A stretch of DNA of 64,000 nucleotides from Pavona decussata (taxonomy: Eukaryota): assembly GCA_977016875.1 (NCBI GenBank), contig CDRNST010000004.1, positions 806,001 to 870,000 on the forward strand, in the 5' to 3' direction. The notes beneath the pieces are model-generated. The model made no database searches. It saw only the letters and a program-made list of their open reading frames with translations, and was not told the origin of the DNA. How positions within the stretch are numbered: the first letter of the stretch is position 1; every line of letters begins with the position of its first letter. Positions 1-64,000 of this stretch are shown here, piece by piece. Made by a program: the position numbers and the translations under genes.

Positions 1-2330
1 TCAAGGTGATTGTGAAAGGACTCCAAGGAAGTTGATCCTCTAGCAGAGCGATAAACTGGCAACTTTACTGCGCCCTTGACTTTTGTCCCCATCTTAGTAT
101 ATAGTTGAACACCATCTGGGTACTGCAGGCATGGTATGTGTTTCTGCTGCGATTCCCATATGGACCAGATGCGTTCCCGTCCAAAAGGTGAATCCGGTGT
201 GAATCTGTGGTACAGTGAACTGCGATGTGGTGCATGAAATGCCATACATCAAGGTGAATAACAAGGCTTTCCCAGGCAGTAAAGAGAGAGCTGACTTTTC
301 TCTCACCACAGCAGTACTGGCGGTGGAACACTAGCCAGCTCATAATGACGGATAATCCTCGATCCCATTGGGTGGAACCAACTTCCCTCACTTGCTGTCA
401 AGACACTCATGAGAACTTGTCCAAATTCATTGCCCACATTTGTAACCCAGGCCGCTGTTCCAGCAGCTCACCTCAAGCTTTTTTGTTACCTAAAAATAAA
501 CTTTTTTATAAAATATAAAATTTATTTGAAAAATGATCAGCGGGGGTAATGGGGTGAAGGTTGAGGGATTTATATATAACATTTTAATTAGTACCTTCTG
601 AGTGGAGTTAATCTAAGGACACTGCCAAATGTTGATGTAATCGAGGCCTTAACTTCCTCAACGTGTGACATGACATTGCTCCAGTACACTGTTAGCAGCT
701 AGCCAGCCTTAGGAACAGAAGGGCAGGTTGGTGGATCTTCAAACTTTCGGGGTAGCACCAGTTGCTGTTTGCTTGCCTCCACAATAATTGGCAATCAGTA
801 AGATAATTGGCAACACGTTGAAGCCAGACCTCATTATGCTGCTCAGACAACTTTTTCTGTAACTGGGATGAACTGTTTCAAGAGCTGCGCTGCATCAGGA
901 ATCTGACCACCTACATGTCACATGGGTAATTGTATGTGATTGTAATTGGGAACTGCCTCCTTTGCCCTACGTATAGTTGGTTGAGAATAGCCTGACTCCA
1001 GCTGATGACTTTCCTCTTGCACTTTGGGCACTCTAAACATTCAGTCACCAAGGAGTAGTAGCCATCCAAGTCAAGCACTTGTCTCACATGTGGGTACAAT
1101 CCTGCGCTTGTAAGAGGTTGCTTGTCACATTCTGCATGTGGACAGTATATTTACTTGCCACAACTTCCTTGACATCCAAACAGGGGCTGAATAAAATATT
1201 TATTAACAGCTGGAGGTTGGTTCACTGTCAGTGCTGCTTGCGGTGGGTACCACCAGAGTTTGTTGGCTTTGAAGATGTACAGCTCTGGTCTCCCTCTGCC
1301 GGACCACTTAAGGTTACCCGATACCTTCAGAGGTGTCTCGCGTTTTAGCGATGTAGCGCATCCAGTTTAAACTGAGGATACCTAAACCCCATATCAAGTT
1401 AAAGCTTATAGAGCTGACTATCAAACGATGCCAAGAATTTTGAAATAAAAATAAATTGTCGAATTTTTCACGACCTCTAATTGCAAGCGTCCGAATCACC
1501 TTTTAAAAGCTACAAGTCAAAGTGAATTTTGTTTTTTGCTAATTAAATTTGCTCCTCAGTTTCCGAACCCAAAGCGCTAAAAAATTGTGTCTGCGTTTTG
1601 TCATATTCAATCGCAGTGAAAAGTTATAGAGCATTTTCGAAAAAGGATGTAAAAAATGTGGAGTAATCGTACAAAAATCGCTCTCTGAGAAAAAATATTT
1701 CGAAAGAAAAAATTTGTAGACACGTTTTTGTTGTTTATATGTTAAACTAGCTACTGTCCAAATTTGAAGGCAAACGAACAAATTCCTTTTGAGTTTTAGC
1801 TCTTTGAAGTGGCTCCTCCAAGTGAAAAAAATTTATTCGAGAAAACAGCACTAAAAATGCGGCAATTCATTTTATTTCAAAATTCTTGGTTTAGTTGGAT
1901 AGCCAGCTCTATAAGCTTTAATTTGATATAAGGGTTCAGGTATCTACAGTTTAAACCGGACGCGCTACATCGCTTGGACGCAAGACACCTCTGAAGACAC
2001 CTCTGAAGGTACCGGGTAACCTTAAAGAGTGCCCTTGAGACCCAGGTGTGGTATGGCTTTGGAAGACCTCGCTTCCATTCTTTAGGTAGAGGGCAATCTA
2101 GGTCTCATAAAGTAAAATAAAATAAATAGCAAGGTGCAACTTCTATGAACAAAAAAGTTGAAGAGGTCAGGTATCAATATTTAAATACCTTGAAGTTCAG
2201 TGACGCGATTGACTTCCGGTTGCTGAGGTTGAATGGTGGTTTTCAGTTCAGCTGCTGCGGACAGAAGCATCTCATCTGGTGAAATGTTGGTATGGATACT
2301 GAATTCGTCGCTGGGTTTTCCTGGTTTGTG
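1..2330 (-). mobile_element. Degraded DUF6729-type DNA transposon gene (multi-exon pseudogene; runs off window start)
   Basis: Minus-strand peptides LWWYPPQ, VRQVLDLDGYYSLVTECLECPKCKRKVISWS, STQK|VTKKL..AAGTAAWVTNVGNEFGQVLMSVLTASEG and HLDVWHFM..CTTDSH. GT-AG intron at 490-594. Frameshifted, and split by the MITE at 1312-2021. Confidence 0.65.
1312..2021. mobile_element. Non-autonomous Kolobok-like MITE
   Basis: TTAA duplicated at 1308-1311 and 2022-2025. GG...CC termini with ~120-bp imperfect TIRs (ggttacccgataccttcagaggtgtct / agacacctctgaaggtaccgggtaacc). Removing it rejoins the host frame (WVSRALFKWSGRGRPELY). Confidence 0.85.
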
Positions 2331-2759
2331 TTAAAAAAATTTCAAAGTATAACTATTAATCATATAACGCATCGAACAAGATCAGCAAGGTCAACATCTT
2401 TCATGAAAAAGAAATCAACGTTGAAGCTCTCAAGTTATTTTATGTAGGATTTTAAAAAATGAGAAAAAATTCCGAAATTGTTAATTCATTAACAGTTTAC
2501 AGAGAAATTATTTATATTTTTTGTACCAATTCTGGTAAAAAAGTTGCAAATATTTTTTTGCAATTACATTTATAATTGTTGCATAAAAATGTTTCATACC
2601 AAATAAAGTACATAAATATCTTGACAAATTTCCACCTTGGTAATCTTTGAAAAGAATATTTTGATTTTACGTGAATTACTGATTCTCAAGAATATTTAAA
2701 TTGCACAAATTGAATACCTCAAAGTAAACAAATTACTTCTGTACAATGTCATTGAATGT

Positions 2760-4893
2760 TAGTTAATTATTGTTGAGCCTCTCAATCAGTACTATCAGCA
2801 AATGAAGCAGCAGCTGTTTTTGCTACTGTTCCTTTTTGAACTCTAGCTCTTCCTTCAATTTTGTACTTATTTTTCTGCCTTATCTCTCAAATACACCGTT
2901 GTTTTGGACCCACTTGCTCTTCCTTTTGACCTACTCTCACCTTCCTCGCCTTTTGCCTTCATACTCTGGCTCAGCTTTTACATGGAAAGCCTTTTGATCT
3001 CTTCTGCCGTTGCTTTCTCTTTTTGATCGCTCTGTTCACTGTTCACTCTCTTAGTAAAGCAGTGCGTCACACGTGGGTTTCCAGTCTATCTGGCAAATTT
3101 AAAAGTGTTAAAGAACAAAGTTGAATGTAAAGAATTTTAAATGTGGATACTGAAGCAAACATTACAAAAATTTTCACTCGAAAATTTAAATTGTTTGTCT
3201 CAATGAAATAAACACTGAAAATTGTTGACAAGTAGCATGCGGACCATTGGAGAAACAGACTACACCTCACTATTTCTATACCTACGATAAAAAAAAGGTA
3301 TACATTATCTCACATTGTCATCCGACATTTTCATGTCATCGATGAAGAGATGCAAGGAACATAAAAGTTTCTTTCATTGAACTTGCCTATGTTCTGCTGG
3401 CAAGAAACATTGAAGTGTCCCCCTAAATTGTCAGGCGAGTACAAAAGAAATTGTCCTGGACCTGGAGTGGGACAAATGTTGCAAATAGTACTACGTTGCA
3501 TGCTCAACAAAGGATAAAGGCAAAACTTTTCTGTGAATATGAACTTCAACAACCTGTTTTAAGAACCTGTAAATCAAAATCTTTTTGGAAGCTATAAATA
3601 TTGCTTACATCCAAGAGAATGGTCTACCTTTTAAATGCATTGTTGGACAGCAAAATAATTGTCATACAACAGGATACACAGGCTGTTTGCTTGTTTGTGA
3701 TGAGGTTCTGAAGCCTGAACAGTTTTTCTGAACCAAAATCAATTCATCCGTTCTGGTTTGAAGCCAGCTTAATTGTGTAACAAAGCTAAAGTAGGAGATT
3801 AGTGAGTCTTAAGCTAGTGCCTAATCGCATTGAACCACAGCTTGTTTGCAAGATTGAACAGAATTTGTATGGAGGTCCAATTGTTCTAAGATATTTTCAC
3901 ATAAACAGTGCTGTTGGCCGGTAGAAACTGTCCTAATGAACTTCAAGTGGTGCCACATTTTATCAAGCATCACTTTTCAAAGCTATCAGAGGTTGTTTTG
4001 TTTTGTTTTTTTTTTTTCAGATATTTTTTCTGTACATATGAGTTATCATGTACCATTTTTACTCATCATCTGTTGCTGTGTTCCACTAGATTTTGTGGGC
4101 CTTATGAACGCGTTCCTCTAAGAATGGAATGTTTAATTTCTAGCTTTCTCTCAGAGTGTCTGTCATGTTCCCTAAGCATTCTTTTTGCATTGCTATTTCT
4201 GTTCCCTTGCATTGAAATGACATATTCCCTGTTCCTTCAGTCCAGCACTGTAAGTTCAGGAAAGGCTGTCAGTACATGGGTGTTCAGTCTTGTAGCATTG
4301 ATTCTATCAGGCTAGTTACTCGATATCTTTGTTTATATGGTGAAGTGTTTTCAGAGTTAAGCTCCAAATGGTGGCATAAATGGAGAAGGAGACCGACTAA
4401 ACTGAGGCGGTGAAGCTGCATTAAAAACATGGGGCATTCGTGCTTCATATCTGTTGGGAAATCGGCGAGGAATATCATAAAAAAAAGAAAATGACACTTG
4501 TGTAGGCCAACAAAAAAGTGATCAAGCCACGCAACTTGCGTTGCATGAGGTGAAAAGTTGGTAGCATAATTGCCTTCTAACGTTTCACCCTCTCGGGGAT
4601 GCATCTTCAGTTAATCGTGAGAAGAAACTGTGTCGTGATTTCGTCGCGTTTGACGCCTAACGCGGGAATCCCTATCTGATAAAACCCACGATTTTGAAAT
4701 TTTTTTGCTATCAGGTTTCTTAAGTCAGCCGTAAGTCATGTTTGAAACAGACTTAAGAACTGCTTAGGTCGTTTGAGTTTGCCGACACTAAGACAGAAAT
4801 CACGCTTCTGTGACTCAGCGGTTCACACCTGTCATTTTCACTAAGTCAACTTAAGAGATTACTAAGTCGGACTCAGTGGTCTAATGTGAACCC
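2760..4893 (-). mobile_element. Possible PIF/Harbinger remnant (accessory coiled-coil/Myb-type gene fragments plus one terminus)
   Basis: Charged coiled-coil-like frames at 2760-3060 and 4100-4600. Clustered aagtc/gactt motifs at 4720-4870 end in ...ctaatgtgaaccc. No transposase seen. Confidence 0.3.
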
Positions 4894-5409
4894 ACTGAAC
4901 ATCTTACCTTAACTTTGTAGGAAGCTACTGAATCTCCATGTCCCTTCAATGGATCCAAAAAAGAGCAAACGGAAAAGGCGGTTATATTCCTGTATTCCTG
5001 AAGCTGGAAGCGAAGAAATCTTACTCTTATTGGAAAAATTAACATTGTAAAACCTTAGGTTTTTACACAATTGTCCTAGTATGTGACTGCGACTCAGTGC
5101 TAAGATTATTAAAACGTTTAGAAGAATTTAAGAATTTGTGTAAGTGGCTTAGAAATTAACACAAGCAAAACCGAGGCTATGTGGCCAGGTACCTGGAAAA
5201 ACCGCACAAATGACCCTTAGGCTTCAAGTGGCTAGATGATCCGGTTCTCGGCCTTGGAATATACTTAAGTTACGATTCCGAACACGCTAGGATGCTTAAT
5301 CTGGAGGAAAAGATAGATAAATTGGAAAAACCCCCAGTTACTGGAAACGAAGAAATCTTACTCTTATTAGAACATTTAACATTTTAAAAACCTTAGGTTT
5401 GTGTAAATT

Positions 5410-5584
5410 TAATTATAGCACCTCTGTATTAACAATGTCAAGACATGATGTGGAGAGAATCAACAGAATCAGTTTCAACTTTATTTGGGATGGCAAACCT
5501 GCGAAAATAAAAAAGAATACTATTATTGCTGAAAGGAGTATGGCGGTTTAAAAATGATTGACTTTGAACTTATGGAGAAGTCGC
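5410..5584 (+). mobile_element. L1/Tx1 LINE ORF2 fragment
   Basis: Encodes INRISFNFIWDGKPAKIKKNTIIAE..GGLKMIDFELMEKSL, a post-RT region motif. Cut at its 3' side by the piggyBac. Confidence 0.7.
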
Positions 5585-5588
5585 TTAG

Positions 5589-7960
5589 CCCTTTTAGTGC
5601 CACGATTTGGGGGGGGGGGGTACCTTGATAGTGCCAGCCTAATATAAGCCTAAAAAAGCTAAGTAGTCCAATCAAGACAAGCTAACCATCATTTTATTCC
5701 TTGGAGAATTGCCTTTCACATGACGTAAGTTGTCAAGATGACAAGTTGGTTTCTATGGACACAGTTGTGTCACATTATGGAAGATTTTGTAATCTTGCAG
5801 ACAAGATGCATATCCTCAGAATCAAGTTACAAAGAGAAACATTGTATCAAATGAAACTTATGTCCTATATGTCCACACCACCCATGTGCTCATTGTACAT
5901 AGTCAAAGGGTGGGGAAGTCGCTTGACTGTTACATCACGGCATCTGTGGTCTACCATTTCAACAGGGAGTCCAGTAGACAGCATGAAACACGGATTTTTC
6001 TGCGACTTTTTTCCTTCCATGCCAAGGCCAGCAAAGGTCCCTTTCTAAAGTACAAACAGTCTTGTTCTTTGGGTTTCGCAGCGTTGAGCATTTGTGGAAC
6101 CCCCTTTCTGTTTGAATGCAATGTTCCTGTTAAAAGGGGCCTCTTTGAGTACAAATACTCAGCGAGGGTGGGACTTGTGTAAAAATTGTCAACAAAAAGG
6201 TGGTAACCTTTGTTGAATAGACCAGCTTCAGTTATAAGTTCATCCACCGCATCATAGGAATGACCGAACTCTGGTGATGGCCGAGAGCACTTTTTTCCAC
6301 AGTAGATCAAAGTGTGAAGGGCAAATCCAGTGGCAGAATCAGTGACAGAGTAAAGTTTCATTCCCCACTTGTGGTGGTGTTTGTTAGGAATGTCCTGCAT
6401 TAGTTCTGACCTGTTTTTCATACCAATCAAGCTCTCATCAATAGAAATTAAACAATGAGGAACAAAATACCTCTTACACACATCATTCAGACAATTCAAT
6501 AATACAGTTGAACCTCTCCATAACGGCCACCTTGGGGACAGAAGAAAGTGGCCGTTGTGGAGAGGTGGTCGTTATGGAGAGGTAGGGGTGTAATATGACA
6601 CCTTTTTTTTTCAGGAAGTACAACATGTTTATTGTGCCAAGTTCATGCTTACTGTAGCCTATAATGACAATCCAATCTTAAATAATATAATTATATAGAT
6701 AAAATACACAATAAAACGTAAATAATGCTCTGAATCAAAATGTTAACAAGACGAAACGAGCAAGGTTCGCAACATTCGCTATGTTATTGCATTTATATGC
6801 TTACTGCAGCATATAAATGGCACACGATCAAAATAGGTATATCATTAAAATGGATACAGAAACGTAATATTCCGAAGACAAATGTCGATTACTGCATCAG
6901 TTTATAAAAAAAAGTTTTTACAAAAAAGAACTGTACTGGCCGTTGTCGAGAGGTTGTTTTGGCAGTTGGGGACGCACTTCAGTGGCCGTTGCTGTTGTAG
7001 AGAGGTGGCTGTTGTAGAGAGCTTTAAACAAGAGCTAATGTATGGACTGTCCGCCGGGACAAAAAAATGTGGCAGTTGTAGAGAGGTGGCCGTTGTGGAG
7101 AGGTGGCCGTTAGTGGAGGTTCAACTGTAATCTAACTTGTGAAGGGGATCATACCACTCTGAGTTTCGCTGAGCATCTTCACTCTGGTTGTCATGGCAGT
7201 GCAGAAACTTGGAAACAAGTTGAAACACATTTCTTGACATCACGCATTGAATGTAAGGGGTTGAGAGACAGGCGAACTTGTCAGACCAGTAGCTTTTCAC
7301 ATCCTTTATCCGCACAAGCCCCATCAACAAAGACAGCCCAATGAACTTTTTCAGTGTGCTGACTCGGAAGTCAAGCGTTTCCCACCATCGCGCTCTGCTG
7401 TGAGGTCACAAATTTTCACCTGCTTCGCGTATCTTGGTCTCCAGCACAATCTTTCCCAAGAGTTGGGTGGTTAAAAAGAGCTGAAAGTAAACCATTGGAG
7501 ATGAATCTGCCGCAGGTATGTTTTGGATTCCAGGATTACAGACAGTGATGTTTTTCAGGTTCAGGTGGAGAAACCAGCATCCAAAGTGCTGCTATCTCCT
7601 CTTCTGTAGAGCTGTCCGAATCACTGCCAGATTCAGAACATTCGTCTTCACTGGGAGAACAATTTTCAGACACTATATTGCTACTCTCCGCTCCAGAATC
7701 ATCATCCAAATCTGACATGTGAGTACTGCCGCTATGCGACGCCATGTTGATTTCAACGTGCCACGTGGTTGTTTTTGGATCACGAAAGCTGACGAAAGCA
7801 CTCGAATTATTCCTGTTATGTATATGAATTACTTCCGAGATGATTCTTCTTTTTGTTAGGGAAACTTTGATTGGTCAGAAATGCTTTTGCCTTCGCTTAA
7901 ACTAATAAGATTCTTTGTTATGTTTATGGGCCGATGAGATCGGCCCTGGCACTAATAGGT
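5589..7960 (-). mobile_element. piggyBac transposon with PGBD4-like transposase pseudogene
   Basis: Terminus (ttag)CCCTTTTAGTGCCA with degraded partner TGGCACTAATAGG near 7947-7960. ORF pieces 7536-7745 (acidic N-terminus), 7121-7330 (MSRNVFQLVSKFLH) and 5951-6499 (SIDESLIG, KWGMKLY, LFVDNFYTS). Cys-rich C-terminus near 5750-5830. Confidence 0.9.
6505..7127. mobile_element. Tc1/mariner (pogo/Tigger-like) MITE nested in the piggyBac transposase
   Basis: TA duplication at 6503-6504 and 7128-7129. TIR cagttgaacctc..taacggccacc / ggtggccgttagtggaggttcaactg. Repeated gtggccgttgtggagag subterminal motifs. Confidence 0.9.
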
Positions 7961-8524
7961 GTTTACGCTTGGGCCGATTTGATTGGACCGTTGGCATGTT
8001 AGTTAAAATATCTTGGATTAAATGATTTGCAGAAAATAACCACACTGCGTGGAAAATAATTCCTGAGCACACATTGAGCCAACATTTTTTTAATAATTTC
8101 ATTGCCTTACAGAACACAAAATAAATGATTACAATACAAGATACTACTTGGTTGATAATGCTTACAATACTTTACTTACAATGTTGACACTAATAGTATT
8201 TACAACAAATTACAATGAAAAGAAAAAAACAATAAGATGGTACAAAAGGGAAGAAAACGAAACGCAGATAACACGTGTTACTTACACAGACCTTACTCCA
8301 AAAAATTATGCAAGCTGAAGAGTTAACAAGACAAAAAAAATATTAGGTTGATTACAGAAAGCATTACTAGTATGTGGGAACGAAGATAAAGAGCAGATAG
8401 CTGTGAGAAGCTCATTGGTGACAGCGTATGTACGAGATGGTTGGCAGAGTTTGAAGATATTGAAAGATAGCTGCAATTGCTTCAGAAGTAGTCAGAAGAA
8501 GTGATACTATCAATCAGTAGAAAT

Positions 8525-11052
8525 GTGACCGTGCACGGGAAAACGTACCTTAACGCTTATCCGTTAAACGGTTGCTAACGGACGGATAGATAACGGATAG
8601 TTAACGGCCTGCACAGCATTCTAACGTTTTATCCTGTTCTAACGGTTATCTAATTGTGTCTAACGGATGATCAACGCGTGCTAACGCTTTGTTCTAACGT
8701 TCTAACGGCTAACTAAGTATTCCTAACGGATGAAGAAAATGTTCTAACGGTTGCCCAATTTGTTCTAACGGATGACTGGAGCCGTTTAACGGTTGTCTAA
8801 CGGTTTACAACTAACGACTTTTAATGAACGAATAGCTTAGCTTTCAGTCCGATGCTATGAACACATAACCAGGCCAAACCATTAGTTGTCTTACACTCAC
8901 GTTTTTAAAAAAAGAATCGCAAAGTGCCGACTTCGTCAGTCGTCAATGAGACAAACATAAGTATACTTATTTCCACTGAAAGCAAAATTCAGTGATATAA
9001 ACTATTACTTCCTCATCGAGATAAACAAACGCAGGATTCAAGTCCTTCGATGATGATTATCGTGTGAGATGAGAAGTTAGTCCGAGGCTAACGTCGCTAA
9101 ACGAGCGTGTAAACAATTTCACTTGCCAGTCGGGGTGAAGATTTTTTATTGTTTACTCGTATGGTTTTGTCGGATATACTTTGTCTTATTTTACACAATG
9201 AGTTTGTCTTGAGTTTTTTTTTTTTTTTTTTAAAGAAACTGTTTAATCCAGCTGTGGATTCTCGGAGTTGATACATGAGTTCCTATAGTATTCTCTTTCA
9301 GACTGGGCACAGTTTAGATGATCCTAATGGGCTTTTACACTTTCTGACTTTTCTCTGTCGGAGAGGTTAGCAGCTCTTTGAACTTTGTTTGTATTTTGCT
9401 GACAGGTAAAACAGAGATCGGTTGCTGGTTTTGAAATGACCACATTAGGATGAAACTGGTTCCACAGCTGTAAAAATTTCCTGTGGCTCACTGCCCGTAC
9501 ATCCGAATTTGTGCATGCTGCTTCATAGACTCGCCAAACGCCAATCTTTGATTCGGATGATGACAGGACTTTGATCTCATCACTTTTGAAGCCGGGTATT
9601 CTTCCTGGGAGGCAGATTGCGTTTTCCTCGACGTAGTTGGTCAGGAATGTGCGTACTCCTTCTACTGTAGCCTGAGATAGTGTGTTTTCAGGTAATCGTT
9701 TAGTGTTACTGTGAATTCTGGGACAAATACCATTAGTCTGATAGTGTTCCTTCAGCCGTCGAAATCATGAATTACTCAGTCCGTATAAGTGAAGAAACAT
9801 CTCCTTGCATATAGGTACTGACTGGAAATAAAAGGTGCATCGAGGATTCCTGCTTCTTTTGATACCACTGGACTCACGGTGAGTGAAAGCTTGTATGCTT
9901 GCGAGAACCACCAAATCAAGCTCGTCATTTGACAGTTCCAAGCAATTATTTAGGTTGAAAAGTACAACAGTTTCCGTAAACTGTCCAGAACATGGCCCGC
10001 CTTTTGCGCCAAGAGCACAACCACAACCATCCTTTAGAAATTTGTTAACTTTTTCAAAGGCACTTTCGCTTTCTATTTCATCTAGATCTGTTTCGGCCAT
10101 AGCGTTGACTTAACTGTCTCAGAAGTGACTGAAAAGCGAAGTTATGTCCGTCGTCATAGTAATCGAGAAATTAGCATTTCGACGACCAGTGTTGCGTGAC
10201 GACACGCGAGCACAAGTCTGACATGTGATCAGTGTCAGATACTCGCTTCGCAGAATGTTTTGATGCATCGCATGGCTATTTTGGTCGAGTTTTCACCGTG
10301 TTTGTTTCGTCTGTTTATGGCATTTGTAAGGTATTTTTAACTTTCATTTGTTCACGAATTAAAATAACAAATTACAAGCTCTCGTAACAACCGGACTTGG
10401 CCAAATAAATAATAAAACAGTTTGTATAATGACCCTCGTTGTTATGATTTTATTATGTTGTTTCTGTTTGCGAAAGCGGCAGACGTCTTTTGTTTTGGAT
10501 CTGTATAATAGTTATAGTAAGAACGCGTTATTGAATTTCATTCGAGTTCTACTTATCAACGATAGGGGCATCAAAATAATAATCGCCAAACTTCTCGTTT
10601 GCAAGATAGCTATATCTCATGATTGTTTTGAACTAAATGGAAGCCAACTGCAAGATTCACCCTCCGTTAGGCTCTCGTTTCACACTGTGTTTAGGCGACC
10701 ACATTCTACTTCAACGCGTGTCATGCCATTCTAACGGAATCGTTACCCGTTTAACGGGTGCTGGTTTATTCTAACGGATCCTAACGGCTTCTCTAGCCAT
10801 ACTAACGGATACAGATTGTTTGCTAACGGTTATGCTGTACAGTCTAACGGTCTGATGCTAACGGCTAACGGATACATGTCTTTTGCTAACGGCTGCACTA
10901 TCCGTTCTAACGGCCTGATGCTAACGCCTAACGGTTGGGCTTACGCCTCTAACGTTTTTAAGAAAACTTTCTAACGGATGACTAACGGATGCTTAACGCT
11001 TTTGCCTGTTTAACGGATAAGCGTTAAGGTATGTTTTCCCGTGCACGGTCAC
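8525..11052 (-). mobile_element. Sola-superfamily DNA transposon, internally deleted
   Basis: 4-bp TSD AAAT at 8521-8524 and 11053-11056. ~45-bp TIR gtgaccgtgcacgggaaaac.taccttaacgcttatccgttaaac. Transposase N-terminal half at 10100->~9250 (GCGC, PICKEMFLHLYG, LPGRIPG, KPATDLCFTC) with one in-frame TGA; catalytic domain missing. Confidence 0.85.
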
Positions 11053-12292
11053 AAATATATTCTGCAAGAGGTTCCCATTTTTCCATATCACCGCTTTTTG
11101 TTTCCAACTCGAGTCTTGATTTCAGAAAGCGTAAATAATGGTCAAAGTTAGGGGACGTTTCTTTAGATTTGGCTAGCCAGATATGATGTCGAGCTAGAAG
11201 AAGCCAATAATTAATTTGAAGTGCAAATTTTGACGTATCTGGCTTTAGACCAAAAGCTGTAATGTTTAATAGGGTGGAGGTTTCGGGCATTAGTTTTATA
11301 CTTTGCAGCCATTCTGATGCTCTTTTCCAAAAGTTAGATGTTTCGTGGCATGTCCAGAAGAGATGCATGAATGACTCAGGGCCTTCTTGACAGAAAGTGC
11401 AATTATCATTTGCCTGAAGCCCAATTTTATATAGAAAGTCATTGGTTGCTAGACGTCTGTGAAAAAATGTAAACTAGAATTCCATCAGTTTGGTACTCCT
11501 GGTGCATCGTGATGTCAAAAGGTATGCTGAGTTCCAGTCGAGGTTTAATTTCTTGAGTAGTTACAATCTAGAAGCCATTTCATTTGGCTGTTTTTTGGCG
11601 CTTCGCCTTTGATTCTTGTTAGTATTTTGTATACAAGTGAGCTTACCTATTTAGTCGCTAAAAGCTTAGTGCAAAAAGGTTTGTACTCCTTACTATTATC
11701 ATGATAATCCACTTCTTTATGGAGGGTCTTTACAGCCGATATTATTCCGAAGAATTTAAGAGGAGAGACACTCAAGCTGTATTTTAATTGAAATTCGTTC
11801 AAAGAGAGAAAGTTGCTGCTTTCTGTTTTTTTTGCAAATGTTTCACTTTTGTAATTCCTTTAGCACACCAGTCGTTAAAAAATATTGGTTTGTTTGCTAT
11901 TCTAATTAGAGAGTTTTGCTATAGGTTTTGTTCTTGAAACTGCACCTGGGATTTTATTTTTGTTCGAAGTTGATCCGTAGCTTTAATAGATGTTGTGGTG
12001 TCTTTAACATTGAGATTGCCAGCAAAAATATTTTCACTACCATAATGTTTTAGAGCCAGATCAAAAAACATTTCCCATTTTGCATTATTGGTAGTATCCA
12101 GATATTTCTTGATCCATGTTGTTTTTAGAGCTTTGTTGAAAGAAATAAGATCAATTATCCTTAGGCCTCCATCACATTAATCATTTATCATAATTTTTCG
12201 TTTGATTTTGTCGCCCTTTCCGTTCCAAAGAAACTGATAAAACAGCTTGTTGATTTGGTTTAAAGCATTGTAATTTGATGGCAACGGAGATA

Positions 12293-13240
12293 CAGTGCTG
12301 TCAATAAGTTTTGAAGTAGACGTCCCGACTGAGAAAGTAGTCGGCAGCCGAGCTTCCTAGGGGGGGTCTGGGGGCATGCCCCCCCCCCCCCAGAAAATTT
12401 TAAAAATTTAGATGCTTGGAAATGCTATTTTCAACGTTTTCCAGACTGTATTTGGGCCTTTATAAGAACAATTAAAATTAAGACTATATTAACCATATTC
12501 TATGTTTATTACAAGCGTTCTTTTCATCAAAATCTCAATCACTGGGTTTTGGAAAGGAGTGAAATGATAAATCTTCAACTGCTTATTCAAAAAAATACAT
12601 TCAATGTTTTAAGTTCATGTTGTCCTTTTGACTTTGCCCTTTGACGACCTGGTCAGGTGTACACTAATTGGTAACAATACTGAAGTTAAAGTAAGTTGCC
12701 CATATCAGATTCATATAAATTAAGCACTTTCTTCTGACATGCAAAAGCCTGGGATCTAGTCCTGTGAAAATGTCCCAGGCGTTCCACGACCCTTCTATCA
12801 CCTCGATCTGCTTCAACTTTTTATACTTTCACCGAAAAGCGGGCGAAAGGTTAATACGTTTAAAACTCCTGAAATGTGCCTTTACTTAGACCCAGACGTT
12901 TGAACCGGATGTTTTACAATTATTTTTGCGGGATCTTTTCATTATTTTAAGCCGGTTTCTTGCTGGATCCTGTTCTCTGAAAATGTCGCAGGCGTTCCAC
13001 GACCCTTCGATCAATTTCCATCGCGCGAAGCAAAGTTAAACACGATTTAAACTCCTGAAATGCGCCTTTATTTCGACTCAGACGTTTGAGGCGGATGTCT
13101 CACAATTATTTTTGTTGAATCTTTTCCTTATTTTAAGTTTCTTACCAAAATTAACAGTAAAGTGAGACGAAAGTAGCCGGCCGAAGATTGGCCAGTAGCC
13201 GGCTGTTTTGGCCGGCTACCGGCCCTTATTGACAGCACTG
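12293..13240. mobile_element. Non-autonomous hAT-like element with 6-bp TSD
   Basis: Perfect 16-bp TIR cagtgctgtcaataag. GAGATA duplicated at 12287-12292 and 13241-13246. Excision restores the L1 frame VYLLSPLPSNY. Internal ~200-bp diverged duplication (gaaaatgtc.caggcgttccacgacccttc near 12766 and 12979). Confidence 0.85.
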
Positions 13241-14189
13241 GAGATAGCAAATAAACTAAGTGCAACGCGGCTAATGATTTCAAAACAGTAATTCTCCCCA
13301 GCAAGGTCAGTCTACGGTACTTCCAGTAGCTAAGGATTTTCCTTATCTTTTGCACCTTTTCATTATAGTTTAGCAGAGCAGGTATTTCTAGCTCGACTGA
13401 TAGCCACAGTCCCAATGTTTTAACTTTGGATTCCGGCCACTTTAATTCCTTGCCTGGCAGAAAACGCTTGTCGTTTACAATATTGGAACCGATCCAAAGG
13501 GCTTCCGTTTTCTTCTAAATTCATCTAACATGGTAAGGGAAGAGAGAAGAGCTTGTTTTGACCCGTCCAAAATTAGTGTAGTATCGTCGGCATATTGGCC
13601 AATTTTAATTTCATTGTTGTTAACACATATGCCTTTTATATTCACATTGTCTCTGATTGCCTTGGCCAACAGTTCTGTTGAAGGATAAATAAATAAGAAG
13701 ACAGAGGACAACCTTGTCTAACACCTCTTTGGATCTTAAAGAAATTACTGGACCAGCCGTTATTCAGAACGCAGCTTTCTGTTTTACAGTATAGTGCCTT
13801 TATCCACTTAATGATTGATGGACCAAGACAAAAGAAGCGCATGCTTTCATAGATGAAAAACCACTCTAGTGAGTCAAAGGCTTTTTCGAAATCAATAAAA
13901 AGTAATAAGCCAGGAATATTATTTTCTGCGGCACATCAAATGATACTGTCTATGAGCCGGATGTTTTCTCCAATAAATCTACCTTTCATAAACCCTGTCT
14001 GATCGTTGTTAATAAGACTTGGAAGAACTGATTTCATACGATTTGCAATAGCTTTAGCAGCAATCTTATAGTCAGTATTTAGGAGAGTTATTGGACGCCA
14101 ATTTTTTTTGGAATCAGTTTAATGATACCACGTCTTTGTGTTATAGAGAGGCAGCCAGATCCTAAAGCGCAATTAAGTGCGGAGATCAA

Positions 14190-16700
14190 GAGGGAGGAGA
14201 TTTCAAGGTACGACATAATCTTGTTTGAATGTGGTTGGTATGGCGTGCGGCCTTCCTTTTCTCTTTTATCAGATAATGGCATGAACGCTTTAAGCTCTTC
14301 TTCATTGCAAAAGATAAAGTTATTTGTGCTACCAATCCCTCTGAAGCACTGGATGCATTCTTTGTTGAATATTGCAGTACCTATGGAATTTACCATTTCT
14401 CCAGCCATGTGCTCCATGTTTTCTGTGTGCTCTTTGCTCGCTGGTGATGCTCCCTCGAAAATCGTCATCTAAGAGAACGGTCCATGATCTGATAACATCT
14501 TGTTTTCAAAATTTCTCTTACTCAAGTATTCGGCAAATGATCTTTGACTTACTTTGTCAAGATCAAGAAACTTAACGAGTCGAACAAGCAACATCTGAAC
14601 CAAAAAAGGACTTGGGGCTTCTGAAGGACCATTGTCGACAATAAAACCAAAAATTTCTTTCCACTTTCCGGTCTCTGGATTCCTAAAAAATATGTCTAAA
14701 CTTGGGATGCAACTTAACTTAAACTTAGCTTAGTACTTACATAGGAAGTGCGCTTTAAGTTAGTAGTGTCACGCTATTCCTAAAATTTTATTTTTGTAGA
14801 TAATGATAGTATCGTAAGCAATGTTAGTGTTGTAAATAAGGTGTGGTACTTAAAAAAATGTAAAAAAATAATAATATAAACTTGGGATGCAAATAAAATA
14901 TTTTGTTGAATACTCTAAAAACAGTTTCTGGTTCAGTCATCGATAAATTTATTAATGTAACAGCCTTATCAGTTCTTGTTACATTGAGTACAACGTCTGT
15001 TTCAGGTATGATGAGATCAGTATCTTCTCACAAAGGACCCGTTTTAGTTTCCATAAAGAGATGAGTCATTGGAGTAACTGCAGTCTTGTGGGACTGGTCA
15101 GTGTTTCAAACGTGCCCCAGCTCTGTCCTGGTTTCAAGATTTTACCACCTACAATGCACTTAGCATCTTTTGAATCAAGAAGAAAACCAGTTGGATTTTC
15201 AGATGCTGAGTCCACAAGATAGTTGATGTGCGAGGAGGACCAATGAGCATTGATGGGATATATGTGTTCAGATGTGTTAGGTGCTGCGTGAAGAGAAACG
15301 TTGCTGTTTATGTCCCTGCTGTGGTGATAGCATTTGGCTTGTGTTGTCCCTTTTCGATAATTTTTTGTGTAGGTATACAAACAGGAGGTTGATATTTGGA
15401 AATTTGGCTTTACTATCGCCAATAACTCCCTGTTGTGACCTAGTTTTTTGTGGCTACCAAACAAGTCCTCAGTGAAGTTGGTTCTAGTTGTACAGTCAAA
15501 GCACTTAAGCTGTTTTTGACACGATAGTAGTTTTGAGATGAGAGACAACAAGTTCAGTTCTGAGCTTTAAATGATTGTCAGCTCACGTTCTGATGATATT
15601 TATCATTAGTTTATTATGGTGTAAAATATGTCGAAGATGTGAACAATCACTCCAAAGTTATTACTAATCTAAAACCCACAATGACATCATGAAAGTAACT
15701 GCATTGGTATCGACAGAGCTCAATAGTGTGCAACCAAGTTAGTAACTCCGGTCGGCGGAAGTTGTGGAACAATGCAAAGCTGATAAACTATGAATTACAG
15801 GAATGAATACCATTTGCATTGCTACAGTTATTGGACTATCATCTCTTTATATAATTACTGAATTGTTAAGTAGAAAATCTATATATCGTGATGCAGGTTT
15901 TCTTTTGTTCTCAAACATACAATAAAGGCACAATTACAAATGATAAAGATTATTTCGGATTTAACTTACATCAATATGGTAAGTTCGATGTGCTCAAGAT
16001 AGAATCTAAGACGCATATGTCCAAAGTTTGACTGAGAGAAAACATGTGGCCACCGAATAAGCTGAAATTCTCTGGTACGCTGCCGATCTCCCTCTTCGCA
16101 TTTTACTTGAAGCAGAGTTGTGGGCTTCTCTGAATTAACATTGTCATCTCACCAAGAGTGCCAGCGCGCTGTCAGGCAAGGGCCACTTTCTCCTTGGCTG
16201 TAAGGTCTGACACAGGAGCAGGTACCTTTTTGTTGTGGTGAAAATAAACCTTCGATTTCAAAGATACTGGACTGAATCAAACAGCTCTAAGAATGGACTC
16301 GTCATAAACATTGTAGAAAGGCGCAATAGATGACTCTTCAGCGGAGACGAATGGTGCGATTCCCTCAGTGAAAAGCACTTGTTTGAAGTAAGTTGTGGGG
16401 ACGATAATTAAGTCTATCTTAAACCACTTGCTTTTAACATCTGGATTTCAGAAGAACTGGTCAACTCTGCCATGCTGATTAGGAATTCTTTGTAGGCCGC
16501 TTGTTATGATGGTACAATTTCATTTGGCACTAGCAAAATCACTGGCTCAGTTCCGCATTGCTTGAAAAATTCAATGTCTGCCTCTTGGTTAACGTGGGCT
16601 GTCTTTTCTCTATGCTTCTTTAAAGACCTTTGTGTCCCACACTTGCGCATACAAGTTTTGCATTTGGTCTTACGTGAAGGCATTTCCACGTGGGCGAATC
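14190..16700 (-). mobile_element. Zator-like transposase pseudogene with N-terminal C2H2 finger
   Basis: CKTC...HREKTAH (16504-16689). STSCLYTY..QAKCYHH..NAHWS..DSKDAKCIV (15066-15551). IFGFIVDNGPSEAP and FAEYLSKRNF (14500-14680) resemble the Zator SxDDKA and DGGPDENP motifs. Confidence 0.65.
14713..14876 (+). mobile_element. Short 3'-end LINE stub with 16-bp TSD
   Basis: TAAACTTGGGATGCAA duplicated at 14697-14712 and 14877-14892. The insert is AT-rich with an A-rich 3' end and sits inside the Zator coding region. Confidence 0.65.
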
Positions 16701-16915
16701 AGTGCAAAAGCAGACCTTTAAAAATGGAATCCATGACTAAAACAACTATTTCCGTTTCTTTTAAAGTATGAAAGTTGATTATTAATTTTGCGGTTAATAT
16801 GTCTCAAGGCGCTGTGAGTTGCGAAAATGTGCTGGAACTACCATTTAATTCAGATCTTCACACTAAACGCAATTTGAGAAACTTAAAATTACCATTCGTG
16901 AGACTTGCGGCTTAA

Positions 16916-18590
16916 CCCTTTTGTTAGGGAACAATTTTTTCCTGCAAACCTGGTTTATAAATCTGGTTGTAAGTCCTCAGCATTAAATGTTACCCCCCCC
17001 CCCCCCCCTTATAAACTATACGTCATTTTACTCAGGATAAAATATCCTTATATTCAGAATACATTTAATTGGCCATTGATCCTACCATAAATATTTTGAG
17101 CTGATTAAAATTTAATGAAAAAATCTGTGTGATGTGTTGTTTGCTAGTCTCACTCTTATTACACATCATATCTTCACAAAGGGACTTAGAAACTTTTTTT
17201 TTATTATCTTAAATATCATGATGACAACCAAAGGTGTGGCCAAAATTTCGGGTTTCAAGAAATTTGAACTTCCTCACTACATAAAAAAAAAAATCATAAC
17301 AAAACTTTGTAAAAGCACAATGTTCCACTGGGAATGACTGTTTGAAATCCTGAGCTTGTGTAAAGCAGGGAATATCACTCATTTACAACAAATGGTAGAG
17401 TCCACCATCTATGGTGGGAAACACTACCATCCAGAAACAGTTCCAATGATGACAGGCTGAAGCGCAGAAAATATTATTCAGTCATGTCAATAGACTATTC
17501 AGTTAACTCAAAACAGCAATCAATTGGCCCAAAACTATCTCCAATATTCCACAAGTGTATGCCATTTCTCCCAACAATTGCGATGGGAAAGCAGGCAAAA
17601 TGGTTTACGGTCACATGTGACATAAACAGTGTTTGTTCCGGACTTCAGGTTCCTGCTAAGATTCTGAACGGAGACAACCTTAGCACAAACTACACAGTTT
17701 TGCCTCCTTGCATCTACATTGGCAAGAGGCCGGCTTGACAAACACCCAGGCCTCCCACAAAAACACTTTCCCTCCAACAAGTGACGAAGGATGGGGAATC
17801 TGTATGAAAGGAAATCTTCAGGCATCTGGTTCACTTTCTTGAATGTCGTAAATGAATTCAGCAAACAGACTTCAAGACCATAGTAGAAGAGCTTCTTTCT
17901 GGCTTTCGTAGACTTGCAGATAACAGAGAAGCTTTGAAGGATTTGATCAGCAAGGTCTACTCTGCCCATGTTTTCTTGATAGCCACACTGTGCCGGAGGA
18001 CATGGTACTAGTTCACGAGGGCCAGCTTGAGAGCGATGCGGAACTGTAGTTGGAGTTCCTATGCTTTCTTGAGGATGGATGGTGGAGATCATATACACTG
18101 GACGTTTATCATACCAAGCCATGGCAACAAGACGTCCATGGCTTCTCCAGATGTAATCTCCACGATTCATCCTCCTTACCATCGCAGGGGTGATGGCAAT
18201 GTTCTTGGGGAACACTTTTCGATTTGCCCTTATGGTTCCACAGGCAAGTACTTTTTTGGTTTCAAGCTCGAAAAAAAGATGAGGGTCACAGGAAAAATTG
18301 TCCATATATAAGTTATGATACTTGTCCTGAATCGGAGCAAGGTGTTTTACCACCCTTCGAGGTTATTTGTACTCTACAGCTCCCTCTTCTCTTACTAGGT
18401 AGACTTGGAAGTTGAAGACATAGCCAGTCTTGGCCTCGCGCAAGACCCACAGTTTTATCCCCCATCTCACTGGTTTGTTCTTTATATATTGTTTGAATGA
18501 GAGACAACATTAAAATAGAACCATAGTCTTGTCGATAGAGACATCCTGGTCAAGGTGATACAGGCATTGCAATCGCTACTGTGAAACATT
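16916..18590 (-). mobile_element. Second piggyBac remnant, PGBD4-like transposase C-terminal half
   Basis: TTAA-CCCT terminus at 16912-16919. ORF 17535-18353 with LYMDNF, LACGTIRANRK, WYDKRPVYMIST, MGRVDLADQ and a C-terminal CVVC..C..C..C..H. Upstream SIDKTMVLF motif near 18520. Confidence 0.88.
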
Positions 18591-18593
18591 TAG

Positions 18594-20405
18594 GGTATCA
18601 GGGACCCTTTAGGACCGTCCGCGCGCGGATCGCTGTAGCGTTAGTTGTTTTTATAAAAACGGAAATAAACCATATATTTTTTAAAAGCTTAATAATTCCA
18701 GATTATGGATTTGAACTAACAAAAACTATTTACTTAAATGTGTTTCGAAATTGGAACGCTTTTTGTAAAAGTACAGGTCTCTATAAATCATGTTCCACTC
18801 CCACTGGAAATAAACGGAAGAAAACACTTAACACCGCATTCGCTTCTCAACACGTTCCACTAAAAAAAGGTGTCTCAGAGTTTTGACAAGTGCGTTTGTT
18901 TCTCTTTTATTAGCAAATGAAGTTGGGGAATGCAATTAGTCAACACTCCCTGTGGAAAAAAAGCTCTAGCTTTATAATCAAAAGGACTATTAAAATTCGC
19001 AGACACGGTTTTGTAGAAAAGAGATATGGCATCACTCGCCAAAATTGAGCCCAACTGATTGAAAGGCTGCTGACTTGGACTTCTAAACGTACGAGTTGAT
19101 CGGCAAAATTTGGCTCAGAGATAAAATAGAAAATACGTTTTTGCCGGCATCCTACCTGGAATGAGATCATAACACCTAAATGTTTATTCTGATTGATATC
19201 AGAGAGGGATCAATTTTCTCTAACAATAGGACTTTGACAGGTAACATGTAACAGGAACAAACTTTTGTGGCAAGCAGCGGGAAATAATGATTTTGCTTCC
19301 AGTCAGTTCAATTACATCGGGTGTGGACAAAAGACAAAATTTGTTGAAGTAAGTGAACGTACATGCCTAGTAATAGTTTGATTTACAAACAACCATACGG
19401 TTTTCATGTAACAATAAAAATATATTGTGCTTATTTCTCGAAATGTTGGCTAGGTTGGTAAAGATGCCGAAAACCAGTGCAAAATCAACACAAACGAAAG
19501 CGAAGCCGCTGAATGTCCACCACCGATTGCTCGAAGGCCAAGAACTGAGGCCCGGTTTATTTCAAACGCTCTGCTCTTCTTGGAAGAATTAAAAACAGAA
19601 TTTGTCTTGTGCGACGGACAGCTTTCAGTCTCGTACTGGATTCTCCAGGTAGAACCAAGTCCATGCTTAGTCACTACATTTTCCATGAGTTGGACTCTTC
19701 CTTGGCAAAATTGACAAGATACAGACTCGTCCAGTTTCTTAAGCAATTTTTCGCTCGATACGATAGCTTGACTGCTTATTGGTTTCCACGTTCCATCAGA
19801 AGATGGGATTGATTAGCTTAACCGGCTTTCTTCTTCTGGCTCTTCAAGCTGGATTTTGGAGCGGCTTGGACTCTCAGAAACTGCAGCATTTTCGCTTTTC
19901 TGAATATCCAACTCCTCGAGCCACTTCTCTTGCCGATAAAATGAGCCTTTGTCGCTCTCTGCCAATTTTGTGGCTCATTTTTTGTCAAACTCACCCTTGG
20001 ATTTCTTCTTCCACTCTTGGTTTGGATGAAGAAAATGGACACGACCTTTTCTTTCTTTGGCGGCATATTTACCGAAGCAAACACTAAATATACACAGAGA
20101 ATACTTAAGGCTATAAACAACACGAAGACAATTTGCACGTGTTGTGTCGAAGCACGCACTTAGTATCACGTTACTAGTTCACAGGCAAGTTAATTGATAT
20201 ATGACACAGGCATGACAGATCTTGTCAACAATAAAGATAATTAACGAGAAAAAATCTTTTACCCCCAATATTTTTCGACAGAAATAATATTTTCTTCTGA
20301 TTTTTTCTTTAACAGAAAGCTCCTAAGCACATCTATTTGAAAAGGTTAAAACCTCAAATATGGCAGCGATCCTCTTGCGGATGGTCCTGAAGGGTGGCTG
20401 ATACC
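18594..20405 (-). mobile_element. Kolobok-like element with 'Mutator-like' transposase N-terminal fragment
   Basis: Flanks TTAG and TTAA. TIR ggtatcag..ccctt.aggacc.tccgc..g.ggatcgctg at both ends. ORF 19450-19746 CQFC..GLGS..C..FEINRASVLGLRAIGGGHSAA. Internally deleted. Confidence 0.75.
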
Positions 20406-20899
20406 TTAAGCTTGGATAATTCTTAACTGATTGTCTTATTCAGTTAATAACTTCCATAGGAAACTAGCCGGTTCCGGATTATCAAAGGATAAGCACAAGG
20501 CACAGAGTGCTAAGTCTCACGCTCGGATTTTTGAAGTGCTGGTGTCGGGCTCACATTAAAAAAAGTAGTTAAGGTCTCGGTCTTGGATTTTAAACAACAG
20601 TTTCGGCAAGTCTCGCTCTGATCACCCCCTTTTCCACCGGAAAATTAGGCAAATTGGCCCACCCCCCCTGGAAAATCCCATCCCCTCCATGGGGAGTATG
20701 GATATTTTCTGGAACTACTCATTTGGATCCATTTGATTGATAAAAAGATATAAAATGTCAAGTTCTATTTCAGTCCACTCAGTGGCTTGAAAAAACGTTG
20801 AAGCGTTTGAGACATCTACTGGGCTTTTACGCATCATTATTGAATGATGTTCACGATCTCGGCTGCAGCTCAAAATACTGACTGAGGGCAAAATCCACT

Positions 20900-21030
20900 G
20901 TCATGGGTGTTTGCAGAGTTGGGCGTATGGTCGCGAAACAAGTGCAAGGAAGTAAAATGGAAGAACTACTCTCCAACTGAAAATACATGGGAACCAGCCA
21001 AACACCTTCCCGAAGATCTATCAGTACCTT
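20900..21030 (+). pseudogene. Chromodomain-encoding fragment, probably TE-borne
   Basis: VKWKNYSPTENTWEPAKHLPEDL matches the chromodomain VKWxxY..NTWEP motif. Flanking frames are broken. Confidence 0.65.
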
Positions 21031-22299
21031 TGAAAGCAGATTTCTTGATCTACTTTGCATGGGTGAATGCTGAGAAAGGCTTGCTCTTCTGTTCTAGAGG
21101 GGTTTGAAGCTCCTCTGGCTTATAGCTAGTCCTGTGGTCGCTGTCTCCTGATATGCCGTTGGACCTCTAAGGAACTCAGTACCTTGCCATACAAGAGGGC
21201 CTTATACAGGCTGGCCTTGAGTCTTCCCTAAAGAAATATTCGACAGTGACAGGCACTGGCGGTATCGTTGACACTCCCATGGTCTTCAAGTTGTTTCTCA
21301 GCAAGTCACCTGCTTTCTGGGATGAGCAAAGTCACAAAGCAACTTCCCGCCCAGTTGAGCAAGTCCAAGTCAAGTTTATCAAGAGACATTTCACTAAGAA
21401 CGTGCAGGGATTGAATTTCTACTTAGTAAAACAGCTTCTTTAGAAGCCACCAAGTATAATAAAACTTAATGACCAACATGACATTTGAGACAGTATTTTT
21501 GGATACAAATTAATTTATACGTCGTATTTATTTACTTACACTGTATCTCTCAACTCTCACTCTCGCATTGGTCAATTCTATCAATTTTCTACTCTTTGTT
21601 TTCTCTTCTCCTCTCCTTCTACTGAACCCCTGCCACTTTATGATGTTGGACCTACAGAAAAATCGTAGTAGATAAAATTACTAGCAGTACGATTTTTCTC
21701 GGAGTATAATTATGTGGGCAGAAGCACCAGAAATTGGACAGGGGCATAGAATTTGTAGCTTAAAGCCTCCAGTCGATCAGTGTTTGGCTGACTGCATTTG
21801 GACAAATACCTACTGAAAAATTAAAAATTCACTGGTATTATTGGTATCCTGCAACAAGTTGGTTATGGCAGGCTGATCTCCCAGAAAGATCACTACCAGG
21901 ATCACTATGCAGTCCCTGCTGGATAAAGTTGACAGATAACATTAGAAACAGTGAGTGCTGGCGACAACCGTAAGGCAGATAAAGTTTATTAAATTTTAAA
22001 GCATACAAAATATCCAAATGTACTAACGATCTAGTCAGAGAATTCATCTCCAGTCTTGCCTGAAAATTGCTGGTTCAGGTTAAAACGATTTAGTCTGAAT
22101 ACATGCATTTTTTTTCTTATATAAAGCTATACAAGTAAGTGTGATAGTTTACAAGTCTATTCTGTATTGGACAAAGAACGCTTGTAACAAAACAAAAAAA
22201 GAGTAAAACAGGGAACCCAGAAATTTGTCATTTCATGTATGCCTATGAAGTTCTACTGTACTATGTTCAAACGAGTGATTTCTACTTACAACATCTTAT

Positions 22300-23010
22300 T
22301 GTGCCATGTGGCCTTCTAAGGAATTCTCCAGTTCCTCCAGGAAATCGGCAACTTGGCCATCGGGGAATATAAGGTGGGAAATGAAATGTTGGTTAATTTT
22401 TTGATGTTACATCAAAGCAATTATTGCTTTCGCTTTTATTGATCATGGTAGCCCATTGTTAAATCAGAATTGGCGTGGTTTCTTTGGACATGTGCATGTA
22501 TTTGTCAATTAAAGGCGAAACAAGTTTGAAATGAAGTTCTTACTTTCTAGTTAATTTTTCAATCTTTGATTTTCTTGAATCAGCAATTCTTTGTTCTTTT
22601 TCAGCTCGTTTATCACCTCTGCTGGACCATCAGTAATTTCATTTGGATGCAGAGCAATAGAACACCAGTTCAGCGATCTTAATGCTCGATGTCGATGACT
22701 GGTAATGTTAGTATCACATACTTTTTTTGTGATGTACTCTACCCTGTTGTAAACGTCGCTGCCAACGCGAGTGCGAGAAGAGGATAAGAATCTATAACCA
22801 GCAACCCTAGATGAGTTGTCTTGCAGTGTATCCAATAATTTACTTGGAATGTGGAGCTTCCTCCATTCCCAAAGAGCCTCTCCGTTCATGAATAGGTACC
22901 CTAAAGGTGAGGCCTATCCCAAATCGATATGAATGTGATAAAGGTTAACTTGGACGAAAATTGACCAAGGAGGCTTGGGTATCTTCTGAAAACTCTGTTT
23001 TATTCTGCAA
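22300..23010 (-). pseudogene. Uncharacterised degraded coding fragment, probably transposon-associated
   Basis: ORF 22551-22889 has protein-like composition ending in a coiled-coil. No recognised domain. Confidence 0.3.
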
Positions 23011-23242
23011 ATAATACAAATGACTGAGGTCACAGGGGCTGCCTGATTCACGGTAAAATTCCAAAAATAACATCACAAGCCTATGGAAATCACAGCAAAT
23101 CACTAATAAAAACTTGACAACGCTTCTTACTTAGTATCGTTAATTAGTGAATGATCCAAGGTGGACGTTAAAGGTGGAAGAAAAAAGGGCTTCCAAAAGC
23201 ACGAGTTGATTAAAGACAGGCGACGATCACAGAGATTGATCC

Positions 23243-23640
23243 TGTTATATCGTCAGTAATTAAAATTCTTAGGGTACGTTGAATGTCCTCGAGAGGAAGG
23301 CCGCTGAGCGGAAAGCGGGTGTTGAGCGCGGGCCTCAACATGCTCCCCCCTTTGAACAAGCTAAACTTAAACTAGCGTTCAACAAACATCTTCTATAGTT
23401 CAAAAGAGAGTTCAATGTTCAAATGTTCAGATTCACTTCAGGCTGTTCATTGTTACTTTGACTCCTCCAAGAGACGCAGCTTAGAGATTGGGCGCAGAAG
23501 TGTTGAGCTTTCTGTCTTGATCTTGGCGGTTCGAACCAAGCCATCAGTTCCAGGAATAACTCTTGTCACTCTGCCTAGCAGCCACTGACCGCGTGGGGCG
23601 TTCTCATTGACAACAAGAACGAGGTTGTTGACTGAGATGG
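23243..23640 (-). mobile_element. BEL/Pao LTR retrotransposon 3' fragment (DUF5641 region, PPT, 3' LTR start)
   Basis: Minus frame LVLVVNENAPRGQWLLGRVTRVIPGTDGLVRTAKIKT..LRPISKL. Polypurine tract aaaggggggagca is followed by TGTT at 23340. The LTR end is tentative. Confidence 0.8.
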
Positions 23641-23849
23641 TCTATAAGTCCTTGTGTCCTCTGATGCACAAGAATTATCAGTTTAATCGTATTTCAATTT
23701 AAGCTTCTACTCAGAAGAATCGCCAGAAATGATTTTCTATTTTTAATAGGCTTGCATAAAAACGAACATTGCAGCTTTTGCCAAACTGAGACAGAAAGTC
23801 TGATTTACCTTTTCTGGTTTTGCCGCAGTTTTAGTAGGCACTGTCCTTA

Positions 23850-24810
23850 AAAGCTGTCCAGTGAGTTGAGAATTTCCAAATGTTCCTGCTCACTGACAAC
23901 AGCTATGTCACCAGGTAAAGAAAAAATAACTGTGTACAAGAACCGCACTGTGGCTGCATGCATGATTGCTTTCCTAGTTTGGTCTACCTTGTACTGACGG
24001 CTTTCGGCAACAGACGGCAACAGAAAGTTGCCACAAATGACTTCAGCTCCTTATGGAAAGAACGCATCCCAAACATCCTTGGCTAGGGTTTGTACGATCT
24101 CTGCCCTCTGACCTGTAACTTGTAGAAGGTAGTAATCTTCGCCCAGATCTCCTGAGGCTATTGCCACTACGGAGCTCTTGGTGCCAAGATCCTTCATGGC
24201 GGATTGCTGCTCTCCTGTCTCACCCCTTGTTACTTTTCTTGCTGAAAATCCCTCTGATTCAAGTGGGACGTCTTCCCAGGGCTGTTTGCAGCCCTGATTC
24301 AAACAGTCCTCATACTTGTCCTCAATGCAGTTGTCGCAGTAGCCAGATAGTAGCCGACTCTTGATTTTCAAACCATTTAGGTCGTCAATGGCCATGATGC
24401 TGTGTATCTGTAGACTTTCTTTACTCTGTTTAAACCTTTTACTGTGACCTATTTCTGCAATGCTGTTCTACATAGAAAAAGATCCTCCTTTTTAATCCCA
24501 CGCTTTGTGACCTGTAGCGGGTAGAGCTGTGCTCGGTCAAGTTTCCTTTTGCGTAATTGAATGGATCGTGCCCATTCTGGATAACGACTTCTCGCTTGAT
24601 TACGGCCATATCTGCTTTGTACTTCAGGTTTGCAAAGTCTCCATCCTGTGGGCCTTTTGCATGTGACCTTTCAAACAAGTTACGGAGTCAAAGAAACCAA
24701 AATCAGCGACTGAATAACTCACGTCTCCCATGCAGTGACAGCTGTTATACTGAGAAGCACATACGTCTGTCCATTCATGCATAACTGTTTATAGGATAGT
24801 TTATATCTTC
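23850..24810 (-). mobile_element. DDE DNA-transposase pseudogene of the 'WxDGC...SHxKGxxDG' type
   Basis: EWTD motif near 24770, RNLFERSHAKGPQDG, and a C-terminal YCDNC..C region (24051-24395). Cut by the MULE terminus. Confidence 0.6.
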
Positions 24811-27668
24811 GAGGGAATGTCGGACAACTCGCCCCCCAGACAACTAGCCCCAGACTACTTGCCCCCCGATATATAGACAACTAGCCCCCAATATGTACTG
24901 TAGACGATTAGCCCCCAATGTGAAAACTTATATTTTTTTGTGCTGAGAAAGTAATAATTTGTAAAAGAAGAAGGCTCTGCTGCAAGAGCATACTCGACCA
25001 AAACGTATCGATCGCATCGTTCGTGTAACAGATGAACGTGGACGTTTTTTAACCCAAAAATCAAGCTCAAAAATTTATAGTACCTGCAATAAAACAGCTC
25101 TTACTGTTTTTGTTTTATAATTGCAAGCACTTTGCGATAGAATGAGGTCCAGAACAAACACAAAGCACAAATATGTAAAACTAACCGCCATCTTGGTTTA
25201 AGCACATTCAAGAATTTGCCAGGTCACTGAACATATTATGATGCAAACAATGATTTTCCGTTTTGGACAGAATAATTACTGTATGGTTGGAATTTTTTAT
25301 GTAATAATAGATGTGTTGGTCATTGTCTTTTGTAGGGTTGGTGGCTCCTAAAGGAGCGGTTTTTTTTTGTTCCTAAAAGAACCGTTGGTTGTTCGTTTGT
25401 CATCACTGCATCAATAAGTGAGAGCAGGCCTCCAGCAGGTGTTTTGAGTTTTTGCTGCCTTCCTCGAAGTCGTTCCATAACAGCTTCTTCTGCATGTTGC
25501 AGTAAGTTATCGCTGGTGTCTCCGAAGCCTCCTGTCTGACACGAGTCGGATTTGAAGAGACACAAGTGACGCTTCCTTCTGAAGTAGTTGAATAAGGACA
25601 TACAGGGGCAGTTGAGATCTACGATGTAGCGGGTGAAGTTCTGTAATACGTCGCTCGTCGCTGAAGCCGATAGAATCATCTCTCAATCTTGTCAGCGGGC
25701 AGGAATGGCAAAGCCATCAGTTTTCTGACAAAGTCGTGTGTTCCATGGTTTTGACTGTACAGGTCCTGAGGGCTAAGCTCTTGTACCTGGAAGAAATGGA
25801 AACATTATGTTAGATAATGCTTAATTTGTAATTGCAGTTTGGTGTTTCCTCATCATATAGATTTGCAATCTCAAAGTCAAAGTCCTTGGTTAAATTGTTT
25901 ACAATAATTTAGCTGTTACCCACATATAAGAACCTGCTTGATCTTGCTTGGCTTAACAGTCAACTGGTCTTTTACTGTAATATTTCCCAAACTGAAAATG
26001 AATTTGTAACAAGCCCCAATGCCAAATAAAATTTCCTTAACAGTTTAACTTAAAACAAATGTGCTGTGAATAGTGTTCATTGCTGATTGATTTAACTCTA
26101 AGATTTTATTTTAATCGATCATACTAACCTTCCTCCATAGGGCTTGTGTCCAATAGAATGAACACCCCATCAGCTCAGCATTAGGCAGCACTTCACGGAT
26201 CGCATCCCACATGGCCTTTTCGAAGTCTTGGGTTACTTTCTTTACTCTCGGTTGGTTCGGCAGGATCGAGAGGACTGCTTGGAGGACTGCTTTATAATCA
26301 TGTTTCTTCCTCCCTGACATGATGATGAACACGAGGGGAACTTGCTTAACACGGTCATTGTTTTTTACGAATGCGTTAACTTTCAGCAGCTGCAAGAACG
26401 GGTGGCGGCACAGTTTAAAGGTGGCATCCACGTACCATGTTTTGGATTTGGCAAGGACTTCTAACTGCCTGTCGGATGCGAAGATTAAATGACGGCATCC
26501 ACGTATCTGAAACACAAGGATAATTTTTAAGCCCTTTAATTGGTTTCAAAGAAAAATGACAGGTACACAAGCAGGCTTGCAATGACAGTGTTTGTATGGA
26601 AATCTGCTGTCAAATAATTTTTATAAAACATCGCTTCTGAAAACACCATGAATTGGAAACTTTCGGCACTAGGAAAAGGAATTTAGGGAAAAAATGGCGT
26701 CGAAAACCGTGATAAAGCCTATTAAGCACTAACAAAAATCTCGCATTTAGAATTGGAGTCAAAAGTACAAACTGCTCTTAAGAACCATACTTATTTTACT
26801 TTAGCCAGTAATGCTTACCTTGACATCTTCACGAAAGAAGCCATCAGGGATATGTTCTGTCTGCAACTTGAATTCCAAGTCTTTCAGGTCTTTTGGCCGC
26901 AGCTGTTGACGGACGCGGTTAGCAGTTTGTTGGAGACTGTCGAGACGGGGTATGCTGGGGCAAGGAGCGTCTGGTAACTCGCGGAGCAGAACATCATTGA
27001 TAACCTCTGATGCCGGTTTGTAGACGTCTTTCGAGGCTTCCTGCTTGACAAGGGACTTTATGTTAGTAGCTATCATTGCTCTGACTGGTGCAGCGTGGTT
27101 GTGGTCCTTCTTCTCCACTTCAAACTCGTTTGATGATCGCTGTATTACGGTAGCCTTGCAACGGTTGCCCTAAAAAAGAGTAAGGGTAAAGCAGTAATGA
27201 GAATTTGTTTCATTTCAAATTTTAGTTCCACGTTAACAAACCTAACTTAACCTAATCAATCAAACCTAATGGATAACTTTTCATCAGAGCGAACCTTATT
27301 GAGGTTAGACTCTGATGCCCCTTTAGTTAAACATGTTTAAAATTGTCTCCTTCATAAACACGCTTTCGGATGTTACACAAATGAAAACATAATTTAAAGT
27401 TTACTTGGATCCTATGTCAATGAAATGAAATTTTGGTTGTTGGTGTGGATGGAACTTTAGTTGTAGTTAAAAGTTCATGAATTTCTTACCATAGGTCGAA
27501 TGGTACATTGCCAGGCTGTTGCGTTAACACGTTGTCTCTTCACATTGTAGCTGTATCGCCAGCTGTCGATTGTTTTCCTCTCTCGCTGGCACCCTCCATG
27601 ATTTGAAACGTCAGGGGCTGCTTGACTGGCTCCACTGGATGAGACGTTGGCTGACCTGGGAGATCATA
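24811..27668 (-). mobile_element. MULE/MuDR transposon with spliced FLYWCH-MULE transposase pseudogene
   Basis: Terminal tandem gacaact.gcccc motifs (24823-24920). Exons: YSYNVK..WQCT..CKATV..HNH (FLYWCH-like), WYVDATFK..QLL..VPLVF, DFEKAM..GCSFYWTQALWRK and RKLMALPFLP. Upstream part displaced by the Polinton. Confidence 0.88.
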
Positions 27669-29529
27669 AGTAGTATGTCCCCAATGACTAGACCAATTTT
27701 ATTCATGTATTGAAACAGATTAAGGGGTCACCTAAACCGGTTTTAAACGTTGAATGAGTTGACATGACATAAGGTAGATATAGGGAAAGGGTTTAATGAG
27801 ATGCAAGCCATCTAGGTGGAAGAGGGGTTTAATGAGATGCAAGTGTGGGTAGAAATTGGAGATTGTTGTTTATAAGTCAAGTGTACTGTGCTCTGGTGGT
27901 ACGGTTCCGCCCGACCAGCCGGGTGGTATAGTAAATATATAGGGAAAGAAACAATGGAGAAGTTGAGAACCAATGAGAAACCACTGGCGTCACGGTCAAA
28001 CAAGTTGAATCTAGAAAAACCGGACTAAACCAGTTTTGAACACAATTAAGTATTCAAAATGATCTCCTTAAAATCTCAGACTAGGCAAACCCGTCAAACC
28101 GTTCCCTATAAGTTGACTTTACTGGTTTAAAGTTTTCCTATGAAAGCGAACTCTTTACGTAAAAATTTAAAGCGATGGAAAACTTTATGAAACAACAACT
28201 GTTTGCATTGGATATGGAAGCGCTTACTTCACAAATGCGATGTTTACAGTTATTTGAGAACTCTGTCTTGTAACTGGGACAATGTTTGTCATGAAAGCAT
28301 CCCTCGGAAAACAATTGAGTCATCATGGGAGGAAAATGGAATGGAATGTACTATTGGAGAACTGAAAGTGCCTTCATTTTATTTTCTCGACGAAAAGAAA
28401 TTTACGTGTCAACTTAACAAGATTCTGAAATTGAAGATACGCAATGAGTTTTGGATCAAGGCTGTCATTCGACAAACATTTTTACATGACTGGTGTATGG
28501 AACCATTTACCCCTTGGTGTGTCAAGAAACTTTTTTAACCCTTGAAGGAGACAGTGAAGGAGACAACTGATTGTGGGAGAAGAATAAACTTTAATATAAG
28601 AATGAATATTACAAAATCTGATACCTATACCTACGATAAATACTTACGAAAAAACTTAACGTGACGTGACTTTGGAAAATGTAATATATAATAACAGGAA
28701 AAAGGCAACTTTAAATCTATTTACGCATTAATCAAAAATAAGAAATAAAGATTTGAAAAATTGAAAAATAAGAAAATTAAAACACATTAATTAAACTAGT
28801 CTCCTCCCGGTAATAAATAGTATTTAGTTAGCTTTATTAATGATTTTAGACAATGATTACAGTGGCATTCTTCTCACTCATCCAATTTTTTAAACAGACT
28901 GTATATTTCACTTTTATGTAGCTCCGTTCCGGCTTTGTAAAAATATGTACATAGGGCACAGTTCCAAAAAAAACCATTCTCTGGGTGTAGGGTACCACAA
29001 ACCTATAAAGGAAAAATAATTAAAAATAATTTTACTTAGTTTTCAATTGAGTCTTGACAGTAGAACCCTCATCAATAACTACAATCATCATTCACACGTA
29101 CACCTCTGAGTACGTATGGATATTTGAGCTCATGTGTTACAAGATCAGATCAATTCATTGTATCATCCTCTTAAATACTTTGGAATTACTTTTATGGCGC
29201 ATAACTAGAAACAAGCTTACATAAGGTATAGCACATAATGTTTTAAAATACTTACCATTCTTCTGCATTCATCCATAAACTGGTCCACCTCTTGAATATA
29301 CTCATTCGTTCAGGCTGTTTGGAAATTTGCTCGGCAGTGGGCGCATTTGCTTGAACTTGTGACCAGCGTCCTGCGCCACAGCCTCTCACAATTTTTCATG
29401 CCGACTCTGCCTACAACAGTCAGACTCTGGGAGGTTCCAGCCTTGCTCAGTAATTAAGAAATGTTACTTTGAGTTTCGTAAAATCTCTAACAATCCAATT
29501 GAAGGTATTTAATACATTAAGTTTGAAAC

Positions 29530-30395
29530 AAAGGACGACATTTTGAATGCCATTGACGAAAAGATTTAAACGTAGGCAAACCTTTGAGAAACTTAAACGC
29601 GTGCTCTTTGAAACCGCACAATCTTAATGTTAAAACTTTTAATGCGCTTCGAGATATATGATTTAAAGACAAATTCTTTCAAACTAACAAATGCAGAACT
29701 CAACAGTGAATCTAAACGAAGAATAAGCACATCGACTTTACAATGCACACTGCTCGAAACCTCGATGAGAAACAAAGCACACCAATTTGCGTGCGCTCTT
29801 TGAAATCGCACGATTATAGATACAGTGAAAACTTTTAACGCTTGGAGAAATATGATTTAAACACAAACACTTTCAAACTAGCACAAGAAGAACTCAACGG
29901 TAAATGTAGACGAAGAATAAGCACATGAACACACAGTCCGAAACAAAGCACGCCATTTTAAACGCTATTAAGGAAAAGATTTGAACGTACGAAAACCTGT
30001 GAGAAACTTAAACGCCTGCTCTTTGAAACCGCACAATCTTGATGTTAAAACTTTTAACGCACTTCGATAAACATGCTTCGAACACAAACGCTTTCAAACT
30101 AACATTTGTAGAACTTAACGGAGAATCTAAACAAAGAATAAGCACATGCACTCTACAACGCACACTGCTCGAAACCTCAATGAGAAACAAAGCACACCAA
30201 TTTGCTCGTGCTCTTTGAAATCGCACAATTATAGATACATTGCAAACTTTTAACGTGCTTCGAGAAATATGATTTAAACACAAACACTTTCAAACCAGCA
30301 CAAGAGAACTCAATGGTAAATCTAAACGAAGAATAAGCACATGAACTTTACAACGCACACTGCTCGATAACCTTATTGAGAAACAAAGCACATTT
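29530..30395. repeat. Tandem duplication, ~415-bp unit made of ~200-bp related subunits
   Basis: ttaaacgc.tgctctttgaaaccgcacaatctt at 29593 and 30008. ORFs 29593-29811 and 30008-30283 are paralogous. Confidence 0.85.
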
Positions 30396-31479
30396 CACTG
30401 TTAAAATCTATAGCAAGCTAATCGAAGCTTTTGAAGGCACAAATTTCTTCGCGAATCTGTAAAGAATTTAACTTATACTAAAGCACAAGAATTCACTCGT
30501 AAACCGTAAGAAATAAAACAATCTTACGCGTATTTAAAACTGTCTTTGAAAGCGTGGGAACTACTGTAATTCGAAAAGCATCAAATATACAACACGAATT
30601 TCGTATACTTACCATTCGAAGGACAATCCTTGTTATCTCAATATCTTTCTTTTCCATCTTCGTATTCTCTATCTCTAGTTTCTCCTTTTAGTTTCTTCTT
30701 CCTATTTGTCGAAATAGCCAAAAACTGATTTACGATAATCGCCAATCAGAGACGAGTATCTGTTCTTGCATACAAACGTGATCCAATTTCTACTAAAGGG
30801 CAAACGTCTTTTCGGGACTACTAACGTCTTTACAGGACCGCCGTGGGAACAACTTTTTGCACTGGCACGGTGAGTGAAATGGTGAGCACCAATCAGATGC
30901 AAGTATCTGTTCCTGCATACAAATGTGATCCGATTTCTAACAAAGCTCGTACGTTTTGCTGTTTTTCTTGAAAGAAAACGCTGAACGCGCAATAAAAAGA
31001 AACCAGTGTGACAAGTTAAATAAGAATAAAACAGCTGATAGTGCAAAATATGATTGGTGGATTTCGATCCTACCTTTCTCACACGTCCGAAACCTGTTAA
31101 TAAAAGGACAGACTCGTGCAGTGTGTCTTAAAGTAAAACCTTAGAGCCGAGCATCGCTGACAATCCTGTTACCACTGAAAATGTTGATACATATGCAGTG
31201 CAAGCCATCACCTCAGTGAACAAGAATGAAATAATTAAAAGATGGCGGGAACAATTGATGACTTTATTTCCCATTGTCGAACAGCATCACATGGTACCAT
31301 TTCACGTCTGATTTATAAACTCCCTCTTTAAAGAAGAAGAAAATATTCAAAATATGAAAGAATGATTGATTGCACGAGCTGTCATTTCCAATCATTGGTT
31401 CAACAAGCTTGTGCTGGAATTAACAAGCTCTTCTGACACTGAACTCTTAGACGATTTACAACTATCCCCTGATGATACT

Positions 31480-33290
31480 ATGACAGCTCAACTTCAGTTT
31501 GATGTGGTTTCAGAGGCCTTGGCAGAACTGGAATCTGCGCTTCCCGAACTTTTTGAAAATTTGCCACTACCTGAAAATGTAGCGCAAGATGACATCTCAA
31601 CCCTGAACAATGAATTGACGGATGACGAAATGGTACAATCTATGGAGCAGTGGGAACAAGAAATGAATGATGCTTTCGATTCCTACGATTATTTACTGGA
31701 AAATGAAGTAAGCACATTTTACTTAACTTTAACACAGGTACTTGCTGCTCTATTTTTATGCAAGTAACACTTTTGATTAGTATGCCATGACGTTACTGCT
31801 CTATTTTTCTGCAAGTAACACTTCTGACTAGTATGCCATGACGTTACTGCTCTATTTTTCTGCAAGTAACACTTCTGATTAGTATGCCATAACGTTACTA
31901 CTCTATTCTTTCTGCAAGTAACACTTCTGATTAGTATGCCATGAGGTTACTGCTCTATTTTTCTGCAAGTAAAACTTCTGATTAGTATGCCATGACGTTA
32001 CTGCTTTATTTTTCTGCAAGTAACACCCCTGATAATTATGCCATAACGTTACTGCACCATTTTTCTGCAAGTAACACTTTTGATTAGTATGCAATTTGAG
32101 TTTTCTGATATAACTTACGGTTAAATTTCTTTCGTTCACAGTTGGAGGATGCAGAATGTTTGTTGGCTGAGAAACAGCTCGGGGCTGGCAGCAATCTGTG
32201 GACCTCTGAACAGCACTATACCTTGCGTGAAGTGGCTTCCCGAAACGTGCGGAAATTTAATACCACTGCTACTGACTATCTCCTTACACTGAATCCTCAA
32301 TCCGAAGAACATCCGTCACTTGACCAGCTTGGCAACATTTTTGATTCCCTTGTAGACGAGATGACGTCAGGTATGGCTGACATTGATCTTGTACGTTTTG
32401 TACTCCTAAGTTCTCTGCAATATCCCATTTCATTGCCATTTATGCCACATCATGAATTGAATGCAGAAAGGATTTTGGGTGAAGTACAGCGTGTCTTACA
32501 ATCCAATGAACAGGTCAACCTTCAAGATGGTATGCGAGTACATGTGGTTCATGTGGGTATGCCACAAGGTGGAGTGGCCTCGTGCAAGAGGAAACACTAT
32601 GGATTTAAATTGTCTAAGTTCTTAGACAGCAAACAATGTGTCCTGTGCATTAAGAACAAAGATTTTCTGTGCCTCACCCTTGCTTTAGTAACGGACATTG
32701 ATCTACAAGAGAAACATCCCCAATGGATTTCAATTTGTCAAGGAATTCGATTCATCAAAAGGCTGGTGTCTGAGAGGCTCTGGGTTACCAGAAGTGGCCA
32801 AATTTCAAAACGTGATTGAAGATTACTAAATCATTGTCCCGTCTGCTAAACATTTCAACGTCATTGTCTACAAAGGACTGTGATGAGAAAAACAAATTTA
32901 CCTGTATCATCTGAAAAATCACTTTGACATCATCACTTTTGTCTCTAGCTTTCTCGGAAGGGGCTACTGGTGTTTGGATTGCAAGAAAGGTTACGACAAA
33001 AAAGTGGAACACCGTTGTAGTAAGGTCGGCAAATGTTGCTAAAGACGGATGCCAGGGGTTCACGCAGAAAGCACCTTGGCCAGAGTGTGGTACCTGCCAT
33101 AGAATGTTCGTCGGAGATGAATGTTATGCCAACCACTGCCAACCAAATAGAGAGGGCCATTCCGTGTGTCAAAAATTCTACAAATGTAAAAAATGCAGCA
33201 AAGTTGTGTCGCGCCAAAAAAGGAAACCAGAAGATCACATGTGTGGAGTAAAGATTTGCTGGAATTGTGAAGAGTCAAGGAGAGAGGAAG
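31480..33290 (+). pseudogene. Polinton protein-primed DNA polymerase B, N-terminal region (truncated, frameshifted)
   Basis: RNVRKFNTTATDY, DLVRFVL..LQYPISLPF..ERILGEVQRVLQSN, VHVGMPQGG and IKNKDFLCL are followed by CxxC motifs (CGTCHRMF..C, CKKC..H.C..CWNC). Acidic first exon joins through a phase-0 intron at 31708-32141. Confidence 0.85.
31745..32092. repeat. 51-bp minisatellite, ~7 copies
   Basis: gcaagtaa at 31760, 31811, 31862, 31914, 31965, 32016 and 32067. Confidence 0.95.
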
Positions 33291-33799
33291 AGTCAAGCCA
33301 AACTGAACTAGTTTAGGTCGCTGAGCCTCTGTGCACTTTTGGTTGATTTTTATAGTTATTTGGGCCACAGTTGTGGAGGCTGGAATCTTGCACAAACTTT
33401 CCTTGCAAATTAAAATGTATACAATAAAAATGTCATTTAAATCCGGTTAAGGGTTATTTTAAAAAATTAAGCCACTAGCTGGCAACAAAATGGTAATAAA
33501 ATTGACCCCATGCCTTCACGGCCTGAGGCCCCCTTAAAGCCAACAGCTAGCTTTGCAACACAGTTCATAATCCGGCTCGCGGCCCACATCCCACAGTCCA
33601 GTCCACTGTTCTTCACTGGTATATTAAAGGGCATGCTCGGAAGTGCATGCCATTGGCATGTGGCTGCTGTGGTAAGTATCGATTTGCTTGCAATTATTTC
33701 AACCATCGGTTTTTAAGCCTTTTTGGGAGTCTTATATTGTGTCCTGACATTCCCCTAAGGAAAACGTGATAGTCACTACACCTTTTTATAAAATGTGTA

Positions 33800-34420
33800 T
33801 TCAATAAAATGGATCTTGGGAGAAGATTGCTAAATGGTGGGGATGTAGACTTTGTCATGCTTCGATTACGGCAGATAAACTGTCATCTATTACATTTTGA
33901 ACAATTCAGTGAAATCATGCAGTCCATTTCAGCTGTAATAGTTTGTAAGAAAGTGTGGACGAGAGCAGAGCTAATCACAACTTCGATGCCCTAGTGGTTT
34001 AGTTGGAAGGCCAAAATTCGATATTCCATGGGAGCAGCTGGAATATATGATCGATTACGACATCTCTATATCGAAGATAGCCATTGTGTTGGGGGTGTCA
34101 AAGAGCACAATAAAGCAATGTATTCGAGAATACGGCATTTCAGTGCAAACACAAGAAGGGGTCTTAACCGACAGTGAACTAGACACCTTGGTTAGAGACA
34201 TTCAGAGGGAATTTCCAAACGCAGGTTACTGCAGAATCTACTGTCAGTTCAAATTCAGATCTGTTAAAGTAACGTAGTCAAGAGTAAGAGAATCCATGCA
34301 TAGAACTGAGCCAGAAGGCATTGTGATGAGATGGTTGTCAATCACTCCAAGGACGACCTACAGCGTAAGGGGGCCCCTGTCGTTATAGCACATTGATGGA
34401 AGCCATAAATTTATAAGGTA
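33800..34420 (+). mobile_element. IS3EU-like integrase-core transposase pseudogene
   Basis: GRPKFDI..IAIVLGVSKSTI (HTH), DSELDTLVRDIQREFPNAGY, RVRESM and YSVRGPLSL.HIDGSHKFIR, followed by a GT donor near 34418. Confidence 0.8.
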
Positions 34421-35093
34421 ATTTTTATTTCTTTTAATACATTGTGTAAACCAGTTGCCCTTGCAATTGCCTTGCTGTTTACATCTGATGAATGCCCTTC
34501 AATTCTGTTACGAGGTCATGTGATGCCTATCAAATGGTATGAAGTTGCAGTTGCAGCAGTTTACTTTTGGAGTTTTTCTCACATAACTTTATATTGTTAA
34601 AAAAAACTTATGGACCTTACTTATATACTCATGAAGCTTCCCTGTCTTAGCCAAGACACTTTTCAATCCGGTATTGCTTAAAAGAGCTGACTCAAAAGGA
34701 CCTTGGACAGCTGACGAAGTTTACATAACGTAATAAATCCTCGATGTTCTAGTACTGATGCACACGACAATGGGGCTCAGATTATTTTCCAGGCTAGGAA
34801 AAAATGACTTCCTGATATCAAAAGAAAGCGATTTTCGGATTTAGTGCTGATCTATAGTGGTTAGGGTTTTAAGCAATGACTCACAATAATTAGTGTACTG
34901 CAAATGAAGAGTAATTACCAAGCTGGCTACCCGGGTTCGATACCAACTCTCTTTCCTCTTTTATTATTAAGCCGTGAAATTAGTTTTACTCTGTGTAAGA
35001 TTATAAGTTTATAGTGTCCTTTCAAGGCATCCATATTAACCATGACTGTTCAATCCCTTAGAAAAATAGACAATAACACCCACCCATGACCCC

Positions 35094-35740
35094 TCAGCCC
35101 TTTTGAAACTGACACCAGCTCATTACAGAATACTGCTTTACTGGAGATATTGATATCATTGTATCTTTCTGGACGTCCAGCACAAGATTCCCCCTGGGTT
35201 GGTCTGAGGAAAGCTTTGGCCTGTTCAAAGTGAAGCCCTTAGGTGGGTGAGGGATTTGCATCAACCACTTTGTGCTTCCCTCCAGTTTTCTTAACATCTC
35301 ATACCCCCCTCCTTCAGCAAGGGCAGAGAAGGACTCTATTATCTTTTCGTGAACATGAAGCGCATTCCTGTCTTTGTTAAAGACTATCTTGGCCTCTCCC
35401 AAGCCGGCCATGCTCAATCGGATTCTTTCACTGGCGTCTGGAATTACATCTTTTTCACTGTATACCTGGCAAACAAACGTCCTGGTGAACGTGTTTTTTG
35501 GAATAAAGTATGGTCTTGCCCCTTGACTAGCTCTAGATGGACACCTTGCTACTGGCCCTGACGGAGGCCAGAAACTGAAAATCCTTCTATGTTCTTCCAA
35601 CACCTAAGTAACCGGCGTTGTTGATCTCGCTGGTGTTGTTGCTGTTGCTCCCGCTGTTGCTGTCGTGGGAGTGTGTTGAACTGACACTGCTGCTCCTGTG
35701 GATGTCGTGGGGAGGCCATTTGCTGCTGCAATGAGCCTTT
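35094..35740 (-). pseudogene. Accessory gene fragment resembling the N-terminus of TE-associated G2E3/HECT-like proteins
   Basis: FTRTFVC..P..ERIRLSMAGLGEAKIVF..HEKIIESF..L.EGGGYEMLR with a Gln-rich leader. Convergent with the transposase. Confidence 0.55.
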
Positions 35741-37059
35741 CGGCGCTTAGGGAAGCTTGCCCAGCTAACAATAAACATTGGGGATGCCAAAAAAATACCA
35801 CCTTATGAAATGCATTTTTTTATGCAATGCCACAATAGTGTGATATAAATGCAGTGTAAAATCTTTGTGACAAACAGAGATGAGAGTTTGACTGATGGAA
35901 ATAAGATTCAGTCTAATGGGATTTTCTTTCGGGTGTCCACTTACGGGAGCTTAAAAACAAAGAAAAAATCTAAATCACAACCCCTGAAAGAGTTTGTGGC
36001 CACTTATGGTAATGTCCACTTACGGGAATGCGTAACTACAAAGTTTGTATGGGAGTACAAATGGGGTTTTGTAAAGGCGGTCATTAGTACAGCTGTCAGC
36101 TTACGAGAGTGTCCATTATTAGAGAGCTTCCACTGCATTACAATCTTGAAATTTACTAACTATCCAATAAGTGAATATAACAAATCTAGCAATCAATAAA
36201 CCAGACAAACAATCCATCAATCATTTGGGACGAACTGCAGTAAGCTGAAAACAAAAACAAAAAAATTCACACAAATATATCAACAGCCGAGGTAAACTGG
36301 TGAGCATTTGTTTGCTTGAATATTAGGGGTTTGGGGCATGATTCAAGGATAGTTGATCAGGTCATGTCCCTGATACTAAATCTGTCACTCATAGCAGAAA
36401 GAACATCAGATATCACAGTTCAAATAAGTTATACTTGATCATTGAGTGTACATTTTGATGCAAAATACCAAATAACTAACCTAGCGCTTCTGACTTTCTG
36501 GAATGGAAATGCATTCTTTGAGAACTGTTGTCTTGAGATCTCTGCGTCTCAAGTTCGAAGAACAACAGGGCATGACCCCCGGACCAGAATGATTCTTTGG
36601 TAGCCCAAAGACATGACACTGGCCCTGAGTAGTAGACATGTTGCCCGGTAGTTGCTTGTCAGTAGCCCTTTAAAAGCCACCTGCAAGTTGTGCAAGCCAC
36701 TTTTAGAAAATGACTGCCTTACTCTAATTTTCCATGCTTCCTCACATGCTCCTAGAGGGAAAAACAGGCAAAAATAGAAAAATCCTGTCATGCAATTGAT
36801 TAGGTCATTTTTGTGTCCTGGATAAGACATTGGCCATGTTTTAGATTAGTCTATATCTATTTGGTCTGATAATCCTTATAAAAGTCTACAATGGACTGCT
36901 GGGGGATAGATGGGATGCAAAAAACTATCGCCCTATCACTTCCCTTAAAGCAGTTATTTAGTCACCAGCTGATTTGCACTATGAGAAAACTGCAAAATGA
37001 GTTGAAGTGTTTTGAGCAAATTTTTGTTGTTTGGATTCTGCCTGAAGGTTTGGGCAGGT

Positions 37060-37460
37060 CTCCCATTATAGATGTTTCAAAATTGACCTAACTGACCTTA
37101 ACCATCCCGTTGATTTTGTTGCGTTTAGAATCTAAGTTAATATCCTCTCCTCTTTGAATGATTTTTTGAATACTAATTTTTTAGTTAGGAAACGTATCCT
37201 TTACTTTCAGTGCAGGGCTCTTGAGTTTGTTAGCACATTATTCGGCAAAGTCCATTGCTAGATTATTAGCCAAGGTGTGGATTATGAGATGAGATGGATC
37301 AGTTGCATGGCCGATACTCCCAACAGCCTTGGCAATTACATCAGTGGTTTACAGGGATTTAAAAATTTACATACAGGTCTTTGAGAGAGCTTCCCTGGAT
37401 AAGTGAGCTTTATCACCCGGTTACCAACTATGATCATGGGTCTTGTTTTAGCAAATTCAC
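37060..37460 (-). mobile_element. CR1/L2-type ORF1 SGNH-esterase remnant
   Basis: DPSHLIIHTLANNL..CANKLK..KVKDTFPN.KISIQKIIQR, with several stops. Confidence 0.5.
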
Positions 37461-38078
37461 CATCATTCGAGTTTTTACCATTAACTGGAGAGACGTTTTT
37501 AATTTGTTGCACTCGCTCCTCTCTGCTTACATAACATGGTGAAGGAGGAACATAACTTATTTAAAGCGCTTTTGACTTCTTGGAATAGAGTCAGGTACCA
37601 GGTTCTCTTCAGTTTGGTTGATGGGTGATTGTTGTTGTTGGCTGGTAATTTGAATATTATCATTCTGGCTTCTGTTTGCTGTATTTTAATACAGCTCTTT
37701 GGTCATGATTTGAAGTGCTTTTCTGTCCAGTAGTTCAGTTGTCTTTTTAGTGTGCTTCTCTCTTCCTGAAGCCATGCTCACAACATGCAGATTTCTTGAG
37801 AAAGGTTTTTATTTGGTAGGGTGTTAATGAGCTGAACATTATTGACATCACCTTTGGTTGGGCTGATCAAGTGAAGCAAAAGTGGTCAATTTTGAGATTA
37901 ATTTCTGTCCAGATTTTAAGATAACTTCAGTGGTAGATTGTGCCTTTCTGAGGTCATCGGGGGTATGGCTCAAGTTTCTGTTAAATTAATGCTAATAGTG
38001 TTGACAGAATGGCGAGAATTGTGGCTCTCACTTTTAATTTCAGCATCACAATCCACGCCAAAATAAAATTATGGTGTA

Positions 38079-38610
38079 ATGGGTAACGGCAAGGAAACAG
38101 TTTCCACACTGTTTCTAAAGATCATAATAGGCAAGCTAAATAACATAGAAAGCAGAATGGAGAAGACGTTTATTAATTTGCATACTCAAATGTCAACTCT
38201 TAAGATGCCAACTGAAACAAGAAATCGAAGTTGTACAAGTTCAATCAAAGGGATAAAAAGTATTGTCGACAATGCGTGGGCTGCTATTGAAGATGTTCAA
38301 GAACAGCTCAAAATTTACAAGAGTTCGAAAAGGACCCATCAGGATATGCTTGACAACCAGTCTCAGGAAATCAAACTTTTTAAAGGAAAGCTAGTGAAAT
38401 CACAAGCTTGAACTGTGCTCCTGATCTCAATGCATCAAGGAACACAAAAAAATCTTGTTGGCACTGAAGATTATGAAAGGATGGAAAATTTCTGTTTCAT
38501 TAACATCCCCAAAGTTCCTGATGAAAGTGTTTCTTGTATAGTCTGGCATAATTGAGACCAAGCTAAAGATAAATCCAGCCAGTATAATATTCCATGCTAT
38601 ACACCAGGGA
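38079..38610 (+). mobile_element. LINE ORF1 (coiled-coil/RRM type) remnant
   Basis: Heptad-rich ORF 38079-38411, then EDYERMENFCFINIPK and FHAIH, resembling the LExYSRRxNLRFxGIPE motif. Confidence 0.55.
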
Positions 38611-39448
38611 AGGAGGATGTGATGTGAAAGTTATTAATTGAACCCTTTTGCATCAACAAGGATGCTTCTCACCAACATCCCACAAGATTTTCTTCCTGCC
38701 TCCTGTTAATCTGCCAACAGAAGTTACGGTTTTTCCTGTCCAGCCCTTTTAGCCAGAACCCTGCCTGGTTATTCTCAGACAAAGTACTCCGAAGAACATT
38801 CTGCAGTACTCAATATTTGAGTGAACAACCAGGAGATAGATTTATAGAAATTGATTATTTCAGTTTAATTCAAAACCATTATTAAACGATGGATAATTTT
38901 ACAAACAAGCGTAGCTTATATACATATTGCAATAAATACAAATATCACGCATAATTTTGTAAAGAAATAAACAAAGCAAAGAATCCTAACAATGTTCTTT
39001 GCAAACAATGCCAATTCCTTAGAGTGGACAGTTTTGACAACAACTCTGTCCATTTTTTCGACTTGCATTTAAACAAAACAAGTGTTGATGTCAAATTTAA
39101 CACTGTCTTCACTCCCGTAACAATTTGTTCCATACACCTGTATTTTGCTCCAAGGGACCTGACTATAACTTGTTAGTGTCCTAGTAACTTCTAATACTTC
39201 GTGCGGGCAAGCAGGTAACATGAGCAACAAGTATTAAGCTATTAAGATCACGTAAACTACAAATAAAGTTAGTGGTTACAGTCTGAGTAAACTATCTCAA
39301 TGTACACTAAACTCGCTACTGTTGTTTGCATGTAGAGCTAAGAAGGTTAGCTATGTTTCTATTTCCTTTAATACCGGTACTGAAAGATCACTCATTTTCA
39401 AAGACTTGATGTTCTCCATCTTGGAAATTGTACAATATCCATTGTTAA

Positions 39449-40081
39449 GGTGATTCCGCTGAAAAAGAAGGAGTATTTAAAATTGTCTAAGACTTGGTCC
39501 AGTTCATGACTATGTTATGAGCATTACAAAAATGCAATAAAAAATGAGGGTCACTGTGCTCGTTTCTGTGCAACCTGGATGGCTATTATAGTAAATAGAT
39601 GACCCAAGAGGTTTATGGTAGAAACGCTAGTGATCAGACAAGGGAACTGTCATCTCTAGAAAAATTAATTTCTTGCATTAAAATATCGAAGCAGTTCAAC
39701 AAAATTCACTTTAATCTTACACAACAAACTATTTTCATTGAACTGGAATTAAGATTATGAAAGAAATCAAAGATTTTGCTGCGTGTGCACGTAAGCAGCA
39801 CTACCTAAATACGTGCTTTTTAAAGCATTCAAATAAAAATATCTCAAAGTAGAGTATTAAACTTTTCTTTAAATCGCGATATATAGTAGCCAACCGTATG
39901 GCATTTAAATTGATGCATTAAAAAATGGGGGTCACCGTGCTCGTTTAGAAGAAAAGGACCATTTATTTTCCTGCCGAGCTTAACGTCAATGAAGTCCCGT
40001 AATGTTCTGCGTGCGCGCGCGGTAAATGGTGCGAAAAACTATGCGCAGCAAGGATGCGCAATGCAATTCAACGGAATCACC
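39449..40081. mobile_element. Non-autonomous Kolobok-like element
   Basis: TTAA at 39445-39448 and 40082-40085. TIR ggtgattccgctgaa / ttcaacggaatcacc (14/15 match). Confidence 0.85.
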
Positions 40082-40189
40082 TTAACCAGTTTCTTGACCA
40101 TGAATCCCAACAGTTGAATAGGAGACAAGGTTGTCAATTTGTTTTGGTTGGTCACTGAACTTTTTCTTGAGAACAGTAGCTGCATCATC

Positions 40190-40320
40190 TTCAGATTTCC
40201 ATTTACCCATGAAATGCTCTGAGCTCAATTGCGTGTTCTCCAAAGGCTTGAAGTCTTTTCTTCTTATGCGATCTAGACATGTCTTTTGCAGATGATTATC
40301 CTTAACAGCCGTTGTCAGTA
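40190..40320 (-). pseudogene. THAP-domain fragment
   Basis: LQKTCLDRIRRKDFKPLENTQLSSEHFMGK resembles the THAP W..IRR..F.P...LCSxHF motif. Confidence 0.45.
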
Positions 40321-43300
40321 ACTTTCAAGAATCCGGCAACAGAAGCAAAAAATCGAATTTCTTTTTACTTGCCCCAAAAGACCCTTTTGGTGAACTATTT
40401 TCAAAAATAATATTCAAAAGTTCCAGCAAATTTTTATTTTGGCAAAAATTGGGAAAGTTTGAAATTGGCCTAAACGTGCCCGATGGCCGGATTGAAATTA
40501 TGCAAATTAGTACATTTTCAAAACTCTCGTTCAAGACTAGGAAACTTTTTCTCGAGTTGATGTTTTCACAATCGTTTTTTTGCATCTCTTGTGCTTGCTT
40601 ACAAACTATATTTTATCTCGACCTGAACATTTTTTCATTTGAAGTTGCCAAGGAAAGAATGCAATGTTTGCTATTCCTTAGATAGAGTGATTTTTGCGAT
40701 ATTCCAGATGACCATATCATCGGGGGTATACGAATATACTGGTAATAAAAGAACTTTTTTGATCAGGTAATTGTTCTTATTTGTCATCTTAAAATATTAA
40801 GTTTGGCCCGTGAAACGTGAGTGCGCTAGGTCAAGATGTGTGGAATGCACTTTGACACAATTCGCTATTTCAGTACTTTATGTTCTTCCTGTTACTTTGC
40901 ACGTGTCAATACAGTTCACGGAAGCTTTTAGATAAAAGCCAATGAGGTCTCTGGTTTCCTCTCATGCTTTTATACACGTAAATAATTAGCTTTAAAATTT
41001 AGTGCTCCCCATATTAGCATTAAGTTGTCAAATGATTCTTTTCAGGTGAAATTTTCGAGTTTATATTGAGACGTTCAAGCGAGATGAAAGAAATGTTCCC
41101 AGGTAAATAACTTGAAATCAGTGAAAATAATATCCTCTCTCATATCATGCTACACTTCCAAACTACCGTTATTTTTAAGCTAGAAAGTGTAAATGCTCCC
41201 TTTTTACATGACCTAAAACAGAATTTGCCAAAATATTACGAATGAAGTCCAGCGCAAGAAAAAACTGAAAAAATCGAGCACCAACGTAGGTGTAAACACC
41301 AGCCGTTTCTCGACTTGCCACATGGATGAAACGCGTCGGTTGTTTTACCTCTGTGTACATTTATGACCAGGAAGTAGAAACAAAAAATCTTCTCTATGCC
41401 CATCTGTATAAAGACACTTAAAACACAGAAAGAGCACGGCTTTCTTCGTAACTTACAAAATAAACTTTTCAGCAAAAATTAATTTTTGCTGAACGTTTGC
41501 GTGTTTTGTTTTATCAAACACCCGAAGCGGAACACAATCAATACATCTTCTTAATGTAAGAGCGCCTCTTTTTGTTCTTCCTTCCTCCTTTTTTACATGC
41601 CTTAAGCTTCCCTTTTGATTAGTATTTTCATGTGAACAGGCTGATTTCTCTTGCAACATGGTAGAAAATATCGTTTTTCTTTGAATAGTCCTCCCGCGAC
41701 GAAAATTAAATTACCGCCTTCTGCGTATAGAGTTACCAAATAAATTTGTGCGGCTTAAAGCAGTTTTGCTGACAATAACCTAATCTTCTAAAGAGAATGA
41801 TTAAAAACTAAGTTCTTGGAATATAAAGTAAGAAACACGTTTTATAAGATCGATTGCTTTTTAAATGCCAATTACTTTCCTGAGTGAATGCAAAATCTTG
41901 TCATTCAAGGGAAAGTCACGCATGTAGGTAGGAAAAATATAAGCAATGAAAAGTTGACCAAACGACTCGCAAAATTTAATGTTAGGATTGTTAGCTGAAG
42001 TGAATTTTGGGAGTGCTACTTTAATTTTTGTACCCTTGCCTTTTTTTTCCATTAGTCTGTCAAAATCCCAGTATCGCCTGATACATCACATGGTTGCCTA
42101 TTGGCGAGTAAATTGATAGAGTCAACACCGAGTATTCTTAGGGCCTCATTATATGACCTTTACGTCGAAGCGGCAATCGTCGTAACCGGGTAAGGTCGGT
42201 AAACTGAGGTAACTCGAGCCTCCAAGAACTTGTTATTGATTTTCAACACCATTTTCACTTTTTTATTTTGTTTGTAAGTTCGATTTCGTTCGATTACCGA
42301 ACTCAATCGTACTCTTTCCACGGAACCATCATTTCCCGGTTTAGTGTGCACAAGGACAGTAGTTGTAACGAACCACCTTTGTAACAAGTAAGAGTGGTCT
42401 TTAAAATCAATTACGGGAGTTTCAACCTATAAAATTTGCAGTGCTTGACTGTCCTTTTTTCAGGTGGCTTTGAGTTCTATTCAACGATCATGAATTTTAA
42501 TGTAAATTAAATACAATTCCCCCAGTTCTCAGCCTGCAGAACAAATTTATTTATATATTTATTGTGTTTTTTAGGCGAGTGTTGGGAAGCGCGCACTTCG
42601 TGCTTGCCTCCGCTCGCCTGTAGTACCGGCGAGTTACTTACCACCTCTATATGTAATCCATGTCTGGATGAGTCTGGAATATGAAAATGACAACAATTGA
42701 GTTATTTATCGATTGCGTGGTGTTGTGGGCGTACATGAATTAAAAAAAGTAAACAAGCTTAATAGCTAACTCTACTCACCTGGTCAAAGACCATAGTATT
42801 TTGTAGGAAGCTTATCAGCTCTTCCAAAAAATCTCTGACTTGATCGTCATGTACCTCAAGCTGATCAATAGCAAAAGAAATAAACTCGCATTTATAAGTT
42901 TTTAAAGGATTACTGCTTGTCAAGAAGTCTTGCTAAATAAAAATTACCGTGAACGGTGTTGAAGGCGAAGCTATTGCTTGACAAACAAGCAGTGTGGTGT
43001 GATATCAGTGAAACAGCCGTAATACGCATGAGTTACCCAGGCCACATTTTGAATGTGAATCATAGGAATATTTTGGGTATGGGTATTGTTAAGGTGAAAA
43101 TTTGTGAGACGCATCTATTCATTGAAACATCAAAAGATAAACAGAGGAAAACAAGAGATCAGAAGTTGAAGTTTTTCGACAGAAGTGGCATGACTATCGA
43201 CGGTAAACTAAACACGAATTTAACATCGCCTGTAGCATCGCGGAAGTCATGTTTTTGAGCGTATTATATCAAAAACGAAAGTTCTCAATAAGAATATGTA

Positions 43301-43714
43301 TTGTATTGAAATCCTATGCTGTCAATGTTCTAATAGGCGCGATTTCCTAATAGACCTTAACGCATTGTTTTCATAGTTTTGTTGGTGACGTCACAAGGGT
43401 CACGTTGGGACATAGGCCGCAAAAATGTTATGTTTAAGCTACATACTAGCAGTTATCATAGATTATGTAGAGCGTTTGGCACCTTAAATTGAACAAAGTT
43501 TGCAAAATGGTGCACTCTTTCATGTTCGTTTCAATACAGAAACCCCAAGCTTTATGAGAGATGTAGGCTGTGACCTTTGCGTGGTTACGTTTTCAGCTAT
43601 AAGAGTTCCCTTGTTTCGAGGTGCAGAAATCACACATTGTATGCCAGCACAAAGAAACTTTCCTTGCAATAAAAGCATCTTTATCTATAGCTGTCACAGT
43701 TAAAATCCCCAGGT

Positions 43715-43815
43715 TTTCATTGGACGGGAAACAGGTGAAAACCGGAAGCGACTCTTTTTAGTAATGATGCACGTGGCGCAGTTAAGCTAATTCAGACCTG
43801 CGTCATCAACGTGAC
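43715..43815 (+). promoter_or_regulatory. Candidate proximal promoter of the Frizzled-CRD gene
   Basis: Within ~160 bp of the ATG: reverse CCAAT (attgg ~43719), ETS ACCGGAAG (43741), E-box CACGTG (43770) and CRE-like TGCGTCA (43799). Confidence 0.4.
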
Positions 43816-43872
43816 AGCTTGTTTAACGCCCGAACCAAGCCAAACCAGAACTTGGCGTCCTTAAGCAGCAAA

Positions 43873-44472
43873 ATGTTAGCGATCCTGTCCTATCTTGTGG
43901 TATTAATTTTAACGGCTGAACCTGTGGTTACCAAGGACATGCCAAAGTGTAGGAACATGGTAGTTCCCATGTGCAACAGCATTTTCGGCGCCAACACAAC
44001 TCACCATACCACCATTACAATCGCACGTCAAAAGGAACTTGGAAAGGAACTACGGACACATTTTATGCTTCTTGTGCACATGAAATGTTCTCACTTCACT
44101 GTTATGTTTGTTTGCCTGAGTCACCTGCCTTTCTGTTCAATGAGCCACACTGATCTTCCAACACTATTGCCATGCCGTCCTGTTTGTCATCATGTGTATC
44201 ACCACTGCATCTGCCATTTTAACAAGCTCCGTCTTCCCTGGCCAAAGCACATCAACTGCACTAAATTTCCTCTTTATCCAGAACTTTGTATCCAGTCGCC
44301 GTCAGTATCTTCTTTTCAACCAACAACAGCTATAACTACCACTAGAACTCTCACAAGGTTATTTTATTCAAGCCTCCATCCTACGTTGCCTTCCACTACG
44401 CCACCGCATCTGGTCACCACTTCACACACGGACTCAGAGAATGACACTCTTATAAATTTATTTGGTTTTTAG
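43873..44472 (+). CDS. Intronless signal-peptide + Frizzled cysteine-rich domain (FZ/CRD) + Ser/Thr/Pro stalk protein; TM-containing extension in the -1 frame to 44648
   Basis: AAAATG start and hydrophobic leader MLAILSYLVVLILTA. Ten CRD cysteines in canonical spacing (C..VPMC, C..FVC..LPFC, PCRPVC..C, WP..NC.KFP..LC). T/S/P-rich linker. Confidence 0.85.
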   Translation: MLAILSYLVVLILTAEPVVTKDMPKCRNMVVPMCNSIFGANTTHHTTITIARQKELGKELRTHFMLLVHMKCSHFTVMFVCLSHLPFCSMSHTDLPTLLPCRPVCHHVYHHCICHFNKLRLPWPKHINCTKFPLYPELCIQSPSVSSFQPTTAITTTRTLTRLFYSSLHPTLPSTTPPHLVTTSHTDSENDTLINLFGF

Positions 44473-44614
44473 CGGACTTTGTTCCCAGACTCATTTCTTC
44501 TCTGTATATTGTTTTGATTCTTCTTTGTTTATCCCTTTTTGTACCTTTAGTTTTGTTTGTGGCCTACGTTTGGTGGCTCAGGTTTAGGGTGGAGCGGCCT
44601 CGTCCACAGAATAT

Positions 44615-44775
44615 AAGCCTTAGACCTTTATTGAGAATTGTATTTTAGCCATTGACCTTGCCATTGTCATTTTAAATTATATTTATTTAGGATATCTTTA
44701 TTGTAAAGCGCGTGAGAGCATCTGTTTATGATTCCTGCGCCATATAAATAATAAATTATTAATTAATTAATTAAA
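44615..44775 (+). mobile_element. L2/CR1-type LINE 3' tail
   Basis: tgtaaagcgc.tgagagca...gcgccatataaataataaatt(atta)n. Same architecture as the RT-linked L2 tail at 59430-59535 on the minus strand. Confidence 0.7.
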
Positions 44776-47307
44776 TATCCCGATAAGGGAGATCGTGGGA
44801 CCACTCTCCCCTATTCCTGAGCAATGAAACTTTTTTGGAGTCGTATTGTTGTAATTCTGCTGTTTTGTTTCGTCACCAAATGTGCATGTTGCCATTTCAA
44901 AAATTTGATACATTTTGCTTTCACTACATTGTACCAAAAGATAGGTATTAGATATAAAATTTTGGCTATGTTTTGTTATATGCTCGTTCTCTTTAATTAG
45001 AATATTTTAGATGACCAGTTCTGCATTGTTTGATTAATGATTTTTATTTAAAAATCGCGCAAATCAAAAATAGGTTTAAAAATCCTTAAATACGGTAACA
45101 TTGGTCAAGACTTTCCTATTTGTTCTGGCTCTGAAAAGAGCCGTTTTGCGAAGCCATAAGAAGAACCGTTCAAAGTTGATTGAAGAAAAATTCTTCCATA
45201 TCGTTGAGTCTGTCCACCATTAAAACGATGCCCCCTCCTATGACACAGTATTGTTCCAGCACCTTGCCTAAATCTTCAAGCGAGATGGAAGAAATGTTTT
45301 TCAGAACTTCCAGGAGTTGCTCTCGTCGAGTTTGCAAAATATCCACAAGACCCAAGCGCTCATCACGAATGAAGTTGATCTCCTTCATCTAAAATCTGTG
45401 TCCTAATCTACTGTTAAAACAACAGCAAACCCTAAATAGAAATATAGATAGAAAAATATGGATCAAAATTACAACTCACAGGAATGGAATGGTTTATTTC
45501 CTGAGAGGTCCGCAAGATAAGTGGGATTGGCAGCACAGAAATAATTGATAACTTTGAAGTTACCTAGCAATAGTTAACTTTGGACTAGAGGGCATAAGCG
45601 CTTTCTTGAGACATGTGAAAAGACCTACATTTCTATGACCTGCTGTAGTTATACAATAAATTGCGTCTTTCGCAGAGGTGAATTGTGAAATGAAATAGTT
45701 TGGTGTTTTTTTAATTGGTGTTCATATAATTGCAGCGTGGAGGTACGAAAGTTCACTTCGAGTTTTGAAAAGTATATCACGAGTAGTAAAACGTTTTGAA
45801 ACTTCTTACATCCATGCTTGTTGAAAAATTATTCGCCATAAAAGTAACTAGTACATCAGTGAAAGTTATTGTTTATCGTTTGGTCGGCGGCCGCTTGCGC
45901 GACACAAGCGCACTCTCACGGCAAAACAGGAATATTTTCGACAGCTGTGATTAAATAGCAATGAATCGTTGAATGTATCTGGCTTGCTTTTCAATACTAA
46001 AGTATTCTCTTTTAGTAGCGGTGCATCCGAGGTTTGTTTTGTTGGAAAGCGCCTTAAATTCATTAGCTCCTCTGCCAATAGGACAAAAGGATACCCATTA
46101 GATCTTGTGTTATATCGAAAAAGGATTTTTTTTTTCATCAAAAAATTGTACGTGATAAGTTTCCCAAACGTTACTATGTGAAGTGGCATACTGAACGTTG
46201 CACGCATGAAAAAAAAATCAGGCTTGGTCACCGAGCAAAATTTCAAGTCAAAGAATGTTTCTTGCAGCTTTTATTTTATGCTGCATTTCCACCTCTGTTG
46301 TTGTGCGCGCGCGGCTTTTGATAGACGCTTTGACTCATTCAGCTGACGCGTACACCCTTGTTATGGCGTGGGTGAGTTTGGCGCGCACACGCGGCTACAA
46401 ACCCTTTCGAGAATCCTAAGCAAATTGTTATTTCACGTCGAAGAAAATGAGGCAGGTGGCCCGCGAGTTGCGTGAGATTCCAGTGCATATTTCTCCCAAA
46501 ACCAGTTCTCTACTAAACTTTCCATTGTTAGTTAATTGAAAACAAACTTTCCTGGAAAGTCAATGAACTCACATAACGTACGACAGTTTTTAAATGTGAC
46601 CATTCCCAAAGGATCGAAATTTTATTCAAATTTTGTAGGATTGAAAGAGTGGCCTGGAATCCCAGATAACAATAGGATAATCTTTGCTGACATCATTGTT
46701 TACATTTGGTGTTGTTAGCATACGACTTTACATAGATTAGTCTTAAATGAAGTTGTTACAAAAGTTGAAAGAGTGTTCTAAGCTTAATTTTGATGCAATT
46801 TTTCTCTCTTCTCGTGTGATTTGAAAAGGGATACCAGCTTTCAAAAACTATTTATCACTGTGACTTTCACCAGGCAATGTTTTGTTGCCTAGAAACAGAA
46901 CCAAATAGCCAAGGACTGATAGCTATAGGTGCTGAAGGCCCTAGAGATCTTGGGACCACCTCCCCCCATTCCTGAGCAATGAAACTTTTTGCGAGTCATA
47001 TTGCTGTAATTTTTTAAAAAATTTCTGCTGTTTTTTTTCGTTACCAAATGTACATGTTAGTGTCACCAAATGTACATGTCACTGTCCAGATACCGACCCC
47101 CTTAGGAGTGCTTTCTTGATAAATGGATTATGCTAAACACTTGGTTCCCATTAATAAACACCGACTGCATGTGGTTGAGAAAATATTGAGAAACACATCT
47201 CGATGAATCCCATGTGCTGTAAGCTCACTCTTTCCCCTCTTTGATCATTCCTTTTTTGGCCTAATCTTTACAAAGATTGACAGGCGTATGTATTTCATTT
47301 ATCAAAA

Positions 47308-47660
47308 GTGACAAGACCGTCCATGTAATTTGTTTTATTATACATAGCTATTTACATCAGAACGTATTGCTGTCCTAGTGGGAAGACCGTCCATGTAATT
47401 TATCATACATAGCTATTTACAAGCGGAACGTATGGCTGTCCTGGTGACAAGACCGTCCATGTGATTTATTAGACATAGCTATTTACAAGCGGAACGTATG
47501 GCTGTCCTAGTGACAAGACCGTCCATGTGATTTATTAGACATGGCTATTTACAAGCCGAATGTATGGCTGTCCTAGTGACAAGACCGTCCATGTAATTTA
47601 TTATACATAGCTATTTACAAGCGGAATGTATGGCTGTCCTAGTGACAAGACCGTCCATGC
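47308..47660. repeat. 66-bp minisatellite, ~5.3 copies
   Basis: Unit starts gtgacaagaccgtccatg at 47308, 47378 (variant), 47444, 47510, 47576 and 47642. Confidence 0.95.
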
Positions 47661-48289
47661 AATTCATTTTATTATGCTATCAACCGGCACCTGATATGGA
47701 AACTGGACTTTCCTTAGACCTATAATATTTTTCAAAAATTCTAAACTTAAACTTTTTCTGCAGCAATAGGCTTGAGATTGATTGTCAAAATTATTAACCT
47801 ACTTATAATGCTTCTGCAGGAATAGATCTGAGACCACTCAAGGACGAAAGCAAGTAAAATATCCAGGGAGATTTATTACTCCTAGGTTTTTTTCGTGTCA
47901 TGTAAACTATTTATTCAATGATTGATTGAAACCACTTGTGGAAAACAACAAAAATTTCGAAATTGCAGATGTTTCGAAATAACTGACAGTAAATGAGTGA
48001 AAAAAAAAGACCCTTTAAGGGAAATATATTTGAGTTCGAAATGGCGAGGGTACTGTTTAGAGAGGATGAGGTAAGAGGGCCCATCCCCGTGCCCCACAAT
48101 AGTTTTTTTAATCTATTTAAAGTTTAATGCTTCGCTGTGATTTTTGTTCCCATGGTCACACAGCTACGTCATTACAACTGGCCTATCAGGTGTCTCTCTC
48201 AAAATAGCGAAGCAGCTAAAATTGGATCTCAAAAAACTATAATTGGAAGCGGTCCATTTAAGGGGATGGGTTCTCTTACCTCATCTGGT

Positions 48290-49265
48290 ACTGTATCTAC
48301 TCATTATCCTCATTATCACCTTCCATTTGTAAATAAATTTCTCTTTGGGGCTCCAGCATGTATTTGGAGGCCATTGCCTTCAGGTCCTTTACTTTGGCTG
48401 GGTTGAGGGGGAGCTTGCCACGGTAGAGTTTGTCCGGCTGGTCAGTTAAGGTCTGGATTTCTTTGATTTTTAGTTTTTTCCACGGCTCTGACGAGGAAAA
48501 AACCGGTTCTGATCCAGATCTCATTGGGGTGGTGCACAAGTCTTACTCCTTCTTCGTCCTCTTCGTCGCTGCACCCAAAATCCATCCATTGCATTTCCCT
48601 TATCCTTACTTGGCTTCCATCCTGGTACTTTTTTCCCATCTTGTACTTCATGTCACCCTGCTCCACTTCTGTTGCGATGAATGGTTTCTTTAAGTTGGCC
48701 TCCCTGATGACTTGGGTCCAATCGCCTGGCAATAAGACTTCAGTGGTCCTCTTTCTCTTTACTATTAGACTGAAATCGCGTTCATTTTCGAGGAAAGTGT
48801 GACCCCTCACCAGAAACTTATAGTTAATTATGTCATACACTCCCCTTTTGTGCATGTCGTGAAAAAGGGAAATTATGGTACAGTTCTTGTTTTGCCCACC
48901 ACAGCCATCGGAAAATGTGACGAGTGATCTGTTAAAAAAAGAAAGAGAAACGGGTTTTGTTTGCATTCTTTCTAAAGCGTTTTTAGAATCAATTGAACAT
49001 GCAAGCTGATAAAGATTGGAGAAAGTCAATTTTTGCAAAATATTATAATTTGTAAAGTGAAATGCCATGTCGAGGTAATCTATGCTTTCAATAAATTCTA
49101 CAAATTTTAATTTTTTATTGGGGCATCACAATAAATTACACAGAAAAGGCAGCCAGCATTGTACCTTGCTCCTGTGCTGTTCTCAATGATGTGCTTCAAC
49201 AAGCATGACGCAACCTCGGAAGAGCCCCTCTTTGCTCTGGTTTCGTCCCAGAAATACACATAACC
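48290..49265 (-). mobile_element. Sola1-like DDD transposase pseudogene (spliced)
   Basis: Exon [19 protein letters not shown] (49165-49265), then SDGCGGQNKN, KFLVRGHTFLENERDF and LPLNPAKVKDL. Confidence 0.8.
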
Positions 49266-50519
49266 CTATAGATCAACACAAAAAAATAGTAAATATACTG
49301 ACTACAGTGTAAATAGTTTAACAGTTAAGAGATGTAGTGCCTCTCGGTTACATCACAGCTACCCAAAAACAAAATTGAATTTAAGCTTATAGGACTGGCT
49401 ATTCGAATATTTCATCGATTTTTCAAGAAAATGAATTCCCGAGTTTTCCGCGCAGTTGAAACTTGAAAGTGTAGATTGTTTTTCCCGAGATCTAATTCAA
49501 TACGATTTCCATATTTTGAAAGTTGTTTTTTTACTCGAGGTCAGTGTCCTAAGGGGTAAAAAATGGTGTCAGGGTTTTCCTTAATTCGAATTCATTCAAA
49601 AATTACAGAATAATTTTAAAACTTCGAGAAAACCATGCGAAGGGAACGCACAGAAATGACTGTGAGGGGAATAATTTTTCGAATAATTGAATTCCCCGAC
49701 ACTAGTTTTGTTGTTTATAGATTATTCTAGAATCTGGCCAAATTTGACTAAAATCGGCTGAATCGCTTTTGAGTTGTGACTCTTGAAAGTGTCCCCTTCA
49801 AGCGAAAACTAGAATTTGAGAAAACAGCACTTGAATTGTCACGCAAAGTTTTACTTCCCGTAGAAATCGCTTACATCCTAATTTCTCGGCAAATATTCAC
49901 TCATTTTCAATTTTTTTATTTGAAAGATCTTGCGGGAAAGTTTAGTTACCACTGTACTTATAGGGCCCGGTATCCTTAACTGATTAATGCAAAAGCTATA
50001 ACTATAGCAATTTTGGTTATTTTAATCCACGGGATGTTTCATCGGTTTTCATTAAATGCAGAAGAAGTTTGTCCAAAAATTGCCCCCGTCGCGTTTTGTT
50101 TTGCATGGCCCCGTGAAAAGTGGACTATTCCTTCACAAATAATCGAGTCCTAACCAATTTTTGGATTGGTCAGCACCAACTATTGCTGTAGTGCAAATAT
50201 GCCTAGCTAAAAGTATAATCAGTCTAAATGGTTATAATAAAACCTATCAGTCATGCATGTAGCCACATGTATATGGAGTGACAAAAAGTGGGAGGAGGGG
50301 GGAAAGGGTTATTGGTGACTTAATTGTTTAGGTATGACAACAGCCCTTAAGCTCCCCAAAAAGTAAAGAAGAATTTTAAGTCCCAGTGAAGGATCTCACT
50401 GGTCTAAAAGTAATTTAATGATATAAGCTCCAGTTAAGCTTATTGATGATTTATTTTTCCTTACTCATGAGATACACACAAATAACAGCATGCAGAAGTG
50501 GGCGGTTCTTAAATGAAAA

Positions 50520-53500
50520 CAAAAATACGGTAATCAAAGTGATACCAAAAGGAAATGAAGCGAAATACTTGAATAGATCCTACGAATGATGTAAGCATTT
50601 GTAAGTAGATTAATTGATGTTTGCCGAGGACAGCTGTGTAACTAAATCTTGGTGGTCTTGCATATACATGGCCAATACTTTTAAGCTCAGGCTGATGGAC
50701 ACCAAAGAGGTCCCAAAAACATAGAATGATATAAATCCTGTCAATCAACAGAGAAATATACCCTTTGTGTATCAACCATAAATTGAAGCTCTATAAAGCA
50801 CACCCCATCAACACTCCTTTATAAGCCTGGCTCACTAAACACAGGGATACCAATGTCAGTTTCTCTCTACAACAAAAGTTGGTATTCATTGAGGAGATCA
50901 TTTTGCCATGGTAGGTTGAACATTGTAACTTGTTTTTTAAGTTACATGTAGTCTTGAGGTAAACACTGGTCATTTGAAATGACCTCGCACCCACTTCCTT
51001 CTTTATAATAAGTCCACCTTCTCAAGGCTTAAGAATTAATGATAACTTTAGTATGCCTGACTGGTGATACAGTCCAAGCCACACAACATCCAAGCAATAA
51101 ATCAAACTCAATTTATTTTGAGCACTTACATCTGCTGGAATTGTAAATTTAAGCTCCCTGGAAATATGACACTCAAGGTGACTCTTTGTGTTGGAGGTGG
51201 TGGGGGCCGCGATGGAAGCACTTTCTTCTTGTTCGCCAGTATTGGAAACTGTAGGTGCCCTAAGCTCTGTGGGTGATGAGTCGTCTGCTCCATGTTTATC
51301 ATGAAAAGTATCATCTCCCTCCTCTTTGGTTGGTGTAATTTTTAATGTTTGTGGTGTAAATGGTGCCAGTTTGGCAGGATCTCTTGTGGCTAAATTATTT
51401 AACTACAAAGAGATTGTTGAGGTTCTAATGATAATGATATAAGTAACTAAATTAATTTAATACACTCTCTAAATTTACTACACTAAGACTAATCCAGGCA
51501 CTCAAGAGTCCAATTATATTATCGTGGTTGTGACTTTCAATCTGTGGAAGTCACTGCTCCTGTGATGTGGTCCTTTTTACTCATCAAATTTTGTCTACTT
51601 ATTTTTAACTTTTTGTTTTACATTTTCCTGTGTCAATTTCAATGTAAGGCGCTGTTGTGAGTGAAAAGTGGCATTTTGATTACCTTTTGAAAGGCCTTTT
51701 TAAGGTGCTGCAATTCCTCGTCTATTTTGTCCATTTTTCTTTCAAGCTTTCTACAGCCATCACATTTAGTGTTGTACATGTTCTTGTTTTGTGGCGAGCG
51801 TGATAGGAGTGATGCATGTGGTAGAGGTGTCAATGAGGATGAGGACGATGGACCTGGGCCTGGAGACACTGTAGTCCCAGGGCTTTGAGATGGCTGCAGT
51901 GGTGGTCATGTGACTACTGGAGGTTTGACAACAGAAGGTGTCCCGCTCAGCAAGTTCTTTAAGTTCTAAACCTCAACCAACTTTCTACAGTCACCCATTT
52001 TCTTAGTCTGTAAATAAATACAATATATATTTTCTCTAACCCTCTGGCTACAATGTAAATGTACTGTAAACAAACTGTAGTGACATACATGCACTGTCTT
52101 ATTTTTTACTTACTGCTAAGTCAAGCGCAATGAAATATATTCATCACACTTTTAAGAAATTTCTTTAATCAGAGGACTCATGTTTATTAAACGGACTCCA
52201 AGATTACCTTGTTACGGTTTTTATTTGCCTTTGAAAGTGGTACTTTCTTTCGACAGGTCTTCACATTCATGGATGCAGGCTCTGTAGGTTCTGTAGGCAT
52301 GGATCATATCAATATTATAGGAAAACAATATTATTAATTGAAAGGAACATTTTGTTTGGGCTATTTACAAGTACATCCCTGCAATAATTTTTTACTTTGT
52401 TCCTAACATCAGTGTCCAATTTAGTGTAGTGGCATTTAAAAATTACTGACCTTCATCTTTATCTAAAACTTTTCTTTGTCCACCTTTTTGTTTCTTACTT
52501 TTTTCACGGTCATCCTCATCACTAGAAATATCATCTAGTAAGTTATCTGTGGAGTCCATTCATCATCGCCCTCATCAATCTCGCAGCTTGCCATCATATT
52601 TGGTTTGGTCTTAAAATAAAAATAATTCATTGAGTCAATAATAAAATAATTTGGGCAAAACAATTAAAACTCCATGGCTTGGGTCACTGAGTTCCTTAAA
52701 ATTGTTTCATGGTTTTCAGTAACTTACCTTAACCAATAAATATCAAAGCTCAACCAACAAATGTTTCACTTCGCAGTCTTAGCTGGGTCATGCAGGTGAC
52801 AGTAATTTTTTTGCCCAAACTCTACACATACTTTAAAGAGGTTTTAGAACCCTGGTCATTGTATCATGAAATGGTCTATTGTTCAGGCTCAACTTTTGGC
52901 CATTGTGCCATTAGACAATAGTCCTTTTGTCCTTGGTGGCAGTGAGGGACTTTGGTTGAAGCTAAGCGGAAAAGCGCACGACTGATTGGGAAATTGTCGG
53001 CGTAACAATTTAGCTGTATTGGGGGAGTGAATAGTGTAAATTTGCACTCGTCAGGTCAATTGTCGCTGGTGTACCCCAAGGAGAATTGACCACCGGTGCG
53101 CGCATGCGCGCATCGGACTGATTAGAAATTAGAGAGTTAAAACAACAACATCAACAAAAAAAACAGCATGTCCGCATGTGTCTTATTCAGTTCGACCACC
53201 TCTCAATAAAATGCCTGGTTTAACTCGCAGCACTAAAACATTTATATGTGTGAACAAAACTGCAGGCTACCTACTTGAGAGACTCACCACCGCGCTAAAG
53301 TCACCTTGGCTGCGTATCAACTTGCATTCTGACAAACTACTTAAACATGCATTCCTCTTAATTTCAAATGTCTCGATATTAGCTAAACTCAAAATAAATA
53401 TTTACCAATTTCCCGCAGTTCCCAAAATGTGGGCTGCTCAGTGATGAATAGAGCTGCAAGCAACACCATCTGATCCCTGAAAAGGTGACAGAAATCATAA

Positions 53501-54190
53501 AATCAACACAGGACGGCTTAAACAAGCATCAAGCTTGAAATACTTCAGCTATGAAAACTCCAAAAATCACTACCTACCAACGAACAAAGTCATTTTCTGC
53601 CGGTGGCCTTGCCTGAAAATGAGTGCAAATGAAAAGAAATGTTTATTAAGCCCAAATGCATTCCCAGCCCATTTGAAAGTGCTACACAGCATGAATACCT
53701 TGACAAGTTCTTTGCATTTGGCAACATAGTACACAAACCAAAAGTAAAGCTTCTTTGATTCTTTCATTATTTACTGTATACACATAACTTTTATATACCA
53801 ATTTTTGTTACTCGAACCGGATGAGATGATTGAGGCAGCTTTGCCGTATTATAGTCAGTTTTGGTGCACTGAAGTCGCAAGTTGCTTTGTCAATATTCCT
53901 CACCCAGGAGCCAAATTCCTGGTAAAGTTCCTCATTTTACTAAATATATATACCAATTAAATACAAAACTTTTACTTACAGCATCTAACAGGTCTAAATG
54001 ACCCTCCAGGTAACTCCCCATTTCTTCTAGGAAGTCCGCGATGTCCACATCTCTAAATGTAAGCTAAAAGGATCGTTTAGGATAGTTAAAGTTCCAATTT
54101 TTAAATCTCAAATACGGCGCTGCTGAACAATTGAATTGAAGGCCTCTTACCGATCTCGACTGCTCCCGCTCGGACATTTCTATGCCAAAA
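50520..54190 (-). pseudogene. Degraded multi-exon gene, possibly a TE accessory gene (acidic and S/P-rich linkers, CxxC + coiled-coil)
   Basis: Several short AG/GT-bounded minus-strand segments, e.g. ~53980-54063 DVDIADFLEEMG, ~53820-53930, and 51680-52010 CDGCRKLERKMDKIDEEL. No domain confidently identified. Confidence 0.3.
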
Positions 54191-55394
54191 GTTACTAGCA
54201 AAATCCTTCAATTTCGAATTTACTGGAACAAAAATACCGGTACCCAGAGCGCATGATTGAAGTCTCATGGATCAGAAATGTGAAACTGGACACCACTTAG
54301 GCCTCAGGCTCTATCGGCTATGAGGGATGAGGATACCACCTGACCGGCAGTCGTTCAATAGTCTGGGTACGATTAAAGAAAGTGGCACACAGAGGCTGAA
54401 TTTAGCGTAAATTTCAAGATTCCTTGAATTGAAAAGGAATGTGAAAATTGTTGCTGGTTGAAGCTTCGAACTTTGAGAAAGGAAGATGTCTTATTTAATG
54501 CTTTTAATATTTCCTTTCATTGCAGGCAAAATATTTTGCAACTTCAAGTTTTCTTAACCCCTCATTTTTTTACTAATTTTTGCTAAAAATTGACATGGAC
54601 AGAGAAAATGGCTAACAAAAGCTTAGGTTCCCATCCAAGCCATACATAACCATATATTTCTAGAAAGTAGATGAGTTTAGCATCTTGAAAATGTAAACAT
54701 CGTGTTGTTAATTATTAAGTAGTCTGGTTAGTCATTCAAAATGTCTGCCAAAAAAGAAGAAATATCACATTTGCTATTGTGGGTCCAAGTTTATTACCCT
54801 CCATACAAGCAACTGATAACTATCAGTGTATCACTTGAATAATGTATAAGCTACAACAATCAGCAATATTGTTTTTCATTCTTGAATCACACTTGTCAAA
54901 AAATATAGTTGGACTGATATCAACCTCAGAGGCACGAGTCAGTCCATGGTCGGGGTCGGAAAAATGTAGTTAGTCTGTATTGTCATAACAATCTCTTTTG
55001 GCAAATTCAGTAATAAAGTGTAGAGTCTGTTCTTTTTCATGAACTCAAATCACGTTGATAATAAAGATATTTATGAGCTGCCAAAGACTTGTTAGAGGGA
55101 GACTTATTTAATCTTGTGCATTGGTCATGACTTTTATTAGATTGAGCAGTTTTTCTTTTACTGGTGGATCTTTCTGAGTCACACGTCTGTTAACACCATG
55201 CACATGTGGTAACTTTTGAACCTAAAAAAAAAAATTAATAAGAGAATGAAGTTTGACCAACAAATTAATACTGGTACAGTTTTCAATCAATTGAAAAAAA
55301 TTCAATGCAACCATGTAATTCCACTCCACTTAGTATCTAGAGTACAAAACTAGGCCCTTACAGTGTAAACATTACCGATGATGGTAATGTCAAT

Positions 55395-55677
55395 TATTTA
55401 ACAATTAGACGGCAAACTCGGGGTTTCTATTGGCTGATAGTTGGCAAGGGGCAAAGCCCCGAGCCAACTATCAAATGCGATAGAAACCGAGAGCGAGCCG
55501 TCTAATTGTTTTAGCATACCTCAGTGATTGATCTATCAAAAAAAAAAATTTTTTTAGCTCATTAAGTTTGATAAATTTGTGCCATCTCCAGGTGCCATCT
55601 ATCGATTGATAAATGACACCTGCATAGCCAATCAGATTACGCGTTTAGGTGATAGTCAGGCACTGAGGTATGCTAAT
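55395..55677. mobile_element. Palindromic non-autonomous element (Crypton-like MITE)
   Basis: Long hairpin aacaattagacggc...gccgtctaattgtt (55400-55510), followed by inverted pair ttagcatacctcagtg / cactgaggtatgctaa. Confidence 0.55.
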
Positions 55678-56130
55678 GAGCCTGATCCTACCAGGTCACC
55701 AAAATACTGCAAGATGCATGAAATATACAGTCTGTGGTAGTAAACACTAAAATATCTTACTCTTGAGCTAGTTTTATTTATTTGACATTGCCTCCTATCT
55801 TTCTTCCTCATTGTCATTGTAGGTAGTTTATGCTGCCATGGTCTTCACTTTTTCTGTTGCAGCTTCTTTTGGTGCACAGCAGGTTGTTGACTCTAGCAAA
55901 CAATGTTCTATTCTCTTTCTCCATTACTTGTGCGCTGTACTTTGACTGCCGACCTCTCTTCTGTGTACCACAGTGGAACATGCAAGACTGCTCATAGTTT
56001 CTTTTTTTTCCACTGGCTGACAGTTTAATTTTGAAGTGCTAGCATATTTTTCCAGAAACTGGGGCATGTGATACACGAGCTGCAAAAAGAATGTAAGAGT
56101 GATTGTTAAGGTATGATTTTACTACAGTTG

Positions 56131-56292
56131 NNNNNNNNNNNNNNNNNNNNNNNNNNNNNNNNNNNNNNNNNNNNNNNNNNNNNNNNNNNNNNNNNNNNNN
56201 NNNNNNNNNNNNNNNNNNNNNNNNNNNNNNNNNNNNNNNNNNNNNNNNNNNNNNNNNNNNNNNNNNNNNNNNNNNNNNNNNNNNNNNNNNNN
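56131..56292. other. Assembly gap (N run)
   Basis: 162 Ns. Confidence 1.
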
Positions 56293-56676
56293 CGACTTCT
56301 AGTTGTCTGGCAAATTATTGTTTTGTTACCAATGATTAAATTCTCTAATTGAAAAGCTTAAAATTCATTACTGTTTTCAATTTTATTAGGAAAAGCAAAG
56401 CATCACCCCTATGTTCACTACCCACTCCGTCTTCGTGCACTGGGAGTCCGTCTTCGTGCACTTGACCAGGGTCACCTGCTGGTTGCTGATGGCGACGGCG
56501 ACGGCTTGGCACAGAGACGAGGGACTCTAGGGCCTGTTGACTTGGACGTTTTTGGCGTTGTGAACGACGAGGAGGCATCTGTGAAAGAAAAACCACAACG
56601 AAGGCAAAGAGACCCAGAGGCCTAAGGGGTATTTGATAATCGACTAGGAAAAAGGGGGGGGGGGGGGGGAATAAAT

Positions 56677-57410
56677 TAGAGCAACAGGGCTCTAATCATT
56701 GTAATCAAAATAAAAACAGAGCAACAGGGGCTCTAATCATTGTAATCAAAATAAAAACAGAGCAACAGGGGCTCTAATCATTGTAATCAAAATAAAAACA
56801 GTGCAACAGGGGCTCTAATCATTGTAACAAATGAGACACAAGACCTCAATGAATCATAATAAAAACAGAGCGACAGGGGCTCTAATCATTGTAATCAAAA
56901 TAAAAACATAGCAACAGGGGCTCTAATCATTGTATCAAATAAGACACAAGGCCTCAATGAATCAAAATAAAAACAGAGCAACAAGGGCTCTAATTATTGT
57001 AATCAAAATAAAAACAGAGCAACAGGGGCTCTAATCATTGTAATCAAAATAAAAACAGAGCAACAGGGGCTCTAATCATTGTAACAAATGAGACACAAGG
57101 CCTCAATGAGTCGTAATAAAAACAGAGCAACAGGGGCTCTAGTCATTGTAAAAAATGAGACACAAAGCCTCAATGAATCCAAATAAAAACAGAGCAACAG
57201 GGGCTCTAATCATTGTAACAAATGAGACAGGAGGCCTCAATGAATCATAAGAAAAACAGAGCAACAGGGGCTCTAATCATTGTAAAAAATGAGACAAAAG
57301 GCCTCAATGAATCCAAACAAAAACAGAGCAACAGGGGCTCTAATCATTGTAAAAAGTGAGACACGAGGCCTCAGTGACTTAAAAGAAAACAGAGCAACAG
57401 GGGCTCTAAA
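56677..57410. repeat. Tandem array of 14 AGAGCAACAGGGGCTCT cores in ~41-bp and ~67-bp units
   Basis: Cores at about 56677, 56718, 56759, 56800, 56867, 56908, 56975, 57016, 57057, 57124, 57191, 57258, 57325 and 57391. Confidence 0.95.
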
Positions 57411-57639
57411 CAAATGTAAACATGGACAAGCATGGCTGACCAAAGGTCGCCGCAACAGCAAGTCCGTAAAAAAGAAATCGGGAACACAGGTCCCCAAATA
57501 AACATGATGCGTATAATAAAGTGTTAAATAAAACATGAGGCAAAAACCGCTAGCTACCAAGAAAGAAAAGCAATGAAGGGGTGGGTGGGGAGGTACCAAA
57601 TAGGAAAGGACAAACGTAAACGCCCTAAATTTACTTAGC

Positions 57640-58224
57640 AAGCATTGTAAACGCCTTGATAATGGCGCCTCGATAGCTGTGATACAGCCAATACTGGCCC
57701 ACGGAATTCACGTGAGCGCCATCGGGCAAATAAGGATCACTACTGGGTTCTCAAAAGCCGACATGGCGCCAACAGAAAACGCTTTCTTGTTCGCCTAAAA
57801 CAACTTGCAGGTAATTGTTTAAAATCGGCACCGCCTTGTTGAAATCCGACCTATGTGGAGACTTTGTTCCACGAGGGAGGACCTCAGAGACGCCAACGAT
57901 TTTCACTGCGAAGGAACAGCGAAGGAAACGAACAAAATCATCAATAGCAGAACCTACGACCTCGGGTGCACTGACAGTTAAATCATTGGTTCCAATTTCG
58001 AGAATGACAATGTCTGGGGCAAACTCAGTAAGGACACCCAGGTCGTATTTGATCAATTTCTGGACCGTGCGTCCGCCGGTGCCATGTAAACGCACGTGGA
58101 CTTGCCCCTGTAGGTTAAAAGTCTCGGAGGCTCGCGGATCGAAATCGTTCTTAAGATCATGAGCTAATCGACGTACGAAAGAATGACCTAAAACGAGAAC
58201 TTTTGGAGAAAGTGTAGCTTCCAT
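57640..58224 (-). CDS. SGNH/GDSL-like hydrolase of retroelement type (frameshift near C-terminus)
   Basis: Blocks VLVLGHSFVRRL, GTGG and DIVILEIGTNDL. After a frameshift at ~57750: PDGAHVNSRGQYWLY..YRGAI. Confidence 0.75.
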
Positions 58225-59427
58225 CTTGCCAACAGAAAAATTGCTTAACGTAGCGCCATGCGGTCCGGAAATAAAGCAAGGCAAAACGAAACAAGTAGGG
58301 AAAAAATTGGTAAATAAACGCAATGAAGGGGAACGTAACCCCAACAAAGAAAATTCAGAACACAATAGAGTGAAATAGAGGGGAAAAACCGGGAACCGGT
58401 GGATTATATAGGCTTACCTTGAAAGAACAAAAGCACGTCTTAATCCGCTGCTGAACCAAGACGAATGACTATGGTATGATCATATTGATCATATGACTGA
58501 AACAAGCACCTAAAGGGGGCTATACGTTATTCCAATTCTTCCCCAAGACCCAGGACCACTCAATCCAATTGATTACTAACAAAGGCGGGAAAAGGCATAA
58601 AAATTCTATTTGCGGGCAAATATTTTATTTACAGATCAACAATTTTGTTCAAATTTATGAGAGTTGTTTTCAAACAAGGGTTTCAGGTTTGTGAATTCTA
58701 CATTACTGCAACATAGTCATGTAATCAAGTCTTGTCCACGTTGTTTGAGATGTCCCTTCTTCACTCTGCACTTCGAAAAACTTGAAAGGAACATTGATTT
58801 TCTCCAACTCTGTTTCAAGAACACCTTTCCTTTTGTGGTTACGGACCAGTTCGAAAACGTGTGACAAAATGTTTGGAGAGAGAAAGTTTTAAAGAGTCAT
58901 ACCACTTTATATTTATTTAAGTTCCACTAGAGGACTGAGTCTTGAAATGACTAATGGTAACTTCAAAATAAGCAGTGGCAGTTCATATACTTCTGTCAAC
59001 TTAAGTGTCATATCATTATATAGCAAACTTACTTGTAAAGTCAGCAATTTTTTGCCTTAATGCAGTAGCACCATATGCAGACGAATTTCGCTGTAGCTGA
59101 GTTTAGTCCATAAACCATTGCAAGAAATTTCCAATCGGAACAGCAGAACCTACATGTGGGAAAGAAAACTAATTCAGCATATTTTACAAGATAGGTGAAC
59201 ATCAGGCTTATACCCATAGTAACCCATGCAAATTACGAATAGAGTCCATGTTTTTCTGCTTGAAAGCTCATAAACTTGTAACCTATAACTCAATATCAAT
59301 GCATCAACTTACCATATCACTGAATAGTGTACACCATCCACCGTTATGCCATTTTTCCTTTAGTTCTTCCACTTGTAACAAAGTGGCTCTCAGGCAGGTC
59401 TGCACTTCATCATAGTCCTCTTTTCCT

Positions 59428-59437
59428 AAAATAAATA

Positions 59438-59485
<48 letters not shown>

Positions 59486-59860
59486 TTGTATAGCACAAAT
59501 TCCATGTAAGCATGATCAAATGCCTTTTACAGGAACAAAAATCAATGTAAACAGATAACTTATGTTAAACTACAGAAGTAGAGCTTAATAATGAATAAAT
59601 ATTAACAAAGATTTAAATTCTAAACTAATGAGGTAACAAATTAAGAACATGTCTAAAAAGGTCTTAAGATTATGTTTAAAAGGTGGTAAAGATTCAAAGC
59701 CAGTGATGTTGGTAGTAAGTTGTTCCAACAATAAGGAGCAGCGGAGGATGCCTGTGTAGGTAGCATCTTGCCACTTGGGACCCTCAGCAGAAGCTGAAAA
59801 AGTATTTTTTTTCTTTCTAATGTCTTCACTTTACATTCAGGAATTAAAGTACTGCAGCGG
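59428..59860 (-). mobile_element. L2 LINE 3' fragment with (ATT)n tail
   Basis: LLRVP..SSAAP..WNNL..FKHNLKTFL ORF2 end. Tail tgtaaaaggcatttga..tgctatacaaatt(att)n, seen as an (AAT)n microsatellite at ~59437-59484. Confidence 0.85.
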
Positions 59861-60338
59861 TGCTTAGTGGAACATTTAAAGAAAGATATACATTTTTGCA
59901 TACATGCCATTACCATTATACAAAGCAATGGTGTACTGATGGTCACATCCATGGTTTTTCTCTTCTAATACGCTAAACACAGCCATAACTACCAATTTTG
60001 TTGCTGGTTCTTCCACCATCAGCAGCAAAGCGAAGATTGATTTTGTTACCATTTGCTTGTACAGCTTCTCTAACATCCTGGATAAACAGGAGCTGCTCAA
60101 GCAATTCCCTTATGTCCCGCCATGCACCATCACCTTTTTTTGCCTGAATGATATAATTTCAAATTGACTTGTAAGAATGATTATGTGAATTTCGTAATAA
60201 AAGCCAAGGTTAAAATGTGTTCCAAACCAAAGGATAAGGGGAGCCAAGTGGCCTAGGAGAGCCAAGTGACTCATCAGTGCCCTGGTGCCCTGCCCTCAGT
60301 GCCCTGGTGATCAACTCTCGTTCTAAACTATCAGTTAA

Positions 60339-60557
60339 CCCCTAAAGCCCCCATATCTACATTCAAATTCCACATTTTCGTATGGTGTTAGTTGGGAGAA
60401 ATTGTTAAAGGATCAAAAAAATTACCCTTTAATGATCATTTACTTAATTCTCATAACCTTTTTTCTTAAGAGGAAAGCTGACATTGGTCACTGTTGGGTC
60501 TTAAAGGTTGATATTGTGAATGGAAATTTGATGTGGTCACTTTTGGGACTTAAAGGG
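60339..60557. mobile_element. piggyBac-like MITE
   Basis: TTAA at 60335-60338 and 60558-60561. CCC...GGG termini with an imperfect 13-bp TIR. Confidence 0.75.
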
Positions 60558-62535
60558 TTAAAAATCATCATTCCTCATCTAAAACATAAAATTTGGGTCA
60601 ATTCTCAGCTTCTCAGTTAAGCCCCTGTAATATTTGTCGTGAGAAGTCCCTTGTTTTAAGAGTCGAATGAGTCTATGTCATGAGTGAAGGTGATTTTTAC
60701 TCAAAATAGGCTATTGAGGTTATATAGTTCCACTCCAGCACATGCCGTTGATTCCAAGTGAGTTTGCCTGTGGTTAGCTTTTTAAATTTAGAATTGACTC
60801 TAAGACTTATTACTCATTGACTCACAAAAACCTTCAACTGATGTCATGAAGTGAAGAAAAGAAGGCCGCTTACCTCGGTGATTTGATGAATGTGCCACAA
60901 TCTTATTCTGCTTATTCCTCTCGTCTTTCAGGACATTTAGCGGGGGTATCGTGGCCCTGGCATCCTCTGGAAGAGACATCCTCAGTTCATGGTACGCCTC
61001 TCATGCCTGGAGTCCTTGGCGACAAGAACATGCTGGGTGGTTTCTTGCAATGGATGGGGCATGTCTTCCTCCTCCGCAGAGCCAAGGGGGAAAATTATCT
61101 CTTGGCCTTGAAGACTGAACTTGATCTGCGGGAACATATTATAAAGGAGTATCACTAAATAGTATTGCGAAGAAATCTTAGATACTGAGATACATCCTAT
61201 TTCCCCAGTGTTTATAAAACATTCAGATCAAGAATTTAATGTTAACTGATAACAGCTGTAAAAGGAAAAATTTCAAATTGATGTCTCCACTCTAAACAGT
61301 GCTTTCGAATGTATATGTTCTGGATCGTTTAAGTGTGGATGCAATTCAAATCCATCGAAATGTGTGTTACCAAATGTAAAAAATATCGTTCAGTTACTAC
61401 ATAGTCTACCGGGATTCTGAAATATAAAGATTTCCACTGTCGCATACATTGTATGTGCGAACGGACATAAATTTAGCTGCCTTTATAGTCCATGAGCCAA
61501 GTTCTATAAAGTGGCTAGAAATTGATTTTCGTTGCACCCCCCACGGGACATAGTGACTTTGGTATCAAATTAAAGCTTGCGGCCTGTATTTTAAAAATCT
61601 GCTTGTTGCCAATTATGTAACCTGTGCTTAAGCGAGATATGTGACTATTTCCATAGGGAGTGGGCTGGGGGATTTTGCTCCCTGAGAATTCCACACAACA
61701 TAAAATGATTCATAACTCTGCTGAAACTCAACCAATTTTATTCAAATATTGTGTGCATACATTTTATACCATCCCCAACAATTTGCATTATGTGTCAAGC
61801 ATTTAATGTTTCCATGGAAACGGTTGTCATGGAATCATTGAAGAAATGCAGATTTTTATTTTCCTGGCCAATTGATATTCAAAACTTCAATTAATTAGCA
61901 GATATCTACAAATTTCAGTCAAAAAATTCCCATTATGCCGAGAATAGACTCTCTTGAATTGACAAACTTTCATCATTATCTTTTCAACAGGATTTAAAGG
62001 TACACGACACCCATTGTTAAGACGTATGGGGAAGTAAGGAAGTACATTTTGCTGAAACTATGCAAATTTCACATCCCGTCAACCACTGGTCAATATCTCA
62101 CCAAATACGCATCAGTTATGCACCACACTCAGAATATCAACTTGGACACCTCAGAATTAGCTGTCTTGTTGTCATGGCAACAGTTACTAGGGAAATGTCT
62201 AAATACCTCATTAAGTTGCTTTTAAGGCATATTTTCCAAAGGAAAACTACTCAGAACATTAAATAACCCCTTCCAACTTGCTAGAGATCTCATATTTCAG
62301 TGAACATGTCATATTATTTAGTCATAAAACAATCTTGCTTAGCAACCAAGGACTTGTAAATCAAAATGTCTTTATCCATGCAATGCTTGTGAACTTAAAT
62401 TCCTTCAACACAAAAATTGCATCAATTGCGTGAGCAAGAATAACGGTCACAGCAGTGTGTTAAAGAAAGTAGGGCTGAACCATACGAATTAAAATAAAAA
62501 CTACATGAATGTTAATACTCATGCATATCTTCCTC

Positions 62536-63101
62536 ATTAATTAAAAGGGATTTGCTGAAGCAAAGACATGCAAAAATTACAGAGATTTAGGGCTCGACGT
62601 TTCGGAGTCATCTTGACTCCATTATCAAGAGAAAAAATCAGTTTGTGAACGCGGATATTTAAATAGGCTAGAGCTGAAAATTAACATATTAATAGATGGT
62701 TAAACAAATACTTTTGCGCGAATTGAATCAGTTTGCACGTTCAGTTCTGGTTTCAGTTTGCGTATGAATAGCATCTCATGAACGAGGCAATCAAATTTGC
62801 TGGTGCATTTCGCAAGAACTTGAAACAGTTCTAAAAAACGCTGTGGTATCTGGTCATTATGTTGGAGATGGTAGTGTTTGAAAATTGAAGACGACCCTCC
62901 ATTGTCAACCAATAATGTGTAGTATACGAATTTAAATGTAACCTGTGCGATGCAGGATATGTGGGGTATACGCGTGGGCACCTGCATGAGCGCGTAGACG
63001 GACACAAAAGAAAGTCGTCTTCAATTTACAAACACTACCATCTTCAACATAATGACCAAGATAACTCCGAAACGTCAAGCCCTAAATCTCTCTGTAATTT
63101 T
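62536..63101. mobile_element. Penelope-like element (GIY-YIG endonuclease end) in inverted arrangement
   Basis: Plus arm VVYEFKCNLCDAGYVGYTRGHLHERVDGH. Minus arm FDCLVHEMLFIRKLKPELNVQTDSIRAKVFV*. TGCATATCTTCCTC is duplicated at 62522-62535 and 63102-63115. Confidence 0.9.
62593..62631 (-). ncRNA. Minimal type I hammerhead ribozyme (U3-A8 core variant)
   Basis: Minus RNA reads CUC-UUGAUAA-U-GGAGUC-aagau-GACUCC-GAAAC-GUC-GAG. It shows stem I CUC/GAG, a 6-bp stem II, a palindromic ACGU stem III and a GUC cleavage triplet, and lies just 3' of the PLE ORF. Confidence 0.75.
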
Positions 63102-64000
63102 TGCATATCTTCCTCGTTGTCCTCATCTTTATCTTCGTCTTCGTCTTCCTGTTCAAAAGAACACTTTGCACAGAAGGGACCAATTTGTCAACCTCTTAGT
63201 TGCCATCTTTGGCCATTTGGATTTTGATCTTCAAAAGACCTTTGAAAGGAATTCTTCTACAGATAGGTTTAATAGTTAGCACGCTTTATGTGTTGTTTAA
63301 GAGCTACTTTTGTTGGAGGAAGCTGATAAGCCTGCATTTTCCTGCTTATGCAGAACATCATATCTGATCTCATTTATTCCTTCTTCGCCACTGCCATTGT
63401 GCAACGGATGTACACGAAGTGCTCTACGTTTGCAATCCCTTCATCTCCTGGTGGCACTACTGCTTCACCGATACCCTCAAGGTTGTCTTTCACCTCTTGT
63501 TTTTCTATTACAATCTTTAAGCCTTTCTTCTTTCCTTGCCCATGCCAGTGAAGGTACCAACAGTGTCACTTGGCACACTGATGAGGTGAGATCTGCATCA
63601 TGTTCCACCGATCGATGATATGCATGCTGAGATAATTATTTGTCTGGTGGAAACAAGCTAGAACTTCGATATTAGTATCTGATGAGCTTATGGCAACTGA
63701 TGTGTGCCTATAGGACAAGGCATGATACGCTTGCAAAAACATCCAAGTGTTGGCATCTTCTTGGTTGCTCCAGAGCTGCAAGGCTACGCTGGGCACAATC
63801 GTTTCATAAACAACTTCAATTTTGGTATGGTTGTTTCCATGTGAAACATGGAGGGTATGAGCTCCAACCTCCTTGTCATACTTGCTAGTTGACCACTTAT
63901 TTATGAGAAAGTGCATAAGCCGGGGTTTCCTGGTGCCATTTGACATAAACGTCTTCCACTGGGGAGGGCAGGGCTGCTGGCGACTGCTTATGGCGAGGAC

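Follow-up and report, generated by a model that had tools for sequence, protein, structure and literature searches.

A Frizzled-type CRD gene copy and an adjoining LINE 3' end in Pavona decussata: very probably two unrelated elements

The window considered here is the whole stretch of DNA that was analysed, 64,000 nucleotides in length. On its forward strand there is a copy of a gene with a Frizzled-type cysteine-rich domain (CRD) and, directly downstream, the 3' end of a LINE (Table 1). The open reading frame (ORF) of the gene copy runs from the ATG at 43873 to a premature TAG at 44470-72 and contains a signal peptide, a Frizzled CRD, and a Ser/Thr-rich stalk. The initial annotation had proposed a CRD gene at this place, and Pfam bears this out. 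The Fz domain was matched at aa 26-133, which covers profile positions 1-107 of 110, with an E-value of 9.6e-16 and a score of 58.8 bits against a cut-off (the Pfam gathering score for Fz) of 32.1 bits. The N-terminus is hydrophobic and signal-peptide-like, and a Ser/Thr/Pro-rich stretch follows the CRD. The ten conserved cysteines were counted in the translation, and their positions align with those of the FZD5 CRD in a relative, P0003. Pfam found no seven-transmembrane Frizzled/Smoothened domain and no netrin-like (NTR) domain in the window ORF, P0003, or P0007. Fz was the only Pfam match in these proteins, and one hydrophobic helix is present.

A second open piece lies in the -1 frame (44454/44475-44645). 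Its translation comprises a juxtamembrane motif, a hydrophobic helix about 30 residues long, and basic stop-transfer residues, with SLRPLLRIVF as the last residues before the stop. A single gene frame up to this ending had been claimed. However, the CRD frame closes at the TAG at 44470-72, and the transmembrane part (44454-44614) is in the -1 frame owing to a 4-bp deletion. This deletion, at 44449/44450, shifts the frame by -1 and thus created the premature TAG at 44470. It is seen independently in a 337-nt contig from a public run (X6). The conserved "tttttag" before 44473 was also considered as the end of an intron. This was rejected, since relatives translate straight through these bases.

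Related public ORFs are continuous, namely P0003 (263 aa), P0007 (279 aa), P0014 (257 aa), and P0015 (267 aa). Thus, the coding sequence of the family is intronless, in agreement with the absence of introns that had been claimed for the gene, and the "tttttag" is coding sequence rather than a splice acceptor. The relatives possess, in order, a signal peptide, a CRD, a Ser/Thr stalk, the motif FILFLADFVPK, a transmembrane helix, the motif LRFR, and the ending IPLREILGPLPPIPEQ followed by a stop. The conserved C-terminal motif ends P0003, P0007, and P0014 as well as the genomic copies C66, C104, and C80. It nearly ends P0015, in which PLPPVPEQ is followed by 11 more residues. Judging from sequence, the family appears to consist of type-I membrane proteins, in which a signal peptide and a single Frizzled-type CRD are followed by a mucin-like Ser/Thr stalk, one membrane-spanning helix, and a short cytoplasmic tail that ends in LREILGPLPPIPEQ.

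The family shares the ten-cysteine CRD (PF01392) with Frizzled proteins, and the nearest CRDs by sequence are those of Frizzled-5, -4, -7, and -8. When P0003 was compared with PDB, the FZD5/4/7/8 CRDs were matched at E about 1e-13 (6.8e-14 for the FZD5 CRD). The matches also include sFRP3 (E 1.4e-10) and Sizzled (E about 6e-4). Unlike Frizzled, the intact relatives have no seven-transmembrane domain and cross the membrane with one helix only, and they also have a mucin-like stalk and a short tail rich in Pro. The truncated ORF of the window would resemble sFRP and Sizzled in being a secreted CRD-only protein. It differs from sFRP in that it has no NTR domain and in that its secreted state would come from the frameshift, whereas the ancestral design was membrane-anchored. 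A profile search with the family alignment returned 21 proteins, none of which is named. A protein-atlas search with P0003 gave no usable match, and nothing relevant was found in the literature on single-pass cnidarian Frizzled-CRD proteins.

Table 1. Features at the CRD gene copy, at the adjoining LINE piece, and at the comparator tail. Positions are those of the window.
Feature	Position	Strand	Evidence
Segment common with C66, 88-92% identity	42622..45534	+	blastn of window 30-60 kb against 30 kb of C66; boundary views
ORF, 199 aa	43873..44472	+	Translation; Pfam; identical predicted protein P0001
Fz cysteine-rich domain	43948..44271	+	Pfam PF01392; ten canonical cysteines all kept, one extra
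4-bp deletion, -1 shift	44449..44450	+	Comparison with C66, C45, and C144 (MAFFT); frame change (tblastn with P0003); X6 contig without gap over 44359-44614
Juxtamembrane motif, transmembrane helix, and basic stop-transfer residues (KFIWFLADFVPRLISS...WWLRFRVERPRPQN), -1 frame	44454..44614	+	tblastn with P0003, 79% identity over 61 aa
Target-site duplication AATAT, left copy	44610..44614	.	Single AATAT in C66, C144, and C104
LINE 3' end, 159 bp, 5'-truncated, APE+RT, CR1/L2 group	44615..44773	+	Repeat matches; shared upstream ORF2 ending in FKDRLKTHLFRQAFDLY and a stop; RVT_1; Exo_endo_phos
LINE 3' hairpin remnant (TGTAAAGCGCG...CGCGCTATATAAAT in good copies)	44702..44749	+	Three substitutions weaken the window copy; RNA fold
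Target-site duplication AATAT, right copy	44774..44778	.	Sequence and paralogue alignment
Orphaned end of the ancestral gene, 17 codons and the TGA (NIPIREIVGPLSPIPEQ and a stop); conserved cytoplasmic end of the family	44774..44827	+	Paralogue alignment
Decayed 3' end of a different, distantly related LINE	59420..59952	-	Tail alignment; weak ORF2 C-terminal similarity

When 43700-44775 was searched against the organism's own genome (602 Mb, 1180 contigs), the query split sharply at 44614/44615. The left 915 bases (43700-44614) matched only C66 (94%), C45 (86% and 76%), and C144 (76%). The right 160 bases, the tail part (44615-44775), gave 36 other matches at 92-97%, and all of these start at 44615.

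The window copy (C4) and C66 have a unit of about 2.75 kb in common, which holds the gene with approximately 1.25 kb upstream and 0.75 kb downstream. Outside 42622-45534, the flanks are unrelated to C66 for more than 15 kb on each side. Left of 42621 there is a different low-copy segment that is common to C56. As the unit includes non-coding flanks and unrelated DNA lies beyond it, the window copy is a DNA-level duplicate and neither a haplotig nor a retrocopy. A haplotig of the window locus was rejected for C66 because homology stops sharply at 42622 and 45534. A retrocopy or processed retrogene was rejected because the flanks, including the promoter side, are common to C4 and C66 and there is no A-run at the boundary. 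The unit was also considered as a DNA transposon or as Helitron cargo, and no terminal inverted repeats, target-site duplication, or Helitron termini were found at its ends.

The locus does have some likeness to processed retrogenes and to LINE transduction. The gene is intronless and dispersed, lies in TE-rich DNA, and has a LINE 3' end directly downstream. It differs from both in that the paralogues have long non-coding flanks in common and that the unit ends without a poly(A) or a LINE tail. A further difference from both is that there is no target-site duplication around the gene, whereas the LINE piece has its own. We read the gene copies as having probably spread by dispersed duplication at the DNA level.

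The tail motif that the initial annotation had described after the stop is present. It consists of TGTAAAGCGC...GCGCCATATAAAT and then (ATTA)n at 44702-44773, about 55 bp past the TAG at 44646-48. A 33-nt core of the tail was found in 73 genome copies at up to two mismatches, the window's included, and the reversed control gave 0, which puts the motif well above chance. The 159-bp insert as a whole contains the last ORF2 codons (out of the gene frame), the 3' UTR, a decayed hairpin, and the (ATTA)n tail, in which an AATAAA motif can be read. The DNA upstream of the point equivalent to 44615 is shared by all 15 of the tail copies that were fetched, and it encodes an ORF2 C-terminus that ends in AAPALWNNLPNAVRCAQSVQSFKDRLKTHLFRQAFDLY and a stop. 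In the C69 element, the ORF2 frame is open for 496 aa and matches RVT_1 (Pfam, E 5.5e-29). Further upstream in this element, an overlapping ORF has an APE-type endonuclease (Exo_endo_phos, E 1.1e-11). Since the other tail copies continue into an ORF2 with endonuclease and reverse transcriptase (RT), the window piece is the 5'-truncated 3' end of a LINE. The initial annotation had advised a look for an autonomous L2 with the same tail. The C69 relative bears APE and RT, but it is split into three overlapping ORFs, so the C69 copy is itself frameshifted. The proposed echo of L2 ORF2 ends in SLRPLLRIVF falls away altogether. These codons come from the end of the LINE itself, its last codons and 3' UTR, translated out of frame, and the LINE frame itself reads QAFDLY and a stop.

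In the "stringent" LINEs of the CR1/L2 type, such as UnaL2 of the eel, the RT recognises a 3' hairpin and a short tandem-repeat tail. We take the window element to be L2-like from its ORF2 C-terminal motif and its tail layout, and the group is given here as CR1/L2. The sister copies share with the stringent LINEs an ORF2 with APE and RT that ends in FKDRLKTHLFRQAF and a GC-rich 3' UTR hairpin, which in typical copies is followed by (ATT)n. The window copy shares with CR1/L2 LINEs the 5' truncation and a short target-site duplication. It differs in its length of only 159 bp and in its degraded hairpin, and there is otherwise nothing unusual about it. By RNA folding, a typical copy (L012) gave -21.4 kcal/mol (z -3.0), and the window copy gave -10.9 kcal/mol (z -0.8).

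A match had also been claimed to an RT-linked tail at 59430-59535. The layout is indeed alike. On the minus strand at 59420-59540, TGTAAA..GC....GCTATA.AAAT plus (ATT)n is common with the 44.7-kb tail. However, this tail belongs to a diverged family, and no RT was found near it by tblastn or Pfam. When the RT of the LINE described above was compared with the whole window by tblastn, nothing was found at E 1e-3 or better, and Pfam found no RT in seven minus-strand ORFs beside the 59.4-kb tail. The ORF upstream of this tail has a weak, positionally consistent likeness to the ORF2 C-terminus of that LINE (pairwise E 0.006).

The 5-bp duplication brackets the tail (44615-44773) alone, not the CRD and the tail together. 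The initial annotation had pointed to empty sites as informative, and these were found. The alignments of C66 and of C144 both break off at 44614 and pick up again at 44774, overlapping by 5 bp. In the multiple alignment, these two copies read ccacagAATATccc where the window has AATAT, 159 bp, and AATAT. C104 and C80 read through the insertion point into PLPxIPE(Q). C66, C144, C104, and C80 are thus precise empty sites. C45 is also without the tail, but its sequence diverges from 44612 onward. The absence of the tail from these five relatives is the outcome that the initial annotation had associated with an independent L2 insertion. Before the insertion, the frame ended in RPQNIPIREIVGPLSPIPEQ and a stop, the TGA at 44825-27. 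The LINE landed 16 codons before this stop and cuts off the conserved C-terminal motif (PLPPIPEQ).

The X6 contig, which is from another sample, also has the empty-site form. It matches 44359-44614 with 3 mismatches and no gap, and it passes directly into the post-insertion flank, CCCGTTAAGGGAGATC. It is nearer to the window copy than any assembled paralogue is. Its 3' flank has 7 mismatches in 39 nt and then jumps to 44894, dropping about 76 further bases. The contig may be an allele or an unassembled near-copy, and a near-copy would weaken the ordering of the frameshift and the insertion.

There are six close copies in the genome, the window copy included, and all six are broken by stops, frameshifts, or a TE insert. 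The window copy has the frameshift and the LINE insert. C66 has a 1-bp deletion that leads to a stop, and further shifts. C45 has a TE insert of about 590 bp within the CRD, and stops. In C144 the 5' part is missing and there are frameshifts, and both the close copy C104 and C80 have stops. More distant members with the same architecture are intact in the genome, for example 275-aa ORFs on C104. For the window copy against C66, dN/dS is 0.72-0.81 on few sites, and older comparisons gave 0.2-0.45 for the CRD. This pattern fits earlier constraint that is now relaxed. A 213-nt public contig matches 43748-43960 and hints at transcription of the 5' end of the window copy. The window locus is most likely a decaying pseudogene, which would give at most a truncated CRD-only product.

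Such a product could possibly still work as a secreted, sFRP-like, CRD-only Wnt decoy, with the LINE as irrelevant 3' UTR baggage. The 199-aa ORF with its signal peptide and CRD is open, all cysteines are kept, and one possible transcript contig lies over the 5' end. We consider this improbable, as dN/dS against C66 is about 0.7-0.8 on few sites and every sister copy is decaying. In addition, the contig has a depth of 2.4 and its source run (X1) is only guessed to be RNA. A broader proposal is equally doubtful. In it, the intact relatives would represent a cnidarian family of Frizzled-CRD proteins tethered to the membrane that is as yet undescribed (LGPLPPIPEQ tail, no named public member). 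The window copy, reduced by the frameshift to its signal peptide and CRD, would be a young, possibly still expressed secreted Wnt decoy derived from this family, and the LINE insertion would be a segregating 3' UTR polymorphism.

It had also been suggested that an L2 stub was exapted as the 3' end of the gene. The transmembrane frame, open from 44454 onward, does continue into the insert and terminates within it, so that its final 10 codons and its stop codon come from a stub of L2/CR1 type. With TAG 44646-48 as a new stop and the AATAAA motif as a poly(A) signal, this would be a working 3' end of a membrane-anchored protein with a novel 10-residue tail. Exaptation is nevertheless very unlikely. 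The transmembrane frame is already disconnected from the CRD frame upstream by the 4-bp deletion, and the insert removes the conserved PLPPIPEQ end. Furthermore, the hairpin is decayed, the dN/dS value is nearly neutral, and the near-identical contig of another sample does not have the insert.

A programmed -1 ribosomal frameshift at GGUUUUUAG (44464-72) could let this gene copy make either a secreted CRD or a membrane-anchored protein. The U-run right before the stop could permit tRNA-Phe to slip by -1, and the transmembrane helix of the family is indeed encoded in the -1 frame. However, the same bases are present in C66, C45, and C144, where 4 extra upstream bases join the stalk and transmembrane frames. 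The intact P0003, P0007, P0014, and P0015 likewise have the stalk and the helix in a single frame. The frame junction of the window copy is thus a copy-specific deletion rather than a conserved signal. Given also that the LINE cuts the downstream frame short and that the sister copies bear other random lesions, a programmed switch is scarcely credible.

The retro-mobile cassette of the initial annotation, in which the CRD gene and the L2 tail form one non-autonomous retroelement that is trans-mobilised by a tail-recognising L2 RT, is almost certainly wrong. The gene is intronless, good copies of the tail's LINE family have a strong 3' hairpin, and an APE/RT-bearing relative has the same tail, but CRD and tail are found side by side at no other locus: only 1 of the 73 tail copies (the window's) adjoins a CRD, and the CRD paralogues are few, with none of the 5 other CRD copies tailed. 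The target-site duplication lies around the 159-bp tail only, with none at the ends of the 2.75-kb unit; empty sites exist; the 1.25 kb upstream and 0.75 kb downstream of non-coding DNA that the paralogues share argue for DNA-level copying; and the window hairpin is decayed.

The initial annotation was therefore confirmed in part, as the sequence features that it described are largely real. With high confidence, two unrelated things adjoin at this locus, a CRD-family paralogue and an independent LINE insertion, and they do not form a mobile gene cassette. The window copy would have arisen by a DNA-level duplication of about 2.75 kb that included the intronless CRD gene. A 4-bp deletion would then have shifted the frame before the membrane anchor. 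Finally, the LINE 3' end would have inserted by target-primed reverse transcription at AATAT, duplicating 5 bp. The insertion is placed after the C4/C66 duplication, and probably also after the frameshift, because the empty-site contig already carries the 4-bp deletion. With this order, the LINE piece would sit in a dead reading frame or 3' UTR.

Transport of a signalling gene on an L2 tail would, if true, have meant a strikingly new route for the spread of genes. This is not the case here, and the juxtaposition appears to be a commonplace LINE insertion into a gene copy that is dying. For a young LINE insertion whose target-site duplication is defined, the locus offers a clean, dated presence/absence example. 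The gene family itself is of modest interest. It is small, unnamed, intronless, and single-pass, it has a conserved cytoplasmic end, and it is undergoing both duplication and loss in this genome. The members that are intact are candidates for Wnt-binding decoys or co-receptors.

A number of short motifs lie upstream of the window's Frizzled-CRD gene. CRE-like TGACGTCA and ACGTCA/CGTGAC motifs were found 5' of the ATG, at 43380-43410 and 43795-43815, and the proximal one is retained in the paralogue on contig C66. The initial annotation had described a "motif-rich promoter", and these motifs may be what it referred to.

Two of the paralogues carry inserts of their own (see table). The MITE-like insert of the C66 copy sits at a position equivalent to window 43484-43488. 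Its ends form terminal inverted repeats (GGGGAAGTATC...GATACTTCCCC), a TTAAA-type duplication accompanies it, and the same element end is present at the loose end (43484) of a contig from the public sequencing run X6. On either side of the insert in the C45 copy stands a direct repeat, roughly 13 bp long (acacatcaactgt). The 3' end of this copy diverges from window 44612 on, almost the same spot at which the LINE entered the window copy. A multicopy repeat of about 1.1 kb occupies window 40300-41420. Its copies are 88-91% identical and some form nearby inverted pairs (C225, C163, C355, C251, and C156); they look like terminal repeats of some larger element.

Features located in the Pavona decussata genome (G000)
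Feature	Fetched stretch	Genomic location
MITE-like insert, about 367 bp, upstream region of C66 paralogue	L002:934-1299	C66:1353134-1353499
Insert, about 590 bp, within CRD of C45 paralogue	L003	C45:1002205-1002792
Additional CRD ORF	L046:1470-2159	C78
Additional CRD ORFs	L047	C229
Intact intronless ORF, 275 aa	L043:1384-2211	C104, ~1.593 Mb
Intact intronless ORF, 275 aa	L045:1427-2254	C104, ~1.432 Mb
Intact intronless ORF, 256 aa	L044:1318-2088	C132

In the additional ORFs on C78 and C229, the CRD is closer to those of canonical Frizzled and sFRP proteins. One of these ORFs encodes 229 aa with a signal peptide, a CRD, and a hydrophobic C-terminus, and its product is possibly GPI- or TM-anchored. 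The C229 locus contains three CRD-encoding ORFs in tandem within 2 kb.

The intact ORFs on C104 and C132 share the layout of the window family: signal peptide, Fz CRD, Ser/Thr/Pro stalk, and transmembrane helix. A near-identical pair lies 160 kb apart on C104. The cytoplasmic tail of all three ORFs differs from that of the window family; it is proline-rich, and its terminal ...PPPPLPPRKSNVEYQNIHIYSVIAN may be a motif of the SH3 or SH2 type.

Two elements of the window family stay conserved where overall identity drops to about 35-40%: the juxtamembrane motif FILFL(A/V)DFVPK and the cytoplasmic end ...(I/L)PLRE(I/L)LGPLPP(I/V)PEQ. This was seen across the intact public relatives P0003, P0007, P0014, and P0015, the C66, C104, and C80 copies, and window 44774-44827. 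Such conservation suggests that this unnamed CRD family has a specific intracellular partner.

Follow-up and report, generated by a model that had tools for sequence, protein, structure and literature searches.

A coral single-pass protein gene with a Frizzled-type CRD: a frameshift allele, very probably in decay, with a retroposon-hit tail

The stretch of DNA analysed here, referred to as the window, comprises 64 kb (positions 806001 to 870000 of contig C4) of the genome G000, an assembly of 602 Mb in 1180 contigs. With a G + C content of about 39%, it contains just 12 open reading frames (ORFs) of at least 130 amino acids, several of which are transposon-derived. Among the latter are two minus-strand ORFs, one (17535-18353) matching the C-terminal portion of a piggyBac-type DDE transposase (profile DDE_Tnp_1_7, E = 1.4e-23) and the other (48442-49068) matching DUF7869 (E = 4.5e-7); a further minus-strand ORF (57751-58365) matches a GDSL-like lipase (E = 6.7e-8). 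The locus considered in the following lies on the plus strand and has these features:

43873 to 44472, plus strand: 0-frame ORF of 199 amino acids and TAG, with signal peptide, Fz CRD, Ser/Thr/Pro-rich stalk and 7 out-of-frame codons
43948 to 44289, plus strand: Frizzled-type CRD, Cys26 to Cys139, with the ten canonical cysteines and an extra Cys114
44290 to 44449, plus strand: Ser/Thr/Pro-rich stalk, evolving neutrally (dN/dS of about 1 in the stalk partition)
44445 to 44614, plus strand: coding sequence of the ancestral gene that has come to lie in the -1 frame, with juxtamembrane segment, transmembrane (TM) helix (core at about 44508-44564) and conserved basic motif WWLRFRVERPRPQN
44449 to 44450, plus strand: site at which, according to alignments A1 and A2, 4 nt (TTTA/TTAT) have been deleted, causing the frame offset; the exact position may shift by 1-3 nt
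44454 to 44460, plus strand: AAATTTA heptamer, in X XXY YYZ phase in the window; ancestral Lys-Phe-Ile coding sequence
44615 to 44773, plus strand: 159-nt 3' tail, truncated on its 5' side, of a non-LTR retroposon dispersed in the genome, with AATAT direct repeats at 44610-44614 and 44774-44778
44774 to 44827, plus strand: displaced original C-terminal tail NIPIREIVGPLSPIPEQ and TGA, located by tblastn with the intact orthologue P0003

The 0-frame ORF starts with the ATG at 43873 and is terminated by the TAG at 44470-44472, and its residues 1-15 are strongly hydrophobic and signal-peptide-like (mean Kyte-Doolittle value 2.61). Residues 26-133 match the Pfam Fz profile PF01392 (E = 9.6e-16, 58.8 bits as compared to a cut-off of 32.1, profile positions 1-107 of 110), and all ten canonical cysteines have counterparts in an alignment with the CRD of human Frizzled-7 (5t44_A); the eleventh, at residue 114, is present in the window copy only and is replaced by Arg in the sister copy described below. 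With respect to known structures, the top PDB matches are the CRDs of Frizzled-7/1/2/5 (E of about 5e-12), with sFRP3 following at 4e-7, and by these scores the CRD is Frizzled-like rather than sFRP-like. The signal peptide, the ten-cysteine CRD, the Ser/Thr/Pro-rich stalk and the stop that an initial annotation had read from this DNA are thus borne out by ORF reading, hydropathy, Pfam and the Frizzled-7 alignment. Likewise, the analysis supports its view that the product is a CRD protein of the single-pass type and belongs neither to the 7TM Frizzled receptors nor to the sFRPs, as Pfam gives no NTR or 7TM family match for either the 199-aa product, which shows Fz alone, or the -1 peptide, and as the intact relatives (251-283 aa) have one hydrophobic segment each. 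Equally in agreement with that annotation, the -1 frame is open after the TGA at 44442-44444, i.e., from 44445, up to the TAG at 44646-44648, and it contains a long hydrophobic segment with a core of 19 residues (mean Kyte-Doolittle value 3.15).

As to why the membrane anchor lies one frame behind the stalk, two explanations had been put forward, the first being -1 frameshifting that yields a secreted and a tethered decoy and the second, considered at least as likely, being the loss of 1 nt or an assembly error in the T5 run at 44466-44470. Paralogues of both the CRD part and the TM part are present in G000. The window was aligned with four paralogues from its own genome (C66, C45, C144 and C104) and, including two orthologous loci, with six other copies in total (n = 7). 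At 44449/44450, 4 nt are missing in the window alone, being present in four of four paralogues and in both orthologous loci; the junction reads CTC/TTAT in the window as compared to CTCTTTATTAT or similar in the paralogues, and in the C66 paralogue the stalk and the FIWFLADFVPRL segment share one frame. Accordingly, the second explanation was right as to the kind of event, since an indel was indeed found, but wrong as to its place: the T5 run with the following AG (TTTTTAG) is invariant in 7 out of 7 aligned copies, and a 1-nt indel therein is rejected. A canonical intron was also considered as the cause of the offset, given the acceptor-like tttttag at 44466-44472, but was rejected because no upstream GT has the phase that would be needed and the ORFs of the homologues continue uninterrupted across this region.

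Somewhat more elaborate is the assumption of a cryptic intron of 131 nt, extending from the GT at 44358 to the AG at 44487-44488, the removal of which would rejoin the CRD to the TM helix in frame. In its favour, the AG/GT at 44357/44358 arises from a window-specific AGT-to-AGG change, the acceptor ttgttcccag/a comes with a pyrimidine tract, and the junction is in phase, with an exon 1 of 485 nt ending in phase 2 and the TM frame resuming at 44490. However, the family is intronless with continuous ORFs across this region, the donor GTTATT is weak, having neither the +3 purine nor the +5 G, and, with about three GT and two AG candidates, chance alone would be expected to produce an in-frame pair, all of which makes splicing at these sites a highly improbable cause of an intact product.

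Relatives of the gene were found by a word-based protein search in ENA assemblies, and the window sequence is homologous to them throughout, with 79-84% amino-acid identity. P0009, which falls into the same 90% cluster as the product of the window itself, consists of one continuous ORF of 251 aa in which ...SENDTLYYKFIWFLVDF... runs on into the TM helix and then into the tail. Its locus (L021/L031 from sample ERZ25073751, contig depth 33.8x) is collinear with positions 34716-51514 of the window at 91-98% (about 96%) identity, with transposon presence/absence differences, and L021 corresponds to a single locus in G000, namely that of the window. From the same sample, a 2.6-Mb contig (L022, 37.9x) shows 100% identity with the window along 6.6 kb, a stretch that takes in both the 4-nt gap and the ORF. 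To judge by the collinearity and divergence of these sequences, the intact contig is probably the other haplotype of the same individual; alternatively, it might represent a duplication of very recent date or derive from a second genotype within the sample. Uninterrupted ORFs for single-pass proteins are likewise found in the word-search relatives P0003 (263 aa) and P0007 (279 aa), which are orthologues at a greater distance.

The continuity of the sister copy and of all homologues, as well as the A/T-rich, low-complexity context, would also be expected if the 4-nt gap were an assembly or sequencing error in a gene that is in truth one continuous single-pass CRD ORF. Against this stand three observations: L022, belonging to another contig set of the sample, reproduces the deletion independently, and an assembler slip is therefore unlikely; the loss of 4 nt outside a homopolymer is atypical of mistakes in long-read consensus sequences; and the intact version resides on a separate contig that differs from the deleted one by 144 mismatches and 23 gap positions over 4.5 kb, which argues against mixing of the two. 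An error is thus regarded as very unlikely.

With regard to mobile DNA in this region, the sister haplotype harbours, at L021:5157-6246 (corresponding to L031:12157-13243), an element of 1.09 kb whose ends are inverted over about 87 nt; the window lacks it, the empty site being located at about 46009-46019. At least 15 copies of it, with 90-98% identity, are spread across G000, three of them within 22 kb on contig C78, and the element has the appearance of a non-autonomous DNA transposon that was active recently. Another repeat insertion of this presence/absence kind in the sister haplotype (L031:2260-2948) has a copy on the opposite strand of the window at 1308-1996, 33 kb away.

It is correct, as initially noted, that A-AAT-TTA lies at 44454-44460, in phase inside the 25-nt overlap of the two frames. 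A AAU UUA is a genuine and efficient slippery sequence in viruses, and the gag-pol site of Rous sarcoma virus is generally known to have this very heptamer in this very phase; the viral site is conserved and needs a downstream stimulatory structure. A correctly phased heptamer in the overlap and an intact, conserved TM helix in the -1 frame are what programmed -1 frameshifting, with one mRNA giving rise to a secreted and a membrane-tethered CRD protein, would call for. In contrast to the viral site, however, no stimulatory structure is predicted downstream in the window, in keeping with what had been stated from the outset: the folding energy of 44461-44580 amounts to -12.7 kcal/mol (z = +0.86), and 162 out of 200 shuffled sequences fold at least as well. 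Moreover, the sister copy, the two more distant orthologues and the four paralogues do not have the offset but carry stalk and anchor in one frame, so that the proposed production of two decoy forms by frameshifting does not hold. In intact copies the heptamer site consists of in-frame Lys-Phe-Ile codons, which read AAA TTT ATT in the distant orthologue L020 and AAG TTT ATT in the sister copy, where the heptamer itself is AAGTTTA.

The phase of the heptamer is of no help in this respect. Any deletion of 3n+1 bases upstream of AAA-TTT-A automatically puts this sequence into slippery phase with the old frame at -1, and correct phase therefore carries no information. The plus strand of the window has, on average, one canonical XXXYYYZ heptamer per 120 nt, and the chance of finding one in phase within a 25-nt overlap is about 6%. 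To our knowledge, -1 programmed frameshifting in animal cellular genes is essentially limited to genes derived from retroelements, which also counts against it here. Taken together, programmed frameshifting has next to no probability as an explanation of this locus; given the efficiency of the heptamer in viruses, unassisted slippage at the deleted allele might nevertheless occur at a low level.

In addition to the deletion, the 3' end of the gene has been altered by an insertion. The hydrophobic segment had originally been described as being followed by a short basic tail, which is only partly true, since the last 11 codons of the -1 ORF (SLRPLLRIVF and so on) and its stop at 44646-44648 are contributed by the retroposon sequence. 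The inserted stretch (44615-44773) is absent from all paralogues and from L020, and likewise from P0003 and P0007. It is represented by at least 40 copies across the genome, with 91-97% identity, and other copies reach 125-417 nt further in the 5' direction but have the A/T-rich 3' end in common, which identifies the 159-nt stretch as the 5'-truncated tail of a non-LTR retroposon. An AATAAA lies within this tail and might possibly serve as polyadenylation signal. As the sister copy, which stops directly after QNISL, has the same insertion, the insertion predates the deletion.

Intact members of the family have a signal peptide, the CRD, a Ser/Thr/Pro-rich stalk, a TM helix, the motif WWLRFRVERP and a tail in one intronless ORF. 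The window copy, being split by the 4-nt deletion and having its tail broken by the retroposon, does not form one continuous ORF and is a disrupted member. Stops or frameshifts are found in six further paralogous loci of G000 (C66, C45:1.00M, C144, C104:7.19M, C273 and C80); L004 on C45 has a partial CRD match only, with no stop. Many family copies in this genome are, by the evidence of such lesions, dying. According to Nei-Gojobori estimates, dN/dS is 0.35-0.45 in the CRD, about 1 in the stalk and 0.5-0.7 in the TM helix and tail, suggesting that the family is under moderate constraint. The CRD ORF of the window is still intact, and its comparison with the sister haplotype yields a CRD dN/dS of 0.44 from 8 changes only, too few to show or to date a relaxation of constraint.

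A distant branch of the family (34% identity; L008, L009 and L011; 283 aa) is intact in G000 and has relatives in other assemblies. L008:1393-2217, L009 and L011, located on C104 and C132, are three near-identical, intact single-pass Fz-CRD genes of 283/264 aa, the proline-rich tail of which contains Tyr motifs, ends with PPLPPRKSNVEYQNIHIYSVIAN and has SH3- and SH2-like motifs. Intact copies, some in tandem, are also found in a second species or sample (ERZ26692669), with tandem pairs at L029:3001-3840 and 4211-5017 and at L030:3001-3819 and 5232-6146; several members from this source, e.g., P0007 and P0012, are without some of the canonical cysteines. For the 28 relatives retrieved from the databases, no source name is given in any case. 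Two short contigs with relatives that had been considered as evidence of expression were rejected, P0010 because it is a metagenome scaffold, and P0018 because it is a Logan contig of uncertain library type. The family, in which none of the relatives retrieved here bears a name, is intronless, multi-copy and fast-evolving, and has so far been seen in coral-type assemblies only.

Repeated DNA of 1-2 kb is located directly upstream of the CRD gene, from 42956-43258 (plus strand) back to about 41600. Positions 42956-43258 form an ORF of 100 aa that is called as a gene in public assemblies. This repeat also adjoins the C66 paralogue and is found on C56 and C45 without a CRD gene, which suggests that the duplicated unit exceeds the gene and may be transposon-associated. 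Downstream of the dead C66 paralogue lies an ORF of 164 aa (L002:2777-3268) that contains a Cys/His finger resembling a PHD finger, a feature typical of retroelement N-termini.

Taking the alignments, the sister contig and the relatives together, the locus is with good confidence interpreted as a decaying, haplotype-specific frameshift allele of a coral single-pass Fz-CRD gene with a retroposon-hit tail and without recoding. The ancestral product would have been a type I membrane protein that exposes its Frizzled-type CRD by way of a glycosylated, mucin-like stalk and is anchored by one TM helix, followed by a short cytoplasmic tail. The older of the two lesions is the insertion of the 159-nt retroposon tail into the codons of the cytoplasmic tail, which is also present in the sister haplotype and replaces the last 17 residues, and the later one is the 4-nt deletion at 44449/44450, which puts the TM helix out of frame and is probably confined to the haplotype of this assembly. 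Ribosomes would then stop at the TAG at 44470-44472, 7 codons past the deletion, and the allele, if transcribed, would thus give at most an anchorless protein of CRD and stalk. As the heptamer corresponds to ancestral Lys-Phe-Ile codons, no recoding needs to be invoked. By analogy with CRD-only Wnt modulators, the CRD plausibly binds Wnt or lipid at the cell surface. In view of the truncated tail, the unpaired extra cysteine and the dead sister paralogues, the allele itself is most likely non-functional or decaying, on its way to becoming a pseudogene.

In comparison with known proteins, the CRD is nearest to those of the Frizzled receptors (class F GPCRs), in particular FZD7/1/2/5 (E of about 5e-12, all ten cysteines aligned), but the family has no 7TM region and instead a single TM helix behind the mucin-like stalk. 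With sFRP1-5 it shares the N-terminal signal peptide followed by a CRD, and the broken allele would even yield an anchorless CRD protein; unlike sFRP1-5, however, the family is without an NTR, its CRD scores nearer to Frizzled than to sFRP3, and its ancestral state is membrane-anchored. Fz-type CRDs on single-pass proteins occur in ROR1/2, MuSK and MFRP, combined with kinase, kringle, Ig, CUB or LDLa modules, MFRP being a type II protein; the combination of a CRD with a single TM helix is common to these and the coral family, which is without other domains. A full-text search of the literature yielded no report of such a single-pass Fz-CRD family in cnidarians; closest were the FzCRD-1/2 genes of Platynereis (lophotrochozoans). 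The latter, frizzled-related and specific to their lineage, are described as coding for secreted CRD-only proteins that have a secretion signal and no NTR domain (PMC4669655). While lineage specificity, secretion signal, CRD and missing NTR are common to both, the coral family differs from this description by its additional stalk, TM helix and conserved cytoplasmic motif, and belongs to another phylum.

The idea that a cellular gene uses -1 frameshifting to alternate between a secreted and an anchored Wnt decoy does therefore not hold for this locus, which rather calls for caution, since an indel upstream of an AAA-TTT codon pair will by itself create a perfect in-phase slippery site. A very improbable alternative to a decaying allele is a functional polymorphism, in which one allele would code for a tethered and the other for a secreted CRD, and in which the deleted allele might contribute a little tethered protein as well, by cryptic splicing or by occasional, unassisted slippage at A AAU UUA; if so, a decoy family that is specific to this lineage and evolves fast would serve the coral to adjust the amount of available Wnt. 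Of modest remaining interest is the gene family as such, with its moderately constrained CRD and its well-conserved juxtamembrane motif.
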